A stretch of 64,000 bases of DNA, taken from contig CAJTVJ010000002.1 of NCBI GenBank assembly GCA_910579785.1, positions 42,529 through 106,528 on the forward strand, in the 5' to 3' direction. The position numbers and the translations under genes were made by a program. Origin of the DNA: an uncultured Christensenella sp. Its GTDB lineage: Bacteria; Bacillota; Clostridia; Christensenellales; UBA3700. Positions within the stretch are counted from its first letter, which is position 1. Every line of letters starts with the position of its first letter. Below the pieces are notes generated by a model. It worked only from the letters and a program-made list of their open reading frames with translations, was not told the origin of the DNA and made no database searches. This document shows positions 1 to 64,000 of this stretch, piece by piece.

Positions 1-442
1 TGCAGAAATGGCTTGTTACTATACCTATAAGAAAGTGTCGCTGTATGACAAACTCAACAGTCTTTTTGACAAATTCGGGTATTTTGTGGAGAGCAGCAAG
101 TCTATCGCATTCAAGGGCTTGGACGGTATGGAGCAAATGGCAAACATAATGAAGAAGTTCAAAGAGTGCGATCTTGAAGAGGTTGCAGGCGTGCCTATGA
201 ATAGTAAGCTTGACTTACAATCGGGCATGGTAAAGAACTATACCGACGGCTCTATCGAGATGACGGATTTGCCGTCCGCCAACGTTATAAAGTATGAATT
301 CGGCGACGACGAATGGCTTTGCATACGTCCCAGCGGAACGGAGCCTAAACTTAAAATCTACGTGTCTACCAAGGCGGAGAGTAAACAAAAGAGCATGGAG
401 CGCAACAAGACGTTGCAATCTGCAATTATAAATATGATTTAA
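1..442 (+). CDS. phosphoglucomutase/phosphomannomutase family protein, C-terminal fragment (5' end outside window)
   Basis: Reading frame is open to the left edge. 'CIRPSGTEPKLKIY' matches the conserved domain-4 loop of alpha-D-phosphohexomutases. A terminator follows. Confidence 0.8.
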   Translation, partial: AEMACYYTYKKVSLYDKLNSLFDKFGYFVESSKSIAFKGLDGMEQMANIMKKFKECDLEEVAGVPMNSKLDLQSGMVKNYTDGSIEMTDLPSANVIKYEFGDDEWLCIRPSGTEPKLKIYVSTKAESKQKSMERNKTLQSAIINMI

Positions 443-461
443 TAATACAACTTTAAATGCA

Positions 462-491
462 ACAAGGCGGTCATATCCGCCTTGTTTTTAC
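462..491 (+). terminator. rho-independent terminator
   Basis: Stem ACAAGGCGG / CCGCCTTGT with a 6-nt loop, followed by TTTTTA. Confidence 0.8.
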
Positions 492-626
492 GTTTATAAG
501 TCGCAACGATAATGCCATTTATTTTCTTTGATTGTCGATATTTTATGGAGCGTAATATTTCCATTCGCCTTTATAATTTTTTTGGCATTTGGCAACAATC
601 ATTATAGGATTTGTTTGGAGGAGAAT

Positions 627-1415
627 ATGAAGGGCAAAAATATTGCGATAATAACGGGCGCGAGCAGCGGAATAGGAAGAGAGTTTTTGAAGTTGCTTCT
701 GAAAGAAGACGGGCTGGACGAGCTGTGGGCGATAGGTCGGGACGAGCAAAGACTCAAAGAGGTGAAGGAAGATGACAGAGAAAGGATAAGGGTATTTCCC
801 ATGGACTTGTCGGAGAGAAAAAATCTCGATATACTAGACGCGTTGGCTGAGAGCGAAGAGGTTAACGTGCGTTGGCTTGTAAATTGCGCCGGATATGCCA
901 AATTTTGCGACTATGGCGGCATAGATAGATACACCTCGGTGAATATGATAGACGTCAACGTCAGCGCGTTGGTGGCTATGTGCGTTATATTTATTCCGCA
1001 TATGCAAAGGGGCGGACATATCTTGAATATGGCGTCGCAGGCGGCTTTTCAACCTTTGCCTTATCAAAATATTTACAGCTGCACAAAGGCGTTTGTACGC
1101 AACTATACGCGCGCTTTGAACGTAGAGTTGAAGTCTAAGGGCGTGACAGCAACGGCGGTATGTCCTGGATGGATGCAGACGAGATTGATAGAGAGAGCTA
1201 TTGTCGAGGGAGAAAAGGGGACGAGAGTTTTTCCGCATATAGTTTATCCCGACGCAGTTGCCAAAAAAGCCGTAAAAGACGCCAAAAAGTCAAAGGATCA
1301 ATCAATATATTCGGCATATGTCAATATGTCGCACGCCGTCGCTAAATTTTTGCCGCAAAAGTGCATGATGGGCATATGGCTGAGACAGCAAAAACTCAAA
1401 GACGGCAAGCGTTGA
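627..1415 (+). CDS. short-chain dehydrogenase/reductase (SDR) family oxidoreductase
   Basis: 'ITGASSGIGRE' Rossmann motif and 'YSCTK' (YxxxK) catalytic motif. Start moved to the ATG at 627, which follows GGAGGAG; the longer ORF from 528 has no RBS. Confidence 0.85.
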   Translation: MKGKNIAIITGASSGIGREFLKLLLKEDGLDELWAIGRDEQRLKEVKEDDRERIRVFPMDLSERKNLDILDALAESEEVNVRWLVNCAGYAKFCDYGGIDRYTSVNMIDVNVSALVAMCVIFIPHMQRGGHILNMASQAAFQPLPYQNIYSCTKAFVRNYTRALNVELKSKGVTATAVCPGWMQTRLIERAIVEGEKGTRVFPHIVYPDAVAKKAVKDAKKSKDQSIYSAYVNMSHAVAKFLPQKCMMGIWLRQQKLKDGKR

Positions 1416-1542
1416 TGTCACTATATTTTATTTAATAATGCGATATAGATAGCATGTTGGCAAATTGTCAACGTGCGTTTTATTTTATATGTTTAAAGGG
1501 TGATTTTACGTGTTGTATATGCGATGAATTACAAATTATCGT

Positions 1543-1571
1543 TTGACTTAATTATTGTATTGATGTATTAT
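1543..1571 (+). promoter_or_regulatory. sigma-A type promoter candidate for the yhhQ leader
   Basis: TTGACT, 17-nt spacer, TATTAT. Confidence 0.5.
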
Positions 1572-1583
1572 ATAAAAAATACA

Positions 1584-1690
1584 GACGGGCAGTTCGGGAC
1601 CATCCTGCCTTTGCGTGAGCAAAAATCAAAACTAGGGATATATGGCAATTTGTCTGTCATATCGGCGTCCCTAGCGGGCGCATTTTTTAT
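1584..1690 (+). promoter_or_regulatory. transcription-attenuation leader (terminator/antiterminator), possibly a preQ1-type riboswitch
   Basis: A 5-bp helix GGCAG/CUGCC is followed by UUC, and an A-rich tail ends in ACUAGGGA. CUAGGGA (1632-1638) is exactly complementary to UCCCUAG (1668-1674) in the 5' arm of a terminator hairpin (GCGUCCC-UAGC-GGGCGC plus U6 at about 1665-1690). The downstream gene is a queuosine-precursor transporter. Confidence 0.35.
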
Positions 1691-1835
1691 GGGGAATATG
1701 CCCAAGATACGGCGGCGTGATAAACAACAAGAAGATAGATACAGCGATTTTGAGATGACGCGTATGCGTATAAGAAGTGCGCTTTTGCGGCTGTTATATT
1801 GGCAAAGACATGGACATTTTTGAAATGGGTGAGAT

Positions 1836-2567
1836 ATGAACGAATTGATTCTAGTAATTTCATTGATACTTATATACGGGACTGTGCTTTTGGCATATTT
1901 TTTATTCGGCAGGACGGGACTTTATTGCATATCCGCTATCGCCACTGTCATGGCTAATATCGAAGTTGTAATTTTGATAAAGGCGTTCGGTATGGAGCAG
2001 ACGCTTGGCAACGTGCTTTTCGCGGCGACTTTTCTAATCACCGATATTCTTTCGGAATGCGAAGGTAAAAGACATGCCAACAAGGCGGTGTATATCGGCA
2101 TATTCTCGCAGATATTCTTTTTGCTGCTTTCTCAAAGTTGGCTGTTGTATGCGCCTGCGGAAGGCGATTCGACAATGCAGGCAATTAAGACGATATTCTC
2201 CAATACGCCTAGATTGATACTTGCTTCGCTTTCGGTCTATGCGGTTAGTCAAATATTCGACGTATGGCTATACCACAAGTGGTGGAACTTTACGCAAAAA
2301 AAATTCGGCGATAAAAAGAGATTTTTATGGCTTCGCAACAACGGCTCTACGCTTGTAAGTCAGATCGTCAACGCAATGCTTTTTACGACGATAGCCTTTG
2401 CAGGAAAATATGACTTTAAGACGTTGGCTTCGATATTCGGGTCGAGTTATTTGATTTATCTCGTTGCGGCGCTGCTCGATACGCCGATAGTGTATCTTGC
2501 AAGATTGATAAGCGAAAGACGGAAGAGTAAGTTTAAAAGCGATATGGAAGATATTACAACTACATAA
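1836..2567 (+). CDS. yhhQ: queuosine precursor transporter (VUT/YhhQ family, DUF165)
   Basis: 243-aa polytopic membrane protein whose sequence is typical of the YhhQ/COG1738 family. GGTGAG RBS. Confidence 0.8.
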   Translation: MNELILVISLILIYGTVLLAYFLFGRTGLYCISAIATVMANIEVVILIKAFGMEQTLGNVLFAATFLITDILSECEGKRHANKAVYIGIFSQIFFLLLSQSWLLYAPAEGDSTMQAIKTIFSNTPRLILASLSVYAVSQIFDVWLYHKWWNFTQKKFGDKKRFLWLRNNGSTLVSQIVNAMLFTTIAFAGKYDFKTLASIFGSSYLIYLVAALLDTPIVYLARLISERRKSKFKSDMEDITTT

Positions 2568-2602
2568 TAAATTATGTTGCAAAGCACTAAGTTAAGCAAA
2601 AT

Positions 2603-2627
2603 AAATGGACGGGTTAACCGTCCATTT
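2603..2627. terminator. bidirectional rho-independent terminator between convergent yhhQ and capD-like genes
   Basis: AAATGGACGG / CCGTCCATTT stem with a GTTAA loop. There are T-rich runs on both strands. Confidence 0.75.
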
Positions 2628-2634
2628 TGTATTG

Positions 2635-4638
2635 TTATTTAGCTTGTTTTTCTTCTTTATATTCTTTTGCCAGATTGGTTATCTTTTCAAGATATTCGGA
2701 GTTGTGATTAAAAGTCGGCACCAGCACTTTCAGCTGTTCGACTACTGCAAATTTGTCGTTGGTCATACATATCTCGCGCATCTTTTCCAACTCAGCAGTA
2801 AACTTGGGTATATCTATCTCCATTTGGTGTCCTATAAAGATTTTTTCGTTGGCTGTCTTTTGCAGTCCCTCTTCGTTCATAAGAAGCTCTTCATATAACT
2901 TTTCTCCCGGACGCAATCCTGTGAAAGCAATATCAATGTCGACGTACGGCTTATATCCCATAAGTTTGATAAGATTTTCTGCCAAAGTGACTATCTTGAC
3001 CTGCTTGCCCATATCAAGGACAAATATTTCGCCGCCGTGCGCAAAGGTGCCTGCTTGCAACACGAGACTTACCGCCTCAGGTATCGTCATAAAATATCTT
3101 ATTATGTCGGGGTGGGTGACTGTGACGGGACCGCCTTTCTCAATTTGGTCTTTAAAAAGCGGTATGACGGAGCCGTTGCTTCCCAGCACGTTGCCGAATC
3201 TAACCGCGGCAAATTCCGTAGGGGAGTTGGTCTCTGCACATTTTTGAGCCATCATCTGTACGATTTCTTCACAACAGCGCTTTGTCGCGCCCATTACGTT
3301 GGTCGGATTGACAGCTTTGTCGGTTGAAATCATGATAAACTTCTGCACGTTATGCTTTTGAGCAAGCGTCACGACGTTGTAAGTGCCGAATATATTGTTT
3401 TTGACTGCCTCTTCCGGCACTGTCTCCATCAACGGTACGTGCTTGTGCGCAGCCGCGTGGAATATTATCTGCGGACGGAACTCCAAAAAGAGTTCGTTCA
3501 TTTTGTCATAATCGGTAATAGAGACTATCTCAACGTGCAGATCGTAATTTGCTCCGTACGTGCGAAGAAGTTCTTGCTGAATGTTGTAAGCGCAGTTCTC
3601 GTATACGTCGACGATTATTATACGCCTTGGTTTGTATTTAGATATTTGACGGCAAAGTTCCGAGCCGATAGAGCCGCCGCCGCCCGTCACCATGACGACC
3701 TTGTCGTATATATAGCTTGCTACGCCCACGTCGTCAAAGGAAATTTGCTGACGTCCCAAAAGGTCGCCGATATTGATGTCGCGCATCTGCTTGGTGATGT
3801 TGACGTTGTCTATCATCTCGCTCATATACGGCAAGACCTTGATTTGACACTTAGTGGCATTGCAGTCTGTGAGAATGCGCTGTCTTGCTTCGCCGCCTAA
3901 GGACGGGATGGCAAAAATTATAACGTCTATCGCATACTTCTGCACGATTATCGCGATATCCTGCGTATTGCCTACGACCTCTATCTCGTTGATTATTCTT
4001 CCCAATTTATCGGGGTCGTCGTCTATCATACATATCGGATCGTAAATGCTGTCTTGACGTGATATCTCTTCGAGTATCACGCTGGCGGTATATCCTGCGC
4101 CTATAATCATAGTGCGCTTGCGCTTGCCTGTTTCCAGCTTGTCCCGCTGCTTTGCATAGACAAATTCATAGAGTATTCTAAATAAAATTATAAAAGTTGC
4201 AGAGAACGTACCCAACATGATATATGCAGGGAATATGATTTGATTGAATTTTATATTCTCGCCGCCTGTCACGGGAGGCATGCCTTCTATTTTTATCAGA
4301 TGAAAAATTTGGTCAAAAATTGAGAATAGAATAGTTGCGCACACGCAAGCTCCCACTATTCTTAGATAATCTCTTCCTCTTGCATAACGCCATACGACTT
4401 TAAATACTCTAAATGCCAAAAATGCCAAAAAGAATATGACAAGTACTATCGGCAGGCATATAAATGCGCTTTGAAGAATTTTCAACAACGATGCGCCCTG
4501 CGACGGCAAATATGCCTGCGACAGCACAACCGCGGCCATATAACATATGGTCACGGTTATCAAATCTATCGCTAAAATACCCCATTCTCTTAGAGTGCGT
4601 ATAGAAAAAGACTTTGTCTTAAGTTTGGGACGATTCAT
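2635..4638 (-). CDS. membrane-anchored polysaccharide biosynthesis protein, CapD/PglF/WbpM-like UDP-HexNAc 4,6-dehydratase
   Basis: N-terminal TM helices, 'VTGGGGSIGSEL' Rossmann motif and 'STDKAVNPTNVMGATK'. Start set at the ATG at 4638, one nt after the galE stop; the longer ORF to 4794 overlaps galE. Confidence 0.85.
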   Translation of the reverse strand: MNRPKLKTKSFSIRTLREWGILAIDLITVTICYMAAVVLSQAYLPSQGASLLKILQSAFICLPIVLVIFFLAFLAFRVFKVVWRYARGRDYLRIVGACVCATILFSIFDQIFHLIKIEGMPPVTGGENIKFNQIIFPAYIMLGTFSATFIILFRILYEFVYAKQRDKLETGKRKRTMIIGAGYTASVILEEISRQDSIYDPICMIDDDPDKLGRIINEIEVVGNTQDIAIIVQKYAIDVIIFAIPSLGGEARQRILTDCNATKCQIKVLPYMSEMIDNVNITKQMRDINIGDLLGRQQISFDDVGVASYIYDKVVMVTGGGGSIGSELCRQISKYKPRRIIIVDVYENCAYNIQQELLRTYGANYDLHVEIVSITDYDKMNELFLEFRPQIIFHAAAHKHVPLMETVPEEAVKNNIFGTYNVVTLAQKHNVQKFIMISTDKAVNPTNVMGATKRCCEEIVQMMAQKCAETNSPTEFAAVRFGNVLGSNGSVIPLFKDQIEKGGPVTVTHPDIIRYFMTIPEAVSLVLQAGTFAHGGEIFVLDMGKQVKIVTLAENLIKLMGYKPYVDIDIAFTGLRPGEKLYEELLMNEEGLQKTANEKIFIGHQMEIDIPKFTAELEKMREICMTNDKFAVVEQLKVLVPTFNHNSEYLEKITNLAKEYKEEKQAK

Positions 4639-4639
4639 C

Positions 4640-5653
4640 TCACTCTCCGTATCCGTTAGGGTTTTGGCTTTGCCATCTCCAACTGTCTTCGCACATATCG
4701 TTGAGGTCGTATTTGCACTCAAATCCAAGTTCTTGCTTTGCAAGGGCGGTGGACGCATAGCATTCTGCGATGTCGCCGCTTCTTCTCGGAGCAATCACAT
4801 AAGGCACTTTTTTGCCGCTTGCCTTTTCAAAAGCCTTTACCATATCAAGCACGCTGTATCCTTTGCCTGTGCCGAGGTTGTATATTACAAGTCCGCTTTG
4901 GCTCATAAGCTTTTTAAGCGCGAGAATATGTCCGTGCGCAAGGTCGAGTACGTGTATATAATCTCTCACTCCCGTGCCGTCGTGCGTAGGGTAGTCGTCG
5001 CCGAATACGCTGAGTCTTTGCAATTTGCCGATAGCGACTTGCGTGATATACGGCATAAGATTGTTGGGAATACCGTTGGGATCCTCGCCTATGAGACCGC
5101 TCTTATGCGCGCCGATAGGATTGAAATATCTCAAAAGCGCGATGTTAAAGGAATTGTCGGCTTTGTAGATGTCTTTGAGTATGCCTTCGATATACAACTT
5201 GGTCGTGCCGTAAGGATTTGTCGTGGAGAGAGGGAAGTCCTCGCTGATAGGTACGCTCTTGGGCTGACCGTATACCGTCGCCGAAGACGAAAATACCAAG
5301 TTTTTGCAGCCGTACTCTCTCATTACCTGTATGAGATTGAGAGTGCTGATTAAGTTGTTTTGATAATATTCAAGCGGTTTTTGGCATGATTCGCCCACCG
5401 CTTTGAGTCCTGCAAAATGTATGCAAGCATCTATTTTTTCTTTTTCAAAGACCTCTCTAAGCTTTGCGATATCGCAGAGGTCGTATTGATAAAACTTGAT
5501 TTTTTTGCCTGTGATCTTTTCAAGTCTGTCAATGGCGATTTTCTTGCTGTTGCAGAGATTGTCTACGATTATCGGGTCAAACCCGTTTTCTATCAATTCT
5601 ATTACCGTATGGCTGCCTATATATCCGGCGCCGCCGCTTACCAAAATGCTCAT
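4640..5653 (-). CDS. galE: UDP-glucose 4-epimerase
   Basis: 'ILVSGGAGYIGSH' N-terminus and full-length GalE-like sequence (337 aa). Confidence 0.9.
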   Translation of the reverse strand: MSILVSGGAGYIGSHTVIELIENGFDPIIVDNLCNSKKIAIDRLEKITGKKIKFYQYDLCDIAKLREVFEKEKIDACIHFAGLKAVGESCQKPLEYYQNNLISTLNLIQVMREYGCKNLVFSSSATVYGQPKSVPISEDFPLSTTNPYGTTKLYIEGILKDIYKADNSFNIALLRYFNPIGAHKSGLIGEDPNGIPNNLMPYITQVAIGKLQRLSVFGDDYPTHDGTGVRDYIHVLDLAHGHILALKKLMSQSGLVIYNLGTGKGYSVLDMVKAFEKASGKKVPYVIAPRRSGDIAECYASTALAKQELGFECKYDLNDMCEDSWRWQSQNPNGYGE

Positions 5654-5675
5654 TTTGCTATCTCCTATATTGATA

Positions 5676-6767
5676 TTATATATTATTTTTGCATTTTATT
5701 GCTATATCCAGCATTTGCTTGCTTTGTTTTTCCATAAGATCCACAAGCTTAAACTGCGTGTGGCATCTTACTAAATTGTGGTCGGGGTACTCTGTCTTAA
5801 AATAAACGTCTCCGTCAAGATAGTCCGTCAAGAATCTAATACCGCACTCCAAAGTGATTATTATTGCGCCGATATGCAGCATTTTCAGTTCCTCGTCGGT
5901 TATCTTGTCGCCTATACCTTTTAAAAATCCTTTGCAGTAGGCTTCATAAAGGTTTATGTCAAAATCAACGATTGACAGATCCTTTTCGTCTTCTAGGGCA
6001 GTGTTGCAGCCCGAGCGAATTGAATCGCCGAAATCATACAGCAAAGATCCCGGCATAATAGTATCCAAATCTATTATACATATAGCTCTGCCGCTTGCTT
6101 TGTCTATCAGCACGTTGTTTATCTTTGTGTCGTTGTGAGTTACTCTCAAAGGAATGCGACCGTCGTTTAAAGCGTCTACGATTGCGCTTAATTTTTCTTT
6201 TCTTTCCTTGACGAAGTTGATTTCTTCCAATGCGTTATCCTTTCGCCCGCTCTTATTTTGTTCTATCGCGTCAAGAAACTTGTTGTATCTATCCACGGTA
6301 TTGTGGAAATTGGGAATTACTTCGACAAGCGAATTTGCGTCAAAGCTGTCAAGCCTTGCGATAAACTTGCCAAAAGCTTCTCCCGTATTTTCAAATACGG
6401 CAGGGGAGTCTATGACTTGATATACGACGGTGTTGCTGACGAATATGTAAGCTCTCCAACAGTTGACGCCGTCAAGATAATAAAAATTGCCGTCAAGAGT
6501 AGGGACGAGAGTCATACATTCTCTTGCGCAGTCTCCGCCCTCATTTTCTATGATCTGTCTTAAAGTCTGTGTGACCTTTTGGATATTTTGCATAAGCGAA
6601 TGAAAATTTTTGAAAATTCTTGTGTTGAGCTTTTGCAATATATAGTTCTCTTCGCCGTCTTTCATTTGGACAAGGAAAGTGTCGTTGATATGTCCCTCGC
6701 CATACGGCGTTATTGACTCAACCTCTCCTTTGAAGCAAAATTGTTTTGCCACTTCGTATCTTGTCAT
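5676..6767 (-). CDS. nahK: N-acetylhexosamine 1-kinase (NahK/LnpB-like, APH-fold kinase)
   Basis: 'PLRVTHNDTKINNVLID', 'IIDLDTIMPGS' and 'TALEDEKDLS' closely recall Bifidobacterium NahK. Confidence 0.75.
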   Translation of the reverse strand: MTRYEVAKQFCFKGEVESITPYGEGHINDTFLVQMKDGEENYILQKLNTRIFKNFHSLMQNIQKVTQTLRQIIENEGGDCARECMTLVPTLDGNFYYLDGVNCWRAYIFVSNTVVYQVIDSPAVFENTGEAFGKFIARLDSFDANSLVEVIPNFHNTVDRYNKFLDAIEQNKSGRKDNALEEINFVKERKEKLSAIVDALNDGRIPLRVTHNDTKINNVLIDKASGRAICIIDLDTIMPGSLLYDFGDSIRSGCNTALEDEKDLSIVDFDINLYEAYCKGFLKGIGDKITDEELKMLHIGAIIITLECGIRFLTDYLDGDVYFKTEYPDHNLVRCHTQFKLVDLMEKQSKQMLDIAIKCKNNI

Positions 6768-6917
6768 ATTTCCTTTTACACCTTTTTATTGTATATATTA
6801 TATATTTATTATTAAATAAAGATTTTTATAAAGCAAACTGCCTATTTGCTCTATAAAAATCTCAATTTACTAGTAGATTACACACGGCTTGCCGTGTGTA
6901 ATCTATATTGTAGTTGC

Positions 6918-8435
6918 TTATTTTTTATCAGCAAATATATTGGTAAATATGTTAAACAAATCAGTATTTACCGTCGGTTGGTAAGTGCTGATAGTGGGGT
7001 AGGATGATAAGTCAAGCTTGAAGTCCTTTCTTGATTTACCGTCTTGGTCTTTAATAGTCGTATAGAACTTTTCTGTTCCAAGTTCTGCCCAATAGAGAGC
7101 CGCATACTTCAAAGCGTCGCAATCTGCGTCGGTATAGCTGAATGCTGCGGTTGCTTGGTTGGAAGTCTTACCGCCTTTCTTGCAGTTGCCGAGCGAGCCG
7201 CCGAGAACAGGGCTTGGATCGTTGGTTTCAAGACCGTCAAACTTTTGCATAGACTTGATAAGACCGTTGCCGTATACTTCTATTTTGCATGAAAGATTTG
7301 TGAACTGAGCATTTTTAAGTGAGATATAACTCTTTGTGTCGCGGATAAGGTCGCCGGCAGCGAATTCACAAGCTTGCGGAACGAACTCATTCTTTATTGA
7401 CACGTCTATTGTCCAAAGGTCAAGATCCTTGTTGTAGTTGACCGTTGTTCCGTTGTCATAATACTCGACTCTGCTCAAATCGTATACTGCCCAACCTGCG
7501 CCGTACGTACCGAAGCTGTATCTGGTTTTTTGGTCTTCTGTATAGTTTTCTACTATATTGCCGGTCAAGTTGCCGTCTTCATCTCTTTCCCAATATCTTG
7601 CGGGTATTCTATTGAGAGGCTCCCAAGCTTTTCTGTCCTTGTTGAAAGAAGGAAGCTCCTTTCCTGCAAGAGTAGTGCCTTCCGGATAGGTGGTAGCTGT
7701 CTGGACGTACTCAGGCAATTCAGGCTCTTTGTCGCTTTCAGATATTTTATCATTGGCTGTGAGCTTAAATCCCTTATTCTTGTTTGTCAACGTAGTGTTG
7801 TAAGCTCCCATGATATATTTAAGATTTTCTTGCAAATTTTTGCTTGTAGCAAATTGAGCTCCGCCTTTGTTACCCTGTCTTCCTACTGAGAATTTGTCGT
7901 TGGAGAAACTTTGGATATTGTAGCCGAACTTACCTTTAAACGAACCTATCATATTGCCAAGTCCGTCCAATCTCGTTACGCCCGATACCGTCTGTGAGAA
8001 AGTACCGTTCTTACCTGTGACGGACGAATAGGTGCTTCTTACTCCTACGTGAGCGGTACCCAAATTGGTTTCGCGAGCTTCAACGGAAGCGTCGGTCATT
8101 ATGTAGTATACCGCTTGGGTCACGTTGTTGTAGTTGGTAGCTGCCAAAGCATAGATCGCCGCAGCGATTTTGTTGGTGTCTCTGCCCAACTCATACTTCG
8201 TCTCGTCAAGCATCTCTTGTACGGATACAATTTGCTTGCCGTCCGCAGTAATTTTTTTCAATTGCTCTGCGTCAATTGATTTTTGCATGTCGCCCAGGAA
8301 GAATACGTCGACAGGTGTAGGAGGAACCGTCTCATTCTTGCAGGCTGCCAAAGTTACGCAAAGCACGCTGACTATCAATATGACAGCCAAACAGCTCATG
8401 AAAACTTTGGTCTTCTTTGATTTAAAAGAATTCAT
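6918..8435 (-). CDS. lipoprotein of unknown function
   Basis: Signal peptide with lipobox 'LAAC'. AAGAGGTG RBS. No domain recognised in 505 aa. Confidence 0.7.
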   Translation of the reverse strand: MNSFKSKKTKVFMSCLAVILIVSVLCVTLAACKNETVPPTPVDVFFLGDMQKSIDAEQLKKITADGKQIVSVQEMLDETKYELGRDTNKIAAAIYALAATNYNNVTQAVYYIMTDASVEARETNLGTAHVGVRSTYSSVTGKNGTFSQTVSGVTRLDGLGNMIGSFKGKFGYNIQSFSNDKFSVGRQGNKGGAQFATSKNLQENLKYIMGAYNTTLTNKNKGFKLTANDKISESDKEPELPEYVQTATTYPEGTTLAGKELPSFNKDRKAWEPLNRIPARYWERDEDGNLTGNIVENYTEDQKTRYSFGTYGAGWAVYDLSRVEYYDNGTTVNYNKDLDLWTIDVSIKNEFVPQACEFAAGDLIRDTKSYISLKNAQFTNLSCKIEVYGNGLIKSMQKFDGLETNDPSPVLGGSLGNCKKGGKTSNQATAAFSYTDADCDALKYAALYWAELGTEKFYTTIKDQDGKSRKDFKLDLSSYPTISTYQPTVNTDLFNIFTNIFADKK

Positions 8436-8614
8436 AATTCACCTCTTATTTTATTTTTGTACAAACATTATAATATATATATTTTTTTTTGTAAAGAGAG
8501 AATTGACTTTTTGTTGAAATAATATTGCAATTCGGCAAATGACATATCTTTTGGTTAAGTTTTTAATTGTTTATAAGAACAGGAATATACAAAGTTTAAT
8601 AATTTGACAAAATA

Positions 8615-8644
8615 TTGACAAGAATATTGAAAAAGTAATATAAT
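8615..8644 (+). promoter_or_regulatory. sigma-A type promoter candidate for nagA
   Basis: TTGACA, 18-nt spacer, TATAAT. A second TTGACA lies 12 nt upstream. Confidence 0.5.
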
Positions 8645-8694
8645 AAACTCGACAGCGCAGTGTGCGGCGACAGTTAATACAGGCAGGTAAAAAG

Positions 8695-9855
8695 ATGGTA
8701 CTGACTTTAAAAAATGCAAGGATATATACTTGCGGCAAGTTTAAGAGAGGCAACGTAATAATTAAAGACGGAGTGATAGCTGAGATATCCGATAGAGAGC
8801 AAGGTCAAGTCGTCGACGCAGGCGGCAGACTTTGCGTTGCCGGATATATAGATATACATACCCACGGAGGTTGGGGCAAGGACTGCATGGAGACGACGAA
8901 AGACGCGATCGACACTATAAGCAGATACCATCTCTATACGGGGACAACGTCGTATGTGCCCACGACAATGACGGCGAGCGTTGAGGATATCAACAAAGCC
9001 GTCGCCAATATAAGAGAATATAAGAGTAAGTACGCCCGTATTTTGGGTATTCATTTAGAAGGACCTTATCTTGCGCAAAAGAGCGCGGGCGCGCATCCGC
9101 CGCAGTTTTTGATGCCGCCGTCCAAAGACGACTCTTTTGTCTTTGACAATGACGACATAGTCGCAAGGGTTACGCTTGCGCCCAATCTCGACGGCGCGGC
9201 TGAGTTTTGTAAGAAGGCGACTCAACGTGGTATACAGGTGTCTATGGGACACGACGATAGCATAGACGACGAGATATACGCATGCGTAGAAAGCGGCGCC
9301 GACAGCGTGACGCATATGTACAACTGTACCTCGCGTCCTTCGCGCAGAGTTACTCCTAAAAAACATTTGGGACTTACCGAGGTCGGACTTGCCGACGGTA
9401 GAATAACAGACGAAGTAATTGCAGACGACAGACACGTGCCCAACGCGTTGTTCAAGATGATATACCGACTAAAAGGCGCGCAAGGCATATGTCTTGTATC
9501 CGATTCTTTGAGCGTAGCGGGTATGCCCGACGGAGATTATTATCTCGGCAGCGGAGCAAGCGCCCAAAAGATAAAGATAGACGACAACGTCGCCATCTTG
9601 CCTGATTTAAATACTTATGCCGGTTCGGTCACCCCCGTGGGCAAGATGGTAGCCAATCTTCACAGCATAGGCATACCGCTTGAAGATTGTATCGATATGT
9701 GCACAAAGACGCCGGCGGCTCTTTTGAAAAGAGACGATATCGGCGATATAGCGGTGGGCAAGAGAGGAGATATCAACTTGCTCAACGACGATTTAAGCAT
9801 TTATGCAACAGTGCTTGACGGAGTATTGATAGATAGGCAGGCATTAGAAATATAA
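8695..9855 (+). CDS. nagA: N-acetylglucosamine-6-phosphate deacetylase
   Basis: 'DIHTHGG' and 'HLEGPYL' amidohydrolase motifs. ATG at 8695 preferred over the GTG at 8662. Confidence 0.85.
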   Translation: MVLTLKNARIYTCGKFKRGNVIIKDGVIAEISDREQGQVVDAGGRLCVAGYIDIHTHGGWGKDCMETTKDAIDTISRYHLYTGTTSYVPTTMTASVEDINKAVANIREYKSKYARILGIHLEGPYLAQKSAGAHPPQFLMPPSKDDSFVFDNDDIVARVTLAPNLDGAAEFCKKATQRGIQVSMGHDDSIDDEIYACVESGADSVTHMYNCTSRPSRRVTPKKHLGLTEVGLADGRITDEVIADDRHVPNALFKMIYRLKGAQGICLVSDSLSVAGMPDGDYYLGSGASAQKIKIDDNVAILPDLNTYAGSVTPVGKMVANLHSIGIPLEDCIDMCTKTPAALLKRDDIGDIAVGKRGDINLLNDDLSIYATVLDGVLIDRQALEI

Positions 9856-9887
9856 GATTTTTATGAGATAAGGCAAAGGAGGGATTT

Positions 9888-10880
9888 ATGTCAAAGGAAA
9901 GCAGACAGCGTGACAGGCAAGAGCGCAAAGTTGCAAAAAAGAGGAAGATAAGCACCTCTAAGCTGGCTAAACTTGTCTTTGACGTAGACGATTCCGTCAA
10001 GAGTTTTATCACCAACAGCTACAAGAGCAGCAATAAGATAATCGAGATAACCAACGTCATATACGACCCTGCCGAGTCCGACGTGTGTATGCTTGATCTA
10101 TTCAAGCCCGAACTTGTGCTTAATTCGCCGTTGCCTGTGCTTGTCAACGTGCACGGAGGCGGCTGGGTCACCGGCGACAAGCGGTGGAGAGTTGCGCAAG
10201 GCAGGATATTTGCAGACATGGGAATGTGCGTGATAAATATCAATTACGGACTAAGTCCCAAATACAGATACCACCAATCATTGAGGCACGTCTTGACGGC
10301 AATGAAATGGCTTGAAAACAATGCAAAAGAGTACAATCTCGATCTTAACAACGTCTTTATTATGGGCGATTCTGCAGGCGGCCAGATTGCGTGCCAGGTA
10401 TGCGCGGTATTGCACAATAAGGAGTTTTTTGCAAGACTTGGAGTCGATTGCGTTTATTATCGTTTAAAGGGCGCGATAATCAACTGCGGCGCGGTGGATT
10501 TTGAAGATTTTTATAAGAATCCTATGGCAATAGATATAATTTGCGATATGACGGGAAAAGAGCTGGAAAATATAGACGAGTACGAATATAAAGACTTGCT
10601 CTACACCATTCCTTGGATTGACGCCGACTTTCCGCAGAAAGTGTTTGTCTCGTATGGAAAGAACGATATATTCGTCGGCAAACATCATATCGCGCTATTT
10701 AAAAAGCTTGACGAACTTGGCAAAAATTACGTGCAGTATTGCGGCAATTTCCCAGGTTTGCATTGCTTTCATTTATTCTATAAGACAAGCGAATCAAAGG
10801 GAATGTATATTGCCGCAAAGAAGTATCTGATGGACCTAGTCAGAGGCGTCGACGAGTTTGTCTCCGTTGCGGACAGGTAA
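9888..10880 (+). CDS. alpha/beta hydrolase (HSL-type esterase/lipase fold)
   Basis: 'HGGGW' oxyanion motif and 'GDSAGG' nucleophile elbow. AAGGAGGG RBS. Confidence 0.8.
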   Translation: MSKESRQRDRQERKVAKKRKISTSKLAKLVFDVDDSVKSFITNSYKSSNKIIEITNVIYDPAESDVCMLDLFKPELVLNSPLPVLVNVHGGGWVTGDKRWRVAQGRIFADMGMCVININYGLSPKYRYHQSLRHVLTAMKWLENNAKEYNLDLNNVFIMGDSAGGQIACQVCAVLHNKEFFARLGVDCVYYRLKGAIINCGAVDFEDFYKNPMAIDIICDMTGKELENIDEYEYKDLLYTIPWIDADFPQKVFVSYGKNDIFVGKHHIALFKKLDELGKNYVQYCGNFPGLHCFHLFYKTSESKGMYIAAKKYLMDLVRGVDEFVSVADR

Positions 10881-11939
10881 TTATTTCATAGATACGTTTA
10901 CGCTTACGTCGAGGGTGATATCTTGAAGATAGCCCTCTTTTTTATACAGCTCGATATTCGACGCATACGCAGTCTGTCCCAAGTAGAATATGTCAAGTCC
11001 TTGCTCTTTGCAGGTCTCAAAGCATTGCGTGACGTAATTTGAGATAAGCTGCTTAATGAGTTCGACGCTTTTTTCTTCGTCAATGTTTTCCGGCACGTAA
11101 GCCTTGTCGTTGAAGGTAGTCTTGATTTTTATCTTGGCTTTGCCGTCTTTTGATACTTTGATATCTGATTTAGCGTTGACGATATCAACCTCGCCGAATT
11201 TGTCTTCATATTCGTAAGACAGCTCTCCGCCTTTGAGTTTGTTGAGTGCGAAGCTCAGTCCCTTTGTGGCGTCTTCGTTGAGATATGCCGAGTTATATCC
11301 GTCTGTGACAAAGCTCTCCGTGACGGATATATACGTCACTTCTCCCGTCTTTTCCACGCTGACGTAGGGAAGATATACGCATCCGCCTATGCGGAATCTA
11401 TTCATGATGTAATCTTTTATCGTCATAGGTATCACGCCGAGATCTTTACCGATATCTCTGAGGAAATGTCCAAGATAATAACCGCCGCCCTGACCGTTGG
11501 ACAGCTTGGCATTGAGTATTTCCAACGGGGAATCTTTGCTCGCCACAACCATCGTGTTGTTGCAAAGCTCTTCGTTTTCCACAAAAAATCTCATTGCTTT
11601 GTCATTGTCTTTTGTCAGCAAGTCGTTTCCAAGCACCAATACCAACGTGTGGCACAGCGACACTGCGCCTCCCGTCTCATGACTCAGCCTTTCTAAAATT
11701 TCCGTTATAGTCTTACCCTTAGAAGAGTAGGTGAGAAATTCTTTTTGCTGACTTTGATCGGCTTTGAGAAGTTGTATTCCCATCTCATATTCATCGTCTT
11801 GCAAATCAAGAGAAATCGCAAGCACAATCGAACGGGCGCTGACGCTCTTTTGTTCTTCAAGGAAAGAGAATGTCACCAATATCAATAATATCACGGCTAT
11901 GACCAGCCATTTTTTGTTGACGAATTTCGGTTTGTTCAT
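10881..11939 (-). CDS. Ger(x)C family spore germination protein
   Basis: Third gene of a gerA-type operon, with a 4-nt ATGA overlap with the B subunit gene. Size and N-terminal hydrophobic anchor are as expected. Confidence 0.7.
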   Translation of the reverse strand: MNKPKFVNKKWLVIAVILLILVTFSFLEEQKSVSARSIVLAISLDLQDDEYEMGIQLLKADQSQQKEFLTYSSKGKTITEILERLSHETGGAVSLCHTLVLVLGNDLLTKDNDKAMRFFVENEELCNNTMVVASKDSPLEILNAKLSNGQGGGYYLGHFLRDIGKDLGVIPMTIKDYIMNRFRIGGCVYLPYVSVEKTGEVTYISVTESFVTDGYNSAYLNEDATKGLSFALNKLKGGELSYEYEDKFGEVDIVNAKSDIKVSKDGKAKIKIKTTFNDKAYVPENIDEEKSVELIKQLISNYVTQCFETCKEQGLDIFYLGQTAYASNIELYKKEGYLQDITLDVSVNVSMK

Positions 11940-13090
11940 GCGTTGCCTCCTTGGATAGACTGCGCGGCGGACGTATCGGCTTGCGCATTTTGCGCCTCTT
12001 TGTTTTGCGGCATTGTTTTTTCTTTTTTACGTTGGCTGATTCTCATAGCGATATATGCCGCTATCGTTACGCAAAATTCCGCAAAGAACGCATAATATCT
12101 CAGCCAGCTTGTCGCCCATTTGTAATTGGTGTTGAGATTGCCGATTACGTAGCATATCACTACGCATACGACTGCGCCGCATATCGCCGCAACCAAAGCC
12201 CTATTGCCGAAAAAGAACTTTGCGCATTCCGTCATCGCATACAGCAGCAGCGAGAACTTTGTCACGCACATCACCATCCAGGCGAGCACTGTCGGCAGGT
12301 CCGCCGAGCCTATCATAAACGAAATTTTATTGAGTGATGAGATATTGATGAAGGCATTGCCTATCAATTCGCCTGCGCCTCCGAAAGTGCAGGTGAAGAG
12401 TATCATAAGTCCCACCGTGCACACCAACGTGCCTATCACCGTCAGCACAGTCCACAGCGCAAGGCGGTATTTTTTGCGGTTGGGGGATTTACACACGTGT
12501 ATAAACAGCAGAGGAGTGAAATCGCCAAACCACATGAGATATCTATCGCCGGCGACAGCCAGCTCTCCCGATACCTTAAAAGGCATAAGGTTGAGTATAT
12601 TGAGATTCACGTTGGAAAACATTGCGAAAAACAACAGCGCAAACGCCATTATCCAAAAGAATATCTGTGTAGAACGCGCTATTACTTTTCCGCCTTTATG
12701 CGCAAGATAAGTGCACGTTGCAAGCAAGGCGAGCGTGATAAATATCCAGCTTACGTTGTCGTATATCGACGTTGAGATATAAGATACGCCCTCGCTGCCC
12801 AGCACAGTGCTTTTGATAAACGACGAGGAAAATACCAATATGGCAAATACGCCTTTGAGCCACTTAGGCACGTCGAGTTGCAACAGCGAGCCATTTTTGG
12901 TTATGCCGTATACAACCGCCATCATCATCATTTCGACTATCACCAAAAATGCCATTATCATATATCCGTTGTTGCTTGCCGCTTTTACGAAATACTGCGG
13001 CAGCATTACCACTTTGAAGGTGACTATTGTGACAAATGCCAACAACAGGAACTGATCTTCATATACTTTATTCAACTGATCTTCTTTCAT
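11936..13090 (-). CDS. spore germination protein, Ger(x)B amino-acid-permease-like subunit
   Basis: Polytopic membrane protein of about 10 TM helices, placed between the A and C subunit genes. Confidence 0.75.
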   Translation of the reverse strand: MKEDQLNKVYEDQFLLLAFVTIVTFKVVMLPQYFVKAASNNGYMIMAFLVIVEMMMMAVVYGITKNGSLLQLDVPKWLKGVFAILVFSSSFIKSTVLGSEGVSYISTSIYDNVSWIFITLALLATCTYLAHKGGKVIARSTQIFFWIMAFALLFFAMFSNVNLNILNLMPFKVSGELAVAGDRYLMWFGDFTPLLFIHVCKSPNRKKYRLALWTVLTVIGTLVCTVGLMILFTCTFGGAGELIGNAFINISSLNKISFMIGSADLPTVLAWMVMCVTKFSLLLYAMTECAKFFFGNRALVAAICGAVVCVVICYVIGNLNTNYKWATSWLRYYAFFAEFCVTIAAYIAMRISQRKKEKTMPQNKEAQNAQADTSAAQSIQGGNA

Positions 13091-13158
13091 ATTTGCTCCG
13101 TGGGCTATTGATTAAGTTCATGCGAAGTATTTTCACTCATGACACCTAGACAGTAGTT

Positions 13159-14652
13159 TTAATTTTCTTGATTTTGCGTATTGTTTTCGTCCTGACTTTC
13201 GTTTTGATTTTGCTCGATAGTCGTACGTTGACGGGTACGGTTGGAAGTGGGAACGGAATAGGGACGTTCGCCAAATTCTTGCAACTGCGCTTTGATTGGT
13301 CCGTCTTGCCAATCGTGTATAAGCGAAGGGGCGAATGGTGACATATATGCGATACCGTAACTGTTTATCGAACACAGGTATGCAAGCACTCCCGTCATGA
13401 CAAGCAGTATTCCGACGATTCCCAGCACGCCGCCTACTGCGACAAATGCAAATCTCAGTATGCTTGACGAATTTATTTCGTCGGGTATGCAGTACAGACC
13501 TACCGTGGATATCGCGACGATTATCACCGACGAGATAGAGAACAGTCCCGCTGTGACCGCCGCTTCGCCGAGTATGATGGCGCCGACAACCGACAGCGCC
13601 ATGCTGACGTATCTCGGCATACGTATCGACGTCTCGTTGAGTATCTCGAATATCACCAGCACAAACAGCATTTCCAGCAGAGGCGAGAGCGGTATATTGG
13701 TGATTTGACCGAGCACCGACACAAGGTATTTTATTGGGAATAATTGATAGTGGTGTTCTTGCAGCGCGACGTAAATTCCCGGCATCAAAATCGAGAATAT
13801 CAAAGCAAAAAGTCTTACTATACGCACCATTGACGCGCGATAGCTTTTGATATAATAATCTTCGCTCATTTGGAAGTTTTCATACATCAAAAAGGGCAGC
13901 GTCAGCACCGCCGGCGACCCGTCGACCAATATGGCAACTCTGCCTTCTAAAATCTTACCTACAACGGTGTCGGGTTTTTCACTCGATCCCACGTGCGAGA
14001 AAAGCGAAAATTTATTTTCTTCCAAGTATCTCGATACATATGACGATTCTACTATGCCGTCTATATCTATCTTTTCGATTTGTGTCTTGATTCTGTCGAC
14101 TATTTTGGGGTCTGCTACTCCGTCCAAAAAGCATACGGCTATCTTGGTCTGCGTATATTTGCCCACGTTCATTATCTCAAAATTGAGTTTGGGCGACGCC
14201 AGCCTGCGCCTTATCAAAAACATATTGGTCTTCAAGTCTTCGATAAAGCCTTCTCTCGGTCCGCGAAGCACCGTGGATACTGGCGGCTCGGCAACGGCGC
14301 GCAGCTGATACTTCTTTTCGCTGTATCGGAAAAAACTTTCCGCTCCGTCGGCAAGCAGCACTATTTCGCCTGCGGATATCTCCGACACAGCCTTGACGTA
14401 GTCGGGTATCTCTTGGATAGGGGTCGTCATTTGAGTGTTTTCGTTGAGCATATCCATCGTCACAGCGCCATCGCCTTGCAACGCCTTTAATGGGGAGAGG
14501 ATATTGTCCTCAAAAAGCAGCGTGTCTATATATCCGTCGATATAGAAAAAACATGCCGACCTTCCGCATACCGTCAGCTCTATCGTCCTCAAATCGCACG
14601 TACCGCAAAACTCATTTTTGATCTTGTCATATTCTTCTTTATAATTCAGCAT
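13159..14652 (-). CDS. spore germination protein, GerA/KA family A subunit
   Basis: 'LRGPREGFIEDLKTNMFLIRRRL' is the signature region of the GerA family. C-terminal TM domain. Confidence 0.9.
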   Translation of the reverse strand: MLNYKEEYDKIKNEFCGTCDLRTIELTVCGRSACFFYIDGYIDTLLFEDNILSPLKALQGDGAVTMDMLNENTQMTTPIQEIPDYVKAVSEISAGEIVLLADGAESFFRYSEKKYQLRAVAEPPVSTVLRGPREGFIEDLKTNMFLIRRRLASPKLNFEIMNVGKYTQTKIAVCFLDGVADPKIVDRIKTQIEKIDIDGIVESSYVSRYLEENKFSLFSHVGSSEKPDTVVGKILEGRVAILVDGSPAVLTLPFLMYENFQMSEDYYIKSYRASMVRIVRLFALIFSILMPGIYVALQEHHYQLFPIKYLVSVLGQITNIPLSPLLEMLFVLVIFEILNETSIRMPRYVSMALSVVGAIILGEAAVTAGLFSISSVIIVAISTVGLYCIPDEINSSSILRFAFVAVGGVLGIVGILLVMTGVLAYLCSINSYGIAYMSPFAPSLIHDWQDGPIKAQLQEFGERPYSVPTSNRTRQRTTIEQNQNESQDENNTQNQEN

Positions 14653-14725
14653 ATATGAGTTATTGCTTATTCAAAGAAATTTATACGATTATTTTAAAAT
14701 TGATAAAAAAGAAATGTGATTTGTG

Positions 14726-14756
14726 ATAAAAATACGCGCGCCGTTGGGCGCGCGTA
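14726..14756 (-). terminator. rho-independent terminator of the beta-mannosidase gene
   Basis: GC-rich stem TACGCGCGCC / GGCGCGCGTA with a 4-nt loop. T-run on the minus strand. Confidence 0.8.
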
Positions 14757-14774
14757 TAGCGTTGTAAAAGTCTA

Positions 14775-17297
14775 TTATTTATCAAACGTTCTTGCAATAT
14801 AATTGGCAAGGTTGACGGGATTCCAGAATATCGCGCCCTTGTCCATCTTATCGCGGATAGAGGAGTGCTTTTTCTCTATATCGCACAGCGAGCGTATCGT
14901 TATTTTGGTTTTGATGCTCTCTAAATCCTCGCCGTCAGGTAAATCGAAATATATATTCGTCTTCTGATGCGGCAGCAGGTCAAAATAGTTGTCAGACAGC
15001 ATTGTATTGTGACCTTTGAGACGTATCTCGACAAATCTGGCATATCCGTCTGCATGTATCTCCATACACACCTTATTGCCCGACGTAGAGAGGTTGTAAG
15101 ACAGCTTTGTCTTAGGCAGTTTGACCTTGTTTTCGTTGGTGAGAGGCAAGGTCTCCTGACATATGATATTGCCGTTCATATCGTAAGCGATAGCGTATAC
15201 GTAACACTTCTTTTCTTTTATCTTTTTGAGTATGTTTTTGAGGTCGAGTATAGCCACCTGTCCCACGTGGTCCGGCGGTATCTCCACCGTGTTGACTATC
15301 GAGTGAAGTTCTTGATTGTCATACGTCATTACGCCGCACTTTATCTTTGTCTTGAATTTGGTCTGCCAATCGTTGACAAAGAGGAGTTTCATAGTGTCGT
15401 TTTCGCGATTGAATACCAAGACGGTGTTTTGATTAAAGCGTTTTGCGCAATATTGCAAAGCCTTCATATTGCCGTAATAATCCATGCCCGACCAGGAATT
15501 TACGCCCCAACAGTCGTTGTATTGCCAATACAGTGCGCCGTGACATCTGGGATTTATACGCCAGCCTTCGGTCGCGTTTTTTATGCAAAGCGCCTGCGTC
15601 AGCTGCGATAGATATACCGTATCTTTAAAGTGTTTGGGCGTCCAGAACTTTGACAGCATATAATACTTTATCTTTCCGTTGCCGCCGATACACTTTTGGT
15701 GAGCTTTGGCGATAGGAGAATGCGTATTGGTGTATTCGTGAGAGTCGCAGAATATATCAATCGCATTGAGCGAAGGCAGGGATTCTATGCCGAATTCACT
15801 GCAAAATCTCGTCGGCATACCCTTATAATATTCCAGCTTTCTCAATCCGTGCCATACGTGCCAAAGGTGAGTGTCGCCCTTATCGCAGCTGTTTATATTT
15901 TTCATATATTCGCCGCTTGACGGGGTGCACGCCCAATACGGAGTGACGTCGTCGAGTGGTTTGAGATGATTTGGCAGTGTCTCATAGAAGAACTTGCCGC
16001 AATCTTTTATCACGCTTTTACGGTTGAGCCAAGCCATAGACATTGACTCAATCTCGTTGTTGCCTGCCCAAAGACACAGCGACGCATGGTTCTTTATTCT
16101 CAGCACGTTGTCTTCAACCTCGGCAAATACTTCCTGCAAAAATTCTTCGTCGTTAAAGGGATATGGCGAGCAGGCAAAATTGAAGTCCTGCCATACCAAA
16201 AGTCCCAATTCGTCGCACATATCATAAAATCTGTCGCTTTCGTAATATCCGCCGCCCCATACTCTTATCATATTCATGTTGCATGCTTTCGCCTTATAGA
16301 GCAAATCGCGCAGTTTTTCGTCGCTGACGTTGTTGATAAAGCTGTCGGCAGGTATCCAATTGGCGCCTCTTGCGAATATCTTTTTGCCGTTGACGAAGAA
16401 ACAGAAATTGCGTCCTATCTCGTCAAGTTCGTTGTCGAGCGTTATCGTCCTAAGTCCTATCTTCTGCGACTTCTCGCATACGACTGCGCCGTCGGACAGC
16501 ACTTTGATATCCAAATCGTAGAGCGTCTGCGCGCCCATATTGTTGCACCACCAAAGCTGCGGATTTTCCACGCGTAAAGTAGACGTGCCGTCTCCCGTTG
16601 CGGTGCATACGACGTCGCCTTTGAGAGATAGGGTATATTGCACTTCGACAGGCTTGCTGCACTCCGTCACGTGAGTTTTGACGTCCAAAGTCACAAGATT
16701 TTCGCCGTGGGTCTGTTTGATATCCACGCGTTTGATCTTGCAGACGTTGTATCCGTTGATATATATGTCGCCTGCAATTCCGCACGTCAAAAGATGCGGA
16801 CCCCAATCCCATCCGAAATGGTAGGGACTTTTGCGGATTTGGCACGATCCCGCCTCGCCGAGCGTACTGTTGGGCAAAGGATTGCTGCGGTGCTTCTTTG
16901 CAATATATCCAAGGGGTGAACGGAAGGATATTTTTATAGAGTTTTTACCCGCTTTGAGGATATCCTTTATATTCCAAGCATATCTGCGGTTGATATTCTT
17001 TACGTTTGCGATGAGTTTGTCATTTACGTATACGTCTGCCAAAGTATCCAGCATGTCGCAGTTGAGCTCGACGTACTCGTTGTCAAGAAGCTCTTCGTCG
17101 ATTTCAAATTCTCTGAAATAATCCCAATCGCTGCGGCCCACCCACTGCACGAGTTCTTCGTTCAATCCGATGAGAGGATCGTCTATGACCTCTGCGTTTT
17201 TCAAGTCGGTAAAAATGTCGCCGGGTACGTTGCCGGTGTAGACTTTGTTGTTGCCGGGCATATTAAATGACCATTGTCCGTTGAGAGAAATTTTCAT
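14775..17297 (-). CDS. GH2 beta-mannosidase
   Basis: N-terminus 'MKISLNGQWSF', then 'NMIRVWGGGYYE' and 'LWAGNNEIE', typical of GH2 beta-mannosidases. No signal peptide. Start set at the ATG at 17297. Confidence 0.85.
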   Translation of the reverse strand: MKISLNGQWSFNMPGNNKVYTGNVPGDIFTDLKNAEVIDDPLIGLNEELVQWVGRSDWDYFREFEIDEELLDNEYVELNCDMLDTLADVYVNDKLIANVKNINRRYAWNIKDILKAGKNSIKISFRSPLGYIAKKHRSNPLPNSTLGEAGSCQIRKSPYHFGWDWGPHLLTCGIAGDIYINGYNVCKIKRVDIKQTHGENLVTLDVKTHVTECSKPVEVQYTLSLKGDVVCTATGDGTSTLRVENPQLWWCNNMGAQTLYDLDIKVLSDGAVVCEKSQKIGLRTITLDNELDEIGRNFCFFVNGKKIFARGANWIPADSFINNVSDEKLRDLLYKAKACNMNMIRVWGGGYYESDRFYDMCDELGLLVWQDFNFACSPYPFNDEEFLQEVFAEVEDNVLRIKNHASLCLWAGNNEIESMSMAWLNRKSVIKDCGKFFYETLPNHLKPLDDVTPYWACTPSSGEYMKNINSCDKGDTHLWHVWHGLRKLEYYKGMPTRFCSEFGIESLPSLNAIDIFCDSHEYTNTHSPIAKAHQKCIGGNGKIKYYMLSKFWTPKHFKDTVYLSQLTQALCIKNATEGWRINPRCHGALYWQYNDCWGVNSWSGMDYYGNMKALQYCAKRFNQNTVLVFNRENDTMKLLFVNDWQTKFKTKIKCGVMTYDNQELHSIVNTVEIPPDHVGQVAILDLKNILKKIKEKKCYVYAIAYDMNGNIICQETLPLTNENKVKLPKTKLSYNLSTSGNKVCMEIHADGYARFVEIRLKGHNTMLSDNYFDLLPHQKTNIYFDLPDGEDLESIKTKITIRSLCDIEKKHSSIRDKMDKGAIFWNPVNLANYIARTFDK

Positions 17298-17417
17298 AAT
17301 TTTGTCGTCCTTTTCCCAAGTTTTTATTATCAAATAATATAATAATTTTATCATTAAGTATTAAATATGTCAATATCGAAAAGGAAAATCTTGCGGCATT
17401 TTGTCGTCAAAATGGTA

Positions 17418-17446
17418 TTGTAAAAGCAAGTTTTCCATGCTATAAT
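17418..17446 (+). promoter_or_regulatory. sigma-A type promoter candidate
   Basis: TTGTAA, 17-nt spacer, TATAAT, about 30 nt upstream of the metallophosphoesterase start. Confidence 0.5.
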
Positions 17447-17478
17447 AGACGCAAATACGATTTGTTTGGGAGAAAATC

Positions 17479-18621
17479 ATGGCAAGTTTATCAAAAAAAC
17501 AAAAAGCCATTATTACCTCGGTAGTAGTGCCAATCGCAATAATATTGATAGTGGTTGGCAGCGTTCTCATATCCTTTGCGGCGTTTAGCTACAAAAAGGG
17601 AGAGGTCGAAAAAGCCACTTCGATACAGCTTAAAGAGGACGGGGTGCTTAGAGTATTGCAGTTGACAGATCTGCATCTTACCGCGATACCTGTGACAAAG
17701 CAGGACAAACAGACTATCAAATGGGTCAAGCAAGCCGTCAAGTATGCGCGCGCTGACGTCGTGGCGGTGACGGGCGATGCAGTGGGCAGTCTTGCTCCGT
17801 TCAGATTTAGGGATCAGGCGCTAATAGAGCTTGCGGAAGTCTTTGAAGAAGCCGAAGTTTATTGGATGTATACCTTTGGAAATCACGACGGAGAATGGTC
17901 GCAAGCAACCAAATGAGAGGTAAAGCAAGCCAACCAAGATCAAGGCAAAGAAGAGTTGTACGACCTTCTTAAAGGATATAAGTATTCTCTTATGCAAAAG
18001 GGCGATACCGACGGCGTCGGCAATTACGTTGTCGACGTTGTAGACGGCGACGGCAAGGTCGTATACGGTCTTATCAATATGGATTCCCAGGCTAGGAATT
18101 GGGACGAAAACGGCGAGAAGATGTCGACGTACAGAGGACTTACCGACAATCAAAAGACTTGGTATGAACAGCAGGTGAGAGCATTGCAGGCAAGAGCGGG
18201 CGCGCCCGTCAAGTCATCGCTTTTTATGCACGTGCCGCTCTTTGAATACAACGACGCATGGCTCAACGGCGTACATGTCGGAGGTTTCCCTGTCGTCAAC
18301 ATAGAGGGCGAGAGTTATGCGCCCGATAAGAATTACGGTTTTTATCAAAAGATAAAAGAGCTTGGCAGCACAGATTTCGTCACTGTCGGACACGATCACG
18401 ACTTTAATTGGCTTATCAAATACGACGAGGACGTCGACAGTGGGTTTGAGGGAGTATATTTCTCATACGGCAGAGTGTCGGGCGTCAACGCATGGCAGCG
18501 CCGTACGCCTGTCGGCGCGACAGTCATAGACATCAATATCAATGCTACGAATATAGACGCAAGGTATAAAGTCAGCGTGATAGAGCCTTCGTTTGAGTAT
18601 GACGAATATGCATGGTGGTAA
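17479..18621 (+). pseudogene. membrane-anchored calcineurin-like metallophosphoesterase interrupted by an in-frame TGA (17914-17916)
   Basis: ORFs 17479-17916 and 17956-18621 are in the same frame. The first half carries 'LTDLH', 'VTGD' and 'GNHD'; the second carries 'MHVP' and 'GHDHD'. Together they make one complete phosphoesterase. Confidence 0.7.
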
Positions 18622-18622
18622 A

Positions 18623-19546
18623 ATGAAAAAGATTTGTATAACAACTTTAATTTTGATATTGCTTATATCGTCATTTTGTATCGCTGGGTGTGCGGAAAAA
18701 GAGCCTTTTGAATTGGATATATCGCAGATGAAATTGACTTTTGAGGATAATTTTGACTGTGACAGCTTGGATAGGAGCAAGTGGAACTACGGATTTGACG
18801 TAGAAGAAGGCAAGAAGAGCGCGCCGAGAAGAGGCGGTTTTTGGGCTCAGGACGGAGTGATAGTCGACGGCGGTAATTTGATACTGCGCACAGATTGGCG
18901 CGAAGACGGCGAAAACGGAGCCGGTTGGTATAGCGGCACCGCTATGACGTGCAGACAGGAGGGGCAAGATAAGCATTTGTTTTCGCAGAAGTACGGATAT
19001 TTTGAGATGCGTTGCAAAGTGCCTTTCTTTATCGGCGGCTGGGGAGCGTTTTGGCTTATGCCTTACGACGACTTTGCTCATGAACATAACAATCAGACTG
19101 CGCCCGAACATCTCAACACAGGCGTTGACGGCACGGAGATAGACGTATTTGAATCCCCGTTTTCCTATCTCGGAAAATCAAAGAACAACGTGATAAATCA
19201 CGCCGTACATTACGACGGATATAAAGATTATCTCAAAACTGCCAGCAAGGTAGACGTCAAAGTAAACAACCTTTATGACGAATACCATACCTATGGATTT
19301 GAGTGGAGAGAAGACTGCTATAAGTTTTACGTGGACGGATACTTGACTTGGCAGATAAACAGCGATCATTATATCGACAAAAAAGGCAAGAAGGTAAAAC
19401 ACAACATTGTCTCGCAAGTCGAGGAATATATGCTGCTGTCATTTGAGGTGGAAAAGGAAGACGGATGGTGCGGCGATCCTGCCAAAAACGACAAGTCGAA
19501 AAACTATGACTTTGTAATCGACTACGTAAGGGTATATCAATTTTAG
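18623..19546 (+). CDS. GH16 family glycoside hydrolase lipoprotein (beta-glucanase-like)
   Basis: Lipobox 'IAGC'. 'WGAFWLM' and the catalytic 'EIDVFE' (ExDxxE) motif. Confidence 0.85.
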   Translation: MKKICITTLILILLISSFCIAGCAEKEPFELDISQMKLTFEDNFDCDSLDRSKWNYGFDVEEGKKSAPRRGGFWAQDGVIVDGGNLILRTDWREDGENGAGWYSGTAMTCRQEGQDKHLFSQKYGYFEMRCKVPFFIGGWGAFWLMPYDDFAHEHNNQTAPEHLNTGVDGTEIDVFESPFSYLGKSKNNVINHAVHYDGYKDYLKTASKVDVKVNNLYDEYHTYGFEWREDCYKFYVDGYLTWQINSDHYIDKKGKKVKHNIVSQVEEYMLLSFEVEKEDGWCGDPAKNDKSKNYDFVIDYVRVYQF

Positions 19547-19650
19547 ATATAGAAAAGAGATTGTGCTAAATTATAATATGTATGAATTTCTTATTGCAAA
19601 ATAAACTGAAACTATTTGCTAAAATTATTAATGCATGATAGAATAATATT

Positions 19651-21096
19651 ATGAAAAATAACACCATAACCTTGACAAATGAAAAATTAAAAGGGCAGTT
19701 CTATACTCCTGAATTTATAATAAATAATATTCTTGATTTAGCAGGTTATTATGGGGAGTCTATTATAAGAAAACATGTAATAGATAATAGTTGTGGGGAT
19801 GGTGCATTTTTAGTTTTAATTGTTACGAGATATTGTGATGAGTTCTTGAAATTTAATAGCGATTTAAATACACTTTCGGAAGAGTTATTAAATTATATTC
19901 ATGGTATAGAGATTGATGAAATTGAGTGCAATAAATGTATAAATAATTTAAATGAATTAGTTGCTAAATATGGTTTACGTGATATAAAGTGGGATATTCA
20001 ATGTTCGGATGCTTTGCAAATAGATAAATACAATGGAATGATGGACTTTGTTCTTGGGAATCCGCCATATGTTAGAGTTCATAATTTGGGTGACTCATTT
20101 GATTTGATTAAAAATTTCTTGTTTGCTCAAAATGGAATGACAGATTTATATATTGTTTTTTATGAAATAGGATTAAGAATGTTAAATAAAGATGGCATAT
20201 TAGGCTACATTACCCCCAGCTCTTTTTTCAACAGTATTGCTGGAAAATTTATGCGGTCATATTTGGTTAACAACAATCTTATTGATAAAGTTGTCGATTT
20301 AAAGCATTATCAGGCATTTGAAGCAAGGACATATACTACAATATTGATTTTAAAACAAGGTCGCAAGCAAACAACAATGGATTATTATGAGTTTGATAGT
20401 AAGCATAATATACCTTATTATGTTGATACACTGACCATAACAGATTATAATATCTGCGATAATTTTTATTTTGCAAGTAAAAGTGATTTAAATACTTTAA
20501 GGAGTATTTTATTATATAGAGGTAATGGTGAGCATTTTGTCGTTAAAAATGGTTTTGCAACATTAGCTGACAACTTTTTTATCGGAGACTTTGAATTTGA
20601 CGATTTTACTATACCTATAGTGAAAGCATCGACAGGGAAAGTAAACAACTGCTTGTTTCCATATCTAGATGGCAAAATAGTACCATATGAAGAATTGACG
20701 AAAAATCCATTGATAAAAACTTATTATGAAGTTAATAAAGACTTATTACAGAAGCGTAGCTTGGATAAAAATGCCAAATGGTACGGATTTGGTAGGTCAC
20801 AAGGAATAAATGATGTCTATAGTGTTAAATACTCAATAAATACTTTAATTAGGGATAAGACGGATTTAAAGTTGACTAGATGTGATAAAAACGTAGGAGT
20901 TTATAGCGGTTTGTATATTGTAACTGATGTAACCGAAAACGAGTTGAAAACGATGTTATGTTGCGATGAGTTTGTTACATATATTTCATTGCTCGGAAAG
21001 TATAAAAGTGGGGGATACTATACCTTCTCCTCAAAAGATTTAAAAATATATCTTGAATATCAATATTCGCAAGAAAACAAAAGGAGAGTAATATGA
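19651..21096 (+). CDS. type II N6-adenine DNA methyltransferase (gamma class, TaqI/Eco57I-like)
   Basis: Motif I 'DNSCGDGAFL' precedes motif IV 'GNPPYV'. Lies in an AT-rich island. Confidence 0.85.
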   Translation: MKNNTITLTNEKLKGQFYTPEFIINNILDLAGYYGESIIRKHVIDNSCGDGAFLVLIVTRYCDEFLKFNSDLNTLSEELLNYIHGIEIDEIECNKCINNLNELVAKYGLRDIKWDIQCSDALQIDKYNGMMDFVLGNPPYVRVHNLGDSFDLIKNFLFAQNGMTDLYIVFYEIGLRMLNKDGILGYITPSSFFNSIAGKFMRSYLVNNNLIDKVVDLKHYQAFEARTYTTILILKQGRKQTTMDYYEFDSKHNIPYYVDTLTITDYNICDNFYFASKSDLNTLRSILLYRGNGEHFVVKNGFATLADNFFIGDFEFDDFTIPIVKASTGKVNNCLFPYLDGKIVPYEELTKNPLIKTYYEVNKDLLQKRSLDKNAKWYGFGRSQGINDVYSVKYSINTLIRDKTDLKLTRCDKNVGVYSGLYIVTDVTENELKTMLCCDEFVTYISLLGKYKSGGYYTFSSKDLKIYLEYQYSQENKRRVI

Positions 21097-21803
21097 ACAA
21101 TTTTCAATTTTTAGGAGTGCTTAAAAAGTCGTTTATTACTTATTTACAGACTGGTGCAAGAAGCAATAAAAAACTTGAAATTTTGCATGGAGCGATTTCA
21201 GAAGATTTAAATGAGAGATTAAATGATAAAAATTATTCGGTATATTCATTGGGATATGGATTGGGGAAAGAACACAAAATAGTTGGACGCTATGTCGATA
21301 AGGCTGTTGATATAACGATAGCTGAAAATAATGTTCCCATAGCAGGAATAGCTGTAAAATATATTATGAGTAATTATTCACAGAATTCTAATAATTATTT
21401 TGAGTGTATGCTTGGAGAGACTGCAAATATAAGGTCGGCTAAAATTCCATATTTTCAAATTTTCGCAATACCTGATAGAATACCATATTTTGATAAAAAT
21501 GGAGATATCTTAAAATGGGAAAAGATAAATGAACATAATTTGAAAAAATATATAAAATTATCGGAAGATAATATTGATAATTATTTGCATACGCCTAATA
21601 AGACGTTAGTATTTATAGTACATATTCATGATAGAAATGCTATTGCAGAAATATCGAATAAACTCGAATACGAAAATTATTATTTAAATAACGATTTCGA
21701 TATGGAAATTTCTAAGTTAAGTTTCGATTTCAAAAATACTATAATTTATAACGATTATAATACATTTATGCAAAAGGTGGCATATTCAATTAAAGGCATA
21801 TAA
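21093..21803 (+). CDS. putative cognate type II restriction endonuclease (family not recognised)
   Basis: ATGA overlap with the methyltransferase stop. Same low GC. 236 aa with no recognisable family. The assignment rests on context only. Confidence 0.5.
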   Translation: MNNFQFLGVLKKSFITYLQTGARSNKKLEILHGAISEDLNERLNDKNYSVYSLGYGLGKEHKIVGRYVDKAVDITIAENNVPIAGIAVKYIMSNYSQNSNNYFECMLGETANIRSAKIPYFQIFAIPDRIPYFDKNGDILKWEKINEHNLKKYIKLSEDNIDNYLHTPNKTLVFIVHIHDRNAIAEISNKLEYENYYLNNDFDMEISKLSFDFKNTIIYNDYNTFMQKVAYSIKGI

Positions 21804-21809
21804 AAAATT

Positions 21810-21833
21810 AAGGAGACTTTTGTGAGTCTCCTT
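21810..21833. terminator. hairpin terminator between the RM pair and convergent yerC
   Basis: AAGGAGACT / AGTCTCCTT stem with a 6-nt loop. Confidence 0.65.
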
Positions 21834-21866
21834 TAAATTTATAGTATTTAGTTTATCATTGATACG

Positions 21867-22136
21867 TCAGATAAATTTTTTGTATCCTTCGCCGTATTGC
21901 AGTGCTCGCGATACGCGAGAGAGCGTAGCGGAGGATATGTCGGTCTGCTCTATTACTTGATTGTAGGTCAAGCCTTGTTTGAGGAGCGTTGCCGCCTCTA
22001 TGCGCTGCGCCATTTGTTCGATTTCTTTGTTGGTGCAAAGGTCGTTGAAAAACATTCTGCATTCCTCAGCGGTTGACAGCTTGGAAATCGCCGCATACAG
22101 TTTTGTAATCATTAAGTCCATATGGTCGTTGTTCAT
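21867..22136 (-). CDS. yerC: YerC/YecD family TrpR-like DNA-binding protein
   Basis: 'MAQRIEAATLLKQGLTYNQVIEQTDISSATLSRVSRAL' is typical of the YerC/YecD Trp-repressor-fold family. The ATG lies 1 nt after the ABC ATPase stop. Confidence 0.8.
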   Translation of the reverse strand: MNNDHMDLMITKLYAAISKLSTAEECRMFFNDLCTNKEIEQMAQRIEAATLLKQGLTYNQVIEQTDISSATLSRVSRALQYGEGYKKFI

Positions 22137-22137
22137 G

Positions 22138-23145
22138 TCAGTCCTCGTCAATATTTTTTTCACTTTCTTGCAAGAATGCCTTTGTCTTCGCGCTTTGCGG
22201 ATTTCCAAAGACCTCTTCGGGGGAGCCTTCTTCTTCTATCACTCCGTCAGCCATAAATATAACTTTGTCCGCCACTTTTCTTGCAAATTCCATTTCGTGC
22301 GTGACGACTATCATAGTGTGTCCGTCTTTTTTGAGGTCTCTTATGACTTTAAGCACCTCGCGTGTCAATTCCGGATCAAGCGCGCTGGTAGGCTCGTCAA
22401 AACACAATATTTCAGGTTGAAGTATCAAAGCTCTTGCGATAGCGACGCGCTGTTGCTGACCGCCTGAGAGTTCGCAAGGGTAGGCATTGAGTTTTTCGCC
22501 AAGTCCCACTCTCTGCAACAACTCATCCGCCTTTTGGTCTATCTGTGCAAATGCAAGTTTTCTCTCTTGTTTTATCTGCTTGGAAAAATATTTTGCAAAG
22601 GGATTTTTTATCCCCTTGTCGTATTTAAGTCTAGCAGCCAGCACAAGATTTTTTTTGACGTTGTAGTGGGGAAAGAGATTGAAAGATTGAAAGACCATTC
22701 CGAATTTCAAGCGTTGGTCGGCAATCTGCTTTTTCTTTTCCTTGCTTATCTTGTTTTGTTTTACTTTTTCTTTCTTATCTTTGACGGGGGCGACTATGTC
22801 AACGCCGGCTTCTTTTGAGTTGTCAAGCGGCATATGGATAGCTGCGTCTTCGTCATTTATGCTAGTGGAGGTGTTGGCGGCGTTGCTCTCTTGCACGGCT
22901 TCGTCTGCCTTGGTATCAGCCTTGGCAAGCTCGTCTATCGAAAAGATATTTTCCCCGTTGAGATATATGTCGGCTTTGTCGGGTATCTCTAAGAAATTGA
23001 TACAGCGCAGCAGCGTAGTCTTGCCGCTTCCCGAAGAGCCGATTATCGCAAGCACCTGTCCTTCGTCAAGTTCAAAGTCAATGCCTTTTAGCACCTTGTT
23101 AGACCCGAAGTTTTTATATACGTCTTTTACTTTAAAAAATGCCAT
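22138..23145 (-). CDS. amino acid ABC transporter ATP-binding protein carrying large insertions
   Basis: Walker A 'GSSGSGKT', Q-loop 'GMVFQSFNLF', signature 'LSGGQQQRVAIARAL' and Walker B 'ILCFDEPTSALD'. At about 335 aa it is longer than the usual 240 or so. Confidence 0.85.
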   Translation of the reverse strand: MAFFKVKDVYKNFGSNKVLKGIDFELDEGQVLAIIGSSGSGKTTLLRCINFLEIPDKADIYLNGENIFSIDELAKADTKADEAVQESNAANTSTSINDEDAAIHMPLDNSKEAGVDIVAPVKDKKEKVKQNKISKEKKKQIADQRLKFGMVFQSFNLFPHYNVKKNLVLAARLKYDKGIKNPFAKYFSKQIKQERKLAFAQIDQKADELLQRVGLGEKLNAYPCELSGGQQQRVAIARALILQPEILCFDEPTSALDPELTREVLKVIRDLKKDGHTMIVVTHEMEFARKVADKVIFMADGVIEEEGSPEEVFGNPQSAKTKAFLQESEKNIDED

Positions 23146-23153
23146 ATCCCACC

Positions 23154-23801
23154 TCACGCCTTATAATAGTTCATTTTCTTTTCCAGCCACTTGAAGAAAA
23201 GCGTTAGCGCGCCTACCATCGCCAGATAGAATACGCCGGTGTAGAAGAGAGGCCATATTATCGCCTTGGTTGCTACGATACTTTTAGCCGTCGTTATTAT
23301 TTCGGCTATGCCTATGACGTTAGCCAAAGACGTATCCTTAACTAAGGTGATAACTTCGTTGCTCATTGCGGGAGTGACTTTTTTTGCAACTTGCGGAAAT
23401 ACCACAAGCGTATTTATTTGCATTTTGTTCATGCCTAAAACTTTGCTAGCTTCATATTGTCCCAACGGCATGGCTAAAATTCCGCCACGGTAAATTTCCG
23501 AAAAATAAACCGCATAATTTATTACGAAAGCAATCAACGCCGCCAAGAATCTATCTTTTATCGGAGTACCGAATAAAAGTCCGGGAGCATAGAATACGAC
23601 GATTATTTGCAACATCAAAGGCGTGCCTCTTATTATCCATACAAATATTCCCGTAAAATATTTGAGGGGTTTAAAGCGTGACATAGAGCAGGCACAAATC
23701 ACCATACCTATAGGTATGGCGATCAAAAGCGTCAAAAAGAATATTCCAAGAGTAAACTTCGACGCTTTAAGAAATTCTAACGTAACTTCGCCGAAAGTCA
23801 T
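23154..23801 (-). CDS. amino acid ABC transporter permease (His/Glu/Gln/Arg/opine family)
   Basis: Polytopic membrane protein with the typical PAAT-family permease sequence. ATG at 23801 follows the SBP stop. Confidence 0.85.
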   Translation of the reverse strand: MTFGEVTLEFLKASKFTLGIFFLTLLIAIPIGMVICACSMSRFKPLKYFTGIFVWIIRGTPLMLQIIVVFYAPGLLFGTPIKDRFLAALIAFVINYAVYFSEIYRGGILAMPLGQYEASKVLGMNKMQINTLVVFPQVAKKVTPAMSNEVITLVKDTSLANVIGIAEIITTAKSIVATKAIIWPLFYTGVFYLAMVGALTLFFKWLEKKMNYYKA

Positions 23802-23803
23802 AA

Positions 23804-24643
23804 TCAATCCCAATACGCGATTGGTGCGTATTCAGTATATCCTACGATAAATTTGCCTTTTTGCTGTATGTAATTCCAACCTTCTTTTTCTTCATTTGTC
23901 AAGCTGTCCCATTTGCTTTCATAAGACAAATCGCAAAGTTCGCTTCCAAGTTTATATTTATCGGCAAGCTGTTTAAGCTGACCGTTTTCTTGGAGTTTTG
24001 CCAAAGCAACGTTGATTTTATCAATCGTGCCTTTGTCTCCTTTGCGTGCCGCAATGCCATATTGCTCTTCGACAAGGATAAGATTGGGGATTATCATAAG
24101 ATTGCTATAAGAAGTTCCTTCTTGGCAAAAATAATTTGCAAGTACGGAATCAACCAAAGCTATATCGGAATTTCCCGACTTAACCTCAGTCATAGCAGTA
24201 ATTTGACCGCCGTCATCGACTTTAACTACGTTTGCAAAATTATTTAGTTCGGCAGCCAACTGTCCCGTGCTACCGGCTTCGCAAACGAATTTAGCGTTTC
24301 TTATCGTTTCCAAAGAAGTATATTTACTTTTATCGGCTTTTCTGATTACGGCTACTTGCTTGTTGTACATATAAGGAGTGCTGATTTCCATTTGCGCGCG
24401 TCTGTCGTCGTTTATCGTAAATCCATTCCATATCAAATCGATATTCTTGCCTTGGAGTTCGATTTCTTTTGTCTCCCATTGAATTTTTTGGAACTCAACC
24501 GTCAAACCGAGTTCTTCCGCTACCAATTTTGAAAGTTCTATATCAAAACCGACGAATTCTCTTTCGCGGCATCCCGCAAATGCAAATATGCTTACAAGCA
24601 ACGTCGTGCACAGCAAAGCTGCTATTATGATTTTCTTCTTCAT
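23804..24643 (-). CDS. amino acid ABC transporter substrate-binding lipoprotein (SBP_bac_3-like, apparently circularly permuted)
   Basis: Lipobox 'FAGC' and AAAGGAG RBS. 'VGFDIELSKLVAEELG' and the rest align with GlnH/ArtJ-type binding proteins. Confidence 0.8.
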   Translation of the reverse strand: MKKKIIIAALLCTTLLVSIFAFAGCREREFVGFDIELSKLVAEELGLTVEFQKIQWETKEIELQGKNIDLIWNGFTINDDRRAQMEISTPYMYNKQVAVIRKADKSKYTSLETIRNAKFVCEAGSTGQLAAELNNFANVVKVDDGGQITAMTEVKSGNSDIALVDSVLANYFCQEGTSYSNLMIIPNLILVEEQYGIAARKGDKGTIDKINVALAKLQENGQLKQLADKYKLGSELCDLSYESKWDSLTNEEKEGWNYIQQKGKFIVGYTEYAPIAYWD

Positions 24644-24695
24644 TTTTTTGCTCCTTTCGCCCAATTGCAATCGGACGATTTCTTTTAGTATCGCC

Positions 24696-24724
24696 ATTAT
24701 ACTTTATTTCGATAAAGTTGTAAA
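24696..24724 (-). promoter_or_regulatory. sigma-A type promoter candidate for the ABC transporter operon
   Basis: Minus strand: TTTACA, 17-nt spacer, TATAAT, about 50 nt upstream of the SBP start. Confidence 0.5.
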
Positions 24725-24903
24725 GTGTTTTTGAGCAAGTTGTTTAATAAAATCCGAATAGATAATTTAACGTGCGTAAGCCGTTACTGTAAGATTGATA
24801 TAAATACGACGCCTCTTACCGCAGTTCCCACAGGGAGTTTTTCCACATGAGTATAGATAGGCATAGCGTATTATACCTTGCAAGCAAGGCAGTGCGCTTT
24901 TGC

Positions 24904-24932
24904 TTTACTAGTTCAATTTATTGTTGTATAAT
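24904..24932 (+). promoter_or_regulatory. sigma-A type promoter candidate
   Basis: TTTACT, 17-nt spacer, TATAAT, upstream of the DUF3788-like gene. Confidence 0.5.
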
Positions 24933-24973
24933 AACAGAGCAATAAACAGTAATTTAACGGGGAGATAATTTAT

Positions 24974-25387
24974 ATGTTCGATATGATACCTAATGCAGAA
25001 GAAATGACAAATTTGGTCGGTAAACCTTTATACAAAGTATGGAATAAATTATGTGCTTTGATTGATGATAAATACGATATGGATTGCGTATGGAATAAAG
25101 GCGGTAAAGCGTGGAAATACGAATATAAATATCGTAAAGGCGGTAAAACGCTTTGCGCCTTGTATGCAAGAGAAAATTGCATAGGATTTATGATTGTTTT
25201 CGGTAAAGACGAGCGGTTAAAATTTGAAGCTGAAAAAGAAACCTATTCAAAAGAAGTTCAAGAAATATATGACAATACTCATACTTACCACGACGGGAAA
25301 TGGATAATGTTTGAACCAATAGACACTTCCTTGTTTAATGATTTTATTAGACTGTTGTGTGTTAAACGAAAGCCAAATAAAAAATAA
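24974..25387 (+). CDS. DUF3788-like small cytoplasmic protein
   Basis: 137 aa. The 'KGGKAWKYEYKYRKGGKTLC' region recalls the DUF3788 family. GGGGAG RBS. Confidence 0.55.
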   Translation: MFDMIPNAEEMTNLVGKPLYKVWNKLCALIDDKYDMDCVWNKGGKAWKYEYKYRKGGKTLCALYARENCIGFMIVFGKDERLKFEAEKETYSKEVQEIYDNTHTYHDGKWIMFEPIDTSLFNDFIRLLCVKRKPNKK

Positions 25388-25425
25388 CAATAAATTTCAA
25401 TTTAGCTTACTTAATTATAAGCAGA

Positions 25426-25458
25426 AAGAACTCTCGAACAATTTATTCGAGAGTTCTT
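25426..25458 (+). terminator. rho-independent terminator
   Basis: Stem of about 11 bp AGAACTCTCGA / TCGAGAGTTCT, followed by a T-rich tract. Confidence 0.75.
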
Positions 25459-25530
25459 TATCGTTATTCGTTTTTTTCAATCCCCATGGGAATTGTGCTT
25501 TAATACGTCGCCTTGTTTGTGTCTGTCAAT

Positions 25531-26115
25531 TTATGCTTCCTTGATATTGACCACACCTTGTTTTGCCTGGCAGACAGGGCAGGTGTCAAAGGCTTGTTTT
25601 GACGTTGCTTCAAATCCGCATTCGGGGCATTTCCAAATCACAGGAGTGTCGGACTTATAAAGTTTGCCTTCTTTAAATAGTTTGTGCAGTCTCATAAACT
25701 CGTTTTTGTGCGTTTCTTCAATTTTGACAAGGTTGTTGAAAAGCGCGGCAATGTCGTCAAAGCCCTCTTCCTTTGCTACTCTTGCAAATTCGGGGTAGAG
25801 CTTGTCGGCTTCGACGCCTTCGTCTTCTGCGGCAAATCTAAGATTGTCCATAAGGTCCCACTTTTGTCTAAACGGATAGCCTGTGCATACTTCGATATTG
25901 TCTATCGTGCCGTCGTTTGCCGTTTGGATAAAGCTGTATATCATTCTTGAATGTGTAAATTCTTGGAAAGCTATCTTGTCGATAATTTCGGCAAGGGCTT
26001 TATATCCTTGCTCTCTTGCGCCGTATTCGATAAATTCATATCTAGTTCTTGCCTGACATTCTCCGGCAAAAGCTCTTGCTAGGTTTTTGTAAGTTTGACT
26101 GTCTTTTAATTTCAT
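25531..26115 (-). CDS. rbr: rubrerythrin
   Basis: Ferritin-like N-terminal domain ('ARAFAGECQARTRY') plus a C-terminal rubredoxin-like 'CPECG...CPVC'. Confidence 0.9.
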   Translation of the reverse strand: MKLKDSQTYKNLARAFAGECQARTRYEFIEYGAREQGYKALAEIIDKIAFQEFTHSRMIYSFIQTANDGTIDNIEVCTGYPFRQKWDLMDNLRFAAEDEGVEADKLYPEFARVAKEEGFDDIAALFNNLVKIEETHKNEFMRLHKLFKEGKLYKSDTPVIWKCPECGFEATSKQAFDTCPVCQAKQGVVNIKEA

Positions 26116-26223
26116 TGTAATTACCTCCGAGGAAGAGTATTGCCAACAATTTGTTTGTTATACAAAAGTGATGTCATAATCTATATGATCCGATTTAATT
26201 GCATAGCGACTTGCAGACAATTC

Positions 26224-26268
26224 AGAAAAAATATACAACAATGGCGGCAATTCATATTGCCGCCATTG
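26224..26268 (-). terminator. rho-independent terminator
   Basis: 14-bp stem ACAATGGCGGCAAT / ATTGCCGCCATTGT. T-run on the minus strand. Confidence 0.7.
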
Positions 26269-26287
26269 TCTATTAAAATGACTTTGC

Positions 26288-26812
26288 TCACATAATGTCT
26301 TCGATTATATAGAGCATATTTTTCGCACTGTCAAAAGCAAGTAGTAAGGTATCGTTGTCCTTTACTTTCTTATACCATATGCATTTATCGCTTGGGACAT
26401 TCAGAGTATCTACGTTGATTTCTTTGCTCAATGACTTTGCGGATGCAATGGTTTTTTCAAGAATGGTGTAAAAGCTTGCGAGATACTTTCCGTCGGTATC
26501 GGCTGTCAACGTATCTTTAAAACTGTCCGACAACTTTTCAACTCGGCATACCGTATAGATTTCTCCTTCGTTATGGAAACCTCTTTGAGTAGAAATGCAG
26601 TACTCAATCTTTGCATTGTCGGGGAGGGATATATCCCATCTCTCGGCGCAATAATTGATAGGAGTCCAACCTTTGTGTTCGAAATATGATTTTCCGGAAG
26701 TTATCCCCCAGCACATTCCCCAAATTATTATAGCCGCCAGCAGTGCCGCGCATATGACGATGGCTGTTGTCTTTATTGCTTTTTGGGTATTGGTCATATT
26801 ATTTCTCCGCAT
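26288..26812 (-). CDS. membrane-anchored hypothetical protein
   Basis: Single N-terminal TM helix. No recognisable domain. The start may be an internal ATG. Confidence 0.5.
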   Translation of the reverse strand: MRRNNMTNTQKAIKTTAIVICAALLAAIIIWGMCWGITSGKSYFEHKGWTPINYCAERWDISLPDNAKIEYCISTQRGFHNEGEIYTVCRVEKLSDSFKDTLTADTDGKYLASFYTILEKTIASAKSLSKEINVDTLNVPSDKCIWYKKVKDNDTLLLAFDSAKNMLYIIEDIM

Positions 26813-26861
26813 ATAAGACGATTTTTCTTTGTTATATCTTTAAATTAAAAGTCGTGTGATA

Positions 26862-27173
26862 TTAGATATTTATCATTTGCAATATTTTTTGCTTGGGCAC
26901 AACGCCTACGCTTGTCTCCACAACTTTTTTATCCTTTATGACTACAAGCATAGGTATGCTTGATACTCTAAAAGCCGCGGCGAGTTCGCCTTCTTTATCC
27001 ACGTTGACTTTGCATACTTTGATTTGCGTGTTTTCTTCTGCTATCTCGTCGACTACGGGAGAGAGCATTCTGCAAGGCGCGCACCAACTTGCCCAAAAGT
27101 CAATGAGCACTGTCTTGTCGCACTCCAACACTTCGCTGTTAAAATTTTCTGACGTTAGTTCTATTACTGCCAT
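26862..27173 (-). CDS. trxA: thioredoxin
   Basis: 103 aa with a 'WASWCAPCR' active site (CxxC). Confidence 0.9.
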   Translation of the reverse strand: MAVIELTSENFNSEVLECDKTVLIDFWASWCAPCRMLSPVVDEIAEENTQIKVCKVNVDKEGELAAAFRVSSIPMLVVIKDKKVVETSVGVVPKQKILQMINI

Positions 27174-27341
27174 AATTTACTCCTAATAAACGGTTATATA
27201 AATATATTATATCATAAATATCGCATAAGTACACAATATTTTGATAAATTGTTGATATTGTCAAATGCGCTTAACGGAGGGTGTTGACTTTATGCGCGCA
27301 GTTTGTTATAATAACAAAAATACTACGAAAGAGGTGCTTAT

Positions 27342-29465
27342 ATGAGAAGCAAGGTAAGTAAGGAGAATATGGAGCGTAAAGCAAAAAATTCTTTGATGAT
27401 CGCAGTTATAGTCATAATATCTGCGGTCGTAGTATGCAGCCTTGCACTCAGCATTTATTATGGAGTTAACAACGACAGATTCAGCGGATACGTCTATGAA
27501 GCAGGCACAAATACGCCGCTTGCAGGCGTAGCCGTCACCAACGGACACGACGTAGTCAAGACTGACGAGCAAGGACGTTTTGTCATCGACGGTTGGTATA
27601 AGACTAGGTTTATCACGGTCACGATACCCAGCGGATATTGGACGGAAAATTATTACATAGAGACGACGCGGGCAAAGAAAGGTTATGATTTTTATCTCGA
27701 TAAACAAGAAAAAGATTTGACAGACCACAGCTTTTTGCAAGTCACGGATACGGAAATAAACTCCGAGGGCGCAGGCGCATGGGTGGACGAAGTGCGCGAT
27801 ACCGCAAAGGACGAGAACGCGGCGTTTATCATACACACGGGCGACATTTGCTATGAGGACGGACTCAAACAGCATATTAAGGATATGAATACCCAAAATA
27901 TGGGAGTGCCGGTAAGATACGTCATAGGCAATCACGATTACGTCAAGTGGGGCAAGTATAGCGAAGATTTGTTTGAAAGCACTTACGGTCCCGTCAATTA
28001 TTCTTTTGACGTGGGCAACATCCATTACGTTGTCACCGCAATCACAAAGGGAGATTATCCCGCAAGATATCAGAGATGGGACGTATGGCGTTGGCTTGCC
28101 AATGACCTTGCGCAAGTAAGCTCGGATAAAAAGGTAGTGATATTCAATCACGATTACTGTCCTGACGAAAACGGTTTTGTCGTCAAGTACGGAGCAAGCA
28201 AACTTGATTTGAGAAGAAGAGGACTTATTGCCTGGGTGTTTGGGCATTGGCATTACAGCTATCTCAACGATATTGACGGCATACTCAACGTCACGACGAG
28301 CAAGACTGACGGCGGCGGTATCGATTCAACGCCTGCGGCGACGAGAGTAATGAGTTTTAAAGGCGGTTCGGTTGAAAGCAGCAAATTGATTTACCGCAAT
28401 TTTAAAGAGAGTTCTCCTGCCGATGGCTTTGAGTGGACGACTAAACTTGACGGCGGACACGGCGAATTTGCGCCGCCGATATATGCAGACGGCAAGGTGT
28501 ACGTCGGCACTGTCGACGACGGATATCCAAAGAAATGCGCGATATACGCATTGGACGCAGAAGACGGGCAAGTGCTGTGGAAGTATCCTACAAAAAATTC
28601 AATACGCAATGCCTTTGAGGTCAAAGACGGCCAAGTAGTCGCGCAGGACGTAGAGGGAAAGGTATACTGTCTTGACAGCGCGACAGGCAAGGAGATTTGG
28701 ACATATGATACGGGACTGCTTGCTGCGGCAAATACGGGTCAAAACGTGGTGGTAGACGGCGATAAAGTATATTGCGGCGGCTCTCAAAAGACGTATTGTC
28801 TCACACTTGACAGCGGCAAAGTAGTATGGAATAAGAAGAATGCGCGCGCCAACTCTTCGCCTACGAGAATGGTGATAGACGGCGATAGACTGTTGGTCGG
28901 CTCTCATTGGGATGAGTTGATAGCATATAATAAAAACAACGGCAAACGCGTCTGGGATAATTCCAAGGACGGACTGCGCTACCGCACTACGACGCCTGCG
29001 GTTGTCGGCGACAGCATATACGTTGCGGCAGGCGAAAAGCTTTTTGAACTCAATAAGAAAAACGGCAAGATAATTCGCAGCAAGGAAGTCGGTATAAATC
29101 TCGATACCGCAACGGCTCCATATATCAAGGACGGTATAGGATATTTTGCCACAGCAGAAGAGGGGGTGGCAGCGTTTGATATGTCGACTTTTGAAAAGGT
29201 GGCGCAGTATCGCACAGGCAATTCGTTGGTGTTCACCTCGCCGTATTTATCGGGAGAGATCGCAACTGTCGAGAGCAGCATAACGCCGTTTGGCAACGAC
29301 TTGGTATTCGGCGCGTCAGACGGATATATTTACAGACTTGACAGCGCTCTTCAACTCGTATCTAAATATCAAGTATCGTCTCCGGTAATAAGTCAGCTTG
29401 CGGTGATAGATGACTTTGTTATTTCGCTGGACTTTTCGGGATACGTGACCAAAGTGAGAGTGTGA
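27342..29465 (+). CDS. membrane-anchored metallophosphoesterase fused to a PQQ-like beta-propeller repeat domain
   Basis: N-terminal TM anchor. 'HTGDICYED' and 'GNHDY' phosphoesterase motifs. The C-terminal half has repeated 'G.V(Y/L)...D..G...W' blades, for example 'GKVYCLDSATGKEIW'. Confidence 0.75.
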   Translation: MRSKVSKENMERKAKNSLMIAVIVIISAVVVCSLALSIYYGVNNDRFSGYVYEAGTNTPLAGVAVTNGHDVVKTDEQGRFVIDGWYKTRFITVTIPSGYWTENYYIETTRAKKGYDFYLDKQEKDLTDHSFLQVTDTEINSEGAGAWVDEVRDTAKDENAAFIIHTGDICYEDGLKQHIKDMNTQNMGVPVRYVIGNHDYVKWGKYSEDLFESTYGPVNYSFDVGNIHYVVTAITKGDYPARYQRWDVWRWLANDLAQVSSDKKVVIFNHDYCPDENGFVVKYGASKLDLRRRGLIAWVFGHWHYSYLNDIDGILNVTTSKTDGGGIDSTPAATRVMSFKGGSVESSKLIYRNFKESSPADGFEWTTKLDGGHGEFAPPIYADGKVYVGTVDDGYPKKCAIYALDAEDGQVLWKYPTKNSIRNAFEVKDGQVVAQDVEGKVYCLDSATGKEIWTYDTGLLAAANTGQNVVVDGDKVYCGGSQKTYCLTLDSGKVVWNKKNARANSSPTRMVIDGDRLLVGSHWDELIAYNKNNGKRVWDNSKDGLRYRTTTPAVVGDSIYVAAGEKLFELNKKNGKIIRSKEVGINLDTATAPYIKDGIGYFATAEEGVAAFDMSTFEKVAQYRTGNSLVFTSPYLSGEIATVESSITPFGNDLVFGASDGYIYRLDSALQLVSKYQVSSPVISQLAVIDDFVISLDFSGYVTKVRV

Positions 29466-29468
29466 TAT

Positions 29469-29909
29469 ATGATAAGAAAGTATCAAAAGAGCGACAGAGA
29501 GTTTATGCTTGCCATGATGGAAGATTTTTACAGTTCGCCGGCTGTACTGCATGCGATACCTAAGGAAAACTATATAAAGACGCTCAATGAAGTTGAATCA
29601 AACAGTCCTTTTGCGGATATCTTTGTCTTAGAAAGCGAGGGCGAAAGAGCAGGTTATGCTTTGACTGCATATACGTATAGCAACGAAGCAGGCGGCAAGG
29701 TCGTATGGATAGACGAACTTTACGTTTCGCCGAAATTTCAGGGCAAGGGACTTGGCAGGGAATTTATAAGATATATCAAGTCGTTGTTCGGCGAATTTGC
29801 CAGGATAAGGCTTGAAGTGGAAGAGTCAAACGACGGCGCGACAAGACTGTATAAGCGCGAAGGATTCAGTCAGTTCAATTATACGCAGTATGTCATAGAA
29901 GATAAATAA
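29469..29909 (+). CDS. GNAT family N-acetyltransferase
   Basis: 'VSPKFQGKGLGREF' acetyl-CoA binding motif. 146 aa. Confidence 0.85.
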   Translation: MIRKYQKSDREFMLAMMEDFYSSPAVLHAIPKENYIKTLNEVESNSPFADIFVLESEGERAGYALTAYTYSNEAGGKVVWIDELYVSPKFQGKGLGREFIRYIKSLFGEFARIRLEVEESNDGATRLYKREGFSQFNYTQYVIEDK

Positions 29910-29977
29910 TATAGACACGCACGATAAACACGCACGGCAGTATTATTGATTTATGTAAAATCTGCAAGAAAATCCTG

Positions 29978-30006
29978 TTGAATTGTCGTAGGTTATATCG
30001 TATAAT
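29978..30006 (+). promoter_or_regulatory. sigma-A type promoter candidate
   Basis: TTGAAT, 17-nt spacer, TATAAT. Confidence 0.5.
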
Positions 30007-30036
30007 ATAATTGAAAAAATCGACGGAGGTATTCAA

Positions 30037-30507
30037 ATGGGATATTGTAGAAAGTGCGGAGCAAAAGTGGACGACCTCGACGCTTTTTGCGGTAATTGCG
30101 GAGCGCATATCGAAAGGGGCACGCAGGAAGATACGGAGTTTGTCGACAACAATGGCGATACGAATAATAATCAAGAGTATACTACGCCAAACGGCGCTAA
30201 GAATGACGAAAAGCCCAAAGGCGGTCTTGACGATATAGAGAGAACTATGAATGAGAATATCTATGCGTTCTTATGTTTTGTGCTGGGTATATGCTCGTTT
30301 TTCGTAGGCTTTATAGCCGCTATCATAAGCTTGGTATTCTATAAAAAGGGTATGGAGAAGTGCGAAAAAGAGGGCAAGCCCGGCGCGGACCTGTGCAAGA
30401 TAGGAAAGATCTGTTCAAAGGTCTGCATAGGTATCGCTATTGTCTGCGGCGCGATAGGCTTGATAGTGTCTGTCGGGATGTTGTTATTTCCGATGATATT
30501 TATTTGA
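30037..30507 (+). CDS. zinc-ribbon domain membrane protein (DUF4190-like C-terminus)
   Basis: 'YCRKCGAKVDDLDAFCGNCGA' zinc ribbon, followed by two TM helices. Confidence 0.7.
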   Translation: MGYCRKCGAKVDDLDAFCGNCGAHIERGTQEDTEFVDNNGDTNNNQEYTTPNGAKNDEKPKGGLDDIERTMNENIYAFLCFVLGICSFFVGFIAAIISLVFYKKGMEKCEKEGKPGADLCKIGKICSKVCIGIAIVCGAIGLIVSVGMLLFPMIFI

Positions 30508-30541
30508 TGAAATAAAATGTTGAAGTGAAGAGAGGTGTAAA

Positions 30542-31084
30542 ATGAAATATTGCAGAAATTGCGGAAGTCCTGCGGAAGACGGAGACGTATTCTGCGGATA
30601 CTGCGGAAGCAAGTTGGAGAGGGAGCAAGAAGAAAGCAAACAAGATTTTAGCTCTGATGGAAGTCAGCCGTATGCGGCAGAGGACTTTTATCAAAGCGAA
30701 GGCGAGCACGACGCGAGATCGGATTTCGGCGCGTCAAGCAATGAGTTTGACAATGCTGCGACTGCGGAATATGAATACGTTGACGAGAAGAGAGGAACTA
30801 CGGTGTCTTTTAGCGCAAATCAAACTGATAAGCGCAAACCTCTGATGAGAAATCAAAATGCAGACAAAGCCAATACGTACGGCGTACTCGCATTGATATT
30901 CGGCATACTTGGAGGCATACTCGGAATTATATTCGGAGCGTTGGGACTTAGCGAAGCGAATAAAGCTGCAAAGCTGTGCGAGTCGGGAGAGTTTGACGGC
31001 AAGAATAAGATAAGCAACGCAAGAATATTATCTATCATAGGTATCGTCGTAGCGTCGATATGGATAGTGACGTTGTTCTTTTAA
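30542..31084 (+). CDS. zinc-ribbon domain membrane protein (DUF4190-like), paralogue of the preceding gene
   Basis: 'YCRNCGSPAEDGDVFCGYCGS' zinc ribbon, an acidic linker, then a Gly-rich TM hairpin 'LIFGILGGILGIIFGALGL'. Confidence 0.7.
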   Translation: MKYCRNCGSPAEDGDVFCGYCGSKLEREQEESKQDFSSDGSQPYAAEDFYQSEGEHDARSDFGASSNEFDNAATAEYEYVDEKRGTTVSFSANQTDKRKPLMRNQNADKANTYGVLALIFGILGGILGIIFGALGLSEANKAAKLCESGEFDGKNKISNARILSIIGIVVASIWIVTLFF

Positions 31085-31103
31085 TAGATTATAGAAATGA
31101 TAT

Positions 31104-31135
31104 AAAGACGGCTTTTGACGCCGTCTTTATTCATT
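31104..31135 (+). terminator. rho-independent terminator
   Basis: AAAGACGGC / GCCGTCTTT stem with a 7-nt loop and a T-rich tail. Confidence 0.65.
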
Positions 31136-31259
31136 AAGTTGGAAGCGTGTTTATTAAGTAAGACTTGCCTAAAACTTGTTGAGCTCTCAATCAAATGGGT
31201 CTTGAATTATTTTAAAAAGTATGTTATCATATCAATAAGTATTTATATTGGAGGAAATA

Positions 31260-32828
31260 ATGAATATCATACCAAAACCGCGCCGTGTCGAGGAAAAAGA
31301 CGGATTTGTCGCTCTCGGTCGGGACACACTGATAGCAGGAGAGTTTAAGAACGCCCAAACGCTTTTGACTGAATTTCTGCAAGACGTAGACGGAGGCGCC
31401 GGCGTCAAAGTCGAGTTTGTCAAAGACGGCAATATGCAAGATGGTCAGTATATTTTGGAGAGCAAAGACAAGTCGGTCATCATAAAGGCAAGCAGTGAAA
31501 AAGGCGCGTTCTATGCGCTTATGACGATCAAGCAGATTATTTGCGACAAAGGTCTGCCATGCGTGTCGATAGACGACGCGCCTAATTACGAGTACAGGGG
31601 CTTTTCATTGGACTGCGCACGTCATTTTTGGACTGTGGAGAAGATAAAACAGTTTATCGACGTTATGGCGCATCTTAAAATGAATGAATTCCATTGGCAT
31701 CTCACGGATGATCAAGGTTGGAGAGCCGAGATAAAGAAATATCCGCTTCTTATTGAGAAGGCTACGGCGAGAAAGCGCACGCCTCTTTCGCCTAAGGCGT
31801 TTATGGGTTCCGGAGATTGGGGATATGACGAAAATGAGTATGGCAGAGGACTATATTATTCGCAGGACGATATGCGCGAGGTCGTTGCATACGCCAAGGA
31901 AAGATTCGTCGAGGTGGTACCTGAGATAGATATGCCCGGACATATGGTAGCGGCTATTGCCTGCTATCCAAATCTTTCTTGCACAGGCGAACCCGCGCAA
32001 GTATATGACAAATGGGGAGTTACGGACAATATATGCTGCTGCGGAAAAGACGACGTGTATAACTTTGCCAAAGATATTATAGACGAACTTTGCGAGATAT
32101 TTGACGGCAGATTTTTTCACATCGGCGGCGACGAAGTGCCTAAGACGCGTTGGAAAAAATGTCCGCTGTGTCAGCAAAAGATAAAACAGTTGGGACTTAA
32201 AGACGAGGACGCGCTGCAAGGACATTTCAACAACGAGATGGCAAAGTATCTGCGCAGCAAAGGCAAGAGAATGATAGGCTGGAATGAGATGCTGGACGCC
32301 AAAGATATCATGGACAACGACATCGTTGCGCAGTGGTGGGTCCGCCATAGCCTGGGAAATAAAAACGAGTTTGATTGGATGGCAAAGGGCGGTAAGTGCA
32401 TTTTGTCTATGTATACTTACGTCTATATGGATCATCCATACAACGTGAGACCTCTTAAAAAGACTTACGATTTTTGCGCTAAAACTCTCGGGGTCAGCGA
32501 CGAGTCGAATATACTCGGTATGGAGATACCTCAGTGGGTGGAATATATACGCGATGAGAAAAAACTCGATATGTTGACCTACGCCCGTTTGGTGGCATAC
32601 AGCGAAGTATGCTGGACAAAACCCGAAGATAGAAATTATCAAGACTTTGAATGCCGTATGGAAAATTTGCGTCCTTACCTCTCGAAACTCGGATGCAAAA
32701 TCTGTCCGCAGAAAATCTATCGCGGCAAAACCTATCCGTGGCATGCCTTTACGTCTGCCCTCAGATGGAATTTCTGGCGTTCAAAACCCGATTATGAATA
32801 TCATAAGATGTTGGATGAGGAAAAATAA
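31260..32828 (+). CDS. GH20 beta-N-acetylhexosaminidase
   Basis: 'HWHLTDDQGWR' and the 'HIGGDEV' catalytic region. No signal peptide. ATG at 31260 follows GGAGG. Confidence 0.9.
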   Translation: MNIIPKPRRVEEKDGFVALGRDTLIAGEFKNAQTLLTEFLQDVDGGAGVKVEFVKDGNMQDGQYILESKDKSVIIKASSEKGAFYALMTIKQIICDKGLPCVSIDDAPNYEYRGFSLDCARHFWTVEKIKQFIDVMAHLKMNEFHWHLTDDQGWRAEIKKYPLLIEKATARKRTPLSPKAFMGSGDWGYDENEYGRGLYYSQDDMREVVAYAKERFVEVVPEIDMPGHMVAAIACYPNLSCTGEPAQVYDKWGVTDNICCCGKDDVYNFAKDIIDELCEIFDGRFFHIGGDEVPKTRWKKCPLCQQKIKQLGLKDEDALQGHFNNEMAKYLRSKGKRMIGWNEMLDAKDIMDNDIVAQWWVRHSLGNKNEFDWMAKGGKCILSMYTYVYMDHPYNVRPLKKTYDFCAKTLGVSDESNILGMEIPQWVEYIRDEKKLDMLTYARLVAYSEVCWTKPEDRNYQDFECRMENLRPYLSKLGCKICPQKIYRGKTYPWHAFTSALRWNFWRSKPDYEYHKMLDEEK

Positions 32829-32936
32829 GATTTATTAAAAGTGTATAATTACTAATTTTATGCGCATCATACTTTATGAGCAGGTCGTAAAATAGACGGC
32901 TCATATAAAAACTCATTAAGAGAGTTGGAGGAAAGT

Positions 32937-33293
32937 ATGAAAAATAAAGTAGTGGCAGGTATTCTTGCAATATTGCTTGGAGACTTGGGAATACACAAGT
33001 TTTACTTGGGCAAAATAGGTTGGGGAATCATATATTTGTTGTTCTGTTGGACGGGTATACCGGCGATAGTAGGTTTGATAGAGGGTATCATATATCTTTG
33101 TACGGACAACGAGACATTCCAGGTCAAGTATTGCGGCTCGACGGCAAGCGCGGCTGTCAACAACAGCAAGACGGATAGACGCGACAGCATAGGCAGCGGT
33201 ATGGACAACACGTTTGATAGCGTTGACAACGGATTAGACGATACGCTGGCTGACGATCCTACGAGCATAGACGACAATATCAATCAGATGTAA
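32937..33293 (+). CDS. TM2 domain-containing membrane protein
   Basis: 'GILAILLGDLGIHKFYLGK...GIIYLLFCWTGIPAIVGLIEGI' is the TM2 domain signature. Confidence 0.8.
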   Translation: MKNKVVAGILAILLGDLGIHKFYLGKIGWGIIYLLFCWTGIPAIVGLIEGIIYLCTDNETFQVKYCGSTASAAVNNSKTDRRDSIGSGMDNTFDSVDNGLDDTLADDPTSIDDNINQM

Positions 33294-33324
33294 GTTAGTT
33301 GCTAAGAGCAATGAAATTACAAAT

Positions 33325-33353
33325 AAGAGTTTGGGAGACCAAGCTCTTTTTTG
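33325..33353 (+). terminator. rho-independent terminator
   Basis: AAGAGTTTGG / CCAAGCTCTT stem (one G-U pair) with a GAGA loop and a T-run. Confidence 0.75.
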
Positions 33354-33453
33354 TTTGCGTGTCAATATTATTTAGTTGAGCGCAAGACAGAAATGGCAGT
33401 TTGACGGCGCAAGTATGCTTGAATATCTAGCATTTTTAACATTTAAAAGCAAT

Positions 33454-33487
33454 ATATATGGACGATATAAAAATATATGGACGATAT
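33454..33487. repeat. two exact 15-bp direct repeats (ATATATGGACGATAT), 19-bp period
   Basis: Exact copies at 33454-33468 and 33473-33487, about 155 bp upstream of the iol promoter. Confidence 0.9.
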
Positions 33488-33640
33488 GGGAAAGATAAAT
33501 AATTTAAATTATCCATAAAAATTGCAAAAAAGTCCAAAAAACTTAAATATCATAAGAAAATGGCAGAAAAAAGAGAGAAAATAAGTTAATTACGAAATAA
33601 AATTTTATGGCAAAATTGGTAAAATTTTTTAAATTAGATA

Positions 33641-33669
33641 TTGACAAGCAGACAGCGCGATAGTATAAT
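33641..33669 (+). promoter_or_regulatory. consensus sigma-A promoter of the iol operon
   Basis: TTGACA, 17-nt spacer, TATAAT. Both hexamers match the consensus perfectly. Confidence 0.7.
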
Positions 33670-33702
33670 AACAATATAATATGGTTTTGGGAGAAATCAA
33701 AA

Positions 33703-34530
33703 ATGATTGTTACAAATGGCGAGTTGTTGAAAAAAGCCAAGGGTGCAGGCTATGCAGTTCCTGCGTTCAACGTTGACAATCTTGAAAGCGTTTTGGGCGT
33801 ATTGAACGCCGCTTATTCAGTTGATAAAGAGATAATAATACAGACGATACCGCGTACTTTGAAGTATGGCGGCGTTGCTACATACTCGGCGCTTGTCAGG
33901 GCGCTGTATAAAGGCAAAGCAGACTTGTCCATACATCTTGACCATGGCGGTGATATAGAAATATGCAGAGAGTGTATAGGCGCAGGATATACTTCGGTCA
34001 TGATAGACGGGTCAATGCTTGCTTTTGACAAAAACGTAGAATTGACAAAGCAAGCCGTCGATATGGCGCATTCTTTGGGGGTGAGCGTAGAGGGCGAGCT
34101 TGGCACGATAGGCGGAAAGGAAGAGACGGAGGGGAGAATACGGTATACGGAAGTTGACGAGGCGGTCGAATTTGTTGAACGCACTGGCGTGGACAGCTTG
34201 GCAATAGGCGTTGGCACCTCGCACGGAGTATACAAAGGCACTCCGCATATAGCAGTCGATAGAATACGCGAGATAGCTGCCGCGGTGGATATTCCGCTTG
34301 TATTGCACGGCGCAAGCGGACTTAGCGACGACGTGATAAGGGACTGTATACACGCTGGAATAAGCAAGATAAACTTTGCTACGCAGCTTCGCCAAGCATT
34401 TACGCAGGGGCTTAAAGAAGGACTTGCCTGCGGAGAAGCGACGTACGACCCCAAGACGTATTTGCCGTATGCGATACGCGCAGTTCAGCAGGCTGCGGAA
34501 AAGATAATAAAACTGTGTCACGGCTTATAA
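33703..34530 (+). CDS. iolJ: class II aldolase, 6-phospho-5-dehydro-2-deoxy-D-gluconate aldolase
   Basis: Class II FBP-aldolase family ('HLDHG', 'LVLHGASG'). First gene of the iol cluster. Confidence 0.8.
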   Translation: MIVTNGELLKKAKGAGYAVPAFNVDNLESVLGVLNAAYSVDKEIIIQTIPRTLKYGGVATYSALVRALYKGKADLSIHLDHGGDIEICRECIGAGYTSVMIDGSMLAFDKNVELTKQAVDMAHSLGVSVEGELGTIGGKEETEGRIRYTEVDEAVEFVERTGVDSLAIGVGTSHGVYKGTPHIAVDRIREIAAAVDIPLVLHGASGLSDDVIRDCIHAGISKINFATQLRQAFTQGLKEGLACGEATYDPKTYLPYAIRAVQQAAEKIIKLCHGL

Positions 34531-34569
34531 GATAGGCGCGTGAAAGAAAATAGAAATAAGAGGTGCGAT

Positions 34570-35586
34570 ATGCAATACGTAGAATTTGAAAAAGATAGAA
34601 AGTTTGATTTGATATTAGTCGGCAGGATTGCCATTGATTTTAATCCGCTTGACTATTTCAAACCGCTGTCGGAGAGCAAGGAATATAGAAAATATCTTGG
34701 AGGCTCGCCTGCCAACGTGGCTGTGGGACTTGCAAGACTCGGCAAGAGGGTGGGATTTATCGGCAAGGTATCTGACGACCAATTCGGAGACTACGTGACC
34801 GACTTTTTTGCAAAAGAAGGTATAGACGTATCAAGGGTAACGCGCGCAGCCAACGGCGAAAAGCTGGGTTTGACTTTTACTGAGATTCTTTCGCCGACTC
34901 AAAGCAGCATATTGATGTATAGAGACGGAGTTGCCGATTTAATGCTTGCGCCCGGTGATGTTGACGAAGAGTACGTTGCAAGTGCAAAGGCGCTGCTTAT
35001 TTCCGGCACTGCGCTTGCGCAAAGTCCGTCGAGAGAGGCGTGTCTCAAAGCTGTGCAGCTTGCAGAAAAAAACAACGTCAAAGTGATATTCGATATAGAT
35101 TACAGAGCATATAATTGGAAGAGCAAAGACGAGATAGCGGTATACTATTCGGCAGTCGCAGAGCATTCCGACATAATAATGGGATCAAGAGAAGAATACG
35201 ATTTGACGCAGGCTATATTTGCTCCTAATATGAACGACGAGGAGACCGCGAAATATTGGTTTGGCAAAAAGGCTAAGATAGTGATAATCAAACACGGCAA
35301 AGAGGGCAGTACGGCGCACACGTGCGACGGCGGGAGATACAATATCAAGCCTTTCCCCGTCAAGGCGTTCAAATCGTTTGGCGGCGGCGACGGCTACGGC
35401 TCGGCATTTATGTACGGTATGTTTGACGGCAAAGATATCATGGACTGTCTTGAACTCGGGTCTGCGTCGGCGTCGATGTTGGTATCGGCGCACGGATGTT
35501 CGGAGTTTATGCCGACGGTGGATGAGCTGGAAAAGTTTATTGCCGACGAGAAAAAGCAATACGGCGATATGATAGCAAGAAAGTAA
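34570..35586 (+). CDS. iolC: 5-dehydro-2-deoxygluconokinase
   Basis: PfkB/ribokinase-family sequence in iol context. ATG at 34570 follows AAGAGGTG. Confidence 0.85.
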   Translation: MQYVEFEKDRKFDLILVGRIAIDFNPLDYFKPLSESKEYRKYLGGSPANVAVGLARLGKRVGFIGKVSDDQFGDYVTDFFAKEGIDVSRVTRAANGEKLGLTFTEILSPTQSSILMYRDGVADLMLAPGDVDEEYVASAKALLISGTALAQSPSREACLKAVQLAEKNNVKVIFDIDYRAYNWKSKDEIAVYYSAVAEHSDIIMGSREEYDLTQAIFAPNMNDEETAKYWFGKKAKIVIIKHGKEGSTAHTCDGGRYNIKPFPVKAFKSFGGGDGYGSAFMYGMFDGKDIMDCLELGSASASMLVSAHGCSEFMPTVDELEKFIADEKKQYGDMIARK

Positions 35587-35637
35587 AAGTAATATCCCAA
35601 CTTTTGGGCAGGCGTACTTATAAAACGGAGGGAAGTT

Positions 35638-36408
35638 ATGGCATTCAACTATCCAAAATTTAACAAAAATGGAGTCAAGACAATAGCTAAGATGGACGGC
35701 AAAAACAATGATATGCTGATGGATATTCTTGTGGTCAAGTTGGCAAAGGGCGAAGTCGCGACGTATAGCGAAGAGCAAAAGGAGATGTGCGTACTTCTCA
35801 CAGAGGGAGGCGTTGAGATAAAATGCGGCGACGTCGTCGGCGTCGGAGCGAGAAAAGACGTCTTTGAAGATATGCCGATAACAATGCACGCATGCAAGGG
35901 AAATACTATCGAGGTCAAGGCTCTTACAGACAGCGAGTTTATATATCTTGCGACGACCAACGAACGCACTTTTCCGACAAAGTTTTACGACAAAAAGGAC
36001 GTGATAAGAAGCGTGTCTTGCGAGGGACTTTGGGAGAATACGGCGGTGCGCGACGTCAACACTGTGTTTGACTATTCCAATGCGCCTTATTCCAATCTTG
36101 TGGTCGGCGAAGTCATTGCAAGGCAGGGCAGATGGTGGAGCTATCTTCCGCATTCGCATCCGCAGCCCGAAGTCTACTATTACAAGATGCCGACGCCGGA
36201 GGCATTCGGAGCATGCTTTATAGGAGAGTTTGAACCGCATACGATTGTCGACGGCAGCGCAGGATGTTTCCCCGGCGGAAAGACACACGTGCAGGTGACG
36301 GCTCCCGGGTATCCGATGTATTGTTGTTGGATGATAAGACACCTTGACGGCAATCCTTGGGATAAGACTAGGATAGTAGATGAAAGATATGCTTATTGGG
36401 AGAAATAA
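35638..36408 (+). CDS. iolB: 5-deoxy-glucuronate isomerase
   Basis: Cupin-type IolB-like sequence of 256 aa, positioned between iolC and iolD. Confidence 0.8.
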   Translation: MAFNYPKFNKNGVKTIAKMDGKNNDMLMDILVVKLAKGEVATYSEEQKEMCVLLTEGGVEIKCGDVVGVGARKDVFEDMPITMHACKGNTIEVKALTDSEFIYLATTNERTFPTKFYDKKDVIRSVSCEGLWENTAVRDVNTVFDYSNAPYSNLVVGEVIARQGRWWSYLPHSHPQPEVYYYKMPTPEAFGACFIGEFEPHTIVDGSAGCFPGGKTHVQVTAPGYPMYCCWMIRHLDGNPWDKTRIVDERYAYWEK

Positions 36409-36417
36409 GGAGGCGAT

Positions 36418-38337
36418 ATGGCAGTAATGAGAATGAGCGTAGGCGAGGCTCTCGTCAGATTTTTGGACAGTCAATACGTCAGCTTTGACGGAAAGGAAAA
36501 TAAATTGGTCGAAGGTATCTTTACGATATTCGGACACGGTTGCGTGCTTGGCATCGGCGAGGCTTTGTCGATGTCCGATCATTCGCTAAAAGTATATCAA
36601 GGCAAGAATGAGCAAGGTATGGCGCAAGTCGCGACGGCTTATGCAAAACAAAACAATAGGCGCAAGATAATGCCGTGCGTGTCGTCGATAGGACCCGGCG
36701 CGGCTAATATGGTGACTGCGGCGGCTACTGCGACAGCCAACAACATACCGCTCTTGCTATTTGCAGGAGACACATTTGCGACGCGACAGCCCGACCCCGT
36801 GTTGCAGCAGATAGAACAAACGTACAGCGCGGCTGTCACGACCAACGACGCGTTTAAAGCGGTCACGCGTTATTTTGACAGAGTGTCCCGTCCGGAAATG
36901 CTGATGAGCGCAATGCTCAACGCTATGAGGGTACTTCTCGACCCGGCGCATACCGGCGCGGTTGCTATTGCAATGCCTCAGGACGTGCAGGGAGAGGTAT
37001 ATGATTTTCCGGAGGAGTTTTTGCAAAAAAGAGTGCATAGGATAACCCGTCCCACGCCAGTGCAGGAACAACTTGAAGACTTGGCAAATGCGATAAAGCA
37101 GAGCAAAAAACCTCTCGTCATTGTAGGCGGCGGAGTGAAATACAGCGAAGCGGGCGAGTGCGTTGCGGACTTTTGTCAAAGACGGAATATACCGTTTGCA
37201 GAAACTCAGGCGGGAAAGAGCGCGATAAAGTCGTCGCACCCGTTGAACGTCGGAGGAATAGGCGTGACGGGCAACAGCAGTGCAAATACTCTTGCAAAAG
37301 ATTGCGATCTGATATTTGCGATAGGCACAAGGTTTACAGATTTCACGACGGCGTCGAAGTCGCTGTATGCGGATAAAAAGATAATCACGCTGAATGCGTC
37401 GGACTTCCATGCGTCCAAGCTTGACGCGATCAAGGCTGTCGGCGACGCGAAAGCAGGAATAGCGGCATTGGATAAGATGCTGGGAGACTATAAGAGTTCA
37501 TATGCAGGCGAGATAGCAAAGGCTAAATCAAATTGGGCTGAGGAGATGGAAAGACTTACGTCCATTGAAGTGCGAGGAGATTATATGCCCGAGATACAAG
37601 AGCATATGCCTGACGTCATACAAGACTTTTTAAAGGCGCACGGCGAGGCTATGGCGCAGACTACGGCGATTGGCGTAATTAGAGACAACATACCAAAAGA
37701 CGCCGTTATCGTAGGCTCGGCAGGCAGTTTGCCGGGCGATTTGCAGAGAATGTGGACGACGGACGAGAAAGACAGCTACAATATGGAATACGGCTATTCT
37801 TGTATGGGATATGAGATAGCAGGGTGTCTGGGAAGCAAGCTGGCATGTCCGGACAAAGAGGTGTATGCAATGGTAGGCGACGGCAGCTATCTTATGTTGC
37901 ACAGTGAGATGGTGACGGCAATCCAAGAGGGGATAAAGATAAACGTATTGCTTTTTGACAATTCATCCTTCGGCTGTATCAACAACTTGCAAATGGGACA
38001 GGGCGTGGACGCGCTTTGCACCGAGCTGAGATATAGAGAAGGCGGCAAGCAGATAAGAGGCGGAAAGTTTTTGAATATTGATTATGCTATGAATGCAAAG
38101 GCTTACGGCTTTGTCACGTATACGGCGCGTAATAAACAAGAGCTTGAAGAGGCTGTCAAGGACAGTTTGAAACAGACAAAGCCTACTCTTATCGATATCA
38201 AGGTGTTGCCCAAGTCGATGACGCACGGGTATGACGGTTGGTGGAACGTAGGCTGTACGCAAGACCCCAAGACGGCGGTACAAAAGCAGGCTTTGAGCGA
38301 AAAGCAGCGTATGCTTGAAAAGGCAAGAAAGTATTGA
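36418..38337 (+). CDS. iolD: 3D-(3,5/4)-trihydroxycyclohexane-1,2-dione acylhydrolase (ThDP-dependent)
   Basis: 639-aa ThDP enzyme with the 'GDGSYLM' ThDP-binding motif. iol context. Confidence 0.9.
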   Translation: MAVMRMSVGEALVRFLDSQYVSFDGKENKLVEGIFTIFGHGCVLGIGEALSMSDHSLKVYQGKNEQGMAQVATAYAKQNNRRKIMPCVSSIGPGAANMVTAAATATANNIPLLLFAGDTFATRQPDPVLQQIEQTYSAAVTTNDAFKAVTRYFDRVSRPEMLMSAMLNAMRVLLDPAHTGAVAIAMPQDVQGEVYDFPEEFLQKRVHRITRPTPVQEQLEDLANAIKQSKKPLVIVGGGVKYSEAGECVADFCQRRNIPFAETQAGKSAIKSSHPLNVGGIGVTGNSSANTLAKDCDLIFAIGTRFTDFTTASKSLYADKKIITLNASDFHASKLDAIKAVGDAKAGIAALDKMLGDYKSSYAGEIAKAKSNWAEEMERLTSIEVRGDYMPEIQEHMPDVIQDFLKAHGEAMAQTTAIGVIRDNIPKDAVIVGSAGSLPGDLQRMWTTDEKDSYNMEYGYSCMGYEIAGCLGSKLACPDKEVYAMVGDGSYLMLHSEMVTAIQEGIKINVLLFDNSSFGCINNLQMGQGVDALCTELRYREGGKQIRGGKFLNIDYAMNAKAYGFVTYTARNKQELEEAVKDSLKQTKPTLIDIKVLPKSMTHGYDGWWNVGCTQDPKTAVQKQALSEKQRMLEKARKY

Positions 38338-38361
38338 GATAAAAAAGCCAAGAGGTGGAAA

Positions 38362-39255
38362 GTGAAAAGAGATAATATTAAACTCGGCATTGCGCCGATA
38401 GCGTGGACAAACGACGATATGCCCGACTTGGGCAGTGAAAATACCTTTGAACAGTGCGTGAGCGAAATGGCTCTTGCCGGTTTTGAGGGGTGCGAAGTGG
38501 GCAACAAATACCCCAAAGATACGTGCGTGTTGAAAGCAGCGCTTGATATGCGCGGCTTGCAGATAGCCAATCAATGGTTTTCTTCTTTCGTGCTTACTAA
38601 ACCTATGGAAGAAGTTGAGAGAGACTTTATAAGACAGTGTAAATTTTTAAAGGCAATGGGCGCGCAAAGAATCGGCGCGTCGGAACAAAGTCACAGCATA
38701 CAGGGACAGATGGACACGCCTGTGTTTGATTGCAAATACGTTATGAATTCTGCCGAGTGGGATAGATTTGCAAAGAGCATGAACAGACTTGGCGAGATTG
38801 CAAATTCTATGGGAATATCGTTGGTATATCATCACCATATGGGAACCGTCGTTCAGACTGCCGAGGAAATCGACAGAATGATGGAAATGACGGATAGAGA
38901 TAAGTTTTCGCTTTTGTTTGACAGCGGACATCTCGCATACTGCGATCAAGACTGTTTAGCGGTGCTTGCCAAATATGCCGACAGAGTAAAGCACGTTCAT
39001 CTTAAAGATATACGACCGCAAGTCGTTGAAAAAGTCAAGTCGCAAAAACTTTCCTTTTTGCAGGGAGTGAGAGAGGGGGCGTTTACCGTGCCGGGCGACG
39101 GCTGTATAGATTTCGCTCCTATATTCGATATACTTGATAGGGCGGATTATAAAGGCTGGATGATAGTCGAGGCAGAGCAAGACCCTGCCAAGGCAAATCC
39201 GCTTGAATACGCGCTCAAAGCGAGGCAGTATATACGCAAAGTCGCAAATATTTAG
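38362..39255 (+). CDS. iolE: myo-inosose-2 dehydratase
   Basis: Xylose-isomerase-like TIM barrel with '[15 protein letters not shown]', typical of IolE. GTG start after GAGGTGG. Confidence 0.85.
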
Positions 39256-39386
39256 TCGATATAAATACAGACTGCGCATGCGTTTTTAAAAGAGACGTAA
39301 ACAAATAAAGACGGTATGAAGAATAACCCGACATACCGCAAAAATAAAATACAAGATCAATAGATAAATATTGAGGAGGAATAAAA

Positions 39387-40895
39387 ATGGCAATAAAGAC
39401 GTTAGGATATTTCACCAACAACACTTTTGTTAAATCGACGACTGACAAATATTATCCGGTATTTGATCCGTCGACTGGCGAGCAAATAGCGCAAATGCCG
39501 CGTTGCACTACGGCAGAGGTCAGCAAGGTGATAGACAATGCGCACGCGGCGTATGAAAAATGGTCGAAAGTGCCTGTGATAAAGAGAGTGCAGATACTCT
39601 ATAAGGTGAGAGATTTGCTTATCGAGCATATGGACGAACTTGTCAAGCTCTGCGCGACCGAGCATGGCAAGAATTGGGAAGAGAGCAAGGGCGACATACT
39701 CAAAGCAAAAGAGGGCACGGAACTCGCTTGTTCTATGCCGTCGCTGTTGCAAGGCGAAAGTCTTATGGACGCGTCGACGGGATATGACACGGTGCTTTAC
39801 AGAGAGTCGATGGGCGTTTTTGTCGGCATCGCGCCTTTCAATTTCCCAGCAATGATACCGATGGGCTGGATGGCTCCTGTGTGTATTGCATGCGGCAATG
39901 CGATAGTGCTCAAAGTCGCAGGCGCAACGCCTATGACTTCGCTTAGGATAGCGGAACTTTACAAGGAAGCCGGACTTCCTGACGGAGTGCTTAATATCGT
40001 AAGCTGCGACCGCAACGACACACAAGAATTGATATCCAATCAAAAGGTCGTCGGCATAACCTTTGTCGGCTCAACCACCGTCGGCAGATATATCTATGAG
40101 ACGGCGGCCAAGTACGGCAAGAGAGTGCAGTGTCTTTGCGAAGCCAAAAATCATGCGCTTGTGCTTGAAGACGCGGCTTTGGACAGAACTGCCGCAGGTA
40201 TAATCAACGCGTCGTACGGTTGCGCGGGAGAGAGATGTATGGCTTTGCCTGTCGTCGTAGCGCAAGAGAGCATTGCAGATAAGCTTATGGAAAAGCTTGT
40301 GGCTTTGGCAAAGAATATCAAAGTCGGACCCGCATATGACAAGACGACAAATCTCGGACCCGTATATAGCGCAGAACACAAAAAGAGCGTTGAGGCGTGG
40401 ATACAGAAGGGCATAGACGAGGGCGCAAAACTCGTGCTTGACGGCAGAAACGTCAAGGTCGCAGGATACGACAACGGCTTTTATCTCGGACCTACAATAC
40501 TCGACGGAGTTACTCCCGAAATGAGCGTGGGACAGAGAGAGATATTCGGACCTGTGCTTTGTATCAAAAGAGTAAAGAACTTTGAAGAGGGACTTGCGGT
40601 AATGAACGCCAATCCGTTTGCCAACGGCTCTGTAATATATACGCAAAACGGATATTACGCAAGAGAGTTTGTGCGTAATACCCACGGCGGCATGGTGGGC
40701 GTCAACGTAGGTATACCCGTACCTGTCGGCGTATTTTCATTCACAGGTCACAAGTATTCTTTCTTCGGGGACTTGCACTGTCTCGGCAGAGACTCTTTTA
40801 AGTTCTATACGGACAGCAAGACGGTCACGACCCATTGGTTTGACGAGCATGAGGCTAAGTCGACGAAAGTATCTACATGGGACGGCACTATCTGA
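39387..40895 (+). CDS. iolA: CoA-acylating methylmalonate-semialdehyde dehydrogenase
   Basis: Aldehyde dehydrogenase family (catalytic Cys region 'GERCMA'). iol context. Confidence 0.85.
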   Translation: MAIKTLGYFTNNTFVKSTTDKYYPVFDPSTGEQIAQMPRCTTAEVSKVIDNAHAAYEKWSKVPVIKRVQILYKVRDLLIEHMDELVKLCATEHGKNWEESKGDILKAKEGTELACSMPSLLQGESLMDASTGYDTVLYRESMGVFVGIAPFNFPAMIPMGWMAPVCIACGNAIVLKVAGATPMTSLRIAELYKEAGLPDGVLNIVSCDRNDTQELISNQKVVGITFVGSTTVGRYIYETAAKYGKRVQCLCEAKNHALVLEDAALDRTAAGIINASYGCAGERCMALPVVVAQESIADKLMEKLVALAKNIKVGPAYDKTTNLGPVYSAEHKKSVEAWIQKGIDEGAKLVLDGRNVKVAGYDNGFYLGPTILDGVTPEMSVGQREIFGPVLCIKRVKNFEEGLAVMNANPFANGSVIYTQNGYYAREFVRNTHGGMVGVNVGIPVPVGVFSFTGHKYSFFGDLHCLGRDSFKFYTDSKTVTTHWFDEHEAKSTKVSTWDGTI

Positions 40896-40896
40896 T

Positions 40897-41054
40897 ATAC
40901 TCGTCAAGTGAGGCTTAAATAAGTTTTTGCGGTAATAAAATTCGCAATACTTTAAGCTCGCTTGACGTACATATAGTACGATTATGCTCGCTTTCGTCGT
41001 CTTGCAAGTTTTCTTGCTCGCAAAAAATATTTTTTACCTCGCCTTGACGAGTAT
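40897..41054 (+). other. 158-nt structured or inverted-repeat-bounded intergenic element
   Basis: Terminal arms ATACTCGTCAAGTGAGG and CCTCGCCTTGACGAGTAT are near-perfect inverted repeats. They enclose three or more hairpins: GCTTAAA/TTTAAGC with inner TTGCG/CGCAA, CGTAC/GTACG, and GCAAG/CTTGC. Confidence 0.6.
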
Positions 41055-41137
41055 TGCGGCGCGAGATATTAAAGCAAGGTGCACATCGAAAGGGGGTGGG
41101 TGTTATAAATTTTGGATGTCCGAGTGTAATTTATGAC

Positions 41138-41177
41138 GTCGTTTCGACTGTAACGCAGTGAAATGGAGAAATCTCAT
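41138..41177. repeat. 40-nt dispersed repeat, copy 1
   Basis: 30/40 ungapped identity to 44191-44230 (GTCRTTTCGACYG.AACG.AGTG....G.AGAAATCT.AT). Confidence 0.6.
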
Positions 41178-41303
41178 CGACTAGGATAAAAGAACGTCGA
41201 GGTGATAAAGTTGCAAGATAAGGCGATATATTTGCCGTTTCTTGATATGAAATATAATAGTCATTGACAAATAAAATATGAAAGAAATTATTGGAGAAAT
41301 ATT

Positions 41304-42317
41304 ATGATAAATATAGGAATTATAGGAGCAGGAAGAATCGGCAAAGTTCACTGCGAATCAATAATGTGTTACGTAAAAAATGCGACCGTTAAGACCGTCG
41401 CAGACCCGTTTATGAACAGTGACACGGAGAAGTGGCTCAAAGATATGGGCGTTGAAAAGGTGACGAAAGATTATCGCGACATACTCAATGACAGAGACAT
41501 TGACGCCGTCTTGATATGCTCGTCCACCGATACGCATGCGCCTATTTCAATAGAGGCTATTAAGGCAGGCAAGCACGTCTTTTGCGAAAAGCCCGTTGAT
41601 CACGACATCGACAAGATAATTGAGGTCAAAAAAGCTTTGCAAGGCAGCAAAGTGAAATATCAAGTGGGATTCAACCGTCGTTTTGACCACAACTTTGCCG
41701 CAGTGCGCGAAGCTGTGAAAGCCGGCAAGATAGGCAATCTCAACGTGTTGAAGATATGTTCTCGCGATCCGGCCGCGCCCCCTGTGTCTTACATAAAAGT
41801 CAGCGGAGGAATATTCCTCGATATGACGATACACGATTTTGATATGGTGAGATTTTTATCGGGCGACGAGGTTGAGAGCGTGTTTGCTATGGGCGGAGTT
41901 ATGGTCGACAAAGCTATCGGCGAAGCGGGAGATATCGACACCGCTATCATTACGCTGAGACTTAAAAGCGGAGCGTTGGCAGTAATTGACAACTGCCGCA
42001 GAGCTCAATACGGATACGACCAACGCGCCGAAGCCTTTGGGGAACTTGGACAGGTGGCAATAACCAATGACAGTGCGTCAAATGCAGTTCTCTCGAATTG
42101 CGACGGTGTGACCGCCGAGAAGCCTTTGCTCTTCTTCTTGGAGAGATATATGCAGGCATACGTCAACGAGATAACTCAATTTATAGATTGTATCGTCAAC
42201 GATAAGCAAGTGCCCGTCAGCATCGAAGACGGACTTCAAGCAGTGGTGATAGGAGTCGCCGCCAAGAAATCTCTTGAAGAGGGAAGACCTGTGAGTCTTG
42301 ACGAGATAACTAAATAA
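41304..42317 (+). CDS. iolG: inositol 2-dehydrogenase
   Basis: Gfo/Idh/MocA family with 'IGIIGAGRIGKVH' and 'EKP'. iol context. Confidence 0.85.
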   Translation: MINIGIIGAGRIGKVHCESIMCYVKNATVKTVADPFMNSDTEKWLKDMGVEKVTKDYRDILNDRDIDAVLICSSTDTHAPISIEAIKAGKHVFCEKPVDHDIDKIIEVKKALQGSKVKYQVGFNRRFDHNFAAVREAVKAGKIGNLNVLKICSRDPAAPPVSYIKVSGGIFLDMTIHDFDMVRFLSGDEVESVFAMGGVMVDKAIGEAGDIDTAIITLRLKSGALAVIDNCRRAQYGYDQRAEAFGELGQVAITNDSASNAVLSNCDGVTAEKPLLFFLERYMQAYVNEITQFIDCIVNDKQVPVSIEDGLQAVVIGVAAKKSLEEGRPVSLDEITK

Positions 42318-42352
42318 ACTATGTCTACTACAATATAAGTATAATTCACCCT

Positions 42353-42393
42353 AAAAAGACGCCGCGTTTCATTTGAAGCGCGGCGTTTTCTAT
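42353..42393. terminator. bidirectional rho-independent terminator
   Basis: 13-bp stem ACGCCGCGTTTCA / TGAAGCGCGGCGT. T-runs on both strands. Lies between convergent genes. Confidence 0.8.
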
Positions 42394-42405
42394 TATATTA
42401 GATAT

Positions 42406-43773
42406 TTATTGAACATTTGGTTTAGTTTTGAAATTTGTTATCGAATGTATTATCTGTATTACTAAATTCACTGCGCTTATTACCACAGCAACAATCAGCG
42501 AGGTAGGGTTGTAGCTGCGCGCTTTTGAAAGACTTTCGCTATTATCCGAGAATATGAAATCAAGCAAAGTCTTATCGAAGATAATTGTCAATATTAAAAG
42601 TGCAGCCGATAAAACGGTGATAGCAATGCTCATTCCCAATGCGTTGATATTGTGAGGTCTATCTTGTCTTGACATATTGTTTAAGAGCGATGCTATCGTG
42701 ACGAAAGCCATTACTGTGACGGCTATCTCTATAAAAAGTCCTATGATCGTATATGCGTACATCTCGGGAGTTACGTTTACTGCCGCAAACATATTGCCGT
42801 CAGTATTCACGGTATCAAGCATAAAGAATAGGTGCAGAGCCTTAACAAAGTTAAATGATATAGAGTTATTTTCCAACTCTATCGATATGGAGGGAACTGC
42901 CGTAAAAGCTATGACAAATGCCAGCCCGATAACGCCTAATATGGAAAAACATATTTTGTTTACGTTTATAGGTTCGGCAAGCAATTTGCCAAGCGACGCA
43001 GTCTTGCATACGACAGCCAGCACTGTGAATATAGAGGAAAGTACCAGCCCTGCAATAGTGATTGAATTAAGCTGTGTGCTTATTTCGGCAGTTTCAATTT
43101 TGCCGGTCGCGGCATTAAAGGCAAAAAATAGCGTCGCGCCTAGAACAAATGCAATATTGCTTGCCAATACGAATGGGAAGTAACTCTTTTTGCTTTTACC
43201 GTTGATGGAATTTACGTATCTTATCAATGAAATTACGGCAAAAGTAACTGCGCTGACGATTATTGCAATGGAGAGTATCGTACCCAATACGGCGATAAAA
43301 TATAAATTAGAAATATCTAAATCGGGAAATTGCTTTATTATTGCTGCCAAATCTTCATAGCACTCACCAAAATAATAAAACAAATTATTTTTGCCGTTAG
43401 AGATAAATGAAGCTCCTATATCTGCGCTGTAATTGCCCGAAAACTTAATGCCGATAAAGAAAGTAAATATCAAAGATAAGAAGACTGACAGCATAGAAAA
43501 TATGCCAAGGCACACGTCGGTTGCATTTTTCCATTGAGATTTATAGATGTGAGTTGATGGATTAGAAGCCATTGACTGTCTGCTCTTGGCGTTTATGGCG
43601 TCGCTTTCGTATGTCGTCTGAATCGTAGCTCCGCAAAATTCGCAAAATTGAGAATCGCAGTCGATAGGTTTTTCGCAGACAGGGCACGTTATTTTTCCTT
43701 CTATTTGCTGTCCGCAGTATTTGCAAAAGACAGCGTCTTCGCTATTTTCCTGTCCGCAGTGAAAACATTCCAT
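42406..43773 (-). CDS. double zinc-ribbon, polytopic membrane protein of unknown function
   Basis: 'FHCGQENSEDAVFCKYCGQ' and 'CPVCEKPIDCDSQFCEFCG', followed by about 9 TM helices. Confidence 0.7.
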   Translation of the reverse strand: MECFHCGQENSEDAVFCKYCGQQIEGKITCPVCEKPIDCDSQFCEFCGATIQTTYESDAINAKSRQSMASNPSTHIYKSQWKNATDVCLGIFSMLSVFLSLIFTFFIGIKFSGNYSADIGASFISNGKNNLFYYFGECYEDLAAIIKQFPDLDISNLYFIAVLGTILSIAIIVSAVTFAVISLIRYVNSINGKSKKSYFPFVLASNIAFVLGATLFFAFNAATGKIETAEISTQLNSITIAGLVLSSIFTVLAVVCKTASLGKLLAEPINVNKICFSILGVIGLAFVIAFTAVPSISIELENNSISFNFVKALHLFFMLDTVNTDGNMFAAVNVTPEMYAYTIIGLFIEIAVTVMAFVTIASLLNNMSRQDRPHNINALGMSIAITVLSAALLILTIIFDKTLLDFIFSDNSESLSKARSYNPTSLIVAVVISAVNLVIQIIHSITNFKTKPNVQ

Positions 43774-43901
43774 AATTTCTCCTTTGTATGCAACTTAATA
43801 TCGCACGGTGATTATTATTTACGCAAAATACGCATAATTATTATACAATGTAAACTACTGTAAGTCAAGAAAATTACAGTGTTTTATACTACAATAAAAT
43901 C

Positions 43902-44114
43902 ATGATAAATACAGAGGTCGGCAGAAGATTAAAAGAAATCAGGATGTCAAGCGGACTCACTCAAAGGGAAGTCAGCGAAAGGCTTGGCATAGTCTTGCAG
44001 CAATATCAGACTTACGAAAGCGGTCGCTATCAAATGGACTATGACAAGATAGTAAGGGTATGCAAGATACTCAATGTATCAGCCGACTATTTGCTTGGAA
44101 TTGACGAAATTTAA
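43902..44114 (+). CDS. XRE family helix-turn-helix transcriptional regulator
   Basis: 70 aa. 'LKEIRMSSGLTQREVSERLGIVLQQYQTYESG' is a Cro/C1-type HTH. Confidence 0.85.
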   Translation: MINTEVGRRLKEIRMSSGLTQREVSERLGIVLQQYQTYESGRYQMDYDKIVRVCKILNVSADYLLGIDEI

Positions 44115-44190
44115 ATTATATCCCCATTTAAAATTATTGACAATTATGCTCTAAGTGGCAAAGAGAATGTCTTGATGACAATTTTATATT

Positions 44191-44230
44191 TGTCATTTCG
44201 ACCGAAACGTAGTGGAGCGAAGAAATCTTA
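44191..44230. repeat. 40-nt dispersed repeat, copy 2
   Basis: 30/40 ungapped identity to 41138-41177. Preceded by the hairpin ATGACAA/TTGTCAT. Confidence 0.6.
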
Positions 44231-44239
44231 TTTACTAGA

Positions 44240-44347
44240 AAAAGTGGCAGATTTTACATTTTGAAGTGTCAAAAAAGTGGCAATTATTATAATATCACTG
44301 TCGAAAAATGGCAGATTTTACATTCTGAGATGTCAAAAAAGCGGCAA
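44240..44347. repeat. two 44-bp direct repeats (64-bp period) containing reiterated AAAG(T/C)GGCA motifs
   Basis: 44240-44283 and 44304-44347 differ at only a few positions. (A/G)(T/C)GGCA recurs five times between 44153 and 44347. Confidence 0.8.
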
Positions 44348-44375
44348 AAGCTATTGACTGAGGGGATATATTTTG

Positions 44376-44413
44376 AAATAAAAAACAAGTACGCATTATT
44401 AGATACGTACTTG
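44376..44413 (-). terminator. rho-independent terminator of the GH38 gene
   Basis: CAAGTACG / CGTACTTG stem, followed on the minus strand by TTTTTTATTT. Confidence 0.7.
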
Positions 44414-44435
44414 CATTATACTTATCAAGGTAAGC

Positions 44436-47400
44436 TTATTTCTTGATATATATCGTCTTTATCTCATAAGGAGTGAACTCAAATGTCTTGCCCTTGATAA
44501 ATTTTTCTTTATTTTCCAACATATCGCATTCGTATATTGAAGAGCAGTCGCAGTTGAGTTGTAAGGTTGCTCTTGCCTTATGTCCCAAGCTCTCGTACGC
44601 TCTTATTATCACACCGCCCTCGTCCTCGGCGACTTTGAAGGTCTCGATCACGATATCGGTATTGTCAAACTTTGCAATAGTTGTGATATCGACGTTTTGT
44701 TTGATTATCTCGATAGGATTGTTGAAAATATATCCCTTTGCCATAAGGTCGGTCTCTTCAAATTTCTGCTTGTGCGGATATATCGCATAGCTGAACGAGT
44801 GCGCGCCTCTGTCGCACGTGGGGTCGGGGAATATAGGAGAGCGCAGCAATGCCAAAGACAAAAAGCCTTCCTTTGCTCTGTGTCCGTACTTGCAGTTGTT
44901 GAGAAGGGCAAATCCGTAGTCCTCGCCGTCAATGTTGACAAATTTATGCGCGCACACTTCAAATTGCGCCCAATTCGGATTGTAATCTTCGTCCTTGTCG
45001 GCTTCGCTTGTCGTGCGGTCAAAATTGCCGAATTGTATGTTGCATTTTACGCTGTCGGCAAAGACTGTCGGCACAAAGTCTGCGCGGAGCATTTTAAGCT
45101 CTTCATGCCAATCCACCGACGTGTCGAAAGTCACCATATCGCCGCCCAATTTCAACGACACTCTCTGCACGAGAGAAGAGTTGTGATACTTAAATGAATT
45201 TTCTCTTACCAAGTTGGCGCCGTCGATATAAGTGTTGGAGGAGACGAGTTCAAATTCCCACTTTTTCATCTGCATATAGTTGGTCTTTTTGTCCTTGCCC
45301 CATTGGATATCCCATGCGTTGTAATATCTAAACGGGTCGCTGTATACGACAAGTTTGTTAAAATACTCCTTGACGAGTTCTTTATTTTCCTGTTTGTCAA
45401 TGAGCGAGATTATCTCGCCGTTGTTGCCGAAAGTGACTCTAAGTTTTGCATTTTCTATTATATTGTTTGAATATGCAAACTCCTGCGTGTCTATATCGGC
45501 AGGTGTAAGTTTGCCAACGGAATGCGCAGGCAGTTTGGCGTCAAACCATTCGCCGTCGATTTTGACGTATTCGTCTCTGTCAAAGTCAATAGGATTTATT
45601 GCGCTGACGGCAAATCCGTTGCTAAGTGCGTCGAGCAACGTCGATTGTATCTCTTTAAGTTCGTCATAAAGAATCTGGTACCTTGCGTATGCCTCGTCAT
45701 ACACCCTCTTTATTGAAGAGCCGGGGAGTACGTCGTGGAATTGATAGAGCAACACTTCCTTCCAAATCTTCTCGACTTTTGCTCTGTCGTATTTGACGTC
45801 TTTAAAGTACGCGACTGCGCCCAGCCATTCTACTGTGTGCAGCAACTCTTCGATTCTTCTGTTCCATTTCTTTGCATTAGCTTGCGAGGTGTAGCAGCCT
45901 TGGTGACGTTCGTAATACAGTTCGCCGCTGTGCGTCGGCAGTTTGTCCGCCATATCCTTTATATCTTCAAAGAATTTGACTGCAAACGACGGCTTGCAGG
46001 GAGCCAATCCGTCTATATTCTTCTTATGGCGCATCATATATTCTAGGTGACCTTCGCCGGGACCGCCGCCGCCGTCGCCGTCGCCGTATATCAAAAGCGC
46101 CTTGTCGCAAATGTCTTTTTCGCTGTATCTATCCTCAGACTTTTTGATTGCCAAAGGAGAATTGCCGGCGTTGTAATCGCCAAGCGGCTCCATATGCGCA
46201 AGCAACTTAGTGCCGTCGATACCAACCCAATTAAAGGAGCGGTAGGGGAAACGGTTGAAATCGTTTGACGTGGGTTTTATCGTCATAAAATAATCCATAC
46301 CGCACTTTTTGACGACTTGCGGCAGGGAAGCCGGAAAACCGAATACGTCGGGCAGCCAGCACATATTTGATTTGAAATTAAAATTCTCTTTCCAAAACTT
46401 TTGTCCGTAAAGGCTTTGTCTTATCCAGGATTCGCCGCCAGGCAAGTTGGTGTCGCTTTCCACCCACATTCCGCCTTGTAATTCTATTCTCTCGTCAAGG
46501 ACGTACTTTTTGACTCTCTCAAATAGCTCTGGATATTCCTCTTGCAGCCACTCGAACATCTGCGGTTGCGACTCAGCAAAATAAAAGTCGTCATAAAGCG
46601 CAAGATTGCGTATCTGATTGGCAAAGGTGCGCGCTACCTTGCGCTTTGTCTCTCTTATCGGCCACAGCCACGCGAGGTCTATATGAGCGTGACCTATGCA
46701 GTAGTACGTCGTGGCTTGATATTGAGGCTTTTTCTCGATTGTCGGCTTCAAGAACTCTCTTGCAGCCGCCGCGCCTTGTTTTTTATAGACCTTGTAGCTC
46801 TGCTTCAAGGCTTTGTCTATCTCTTTAAATCTCTCGCTGTCCTTGTCGAGTATCATCATTATAAAGAACAAGTCTATATAATCGTAATAATATTGATTTA
46901 TCTCTTCGTCGTGAATACATATGTCGCAACGCCTTAGGTGAGCGGTGCATTTTCTTATTCTGAATTTGCCGTTGAAACCTGCGTCTACGTACAAATCTAT
47001 CTTTTCGTCGCCGTTGGAGTTGTCGGTGATATCGATACGCTGTTTGGCGATTAGGGAATGGAATACGTCGCCTTTGCTAAGCACCTGCGTGATGCCTTGC
47101 AAGACAATGCCGTCGGGGTTGAACACCAGACCTTCGCCTTGCAGTTTAATTCTGCATATCACGCTTTTGCCCTTTGCCTTAGCAGGCACTTGACCTGTGA
47201 AGTGAAACCAAGCGCAGTCAAAGCTGTCCGCATATTCCTTTCTCTTACCCCAGGACTGCCATTGGCGAATAGGCTTGAAAGCAGTCTTGTCAAGGTCTTG
47301 CCACTTGATGGGCTCTTTGGACTTGACTATTTCGGCGCGAAGCTCCGCGACCTTTTTGTTTATAGAACATTTAAGATCCCATATGTTGAATACGTGACCT

Positions 47401-47444
47401 GATTTGGACACGGCTTTTTTTACGATTTTTTTATCAAAACCCAT
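44436..47444 (-). CDS. GH38 alpha-mannosidase
   Basis: 'GHAHIDLAWLWP' N-terminal metal-site motif. 1002 aa. No signal peptide. Confidence 0.9.
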   Translation of the reverse strand: MGFDKKIVKKAVSKSGHVFNIWDLKCSINKKVAELRAEIVKSKEPIKWQDLDKTAFKPIRQWQSWGKRKEYADSFDCAWFHFTGQVPAKAKGKSVICRIKLQGEGLVFNPDGIVLQGITQVLSKGDVFHSLIAKQRIDITDNSNGDEKIDLYVDAGFNGKFRIRKCTAHLRRCDICIHDEEINQYYYDYIDLFFIMMILDKDSERFKEIDKALKQSYKVYKKQGAAAAREFLKPTIEKKPQYQATTYYCIGHAHIDLAWLWPIRETKRKVARTFANQIRNLALYDDFYFAESQPQMFEWLQEEYPELFERVKKYVLDERIELQGGMWVESDTNLPGGESWIRQSLYGQKFWKENFNFKSNMCWLPDVFGFPASLPQVVKKCGMDYFMTIKPTSNDFNRFPYRSFNWVGIDGTKLLAHMEPLGDYNAGNSPLAIKKSEDRYSEKDICDKALLIYGDGDGGGGPGEGHLEYMMRHKKNIDGLAPCKPSFAVKFFEDIKDMADKLPTHSGELYYERHQGCYTSQANAKKWNRRIEELLHTVEWLGAVAYFKDVKYDRAKVEKIWKEVLLYQFHDVLPGSSIKRVYDEAYARYQILYDELKEIQSTLLDALSNGFAVSAINPIDFDRDEYVKIDGEWFDAKLPAHSVGKLTPADIDTQEFAYSNNIIENAKLRVTFGNNGEIISLIDKQENKELVKEYFNKLVVYSDPFRYYNAWDIQWGKDKKTNYMQMKKWEFELVSSNTYIDGANLVRENSFKYHNSSLVQRVSLKLGGDMVTFDTSVDWHEELKMLRADFVPTVFADSVKCNIQFGNFDRTTSEADKDEDYNPNWAQFEVCAHKFVNIDGEDYGFALLNNCKYGHRAKEGFLSLALLRSPIFPDPTCDRGAHSFSYAIYPHKQKFEETDLMAKGYIFNNPIEIIKQNVDITTIAKFDNTDIVIETFKVAEDEGGVIIRAYESLGHKARATLQLNCDCSSIYECDMLENKEKFIKGKTFEFTPYEIKTIYIKK

Positions 47445-47671
47445 AATATATCCTCATATTTAAAGATAAAGTTTTTTTTATTGTACCATAATTCCATGAA
47501 TATAGCAATATTTAAAAAATATAAATTTATATAACAATTATGGACAAATGGGATATTTTGTTTTCAAAGAATGGTATACGGTGTATCTTTTCATATCATT
47601 TTAAGGTCATAAAATAATAAGCGTCTTTGAATATCATTGCAAAGGTTGGAGGTGTGTGATAAAATCTAGCT

Positions 47672-48406
47672 ATGAGCGAAATGCGGACTACGACGGTCAA
47701 CGGAGAGCGTATTGACTACGTGTTGACGAGAAAAAGAATGCGCAATATGCGCATGAGAGTGACGGCGCAGTGTATGGTGACTGTGTCTTGCCCTATCTAT
47801 ACTTCAATAAGCGACGTTGAGAACTTTATTGAAAAACATATACTTTGGATAAAAGAAAGTCAAGCTAAGATACGCGCCGACGCTACCAATAAAGAACGCT
47901 ATGAATACATGACGGGCGAAAGCTTTTTGTATCTCGGCGAAAAACTTACTCTAATGGCGTATGAAGGCGACAAAAAAGAGGTGATTCAAAGGGGCGGTTA
48001 TATCTTTATGACTATCGCCGACCTGTGGGACTTTGAGGATAAGCGCGCCTTGCTTGACAAGTGGTATAAACAACAGGCGGAGAGTGTTTTTGCAGAGAGG
48101 TTTTATTGTCTTATAGATAAGCATAAAGACTTATTTCCCGACAGCTATACGCTTAAAATCAAAAAGGGAGTGTCCACTTGGGGCAAATGCGCCGTATATC
48201 AAAAGGTCGTCACTTTGAACTTTAATTTGATATATGCGCCTATCGAGCTTATAGATTCCGTGATACTCCACGAGCTTTGTCACTTCTATCATATAAATCA
48301 TGACAAAAATTTTTACGATATGCTTTTTGCTCTCGACCCTTTTTATAAAGAACACAATAAGGCTTTGGGGAGAAAATACATAGATTATACGCATTACGGC
48401 GATTAG
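47672..48406 (+). CDS. YgjP-like (DUF45/M48-like) metal-dependent hydrolase
   Basis: 'ILHELCHFYHINHDKNFY' HExxH zincin motif in a 244-aa protein. Confidence 0.8.
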   Translation: MSEMRTTTVNGERIDYVLTRKRMRNMRMRVTAQCMVTVSCPIYTSISDVENFIEKHILWIKESQAKIRADATNKERYEYMTGESFLYLGEKLTLMAYEGDKKEVIQRGGYIFMTIADLWDFEDKRALLDKWYKQQAESVFAERFYCLIDKHKDLFPDSYTLKIKKGVSTWGKCAVYQKVVTLNFNLIYAPIELIDSVILHELCHFYHINHDKNFYDMLFALDPFYKEHNKALGRKYIDYTHYGD

Positions 48407-48415
48407 TAATGCCGA

Positions 48416-49582
48416 CTATTTTTTACTAAAATGTTTTCCGTGGAAATTAAGCAGATATTTATCGCTCATGCCTGCTATCATATCTATTGCCACGCGGTGG
48501 GGGAATTGCTTGTTTTCTTCAAAATACTCGTCCACTTTTTTGCTATTGGGATATATGTAAGGGCGGAATGACTTATCTATTATCTTTTGATTTCCCTGTA
48601 TATCTTCGAGAAGTAGTTCAAATACGTCGTCTATTATATCTTGCAGTTGCGCGTCGGTATAGTTGTCGACTTTTGAATTGTCGTTGAGATATATCATACC
48701 GTAGTTTTCATCCTTTATCTTCATAAGCGCGTCAAACGCTTCCCCGCTCATAGTTATTTGATTTTTGTCAAATGAATTGTTGATTATGTCGGCAGAAAGC
48801 GCGGCTATTATCTCGTGATTGAATTTGCCGAGTATCGTATTGGAAAAATCGTCAAACCTGACGTAACGTAGTTTTTCCGCATCTTGCCTGTCTTTGCCGA
48901 CGTATGCAATCACGTCGCATATTCTCACCAAACATCCCTCCAACGTGGTCGCCATAAGGTTGCTGTCTTTGAGTTTTCCGACGTATGCAAGTTGCAGCTT
49001 TTCATTCAGATCTTTGAAGTTTTTGCTCGACTTCGCGTTGGGCGCATAACTGCGCAGTATCTCTTCGCCGTTGTGGCACAGCACGCCGTCGATAACTTGC
49101 AGAGAAAGATCGCTCTTTACTATATCCAGCAAGTATCTCGCTCCCTGCACGTGATGAAAAAACCTATATCCGTATCTCTTTGCCACGTTGTCAAGCAGTT
49201 TTTCTCCGCGGTGGCCGAAAGGGCAGTGCCCGAGGTCGTGCGCCAAAGCTATCGCTTCGATCAAGTCGCAGTTGAGCGATAAGGCTTGTCCTATCGTCCG
49301 ACCTATCCTAGACACCAGCGCAACGTGATATGAGCGTGTGGATATGTCGTCGTTGTCGCGCAGCGAAAAGACTTGGGTCTTGCCTGCGTATCTGTTGAAA
49401 AGCGGCAGGTTGAGTATGACTTCGCAGTCGCGTATAAACTGCCGTCTGAAAATCTTGGGAGTGTAGGCGTCTTTGCGTATCGCCATACCGTCTTTTGTGG
49501 CAAAAGGCGACAAGAGCGCGTCTCTTTGGGCGTACTTACCGCTCAATTCTTTTGCTATGCGATCGTCAAGTTGAATGCTCAT
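48416..49582 (-). CDS. HD domain protein, dGTP triphosphohydrolase-like
   Basis: 'AHDLGHCPFGHRGE' HD motif. 388 aa. Confidence 0.75.
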   Translation of the reverse strand: MSIQLDDRIAKELSGKYAQRDALLSPFATKDGMAIRKDAYTPKIFRRQFIRDCEVILNLPLFNRYAGKTQVFSLRDNDDISTRSYHVALVSRIGRTIGQALSLNCDLIEAIALAHDLGHCPFGHRGEKLLDNVAKRYGYRFFHHVQGARYLLDIVKSDLSLQVIDGVLCHNGEEILRSYAPNAKSSKNFKDLNEKLQLAYVGKLKDSNLMATTLEGCLVRICDVIAYVGKDRQDAEKLRYVRFDDFSNTILGKFNHEIIAALSADIINNSFDKNQITMSGEAFDALMKIKDENYGMIYLNDNSKVDNYTDAQLQDIIDDVFELLLEDIQGNQKIIDKSFRPYIYPNSKKVDEYFEENKQFPHRVAIDMIAGMSDKYLLNFHGKHFSKK

Positions 49583-49631
49583 TGTATCTCCGTCGGCAGG
49601 TTATTTTAATACAGTACGGTCGGCGTTTGGT

Positions 49632-49666
49632 ATAAAAACGTAAGACCGTCTTGTTATCGACGGTCT
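49632..49666 (-). terminator. rho-independent terminator of the dipeptidase gene
   Basis: AGACCGTC / GACGGTCT stem. T5 on the minus strand. Confidence 0.6.
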
Positions 49667-49703
49667 CATTATATCATATTTTAGAGAATTGGCAAAGTAT
49701 GAT

Positions 49704-51008
49704 TTATGCAAAAAGCAATTTTTTTATCGCCGCATAGTACACGTCGTACATCTTTTTGAAATCTTTTATAGATACTCTCTCGTCTTTTTGGTGTATAGTA
49801 CTTTCCATACCTGGGAATATCGGACCGAAAGCCACGCCGCATTTCAAGGCTCTTGCGTAGGTGCCGCCGCCTATCGTGATAGGTTTGGCGTCCTCGCCTG
49901 TGACTTGGTTGTATGCGAGAAGGAGATCCTGCACGAGTTTGTTATTGCTGTCGATATACAACGGGTCGTGGAAGTTGCGCACCTTCACCTCTCTTGCGCC
50001 GAGACTTGTCAATAGTCTTTGCAATATATCTTCCTTTGTGTACGTAACGGGGTGGCGTACGTCGATTATAAGGTGCAGAGCGTCTTTGCCGTCGCTGTCT
50101 TTTTCTATATTTACAACGCCTACGTTGAAGGTGAGATTGCCGCTCTTTTCGTCGCAAAGTTTTACGTCTGCGCCGCTGCCGTCGTTGTGGGCGAGTTTAT
50201 CTTTGAGGAAGCTGTAATTTCCGCCCAGCGCGTCGCTGAGGACGTCGAGCATGTGCCAAAGCGCGTTGTCGCCCTCCCACGGAGTGGAAGCGTGAGCAGG
50301 TTTGCCGTACGCCGTGATATATGTCTTGCCGTCTTTTACTTCTATTTGCGCGTCTTTGTTGTGCGCGGATATTTCGCCGTCTATCACGCAGCTGCATTTT
50401 GCCATGACTACGTTGCCTCTGCTTCCGCCTTGAATATCTTCAAGCCTCTGCGGTATGTCTAAATATACGTCGTATCCGACAAGTCCCTTTTCGCAGTTGA
50501 TCACAGGGAAGTCGCCGTCGGGGGAGAAACCTTTTGTAGGCATCGCGTCCACTTGGTTGTATTTTTCGATACACTTCCAGCCGCTCTCCTCGTTGCCGCC
50601 GAAGATAAAGCGTATTTTACAGTTAGGCTTATATCCCTCTTGCAGCAACTGATTTACGGCATATAGACAGCACATCATCGGTCCTTTGTCGTCGAGTATG
50701 CCTCTGCCAAAGACGTATTCGTCTTTTATTTCGCCGAGTGGATTTGCCGACCAATCGTCGTCATACGGCACGACGTCTATATGTCCGAGTATGCCAAAAG
50801 GCTCGCCGTCGCCCACGTCGCAGGTGCAGTAATATCCGCCTTCGTTGTGTACCTGCATACCCATTTCCTTTGCCGTATTGCAGACAAGGTCGAGACAATC
50901 CGCCACGCCTTTGCCGAACGGAGATCTGTCGCACGGGGCAGCCTGTACGCTGTCTATTGCGATAAGTTGCATTGTTTTTTGCAGCATTTGCTCAAATTGA
51001 TCCTTCAT
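49704..51008 (-). CDS. M20 family dipeptidase (PepV/Sapep-like)
   Basis: 'GHIDVVP', 'GRGILDDKGP' and 'GGNEESG' motifs. Start set at the ATG at 51008 after AAAGGAG; the longer ORF overlaps the gltX promoter region. Confidence 0.85.
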   Translation of the reverse strand: MKDQFEQMLQKTMQLIAIDSVQAAPCDRSPFGKGVADCLDLVCNTAKEMGMQVHNEGGYYCTCDVGDGEPFGILGHIDVVPYDDDWSANPLGEIKDEYVFGRGILDDKGPMMCCLYAVNQLLQEGYKPNCKIRFIFGGNEESGWKCIEKYNQVDAMPTKGFSPDGDFPVINCEKGLVGYDVYLDIPQRLEDIQGGSRGNVVMAKCSCVIDGEISAHNKDAQIEVKDGKTYITAYGKPAHASTPWEGDNALWHMLDVLSDALGGNYSFLKDKLAHNDGSGADVKLCDEKSGNLTFNVGVVNIEKDSDGKDALHLIIDVRHPVTYTKEDILQRLLTSLGAREVKVRNFHDPLYIDSNNKLVQDLLLAYNQVTGEDAKPITIGGGTYARALKCGVAFGPIFPGMESTIHQKDERVSIKDFKKMYDVYYAAIKKLLFA

Positions 51009-51128
51009 ATAGCTCCTTTGACAAAACAAACTTTTTGAAATTATTGCATAAATATTATACACAAATTTTATCAAATGTGTTATATTATTATACGAAAATA
51101 CTGCAAAATCCCAAAAAAGGAAACTAAT

Positions 51129-52577
51129 ATGAATAAGGTAAGAACGAGATTTGCGCCGTCGCCGACGGGCTTTATGCACATAGGAAATTTAAGGACGTGT
51201 CTTTACGCCTATCTGTTTGCGAAGAAAAACAATGGCACTTTTGTGCTTAGGATAGAAGATACCGATCAGGAGAGATATGTCGAAGGAGCCGTCGACGTGA
51301 TATACAGCACTCTCAAAAAGGCAGGTATAGAACACGACGAAGGACCTGATAAAGACGGCGGATACGGACCGTATATCCAAAGCCAGCGCAAATCGCTCTA
51401 TTTGGATTATGCCAAGGAGCTTGTCGAAAAGGGCGGAGCGTATTACTGTTTTTGCGACAAAGCGAGGTTGGAGAGTCTTAAAGACGGCAACGGCGTAGCA
51501 AAATACGACAAGCACTGTCTCAGTCTTTCTAAGGAAGAAGTTGAGAAGAGACTTGCGAATGGCGAGCAGTACGTAATCAGACAGAATATCCCCACTGACG
51601 GCGTGAGCGAGTATGAGGATATGGTATTCGGTCATATCAGCGTACCCAACGAGGATATGGAAGACGGCGTGCTTATCAAGTCGGACGGAATGCCGACGTA
51701 CAATTTCGCCAACGTAGTCGACGACCACCTTATGGCGATAAATTACGTGATAAGAGGCGTCGAGTATCTGTCTTCCACTCCAAAATACAATCTTATGTAT
51801 GACGCTTTCGGTTGGGAGAGACCGCATTATATGCACCTATCTCCGATCATGAAAGACGCTCAGCGAAAACTCTCTAAGAGATACGGCGATGCCAACTTTG
51901 AGGACTTTCTAGATAAGGGATATCTGCCGGAAGCCATCGTCAATTATATCGCGCTTCTCGGTTGGTCTCCAAAGGGTACTGACGAAAAATTGAGTATGCA
52001 GCAGCTTAAAGAGCAGTTTGACGTAGACGGGATATCCAAATCGCCCAGCATATTCGACGAGGCAAAAATGCGTTGGCTCAACGGCGAATATATCAAACAA
52101 ATGCCCCCGACAGAGTTTGCAGAAGTTGCAAGACCTTATTTCGAGCAAAGTAAGGTTGCAGGCAAGTATGATTATACAGAACTTGCAAAGCTTCTCATAC
52201 CGAGAGTTGAGATACTCGGCGAGATACCCGAAAAGGTCAATTTCCTTGAAGAGTTTGGGAAATACGACACTTCTATGTACGAACATAAGAAGATGAAGAT
52301 AACCAAAGAGCTTGCGCTTGCCAATTTGGTTGCGATAAGAGAGGAATTAAAGGACGTCGACGATTGGAGCGATGGCAATCTAAAACAACTCGGCACTGCT
52401 CTTGCAGAAAAGCTTGGAATAAAGAGCGGACAGATATTCCTGCCGTTGAGACTTGCTATCACGGGCGCACAGAGCACTCCCGGCGGCGCGACGGAAATGG
52501 CGGAACTGCTTGGAAAAGAAGAGAGTATGCGCCGTCTAGATTTTTCTATCGAACTGCTAAGCAAAGAAAGTATCTAA
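51129..52577 (+). CDS. gltX: glutamate--tRNA ligase
   Basis: 'RFAPSPTGFMHIGN' (HIGH) and 'KLSKR' (KMSKS) class I signatures. Confidence 0.95.
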   Translation: MNKVRTRFAPSPTGFMHIGNLRTCLYAYLFAKKNNGTFVLRIEDTDQERYVEGAVDVIYSTLKKAGIEHDEGPDKDGGYGPYIQSQRKSLYLDYAKELVEKGGAYYCFCDKARLESLKDGNGVAKYDKHCLSLSKEEVEKRLANGEQYVIRQNIPTDGVSEYEDMVFGHISVPNEDMEDGVLIKSDGMPTYNFANVVDDHLMAINYVIRGVEYLSSTPKYNLMYDAFGWERPHYMHLSPIMKDAQRKLSKRYGDANFEDFLDKGYLPEAIVNYIALLGWSPKGTDEKLSMQQLKEQFDVDGISKSPSIFDEAKMRWLNGEYIKQMPPTEFAEVARPYFEQSKVAGKYDYTELAKLLIPRVEILGEIPEKVNFLEEFGKYDTSMYEHKKMKITKELALANLVAIREELKDVDDWSDGNLKQLGTALAEKLGIKSGQIFLPLRLAITGAQSTPGGATEMAELLGKEESMRRLDFSIELLSKESI

Positions 52578-52653
52578 GTTATGCTCAGCAAATAAAGAGT
52601 AACGTTAAACAAAATCTCATTATAGAAATAAATAAAAATCAAGCGTAATTTTC

Positions 52654-52682
52654 TTTACAATAAGAAATAGTTGTGATATTAT
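52654..52682 (+). promoter_or_regulatory. sigma-A type promoter candidate of the rpsF operon
   Basis: TTTACA, 17-nt spacer, TATTAT. Confidence 0.5.
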
Positions 52683-52766
52683 GCTAATGTATTGTCGGCA
52701 AAAGTCGGCGATATACCCTTGTTCGGACACAAAGTCCGAGCCATTAGACCAAAAGGAGGTATAAAA

Positions 52767-53048
52767 ATGAACAAGTACGAAATGTTGTATATCATCAAGA
52801 ATGATATTACCGACGAGGCAAAACAGGAAGTAGTTGACAAAATGGCTGCGATCATCACGTCCAACGGCGGAGAAGTCGAGAGCACAGACAAGTGGGGTAC
52901 CAAGAAGTACGCTTACCCAATCGACTACACGACTGAGGGCTACTATGTGTTGGTAAACTTTACGGCTCCGGCTACGGTTCCTGAGGAACTCAAAAGATTA
53001 AACCGTATCACAGATGAAATCGTAAGATCTATGATCATCAAGAAGTAA
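52767..53048 (+). CDS. rpsF: 30S ribosomal protein S6
   Basis: 'YEMLYIIKND...KWGTKKYAYPI'. AAAGGAGG RBS. rpsF-ssb-rpsR gene order. Confidence 0.95.
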   Translation: MNKYEMLYIIKNDITDEAKQEVVDKMAAIITSNGGEVESTDKWGTKKYAYPIDYTTEGYYVLVNFTAPATVPEELKRLNRITDEIVRSMIIKK

Positions 53049-53058
53049 GGAGAGAATT

Positions 53059-53481
53059 ATGAACAAAGTTATTTTGATAGGCAACCTGACGAGAGATCCC
53101 GAGTCGGGCAGCACGCAAAGCGGAGTGCAATATTGCAGATTTTCCATTGCAGTCAATCGCAGATTCAACAGAGACGGCAATGAGTCGGCAGATTTTTTCA
53201 ACATAGTATGTTGGAGAGGCTTGGCTGAGATATGCGCCAAGAATTTGCAAAAGGGCAGAAAGGTTTGCGTAGTAGGTTCTATTCAAATTCGCCAATATGA
53301 CGCGCAGGACGGCACCAAGCGTACCGCTGTCGACATTCAGGCTGACGACATAGAATTCCTTCCATCAGCCGCCGGCAGACCTGACGGCGACAACTCTCAA
53401 AGCAATGAGAGCAACTACGGCTCAAACAACAAGTCAAACGGCGGTTTGACTCCCGTAGACGAAGATGATTTACCATTCTAA
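53059..53481 (+). CDS. ssb: single-stranded DNA-binding protein
   Basis: OB-fold N-terminus 'MNKVILIGNLTRDPE' and an acidic 'DEDDLPF' C-terminal tip. Confidence 0.95.
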   Translation: MNKVILIGNLTRDPESGSTQSGVQYCRFSIAVNRRFNRDGNESADFFNIVCWRGLAEICAKNLQKGRKVCVVGSIQIRQYDAQDGTKRTAVDIQADDIEFLPSAAGRPDGDNSQSNESNYGSNNKSNGGLTPVDEDDLPF

Positions 53482-53499
53482 TTAAGGAGATATAAGACT

Positions 53500-53751
53500 A
53501 TGAGTGAAGAAAAGGTAGTTAAGCGTCCTGCTAAAAAGCAAATGTCACGCAAGAAAGTTTGCGTATTTTGCGTAGAGAAGACGGACGAAGTTGATTATAA
53601 AGACATCGCTAAATTGCGCAAATACGTTACAGAAAAGGGCAAGATCGTTCCCAGAAGAATGAGCGGCGTATGCGCTAAGCACCAAAGAGTCGTTACAGAG
53701 GCAGTCAAGAGAGCAAGAGAAATGGCTTTGCTCCCCTATGTAGCTGAATAA
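53500..53751 (+). CDS. rpsR: 30S ribosomal protein S18
   Basis: '[15 protein letters not shown]...[25 protein letters not shown]'. Confidence 0.95.
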
Positions 53752-53771
53752 TTTTAATAAAAAATTATAGT

Positions 53772-53806
53772 CAAGACGTACGGCAACGCAGTACGTCTTG
53801 TTTTTT
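53772..53806 (+). terminator. rho-independent terminator of the rpsF-ssb-rpsR operon
   Basis: CAAGACGTAC / GTACGTCTTG stem followed by T6. Confidence 0.85.
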
Positions 53807-53926
53807 ACGATTTGCAGTTTGCAGTTGAAATGTAGAAAAATTTATACATCGGCGTTATTTTGCTGTGTAAAACGTATTTTTTGTTGATTTTACCAATTTT
53901 TTGTAACAATAAATAATAAATTATTA

Positions 53927-53955
53927 TTGTGTTGCCTAATTCAGTGTGTTATAAT
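53927..53955 (+). promoter_or_regulatory. sigma-A type promoter candidate for the Hsp70-like/SNF2 operon
   Basis: TTGTGT, 17-nt spacer, TATAAT with an upstream TGt (extended -10). AGGAGAG RBS before the ATG at 53976. Confidence 0.5.
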
Positions 53956-53975
53956 TATAGCATAGGAGAGTATAA

Positions 53976-55919
53976 ATGGAAAGTACTGCCAAAAAATTGG
54001 AAATATCCATTGACCTTGGAAGCGACGCGGTCAAGGTCGCGTACGCATATAAAAGCGGCTCGAAGATAAAGTACGGCAAGCTTGCTCCGAGAGACATAAT
54101 GGGGAGCTTTGTCGTGCCTGCCATTGCATATTATGACGAGGACAATATGACTTGGATATTCGGCGAGAGGGTATACAAGAATATTGACAAGTCTTTTGCG
54201 ACGGTAATAAAGATTAAGGCGCTTTTGTCACTGCTTCTCAAAAAGAAGAACAAAGAGCTGAGCAAAAGCAACATGGATCATTATTACAATCGCTGCGACT
54301 TTCCCAAGTTTTACTTTCCGAATAAGAAGAAACTGTCGGAGAACTTTGCCGAAGCGGTGAGCGCCGACATGACGTTTAAGGCGGACAGAACTCCAAGACA
54401 GGTATGCGAGGACTTTTTTGCGTATCTCATCGACGAGACGGTGTTGCCGGCTGTCGAGAGATTGCAGGCGCAGACCGCGATGAATTTCGGCGAAGTGGAA
54501 TATTCGGTAGTATATCCCACCAAGGTCGGCAGGGAATATATAGAGGAACTTGGAAGGATAGTGTCGTCGGCATGCGGCAAACCTTTGAAGAATATGCTGT
54601 CTTCGACAAAGGCGTTGGGGCTTTATGCTTATCACAGAGAGATATTGAAAAAAGGCGAGAGTCTGCTCATATTCGATATGGGAGAGCAGGATATATCCGT
54701 CGCAAAATTTTCTTTGGGTAACAACGACAATTTGATAATCGACGGCGTGGACGGACACAACGAGCCTATGGAGCTTGGCGGCAACGACATTGATTACGCG
54801 GTGCGCGAGTTCATAGAAGACACCATCGGCGGCAGAGAGACCGTGGGCGCGCCTCACCCAGGAAGCGAGGGATATATTGCGGAAAAGGGGCTGCACTCCA
54901 AGCAGTTTTTGATGCTCAACGAGATAAAGAAGGCAAAGACAGCGCTATCTCTTGACGATAAGGTGTATGACGAGGCTTTCCCCGACGGCGTACCAATGTC
55001 GATACACAGAGACGTGATGGTGCAGACTGCTATCACAAGAGAGGACTTTTTGAGTTGTATAGGAGTCGAGTCTTGCGATCATATCGCAAAGGAGATAGTG
55101 GATTATATCAAGAGCGAACTTGACAGACGCATCAACAGGGACGTGGAAAAGATAGTCCTCTCTGGCGGAGTCATTGAGACGTACGGACTTATAGAATTTA
55201 TAGAGAGACAGCTGAGAAAGGCGCATTTAGACGTAGAAATTTTTACGTTTGACGATTACGCGACCAAAGACGACGGCTTTGTGATACTCTCGCACGAAGA
55301 TTCTATGTTTGCTCCTGCGGTGGGCGGAGCGATAGTCGCGTTGATGGGCTATGAATTAAAGACGGCAGTCGCGTTGGCATACGGCACCTGGCTTTTTGGC
55401 GTCGTTGGCGGCAGGAAAGAAAAGATATTGGAAATATTCCTCGAAAGAGGCAGGGTGCTGCCTAAGTCGGGCGGCGAGTACTTTACTACGACGTACGTCA
55501 AATATAATAATTGGTCGTCAAGCGTCAAGAACGAAGAGATATTTTCAACTACGCTGGGCGAGCGCGGCGACGTAATAGGCGAGCCTGGCAGCGAGAAGAG
55601 AAGACGGCAGGAGAAGAACATAGACCTCAAAGTCGTCGCAGGCGGAGCCAACAAGGGTGAGATACTTTTTTATCACATAGACGGCGCACAGTTGAGGCGA
55701 GTGGAGATACAGGGACTGCTGCATTTTAAAGAGGGCGTGAGGATAGACGGAGACGGCAGGGCTACTCCTTTTATAGCCAATGATTTGGATAAGAACGGAG
55801 TGTACGGCGAGTTGAGTTTTAGATACGTCGGCAGCCGTGTGGTAAAACGTGCGTATTACAAAGACATAATGCTTAAATTTGCAGGAGTAGACGACTTTGA
55901 CGTCGAGAACTCGGATTGA
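53976..55919 (+). CDS. Hsp70 family (actin-fold) ATPase-like protein lacking the helical lid
   Basis: 'ISIDLGSDAVKVAY' (phosphate-1), 'IFDMGEQDISVAKF' (phosphate-2 position) and 'KIVLSGGVIETYG' (adenosine motif), followed by a beta-rich region resembling SBD-beta. Confidence 0.7.
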   Translation: MESTAKKLEISIDLGSDAVKVAYAYKSGSKIKYGKLAPRDIMGSFVVPAIAYYDEDNMTWIFGERVYKNIDKSFATVIKIKALLSLLLKKKNKELSKSNMDHYYNRCDFPKFYFPNKKKLSENFAEAVSADMTFKADRTPRQVCEDFFAYLIDETVLPAVERLQAQTAMNFGEVEYSVVYPTKVGREYIEELGRIVSSACGKPLKNMLSSTKALGLYAYHREILKKGESLLIFDMGEQDISVAKFSLGNNDNLIIDGVDGHNEPMELGGNDIDYAVREFIEDTIGGRETVGAPHPGSEGYIAEKGLHSKQFLMLNEIKKAKTALSLDDKVYDEAFPDGVPMSIHRDVMVQTAITREDFLSCIGVESCDHIAKEIVDYIKSELDRRINRDVEKIVLSGGVIETYGLIEFIERQLRKAHLDVEIFTFDDYATKDDGFVILSHEDSMFAPAVGGAIVALMGYELKTAVALAYGTWLFGVVGGRKEKILEIFLERGRVLPKSGGEYFTTTYVKYNNWSSSVKNEEIFSTTLGERGDVIGEPGSEKRRRQEKNIDLKVVAGGANKGEILFYHIDGAQLRRVEIQGLLHFKEGVRIDGDGRATPFIANDLDKNGVYGELSFRYVGSRVVKRAYYKDIMLKFAGVDDFDVENSD

Positions 55920-55932
55920 TACGGAGGGCAAG

Positions 55933-58740
55933 ATGAATAAAAAATATACTTTAAAGTGCAGCGGAGGGGCGTTTGAAAAAGACGTACAGCGGTCAAAGAT
56001 AGCCGGTGAAGTACGTCCGTTTGACGCAAAGATGGCAGAGCTGACCAAGTGCGCGGAAGAGCTTGACAGGTACGACGACTTTGCAGAACTTAAAATCAAA
56101 CCCGACGTATACAAAAATCAAGGCGGCAAATACGGCATCGTGCCATTGGCGGACAAAGGCGGTCAGACGCTGTTGCGCGGGCAGCAATCGGCGGTGACGG
56201 TGTTTTTAAAAGAGCTGAGAGGCTTTGGACTTTTGGCTGACGTAGTGGGAAGCGGCAAGACTTTTGAGGCTTGTGCCGTACTCAGCGAACTTGCGGTGAG
56301 AGGAAAGATGCGGTCATTGCTGCTTGTCGTTCCGTCGCAGGTATACGACAGCTGGATCAACGTGTTGGAGAATCTTTTCGGATTAGGCGAGGGCGTACTG
56401 CTCAAAGTCAAAGATCCTGATTTCGGAGAGTGCGACAGCGTGTTGGACGGATACGTTCAAAGACCAAAAAGACCCGTGATAGTCAAGACAGAAGACTTTG
56501 TCAAATGGAAAGAAGGACAGATTTCCGACGTGCTTTTTGACGTGGTTGTCGTCGACGAAGCGCATCACCTGTGCACGGAAGAGGGAGAGTACGCCAAGGC
56601 AATGAAGCTGCTCTCAATGCTCATGGTGACAAAGAAAAAAGCCAATTCCACTTATTGTGTGCTGCTTTCGGCAACGCCGCACTCGGGCAACCTTGACAAG
56701 ATGTTCAGACTGTGGTATTTCATACGCTGTAAGGGCGGTAATCCAGACGACTTTGACGTCAAAGACGACAAGGACCGTACGGCGGATTATAAAAAAGAAA
56801 AAGAGTATTACAGACTCAACGTATGCCGCGGAGCCAACACAGTGTCGGAGTTTATCACAGCAGTAAAGCAATTTGAGATAGACAACAATTTCAAATCGGC
56901 ATTCCATGAGTATTTGAAGAAAAAGGGAGAGCTTAGCAAGTGGAACAGCTATTCTCTCGGAGAGAAGCAAGTTGCGCGCGAAGAATTTCTTGACGAGAAC
57001 GACGACGTGCGTCAAGAGGTGTTGAGAAGAGTCGCAGGAGCATACCACAACGGCGTGTTGAGAACGATAATGATACGCCAGCCCAATGAGCTTAGCAAGT
57101 CGAGATTTGTATACAACCGCTATTTCTTCCCTACGAATACGTCGTTGAAAGTCTTGGATACGGTTGACGTCAACGGCAAATCTATAAGAGTGCATTTGGA
57201 CAATATAAACACGTCGCAGGCAATAGAGAGCGGCGGAGAGTTCTATTCGCTCAAAGGTTATTCCGAAGAGCATTGCCGTCACGACAATTCGCAAGAGGCG
57301 TATGCCGAGGTGTTGGTGTCCAAGATATTGGGCAAACTCGGCTCCTTTGACGACACGGATATATTTGATAAACAAAACTCCCAAAAATATTATTGGGAAC
57401 AATTTGAGAGAAAGACAGTCGCCGAGAGCAACAACAAATTTATCTTTATGCCGGCAGTAGCCGACAGCTTTGAATATAAACTCAAAGAGGCTAAGGAGAT
57501 ACTTGCTCAGCATAAAGACGAGCGTGTGCTGATGTTCTTTGATTACGATCTGCCGAGGACCAGCAAGGGGTACAGACAGTGGAACAAGGTCATAGAGGCT
57601 TTTGAAAACGACGCTGACATCAAAGGCAGAGTTATTGTCGGCACGGCTGAGGAAAAGGATAAGAACGTCAAGAAGTTTTTGCAGAAATCCGACGCGATAC
57701 TCATCGTCACCGACCCGGCATTTACAGAGGGCGTCAACTTGCAAGACAGCAGGATAATCATCAACTTCCAAGTCACCCCCGACCCTCTTGCGATGGATCA
57801 GAGGATAGGTCGAGTATTCAGACTTGGACAGTCGAGCGACGTCAAGATATACTCGCTGGCGGATATGAATAAGCTTGAAGGCTTTGCGCTTGCATATTTC
57901 AACAGCATAGGTTTGATATCCAGCAACAGCGGTGACGCGACGATCATAGCAGGCAGTAACAATGAAAGAATGGTCGCATTGCGCTGTCCGGCGTGCGGCA
58001 AAGTCGCGCTGTATACCAAAGAGGACTACGAAATCGCCAAGAAAAAGGGCGAGCTGTATTGTTTCAGCGACAGAAAGATATGCTGTCTCGACAACGAAAA
58101 AGGCACGCTCATGGAAGAAATCAACGTCTATGAATTCAAATGTATGAGTTGTTCGACGACATTCTCGCGCAGCGTGGGCGAGGGCGGATATAAGTGTATA
58201 TCCAAAAACAACGACGACAGAGGCACTATGTGCAGCAGCGGACTGCCTGGCGACAGGGAGTACTATTGTTCAAAGATATGCGCGATGAGACATTGCAGCA
58301 GATTCAAGGGCGAGTTTAAGGGCAGGTGCAAAGTGCTCAAAGCATATGAGGAAAATCCCAATATCGCGTCTTCCGACTTGCAGATAATATGCGCCAAGTG
58401 CGAATATAGGGCGGAGTGTCCGTCAAGATGCAGATACGGCATAGGCAAGGCGAGTATCGAGGGATGTAGCTCTTGCAGATTTGCAGAATGTTCGCCAAAA
58501 CCTTATTCAATAGTCTTTGACGAAAAGTGGTCTGCAAAATGTCCGATATGCGAGCAGAGAGGCGACAAGGGACGTCTATATCCTGTGGTTGCAAGGACGT
58601 TTGCCGCATTTATAAGAGCCGCATGGGACTTCAAGCACGACGGCGGAGAGTCGTTCTGCAATAATCTTATGAAAGAAGCCAGCAAGGTTGCGGACATCAA
58701 GGCTATATTGTCTATGGACGATATGGCAGACAGGAGGTAA
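55933..58740 (+). CDS. SNF2/SF2 family helicase fused to a C-terminal Cys-rich (multi zinc-ribbon-like) region
   Basis: 'VGSGKTFEA' (motif I), 'VVVDEAHHL' (II), 'LLSATPHSG' (III), 'TEGVNLQ' (V) and 'DQRIGRVFRLGQ' (VI). Many Cys residues, several in CxxC pairs, are encoded between 57982 and 58560. Confidence 0.8.
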   Translation: MNKKYTLKCSGGAFEKDVQRSKIAGEVRPFDAKMAELTKCAEELDRYDDFAELKIKPDVYKNQGGKYGIVPLADKGGQTLLRGQQSAVTVFLKELRGFGLLADVVGSGKTFEACAVLSELAVRGKMRSLLLVVPSQVYDSWINVLENLFGLGEGVLLKVKDPDFGECDSVLDGYVQRPKRPVIVKTEDFVKWKEGQISDVLFDVVVVDEAHHLCTEEGEYAKAMKLLSMLMVTKKKANSTYCVLLSATPHSGNLDKMFRLWYFIRCKGGNPDDFDVKDDKDRTADYKKEKEYYRLNVCRGANTVSEFITAVKQFEIDNNFKSAFHEYLKKKGELSKWNSYSLGEKQVAREEFLDENDDVRQEVLRRVAGAYHNGVLRTIMIRQPNELSKSRFVYNRYFFPTNTSLKVLDTVDVNGKSIRVHLDNINTSQAIESGGEFYSLKGYSEEHCRHDNSQEAYAEVLVSKILGKLGSFDDTDIFDKQNSQKYYWEQFERKTVAESNNKFIFMPAVADSFEYKLKEAKEILAQHKDERVLMFFDYDLPRTSKGYRQWNKVIEAFENDADIKGRVIVGTAEEKDKNVKKFLQKSDAILIVTDPAFTEGVNLQDSRIIINFQVTPDPLAMDQRIGRVFRLGQSSDVKIYSLADMNKLEGFALAYFNSIGLISSNSGDATIIAGSNNERMVALRCPACGKVALYTKEDYEIAKKKGELYCFSDRKICCLDNEKGTLMEEINVYEFKCMSCSTTFSRSVGEGGYKCISKNNDDRGTMCSSGLPGDREYYCSKICAMRHCSRFKGEFKGRCKVLKAYEENPNIASSDLQIICAKCEYRAECPSRCRYGIGKASIEGCSSCRFAECSPKPYSIVFDEKWSAKCPICEQRGDKGRLYPVVARTFAAFIRAAWDFKHDGGESFCNNLMKEASKVADIKAILSMDDMADRR

Positions 58741-58741
58741 T

Positions 58742-60406
58742 ATGGCGAAGATACATATCGGAAGCGAATATTGCAAGACATTCGACAGTATTGCAAAGCT
58801 TTATAAAGAGGGCTGCGTCGAAGAGGGAGTCATCATCCGTATCGACGGAGACAAGATAGTCACGCCGTCGCATGAATTCGTGCTGTCTAGGAACAGGACT
58901 ATCAAAAACGACGCGGAGAAAGCCGCTGTGATCAACGACAGCGGAGCGTCTTGGTTTGGCGCGTTTAGGGGCGAGAAGTTTAAAAACAACACCGCAGAGT
59001 GGCTGATGTTTGTCGAGACGATAAAGGAGCATTTTCGCCGTAATTATTCGGTGTTGGAATATTATCCTAGGACGGAAGCCATATCTCAGGAATATATTGA
59101 CAGACAGATAAAGAAGATAAACAACGTACTTAATTGTTTTTATAAAGATTACGTATTTGAGGTGCGCAGAGGCAGCGAGAAGGAAGGCACTGACGACGTA
59201 TACGGCGCTTCTTTCAGAATGGAGATAACAGACGGTACGGGAGAAGCCGTGCCGGTACTCGGCAAGATTTATTTCCGCAAGGTCAAAGGCGGATTTGCGC
59301 CGTATCGCAGCGACGAAGCCGAGCTGATAGACAGTCAGATAACAAGTGATTTCGACGAGGGCGCAAAGAGAGAGGGAACAACGCAAAACAGCGCGGCTTT
59401 GACGGATATCGTCGTCAATGCACTCGACAATCTTGTCAACGGGTCAGACAGCGATATATCCGCCAATTTAGTATTTACCGACCCGACCGATAAGCTTGCC
59501 GTCGAGCGTATGGTAGACAAAGGTCCCAACGAAAAGGTTGACCTCACGTGCCAGAGTATGTCGCTTATCAACATATCGCATTTTAAGTGGCGCAATGACA
59601 ATTACGATATTTTGCTTGGAGGAAAAGTCGTGCTAAAAGCATTGATGGGCATAGGCGACAGACTGACTTTGAGTTGCAACTCCTGCGCGGCTAAGAGCGT
59701 GCTTGTCGATTCCAATAGAATAAAACTAAGATTAGACGGACAGATGAAGAGCGTCAATATCAACGCGGATATGAGCGATTTGAATTTGACGGAGAATGCC
59801 ATTGAAATTATCAATGAAAGCGGCTTGTTCTCCGACCATATCAAACTTATTTCCTGCAACGAAAACGCCCGTCTTGCAGGCGTATGCAGAAGATATGTGT
59901 GCGCGGAAGAGATGATAAAGATAGAGAGCGGACAGGGTAAAAACAAGAGGTATATCTATAAGTGCAAGCACTGTCCTCATCCCGAGGTCATATTCAAATG
60001 CGACGACGGTGTGATACGTTATACCAAGGACTTGGTATTTGTCAGAGACGCAATGACTTTGAGACCTGCCAACGAGAGCGTGACTTGCTCTTGCTGCGGA
60101 AGAGTTTATACCAAGATAAACTCAAAAAAGAGCTATCTATGCGATTTCTGCAAAGTCACAGACAGCGGACTTGACAGCCTCGACGAAGCTGAATATAAGC
60201 AGGGCAACAGGCTATACAGAAAGTACAGCGGAATGTTGCCGCTTGCAGGCAGGATATTGAGATCAAAAGATAAAAAGTATTGCAAAGAGGACGAAGACTG
60301 CATCATGTTTATAGTAGGAAGCGAAGTGTATATCTTCAACAAGGACGAGGCAAGCGATAGCGGCTTTCTCAAAAATCCTCAACGTAAGATAGGAGGTGCG
60401 CAATGA
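58742..60406 (+). CDS. hypothetical protein with C-terminal CxxC clusters
   Basis: ATG lies 1 nt after the helicase stop, behind AGGAGG. 554 aa with no recognisable family. CxxC pairs 'CNSC', 'CKHC', 'CSCC' and 'CDFC'. Confidence 0.65.
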   Translation: MAKIHIGSEYCKTFDSIAKLYKEGCVEEGVIIRIDGDKIVTPSHEFVLSRNRTIKNDAEKAAVINDSGASWFGAFRGEKFKNNTAEWLMFVETIKEHFRRNYSVLEYYPRTEAISQEYIDRQIKKINNVLNCFYKDYVFEVRRGSEKEGTDDVYGASFRMEITDGTGEAVPVLGKIYFRKVKGGFAPYRSDEAELIDSQITSDFDEGAKREGTTQNSAALTDIVVNALDNLVNGSDSDISANLVFTDPTDKLAVERMVDKGPNEKVDLTCQSMSLINISHFKWRNDNYDILLGGKVVLKALMGIGDRLTLSCNSCAAKSVLVDSNRIKLRLDGQMKSVNINADMSDLNLTENAIEIINESGLFSDHIKLISCNENARLAGVCRRYVCAEEMIKIESGQGKNKRYIYKCKHCPHPEVIFKCDDGVIRYTKDLVFVRDAMTLRPANESVTCSCCGRVYTKINSKKSYLCDFCKVTDSGLDSLDEAEYKQGNRLYRKYSGMLPLAGRILRSKDKKYCKEDEDCIMFIVGSEVYIFNKDEASDSGFLKNPQRKIGGAQ

Positions 60407-63400
60407 GACGTAACGGTATGTTTTCAACAACAGAGAATATAGATTATTCTCCGTCGACGGTCAAGACTTTCGGCGGCAAAAAGCTATTTTTGCTGATACT
60501 CTCGTCATTAGCGGCAGTCAGCGATTTTATCAGTATGATAATATTCGCAGTCGCAGGCTACGGCGGTATAATTGCGGTGCCGATACTTTTGCTTGTGCTT
60601 GACGCCTTATTTATCGTAGGGATATGTTTTTCCAATTTCCGATTTAAATATGCGCTTGGCATATGGATAAGTTATATACTTTTTGCCGTGATATTGCTCT
60701 CTTTCATATCTATGACGGGATCAGATAGATACGTCGTTATGACCACGGCTGCGATTGCTGTCAATACACTGGCGCATATCGTGCTTTTTGCGGCGATAAT
60801 ATTTGCAGGTATCTTTCCGTTGCTTAAAAGCAGCAAAAAGATAAAGGCGGTCATGATTGCAGTTACTGCGGCCGCTGCGATTGCAATGTTTGCCTTCACC
60901 GTATTTTTCTCTATCAACGGATATTTCGGTCAAGGTTTTGTTGCCGAATACAGAGTGGTCAAATATCAATATCAAGAAAAAGGCGATTGCTATATCGCAT
61001 ATTCCATAGAGCCGGGCAGAGGCAGAAAGGTCTTGATACCCGAAGAGTTCAACGGCAAGCCGGTTGTGGGAATAAACAGCAGTATATTTGCAGAAACAAG
61101 CATAGACGACATATGTTTGCAGAGCAAGCAAAAGCTGCCCATCATCTCGCAATGGGATTTATCGTCCAACTTTAACAGCAATTTGAGGATAGGAGTAGAC
61201 AAGGAGCTTATCGACGCTTACAGGCAAGATAATATTGAGAAAAGTCTGCAATTTGTCAATAATCTATACCCCTGCAATTTGGCTGACGACGAGACGTATA
61301 TCACCTTTGCATACGACAATTATGACTCTCTTGTGCAGTTGGTGCCGACTTGGATAGGCAAGAAAGGCGAGACTTTTGATATGTCGTATGCCGACGACGT
61401 CGAATTTTTTAAGCATATGGACCAAAGCGACGTCGCAGACCTCATATGGTGTTGGGAAAACAACAACGCCAAGGTTTTAAGAGGTTTTAAAGACTCAAAG
61501 GGTTATTTCCTGCAAGGACTCAAAGTCAACGACAGTATTCAAAAGGTTGCCGTTGAATTCGACAGTGTGTTCAAGGCGACGGTAGAGGAAGACAACGACG
61601 ACCTTTACGAGCCGTCGGACGATTTTAAGACAACGAAATTGGACGGCAAGAGTTATGACAACCGCTTTGTCACAGTCAATACGGTCGACGATATGACAGC
61701 CGAACTTCAAAGAGAGGGCTTTAATTTAACGTGGAATTACAGATCGCAACACGACTATATTGATTTGGAAAGCTTACGTCCCGTATTGGAGAATGAAGAG
61801 AGCAATTATTACAACAGAAATAGCAAAAAGAGCTTTAAAATTCAGCCGGTTTGGGAACTGCGCGGAGCGACTGATTTGCTCATCTCCGCCAATCAAGACA
61901 GTTACGTATACGGCGACGATGTCAAATTGAGCGCCAGCGCAAAGGCGCCCAATGCCGATTGCGTGCTTGAATACAGATGGGGCATAATGCTTTTCGATCA
62001 ATCGTATAAGGGCAAAGATTACGTTATGACCAACGTGCATCCCGACCAAAGCGGCACTTATTATTTAAATGTGATAGCAAGTTCCGACAAGACGTCATTG
62101 ACGTCTAGGGAGATGATCAGCAAAGATATTGTCATAAATAAAAAGTCTTTGAACATTACCTGGTATCAGCCCGAAGATATGGTATTTGACGGGCAGACAA
62201 AGACGTTGACGTTCAGCAGCGGCGCCGGCGAGTTGATAAACAACGACAATTTGGGCAGCGAGTATGCGACGGCGGATAATTTGACCAATACCAACGCAGG
62301 AAATTATGTTGCTTCCATCACTCTTAAAAACGGGCTTGAAGAGAAATATCAAATTGTTGTCGGCGGCAACTATTCATATGCGATATTGCCCCGTCCTGTC
62401 GAAGCAGTCTGGACTGTCGGCGATTACGTCTACAACGGATCGTATCAAGGACCTTCCATAGACGCGAAAGATATCAACGGAATGTCGTTGGGGCTGATAC
62501 TGGTCAATTTCAACAAGATCAATGCAGGCAGATATACGGCAATAGCAACATCCGCGGACACCAATTACAAAATAAGCAATTCGACTCACGTATATGAGAT
62601 ACAGAAAAAGAGCGCGAGCGTATCTTGGGGAGCATTAAATCTTGTCTATTCAGGAAGCGGTCAGCATCCAAGCGTAGCCAGCTTGGTCGGCATGGTGCAG
62701 GGCGACGACAAAGTGCTTTCCACGCTGATATACAGAGGTTACGAGACCAACGTCAATGCAGGAGAGGGATATAAAGTGACGGTCGAGCTGCCTGCCAACA
62801 GCAACTATAAATTTGACACGCTGCAATCGACGGTGTATAATATATTCAAGCGCGTTATCACGGCGCAGTGGAATTCTGCGCGCACCTTTGAATACAACGG
62901 CAGGGAGCAAAACGCGACGGTATCGTCGTTTAGCAATATCGTACAAAGCGACGCGCAAAGCGTGATATCTTCTCTTATATACGGCGGCAAAGAGATCAAC
63001 GTAGGCAGCAATTACACAACGACGGCGCAGCTTTCTCAACAGGCGAGTGCCAACTATGAAGCGCTGGGTATGTCGTGCAACTTCTCGATAGACAAGAGAG
63101 AGATCTTCGCGGTATGGGGAGGGACCAACTTTGTATATGACGGCTTGTCGCATATTCCAAGCGTGGTTTCGTTGCAGAACGTCGTTGAGCAAGACAGGGC
63201 TGAGGTTGTCGGCGGATTGAAATATACCGGCGCAAAGGTCAACGCAGGCGAGAATTATATTGCTACTGCGACATTGAGCGACAGCAGTCAGCGCAACTAT
63301 AAGCTGACGAATACGACTTGTAAATTTAATATAGAAAAGGCGCAGGCAAACGCGGTATGGAGCGAAGTCTCGATCAGGGACGGCAAGGTGATACCGCCTG

Positions 63401-63615
63401 CGCTAGTAATAAGCGGCACAGCGTATGACGGAGAGGTGAGCGTTGTGAGATATACGTATCGCAATTCTGACGGACAGATTGTCTCGTCTATTCCTGCCGC
63501 AAACGGCGTGTATACAGTATACGTCGAGATATCGAGCGACAATTTCAAATTGTCGGGCTTGCAAAAGACTTTCACTGTCAGCGGAATTTCCGGCGGTGCA
63601 AAGGAGGTGGCATAA
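60403..63615 (+). CDS. polytopic membrane protein with a large extracytoplasmic region containing six MBG-type repeats
   Basis: ATGA overlap with the preceding stop. About 6 N-terminal TM helices and one BspA-like LRR unit, then six repeats of about 80 aa each ('...W....(Y/F).Y(D/N/S)G...P......NAG.Y.......NYK'). Confidence 0.75.
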   Translation: MRRNGMFSTTENIDYSPSTVKTFGGKKLFLLILSSLAAVSDFISMIIFAVAGYGGIIAVPILLLVLDALFIVGICFSNFRFKYALGIWISYILFAVILLSFISMTGSDRYVVMTTAAIAVNTLAHIVLFAAIIFAGIFPLLKSSKKIKAVMIAVTAAAAIAMFAFTVFFSINGYFGQGFVAEYRVVKYQYQEKGDCYIAYSIEPGRGRKVLIPEEFNGKPVVGINSSIFAETSIDDICLQSKQKLPIISQWDLSSNFNSNLRIGVDKELIDAYRQDNIEKSLQFVNNLYPCNLADDETYITFAYDNYDSLVQLVPTWIGKKGETFDMSYADDVEFFKHMDQSDVADLIWCWENNNAKVLRGFKDSKGYFLQGLKVNDSIQKVAVEFDSVFKATVEEDNDDLYEPSDDFKTTKLDGKSYDNRFVTVNTVDDMTAELQREGFNLTWNYRSQHDYIDLESLRPVLENEESNYYNRNSKKSFKIQPVWELRGATDLLISANQDSYVYGDDVKLSASAKAPNADCVLEYRWGIMLFDQSYKGKDYVMTNVHPDQSGTYYLNVIASSDKTSLTSREMISKDIVINKKSLNITWYQPEDMVFDGQTKTLTFSSGAGELINNDNLGSEYATADNLTNTNAGNYVASITLKNGLEEKYQIVVGGNYSYAILPRPVEAVWTVGDYVYNGSYQGPSIDAKDINGMSLGLILVNFNKINAGRYTAIATSADTNYKISNSTHVYEIQKKSASVSWGALNLVYSGSGQHPSVASLVGMVQGDDKVLSTLIYRGYETNVNAGEGYKVTVELPANSNYKFDTLQSTVYNIFKRVITAQWNSARTFEYNGREQNATVSSFSNIVQSDAQSVISSLIYGGKEINVGSNYTTTAQLSQQASANYEALGMSCNFSIDKREIFAVWGGTNFVYDGLSHIPSVVSLQNVVEQDRAEVVGGLKYTGAKVNAGENYIATATLSDSSQRNYKLTNTTCKFNIEKAQANAVWSEVSIRDGKVIPPALVISGTAYDGEVSVVRYTYRNSDGQIVSSIPAANGVYTVYVEISSDNFKLSGLQKTFTVSGISGGAKEVA
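62140..63590 (+). repeat. six tandem coding repeats of about 245 bp (MBG-type domains)
   Basis: Repeat starts at about 62140, 62390, 62603, 62849, 63094 and 63339. The repeats are diverged at the DNA level and conserved at the protein-motif level. Confidence 0.7.
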
Positions 63616-64000
63616 TGAAGTGCAGTATGTGCGGCAGCAATATCGAAAGACCGTTGGAACTTTACAACGGAAGATGGTGCTGTCCAAGTTGCAAAAAGGA
63701 CATCTTCCCCGACGTGGATACTGAATTTGCCATCACTCCGCGCAACAGAGAATTGTTTGTGCGCTCGGAGGAATACTATTTTAAGTGGCTGACCTCGACG
63801 GAGGAGAGCAAATCGACGAGATTTAAGTATCTTGACAAGGCGGTCAGTCTGTGTTATGAATCGGCGTTTGAATATCATCCGTCCGCGCTTATGAGGTTGG
63901 GATATTATTACGAACGAGGATATGCCGACTTTAATACCAGCAGCGCAGAGCGTTGGAGAGTGGCATATTTTTATTATAAAGCGTTGCTTTTCAACACGCA
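63615..64000 (+). CDS. zinc-ribbon plus Sel1-like repeat protein (3' end outside window)
   Basis: Own translation: 'MKCSMCGSNIERPLELYNGRWCCPSCKK...HPSALMRLGYYYERGYADF...AERWRVAYFYYKAL'. TAATG overlap with the preceding stop. The frame is open to the window edge. Confidence 0.65.
   Translation, partial: MKCSMCGSNIERPLELYNGRWCCPSCKKDIFPDVDTEFAITPRNRELFVRSEEYYFKWLTSTEESKSTRFKYLDKAVSLCYESAFEYHPSALMRLGYYYERGYADFNTSSAERWRVAYFYYKALLFNT

Follow-up and report, generated by a model that had tools for sequence, protein, structure and literature searches.

Several described systems resemble parts of the locus analysed here. Zorya, composed of ZorAB, ZorC and the SNF2/nuclease ZorD, encodes a membrane component together with a SNF2-family ATPase. 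The eukaryotic INO80, SWR1 and SWI-SNF remodellers combine a Snf2 ATPase with actin-fold subunits. Type III CoCoNuT systems (PMC11090510) bring together zinc ribbons, coiled-coil proteins and an Hsp70-like NBD/SBD protein that stands alone; they also have a UPF1-like SF1 helicase into which a very large helical segment is inserted after Walker A, and AAA+ ATPases are found in their extended operons. In bacteria, VPS4-like AAA+ ATPases are paired with TPR/6TM partners (PMC11237479).

The window, a stretch of 64,000 nucleotides from an uncultured Christensenella sp., contains the front of an operon that matches no described system. None of the curated models in PADLOC, NCBIfam, Pfam and PHROGs places the gene set in a characterised system and a literature search found no paper describing it, which upholds the statement of an earlier note that no described pathway has such a composition. 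The operon and its upstream boundary comprise the following features.

53772..53806, + strand: intrinsic terminator of the rpsF-ssb-rpsR unit, upstream boundary of the operon (read by eye from the sequence)
53927..53955, + strand: predicted promoter-like site upstream of gene A (by-eye reading of the sequence)
53976..55919, + strand: gene A, 647 aa, Hsp70-like protein (AlphaFold and Foldseek)
55933..58740, + strand: gene B, 935 aa, SNF2-family ATPase with a Cys-rich C-terminal module (Pfam, motifs)
57985..58659, + strand: Cys-rich tail of B, residues 685-909 (orthologue alignment)
58742..60406, + strand: gene C, 554 aa, orphan (orthologue alignment)
60403..63615, + strand: gene D, 1070 aa, polytopic membrane protein with a large predicted extracellular region (hydropathy, orthologues)
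60481..60927, + strand: membrane domain of D, residues 27-175 (hydropathy, positive-inside reading, orthologue comparison)
62161..63342, + strand: five tandem repeats of D, ~80 aa each, residues 587-980 (HMM)
63615..64000, + strand: gene E, first 128 of 380 aa in the window (window and contig L002)
beyond the window: gene F, 491 aa, coiled-coil protein (contig L002)
beyond the window: gene G, 249 aa, helical protein with a conserved C-terminal tail (contig L002)
beyond the window: gene H, 379 aa, CdvC/Cdc48-like AAA+ ATPase (contig L002)

The rpsR gene ends at 53751 and is followed by a terminator with a 10-bp stem (CAAGACGTAC / GTACGTCTTG, 53772-53800), a 9-nt loop and a T6 run at 53801-53806. 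In the promoter-like site, TTGTGT (53927-53932) is followed, with a 17-nt spacer, by the extended -10 element TGtTATAAT (53947-53955), and the Shine-Dalgarno sequence of gene A is AGGAGA (53964-53969). Both the terminator and the promoter-like site had been proposed before and were confirmed by eye; a consensus scanner picked up neither, the terminator because its 9-nt loop exceeds the limit of 8 nt and the promoter because its -35 element is weak. The gene junctions, read directly, are exactly those reported earlier: A and B are separated by 13 nt (tacggagggcaag) that include GGAGGG, B and C by a single nucleotide (TAA-t-ATG), and C-D and D-E overlap as ATGA and TAATG, respectively. AGGAGG or AGGAGA, located within the upstream gene, precedes each downstream start, and coupled junctions recur in distant loci. 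The true start of B is the ATG at 55933 and not the upstream TTG listed by the ORF program.

The window stops within gene E, and its positions 50403-64000 are identical to positions 1-13598 of the public contig L002 (0 mismatches), which supplies the sequence of E-H. The predicted continuation beyond 64000 is thus established, and the five genes originally listed are the front of a unit of eight, or of ten in other clades. One terminator lies directly after H and, together with one predicted promoter after the rpsR terminator, delimits A-H, which form one tightly coupled operon.

About 50 loci were compared, from 46 species-level genomes, all of them Christensenellales-type MAGs, and from metagenome contigs. 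The order A-F is unchanged in every one of these loci that is long enough to show it, G-H stand at the operon end in all cases, and A-B-C-D are retained in the deepest branches. The co-occurrence of A, B and C that the earlier note asked about, in fact that of A-F, holds over deep divergence, down to 32% identity in A, but within one lineage and in no unrelated genome. In species with A proteins 55-66% identical the operon stays beside rpsR. The downstream neighbours differ clade by clade. The flanks are housekeeping genes, the GC content of the operon equals that of the host, as the earlier note had described, and the phage, plasmid and viral-contig sequences searched contain no copy; the homologous loci do not lie in defence islands or mobile elements. 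Its genes have been passed on together in a single lineage of uncultured gut Clostridia, those of the Christensenellales type. Where the adjacent GltX proteins are 83-88% identical, identity is 55-65% for A, 48-66% for C, 32-45% for D, 51-74% for E and 50-67% for F; the operon-specific proteins evolve 2-4 times faster than GltX. For H, identity is 70-75% throughout the lineage, a core-gene-like conservation. Gene content is modular (eight versus ten genes), with X and Y being optional.

A Pfam scan of A gave no match and a profile search only a weak match to DnaK. The AlphaFold model (pLDDT 85.4) has a nucleotide-binding domain (~1-458) and an SBD-beta-like beta-sandwich (~462-635) but no helical lid. 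In Foldseek it aligns with full-length Hsp70s over ~650 columns, including BiP (5e84, E 2.9e-22) and DnaK (4b9q, E ~1e-22); A is modelled as a full Hsp70 fold with both domains. In the alignment of A orthologues, phosphate-2 reads GE(E/Q)D in place of GGGT and the NEPTAA glutamate is apparently replaced; the ATPase competence of A is uncertain.

The pairing of an actin/Hsp70-fold protein with a Snf2 ATPase, noted at first sight, is supported for B by Pfam matches above the gathering score to SNF2-rel_dom (47.8 bits) and Helicase_C (40 bits). The motifs GSGKT, DEAH, SATP and QRIGR are located at residues 106, 208, 246 and 623. The top curated models for B in PADLOC and NCBIfam are BrxHI, DrmD, DpdE, HmaA and ZorD, with RapA lower. 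Scores are 97-73 bits for the PADLOC SNF2 models of DISARM, BREX, Dpd and Hma and 99.5 bits for DrmD in NCBIfam, far under the equivalog cut-offs of 610-950 bits; the helicase core also matches the ZorD models (PADLOC, 1.9e-13). The tail contains 23 cysteines, 20 of them invariant in 13/13 orthologues, with CxxC pairs and a CxxCx5CPxxC stretch.

Cysteines are also invariant in C and E; the zinc-ribbon or CxxC modules claimed for three proteins are borne out. Of the 19 cysteines of C, 12 are invariant; these lie in the C-terminal half and include several CxxC pairs resembling zinc ribbons. C has no match in Pfam, NCBIfam, PADLOC or PHROGs, its sole match being a weak one to the eL43 zinc ribbon in the PDB. 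In E, the N-terminal CxxC...CxxC ribbon is invariant (C3, C6, C23 and C26; nt 63621-63692). The Sel1 label originally attached to E is weak: one Sel1-like helical stretch after the ribbon can be read by eye, and Pfam Sel1 matches 1/15 orthologues (E 0.055).

D has five hydrophobic segments within residues 27-175, in line with the polytopic anchor proposed before, and is predicted to span the membrane five times. The Lys/Arg placement puts its C-terminal part outside, a conserved NFRF(K/R)Y motif falls in a predicted cytoplasmic loop (orthologue comparison), and GxFGQG follows the last hydrophobic segment. The tandem repeats claimed for D were recovered with an HMM built from three copies, which found a fourth (E 1e-13) and a weak fifth; self-BLAST of D detected none. 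They occupy residues 587-652 (weak), 664-736, 741-817, 817-899 and 899-980, each with the signature YxG...NAGxY. The accompanying MBG label is weak: our Pfam scan of D from the window gave no MBG match, and weak or faint precomputed MBG_2/MBG_3 matches of orthologues are its sole basis. The repeats may be MBG-like. D is the fastest-evolving member of the operon, and its orthologues range from 960 to >1900 aa. The exact protein is found in >200 data blocks, and D is therefore not hypervariable between strains.

G is always encoded immediately upstream of H. It is an all-helical protein of ~245 aa in which a long hairpin and a linker of low complexity are accompanied by an acidic-hydrophobic C-terminal tail (...D-I-x-D-I-V); the tail motif is conserved across a family of 80 sequences. 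Identification of G as an ESCRT-III protein was considered and rejected: the 80-sequence profile found no ESCRT-III, PspA or Vipp1 chain in the PDB, 0/80 members match Pfam PspA_IM30 or Snf7, hhalign against E. coli PspA and yeast Snf7 gave probabilities <1%, and Foldseek of a low-confidence model returned nothing below E 1. H has a Pfam AAA domain and a Vps4_C domain (21.5 bits, cut-off 21.3), matches NCBIfam CdvC almost end to end (1.5e-38), and finds the best matches of its last 113 residues in archaeal CdvC/Vps4 structures. Walker A and B are intact, and Arg fingers and a YVG pore loop are present. Its score against Cdc48 D2 is about equal to or slightly above that against VPS4/CdvC, identity to human VPS4A is 29% in the AAA core alone, and the N-terminal domain has no MIT match. 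The ten-gene form of deeper clades adds X, a HExxH protein, and Y, a PDC-S37/Hhe-type SF1 helicase with a restriction-endonuclease-like end (E 1e-115 to the defence candidate PDC-S37; Hhe also matched). The Walker A and B motifs of Y lie near residues 300 and 1055, respectively. The two NTPase folds first noticed are both present, but the full extent of the operon shifts the picture to three or four once H and Y are included.

Beyond a conserved operon with these domains, all of the mechanism is what we infer. Our tentatively preferred explanation is nucleic-acid surveillance by an envelope-coupled machine whose logic is Zorya-like: a membrane-anchored multi-ATPase complex would couple a cell-surface event to cytoplasmic action on nucleic acid. 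D would reside in the membrane with a long, fast-diversifying extracellular repeat stalk and its conserved cytoplasmic loop, C and E, with their zinc ribbons, and F and G, with their coiled coils, would form a cytoplasmic scaffold, and B, with its SNF2 motifs intact, would translocate on DNA. A and H may assemble, gate or reset the complex, H probably engaging G via the conserved extreme C-terminal tail of G, and Y and X would join the machine in the ten-gene form. The most likely role would be to survey or exclude incoming foreign nucleic acid through a membrane sensor and a SNF2 effector, as in Zorya. The five TM segments, outside stalk and cytoplasmic motif of D are consistent with the membrane link, and the Hsp70 fold of A and the AAA and Vps4_C domains of H with remodelling.

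Fast evolution of the operon-specific proteins, the PDC-S37-type helicase-nuclease Y, the modularity of gene content and the identity of B's best curated relatives (BrxHI, DrmD, DpdE, HmaA and ZorD) speak for surveillance or defence. Strictly vertical inheritance at a single locus in one lineage, housekeeping flanks, the lack of phage, plasmid or viral copies, the core-gene-like H and the lack of a recognisable nuclease or other effector in the eight-gene form speak against it and favour its main rival, a lineage-specific housekeeping machine linking the envelope to the nucleoid or a surface organelle. Such a machine might take up or export DNA, tether the chromosome to the membrane, or assemble and turn over D surface fibrils, and its ATPases would be motors and assembly chaperones, not immunity factors. 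The host-like GC content, the strong-looking predicted extended -10 promoter adjoining the ribosomal-protein operon and the occurrence of the exact D in >200 data blocks also agree with this rival. Surveillance is further weakened by the lack of a methyltransferase or other self/non-self marker in the operon, of PADLOC matches for A, C, D, E, F, G or X, and of certainty about ATP hydrolysis by A. We nevertheless consider the housekeeping reading somewhat less likely than surveillance: the 2-4-fold faster evolution, the optional X and Y and the defence-candidate family of Y do not fit it, no component of competence, secretion, sortase or division machinery was recognisable in Pfam and NCBIfam scans, and we know of no role for a SNF2 motor in envelope assembly.

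Two further readings are improbable. A CoCoNuT-type RNA- or translation-directed surveillance system, in which A would bind RNA or ribosomes and the UPF1-like helicase of the ten-gene form, coiled coils and zinc ribbons would target aberrant or viral RNA, draws on the parts common to type III CoCoNuTs (PMC11090510), on the Walker spacing of Y and on the weak eL43-type match of C. McrB-like GTPase and McrC DUF2357 domains are absent from all ten proteins, however, neither HEPN nor another RNase was found, and the UPF1-like helicase is wholly missing from the window's eight-gene form. Moreover, SNF2 motors act on double-stranded DNA. Even less probable is an ESCRT-like membrane-remodelling module with G as a divergent ESCRT-III/PspA-type polymer bearing a MIM-like tail, H as the Vps4/CdvC disassembly ATPase and D as the membrane partner. 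The Vps4_C and CdvC matches of H, its CdvC/Vps4-like C-terminus, the size, hairpin, linker, tail and position of G, and the precedent of bacterial VPS4-like ATPases with TPR/6TM partners (PMC11237479) support it; the failure of G in all four comparisons, the lack of an MIT match, the low identity of H to VPS4A and its slightly higher score against Cdc48 D2 oppose it, and the SNF2 and SF1 helicases are left unexplained. That the genes have no functional relation and just happen to lie close to each other is hardly credible and already contradicted by synteny, since the same order persists at 22-47% protein identity in differing neighbourhoods with translational coupling conserved.

Compared with known systems, the operon resembles the archaeal CdvB-CdvC and ESCRT-III-Vps4 pairs in placing the gene of a single-domain classical AAA+ protein, whose C-terminal helix is of the Vps4_C type, beside that of a small helical protein with a conserved C-terminal tail, and the bacterial VPS4-like systems in combining a membrane protein with a TPR/Sel1-like protein (PMC11237479). 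It differs from ESCRT systems in that G fails all ESCRT-III sequence tests, no MIT domain can be detected in H, which is just as close to Cdc48 D2, and the helicases have no counterpart there. Type III CoCoNuTs share the Hsp70-like NBD/SBD, coiled-coil, zinc-ribbon and AAA+ proteins and, with the ten-gene form, a UPF1-like SF1 helicase carrying a giant insertion, whereas the operon lacks the defining McrB-type GTPase, McrC DUF2357 domain and HEPN effectors and has instead a SNF2 ATPase and a membrane protein exposed at the surface. The SNF2 helicases of DISARM (DrmD), BREX (BrxHI), Dpd (DpdE) and Hma are the best-scoring curated relatives of B, but the 20-Cys tail is not part of these families, and DrmA/B/C with methylase, PglX/PglZ/BrxC and the Dpd 7-deazaguanine genes are absent. 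INO80, SWR1 and SWI-SNF are matched, by analogy alone and with no homology implied, in the pairing of an ASKHA protein with a Snf2-family ATPase, here by translational coupling; A is Hsp70-like with a substrate-binding beta-sandwich and not actin/Arp. Although the operon encodes neither a MotAB/ZorAB-like stator nor ZorC, B carries no Mrr nuclease, D has five TM segments and a repeat stalk outside the cell, Hsp70-like, AAA+, zinc-ribbon and coiled-coil proteins come in addition, and inheritance is vertical in one lineage whereas Zorya is patchy, the operon shares with Zorya a membrane component encoded with a SNF2-family ATPase and a proposed logic that leads from an envelope event to a cytoplasmic DNA motor.

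The five same-strand ORFs near the right end of the window, which the earlier note had read as an uncharacterised operon, belong to a real operon that is larger than those five genes. Its genes, named A to H in operon order, and the signals that precede them are as follows.

Features of the operon and its 5' side (window coordinates unless L002, the contig carrying the continuation, is named; signals called by eye)
53772-53806, + strand: putative terminator 3' of rpsR, 10-bp hairpin and T6
53927-53955, + strand: putative promoter, TTGTGT, 17-nt spacer, extended -10 TGtTATAAT
53976-55919, + strand: gene A, Hsp70-like protein
55933-58740, + strand: gene B, SNF2 protein
58742-60406, + strand: gene C, Cys-rich orphan
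60403-63615, + strand: gene D, membrane protein
from 63615 past the window end, + strand: gene E, zinc-ribbon protein
L002, after D: gene E in full, 380 aa
L002, after E: gene F, coiled-coil protein, 491 aa
L002, after F: gene G, helical protein, 249 aa
L002 16616-17755, after G: gene H, AAA+ protein, 379 aa

The ORFs of the window part occupy 53976-64000, and the tight junctions claimed for them were confirmed by reading the sequence: a 13-nt gap with GGAGGG between A and B, a 1-nt gap between B and C, an ATGA overlap between C and D and a TAATG overlap between D and E. For every downstream start, an AGGAGG-type ribosome-binding site lies within the preceding gene. The rpsR-side terminator and the promoter were both missed by a consensus scanner. 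The GC content of the operon (0.44-0.48) is the same as in the remainder of the window, in agreement with the host-like base composition reported before. Continuation past the window edge had also been proposed, and the remainder was recovered from L002 (GCA_949525975.1), a public contig that is taken as the continuation because it is identical base for base to window 50403-64000; in it, E, F, G and H follow D. About 20 nt past the stop of H, L002 carries a GC-rich hairpin with a T-run, and beyond this terminator a 900-nt gap precedes an unrelated ABC-transporter unit with its own consensus promoter. The unit is therefore defined as the eight genes A to H.

No non-coding RNAs or tRNAs that could serve as island markers were found within the window. 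A low-GC stretch at 20001-22000 (0.30 versus about 0.44) covers the + strand ORFs 19651-21096 and 21093-21803 and may represent foreign DNA or a surface-polysaccharide-type gene pair. In the near-identical strain L001, a 151-aa DUF3592 gene is located between gltX and rpsF (8196-8651). It is missing at the corresponding sites of the window (about 52580-52690) and of L002 (2176-2364), so that the strains differ by an insertion or deletion just upstream of the region around the operon.

The AlphaFold model of A, built from a 17-sequence alignment (pLDDT 85.4, pTM 0.83), shows the predicted fold of an Hsp70: the nucleotide-binding domain is actin-like and has two lobes, and a beta-sandwich domain of the substrate-binding type comes after it; the helical lid is absent from the model. 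Foldseek aligned it with full-length BiP, DnaK, Hsc70, Ssb and Hsp110 over about 650 columns at E-values of 1e-22 to 1e-19. By sequence, A has no Pfam match and is not assigned to the HSP70 family (PF00012), for which a precomputed match exists in one of 120 A homologues, and a search with the A family profile reached DnaK only at E 0.12. Residues D13, G15, K79, G236 and G397-G398 are invariant in two alignments of A (A1/A2), in which, read by eye, the phosphate-2 motif is GE(E/Q)D and the NEPTAA glutamate is apparently replaced. Because some phosphate motifs are kept and others are altered, ATP hydrolysis by A is considered putative. Pfam identified no DnaJ or GrpE domain among the operon proteins.

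B is a member of the SNF2 family, with an SNF2-related N-lobe (47.8 bits) and a Helicase_C domain (40 bits) that both exceed the Pfam cut-offs, and it contains the complete set of core motifs: Walker A GSGKT, DEAH, SATP and QRIGR as motif VI. Its tail (residues 685-909, window 57985-58659) includes 20 Cys residues that are invariant in 13 of 13 orthologues and that are arranged in patterns such as CxxCx5CPxxC and Cx3Cx4Cx10C. Judged from these patterns, the tail could hold several Zn sites or an Fe-S cluster, the latter being unusual for an SNF2 protein.

The protein encoded by C is an orphan with 12 invariant Cys in its alignment and a marginal eL43 zinc-ribbon match as its sole outside similarity. 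A hidden nuclease was considered and rejected, as Pfam searches of 14 orthologues and a PDB profile search returned only zinc-finger or zinc-ribbon noise. In D, five hydrophobic segments are located within residues 27-175, and the placement of Lys and Arg predicts that the remainder lies outside the cell; a predicted cytoplasmic loop contains the conserved sequence NFRF(K/R)Y. The MBG repeats that had been ascribed to D were upheld as tandem repeats, since five copies of about 80 aa were detected by HMM in residues 587-980 (self-BLAST found none), and they may be MBG-like: weak or faint precomputed matches to MBG-type Pfam models exist in D orthologues, and no Pfam MBG, MBG_2 or MBG_3 match was obtained in the window protein at E up to 1. 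The identical D sequence occurs in more than 200 data blocks. In the deepest-branching versions (L005 7281-12147, L059 17108-22223 and L058 9182-13576) D measures 1464-1976 aa or more, as compared to 960-1340 aa elsewhere, and the length of the extracellular stalk is therefore highly variable. E consists of an invariant N-terminal zinc ribbon, one Sel1-like stretch recognised by eye and a C-terminal domain without assignment. The Sel1 label that it had received was not supported by Pfam, which matched one of 15 orthologues at E 0.055. F is a long coiled-coil protein for which family-model searches found no relatives. In total, six of the eight proteins (A and C to G) pass no family model.

H is a single-domain classical AAA+ protein with Walker A GAPGTGKT, Walker B FVDECE, a YVG pore loop and Arg fingers. 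Pfam assigns an AAA domain and a marginal Vps4_C domain (21.5 bits, cut-off 21.3), and the NCBIfam scores are 145 bits for Cdc48 and 132.7 bits for CdvC (cut-off 650), with a CdvC alignment that is near end-to-end. For the last 113 residues, archaeal CdvC/Vps4 structures were the best matches (CdvC 4lcb, E 0.002); at the N-terminus, a three-helix region specific to the family takes up 95 residues. G is a helical protein of about 245 aa, and all 161 representatives of its family at the 50% identity level are 225-265 aa long. Past a low-complexity linker, the extreme C-terminus is a conserved tail (...DINIDDIV), which elsewhere in the family reads IDDI(V/L), ISDIL or VDGL. The low-confidence model of G (pLDDT 58) is all-helical with a long hairpin, where the ESCRT-III fold has an alpha1-alpha2 hairpin packed by alpha3 to alpha5, and its Foldseek matches all have E >1. 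G is not a paralogue of F.

The CdvC/Vps4 similarity of H and the tail of G were the reason for testing G and H as an ESCRT-III/Vps4-type pair. Pfam PspA_IM30 or Snf7 matches occurred in none of 80 G family members, a family-profile search of the PDB retrieved no ESCRT-III, PspA or Vipp1 chain, and hhalign gave a probability below 1% against PspA and Snf7, for which approximate reference sequences were used. An ESCRT-III reading of F, tried alongside, was likewise rejected by sequence. On the side of H, a profile of residues 1-100 found no MIT-containing chain, and BLASTP against VPS4A aligned the AAA core only. Such a pair is thus considered very improbable, and what survives these comparisons is a narrower proposal, in which H would be an AAA+ unfoldase and G its tail-bearing partner.

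Loci centred on H orthologues exhibit two architectures. The eight-gene form is found in the window's clade (L002 and L056), and a ten-gene form in at least three other clades, where two additional genes, X and Y, are inserted between F and G (in deeper clades, L052 2798-9209, L054 2719-9217 and L057 2858-9197). Neither is present elsewhere within the window. X encodes a protein of about 650 aa that belongs to no family and whose C-terminal part carries CHECFHAFQ, an HExxH motif. Y encodes an SF1 helicase of about 1500 aa with DUF4011, AAA_11 and AAA_12 domains, and an MTES_1575 restriction-endonuclease-like end, in which an insertion of about 750 aa separates the two Walker motifs, A and B; in PADLOC its matches are the candidate PDC-S37, at E 1e-115, and Hhe. 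In one clade only, a 118-aa protein with two predicted transmembrane segments is encoded directly 3' of H (L052 11195-11551).

The homologues of A constitute a closed family of 120 clusters with identities down to 30%, and their named sources are Clostridia, Christensenellales, Candidatus Borkfalkia or Candidatus Coproplasma. When GTDB was scanned with one genome for each species, 46 loci were identified, all but one in MAGs labelled Christensenella, Christensenellaceae, Christensenellales, Clostridia, Clostridiales, Firmicutes, Borkfalkia or Protoclostridium. The remaining locus lies in a MAG labelled Bacilli (L051, CANQTY010000007.1), where a contig end cuts an A homologue (46% identity) down to its first 81 residues and a fragment of a Y-like helicase is found about 9 kb from it on the other strand (coordinates 74-751 and 10001-10249); either the bin is mislabelled or the operon is rearranged here. 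Co-occurrence of A, B and C, on which the earlier note had made its proposal depend, was borne out within this one lineage by a tblastn census: at every locus with enough sequence, A is followed by B, C, D, E and F in unchanged order, and the deepest branches (A at 32-35% identity) keep A-B-C-D. The defence-island setting that had been raised was not observed. All flanking genes have housekeeping or metabolic roles, and each clade has its own set, with rpsR and gltX, spo0A, nrdD, ornithine carbamoyltransferase and aldo-keto reductase as examples. In one clade, a nucleotidyltransferase/NTase-substrate-binding pair resembling an MNT-HEPN-type toxin-antitoxin is located directly upstream of A, near spo0A (L003 9149-9839, L004 6099-6882).

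A mobile origin was also rejected, as tblastn against phage and plasmid collections and a scan of IMG/VR viral contigs found no relative of A, and PHROGs gave generic ATPase matches only. Among orthologues in which the neighbouring GltX is 83-88% identical, identities are 55-65% for A, 67-83% for B, 48-66% for C, 32-45% for D, 51-74% for E and 50-67% for F. H (orthologues P0163-P0282) remains 70-75% identical throughout the lineage, where its operon partners fall to 22-47%; its identity is already 75% in a close clade and then reaches a plateau. From the flanks, the distribution and these identities we conclude that the operon is inherited vertically and yet that most of its proteins evolve fast.

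Thus, a single conserved operon encodes a membrane protein with a predicted surface-exposed topology, together with ATPases that, by their sequence features or predicted fold, are of the SNF2, AAA+ and Hsp70-fold types (the motifs of A being partly altered), to which the ten-gene form adds a fourth. Three further products are zinc-ribbon or Cys-rich proteins, B being counted among these as well, and two are predicted to be helical or coiled-coil; of these two, the one encoded beside the AAA+ gene has the conserved tail. In the arrangement we propose, D would anchor a cytoplasmic assembly of C, E, F and G; B, plus Y where present, would act on DNA; and A and H would assemble, gate or recycle the complex, with H engaging the tail of G.

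For the function of such a complex, an anti-invader or nucleic-acid surveillance role is tentatively placed first, because the helicases are of the SNF2 and PDC-S37 types, the X-Y module is optional, most of the proteins evolve fast and the outer stalk diversifies. A lineage-specific housekeeping machine, a more doubtful reading that is placed second, would fit the vertical inheritance, the flanks of housekeeping genes, the conservation of H like a core gene and the existence of an eight-gene form without any effector. A CoCoNuT-like RNA-directed system is quite improbable. Type III CoCoNuTs resemble the operon in their coiled coils, zinc ribbons and Hsp70-like protein and, for the ten-gene form, in a UPF1-like helicase, but type II/III systems are defined by CnuH (helicase), CnuE (nuclease) and an McrB-like NxD GTPase that goes with McrC DUF2357, and the McrBC core is missing here, with no McrB, AAA_5-type GTPase or DUF2357 match in any of the ten proteins. 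A bolder proposal is speculative and on balance unlikely: a new class of envelope-triggered machine, vertically fixed in an uncultured order of gut Clostridia, in which the surface-exposed 5-TM protein D would control an SNF2 DNA translocase via an Hsp70-like chaperone and a CdvC/Cdc48-like AAA+ unfoldase recognising the C-terminal tail of a dedicated helical partner. This would be a chaperone-gated immune or DNA-handling apparatus without counterpart among described defence, secretion or division systems.

Eight to ten genes, predicted to be co-transcribed, are conserved over a branch of abundant and mostly uncultured gut bacteria, and with six of the eight proteins outside all family models they represent a considerable gap in the knowledge of a habitat that is well sampled. 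An immune function would show that a lineage can fix a complex defence based on helicases and pass it on vertically, and Hsp70-fold and Cdc48/Vps4-type remodellers and a surface sensor would become known components of bacterial immunity. A housekeeping function would make it a new kind of cell-biological apparatus in bacteria that links the envelope to DNA and that contains a Snf2 motor paired with an actin/Hsp70 fold, a pairing otherwise known from eukaryotic chromatin remodellers. Established views are not yet overturned by an operon whose function we infer; the G-tail/H pair and the 20-Cys tail of B provide biochemical entry points.

The earlier note knew of no described system with this composition, and none of DISARM, BREX, Zorya, Dpd, IetAS, CoCoNuT or ESCRT was matched. 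PADLOC recognised only generic helicase or AAA cores in the ten proteins, plus PDC-S37/Hhe for Y. DISARM requires a DrmD equivalog score with DrmA, DrmB (DUF1998), DrmC and a methylase; B reaches 99.5 bits for DrmD (NCBIfam cut-off 610), and no other Drm model matched A or C to H in PADLOC. For BREX, which combines BrxHI/HII with the PglX methyltransferase, PglZ, BrxC and BrxL, PADLOC gave partial BrxHI core matches on B and left the other Brx or Pgl models unmatched. The operon was not recognised as Dpd, and the 110-bit match of H to IetA reflects generic AAA similarity, with no IetS-type (subtilase) protease in the operon. Zorya, composed of the MotAB-like pair ZorA/ZorB, ZorC and ZorD, was represented by helicase-core matches to ZorD on B (NCBIfam 19.5 bits versus 1500), and PADLOC found no ZorA/B match in D. 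A description of this gene set was not found in the literature, which offers partial analogies only. Actin-fold subunits are carried by eukaryotic Snf2 remodellers, an analogy to the pairing of A and B. With its membrane part and SNF2 effector, Zorya is among the nearest analogies, as are type III CoCoNuTs and bacterial VPS4-like ATPases with TPR/6TM partners (PMC11237479). The operon is thus undescribed at the system level: its parts come from known superfamilies, and their combination is like nothing characterised.
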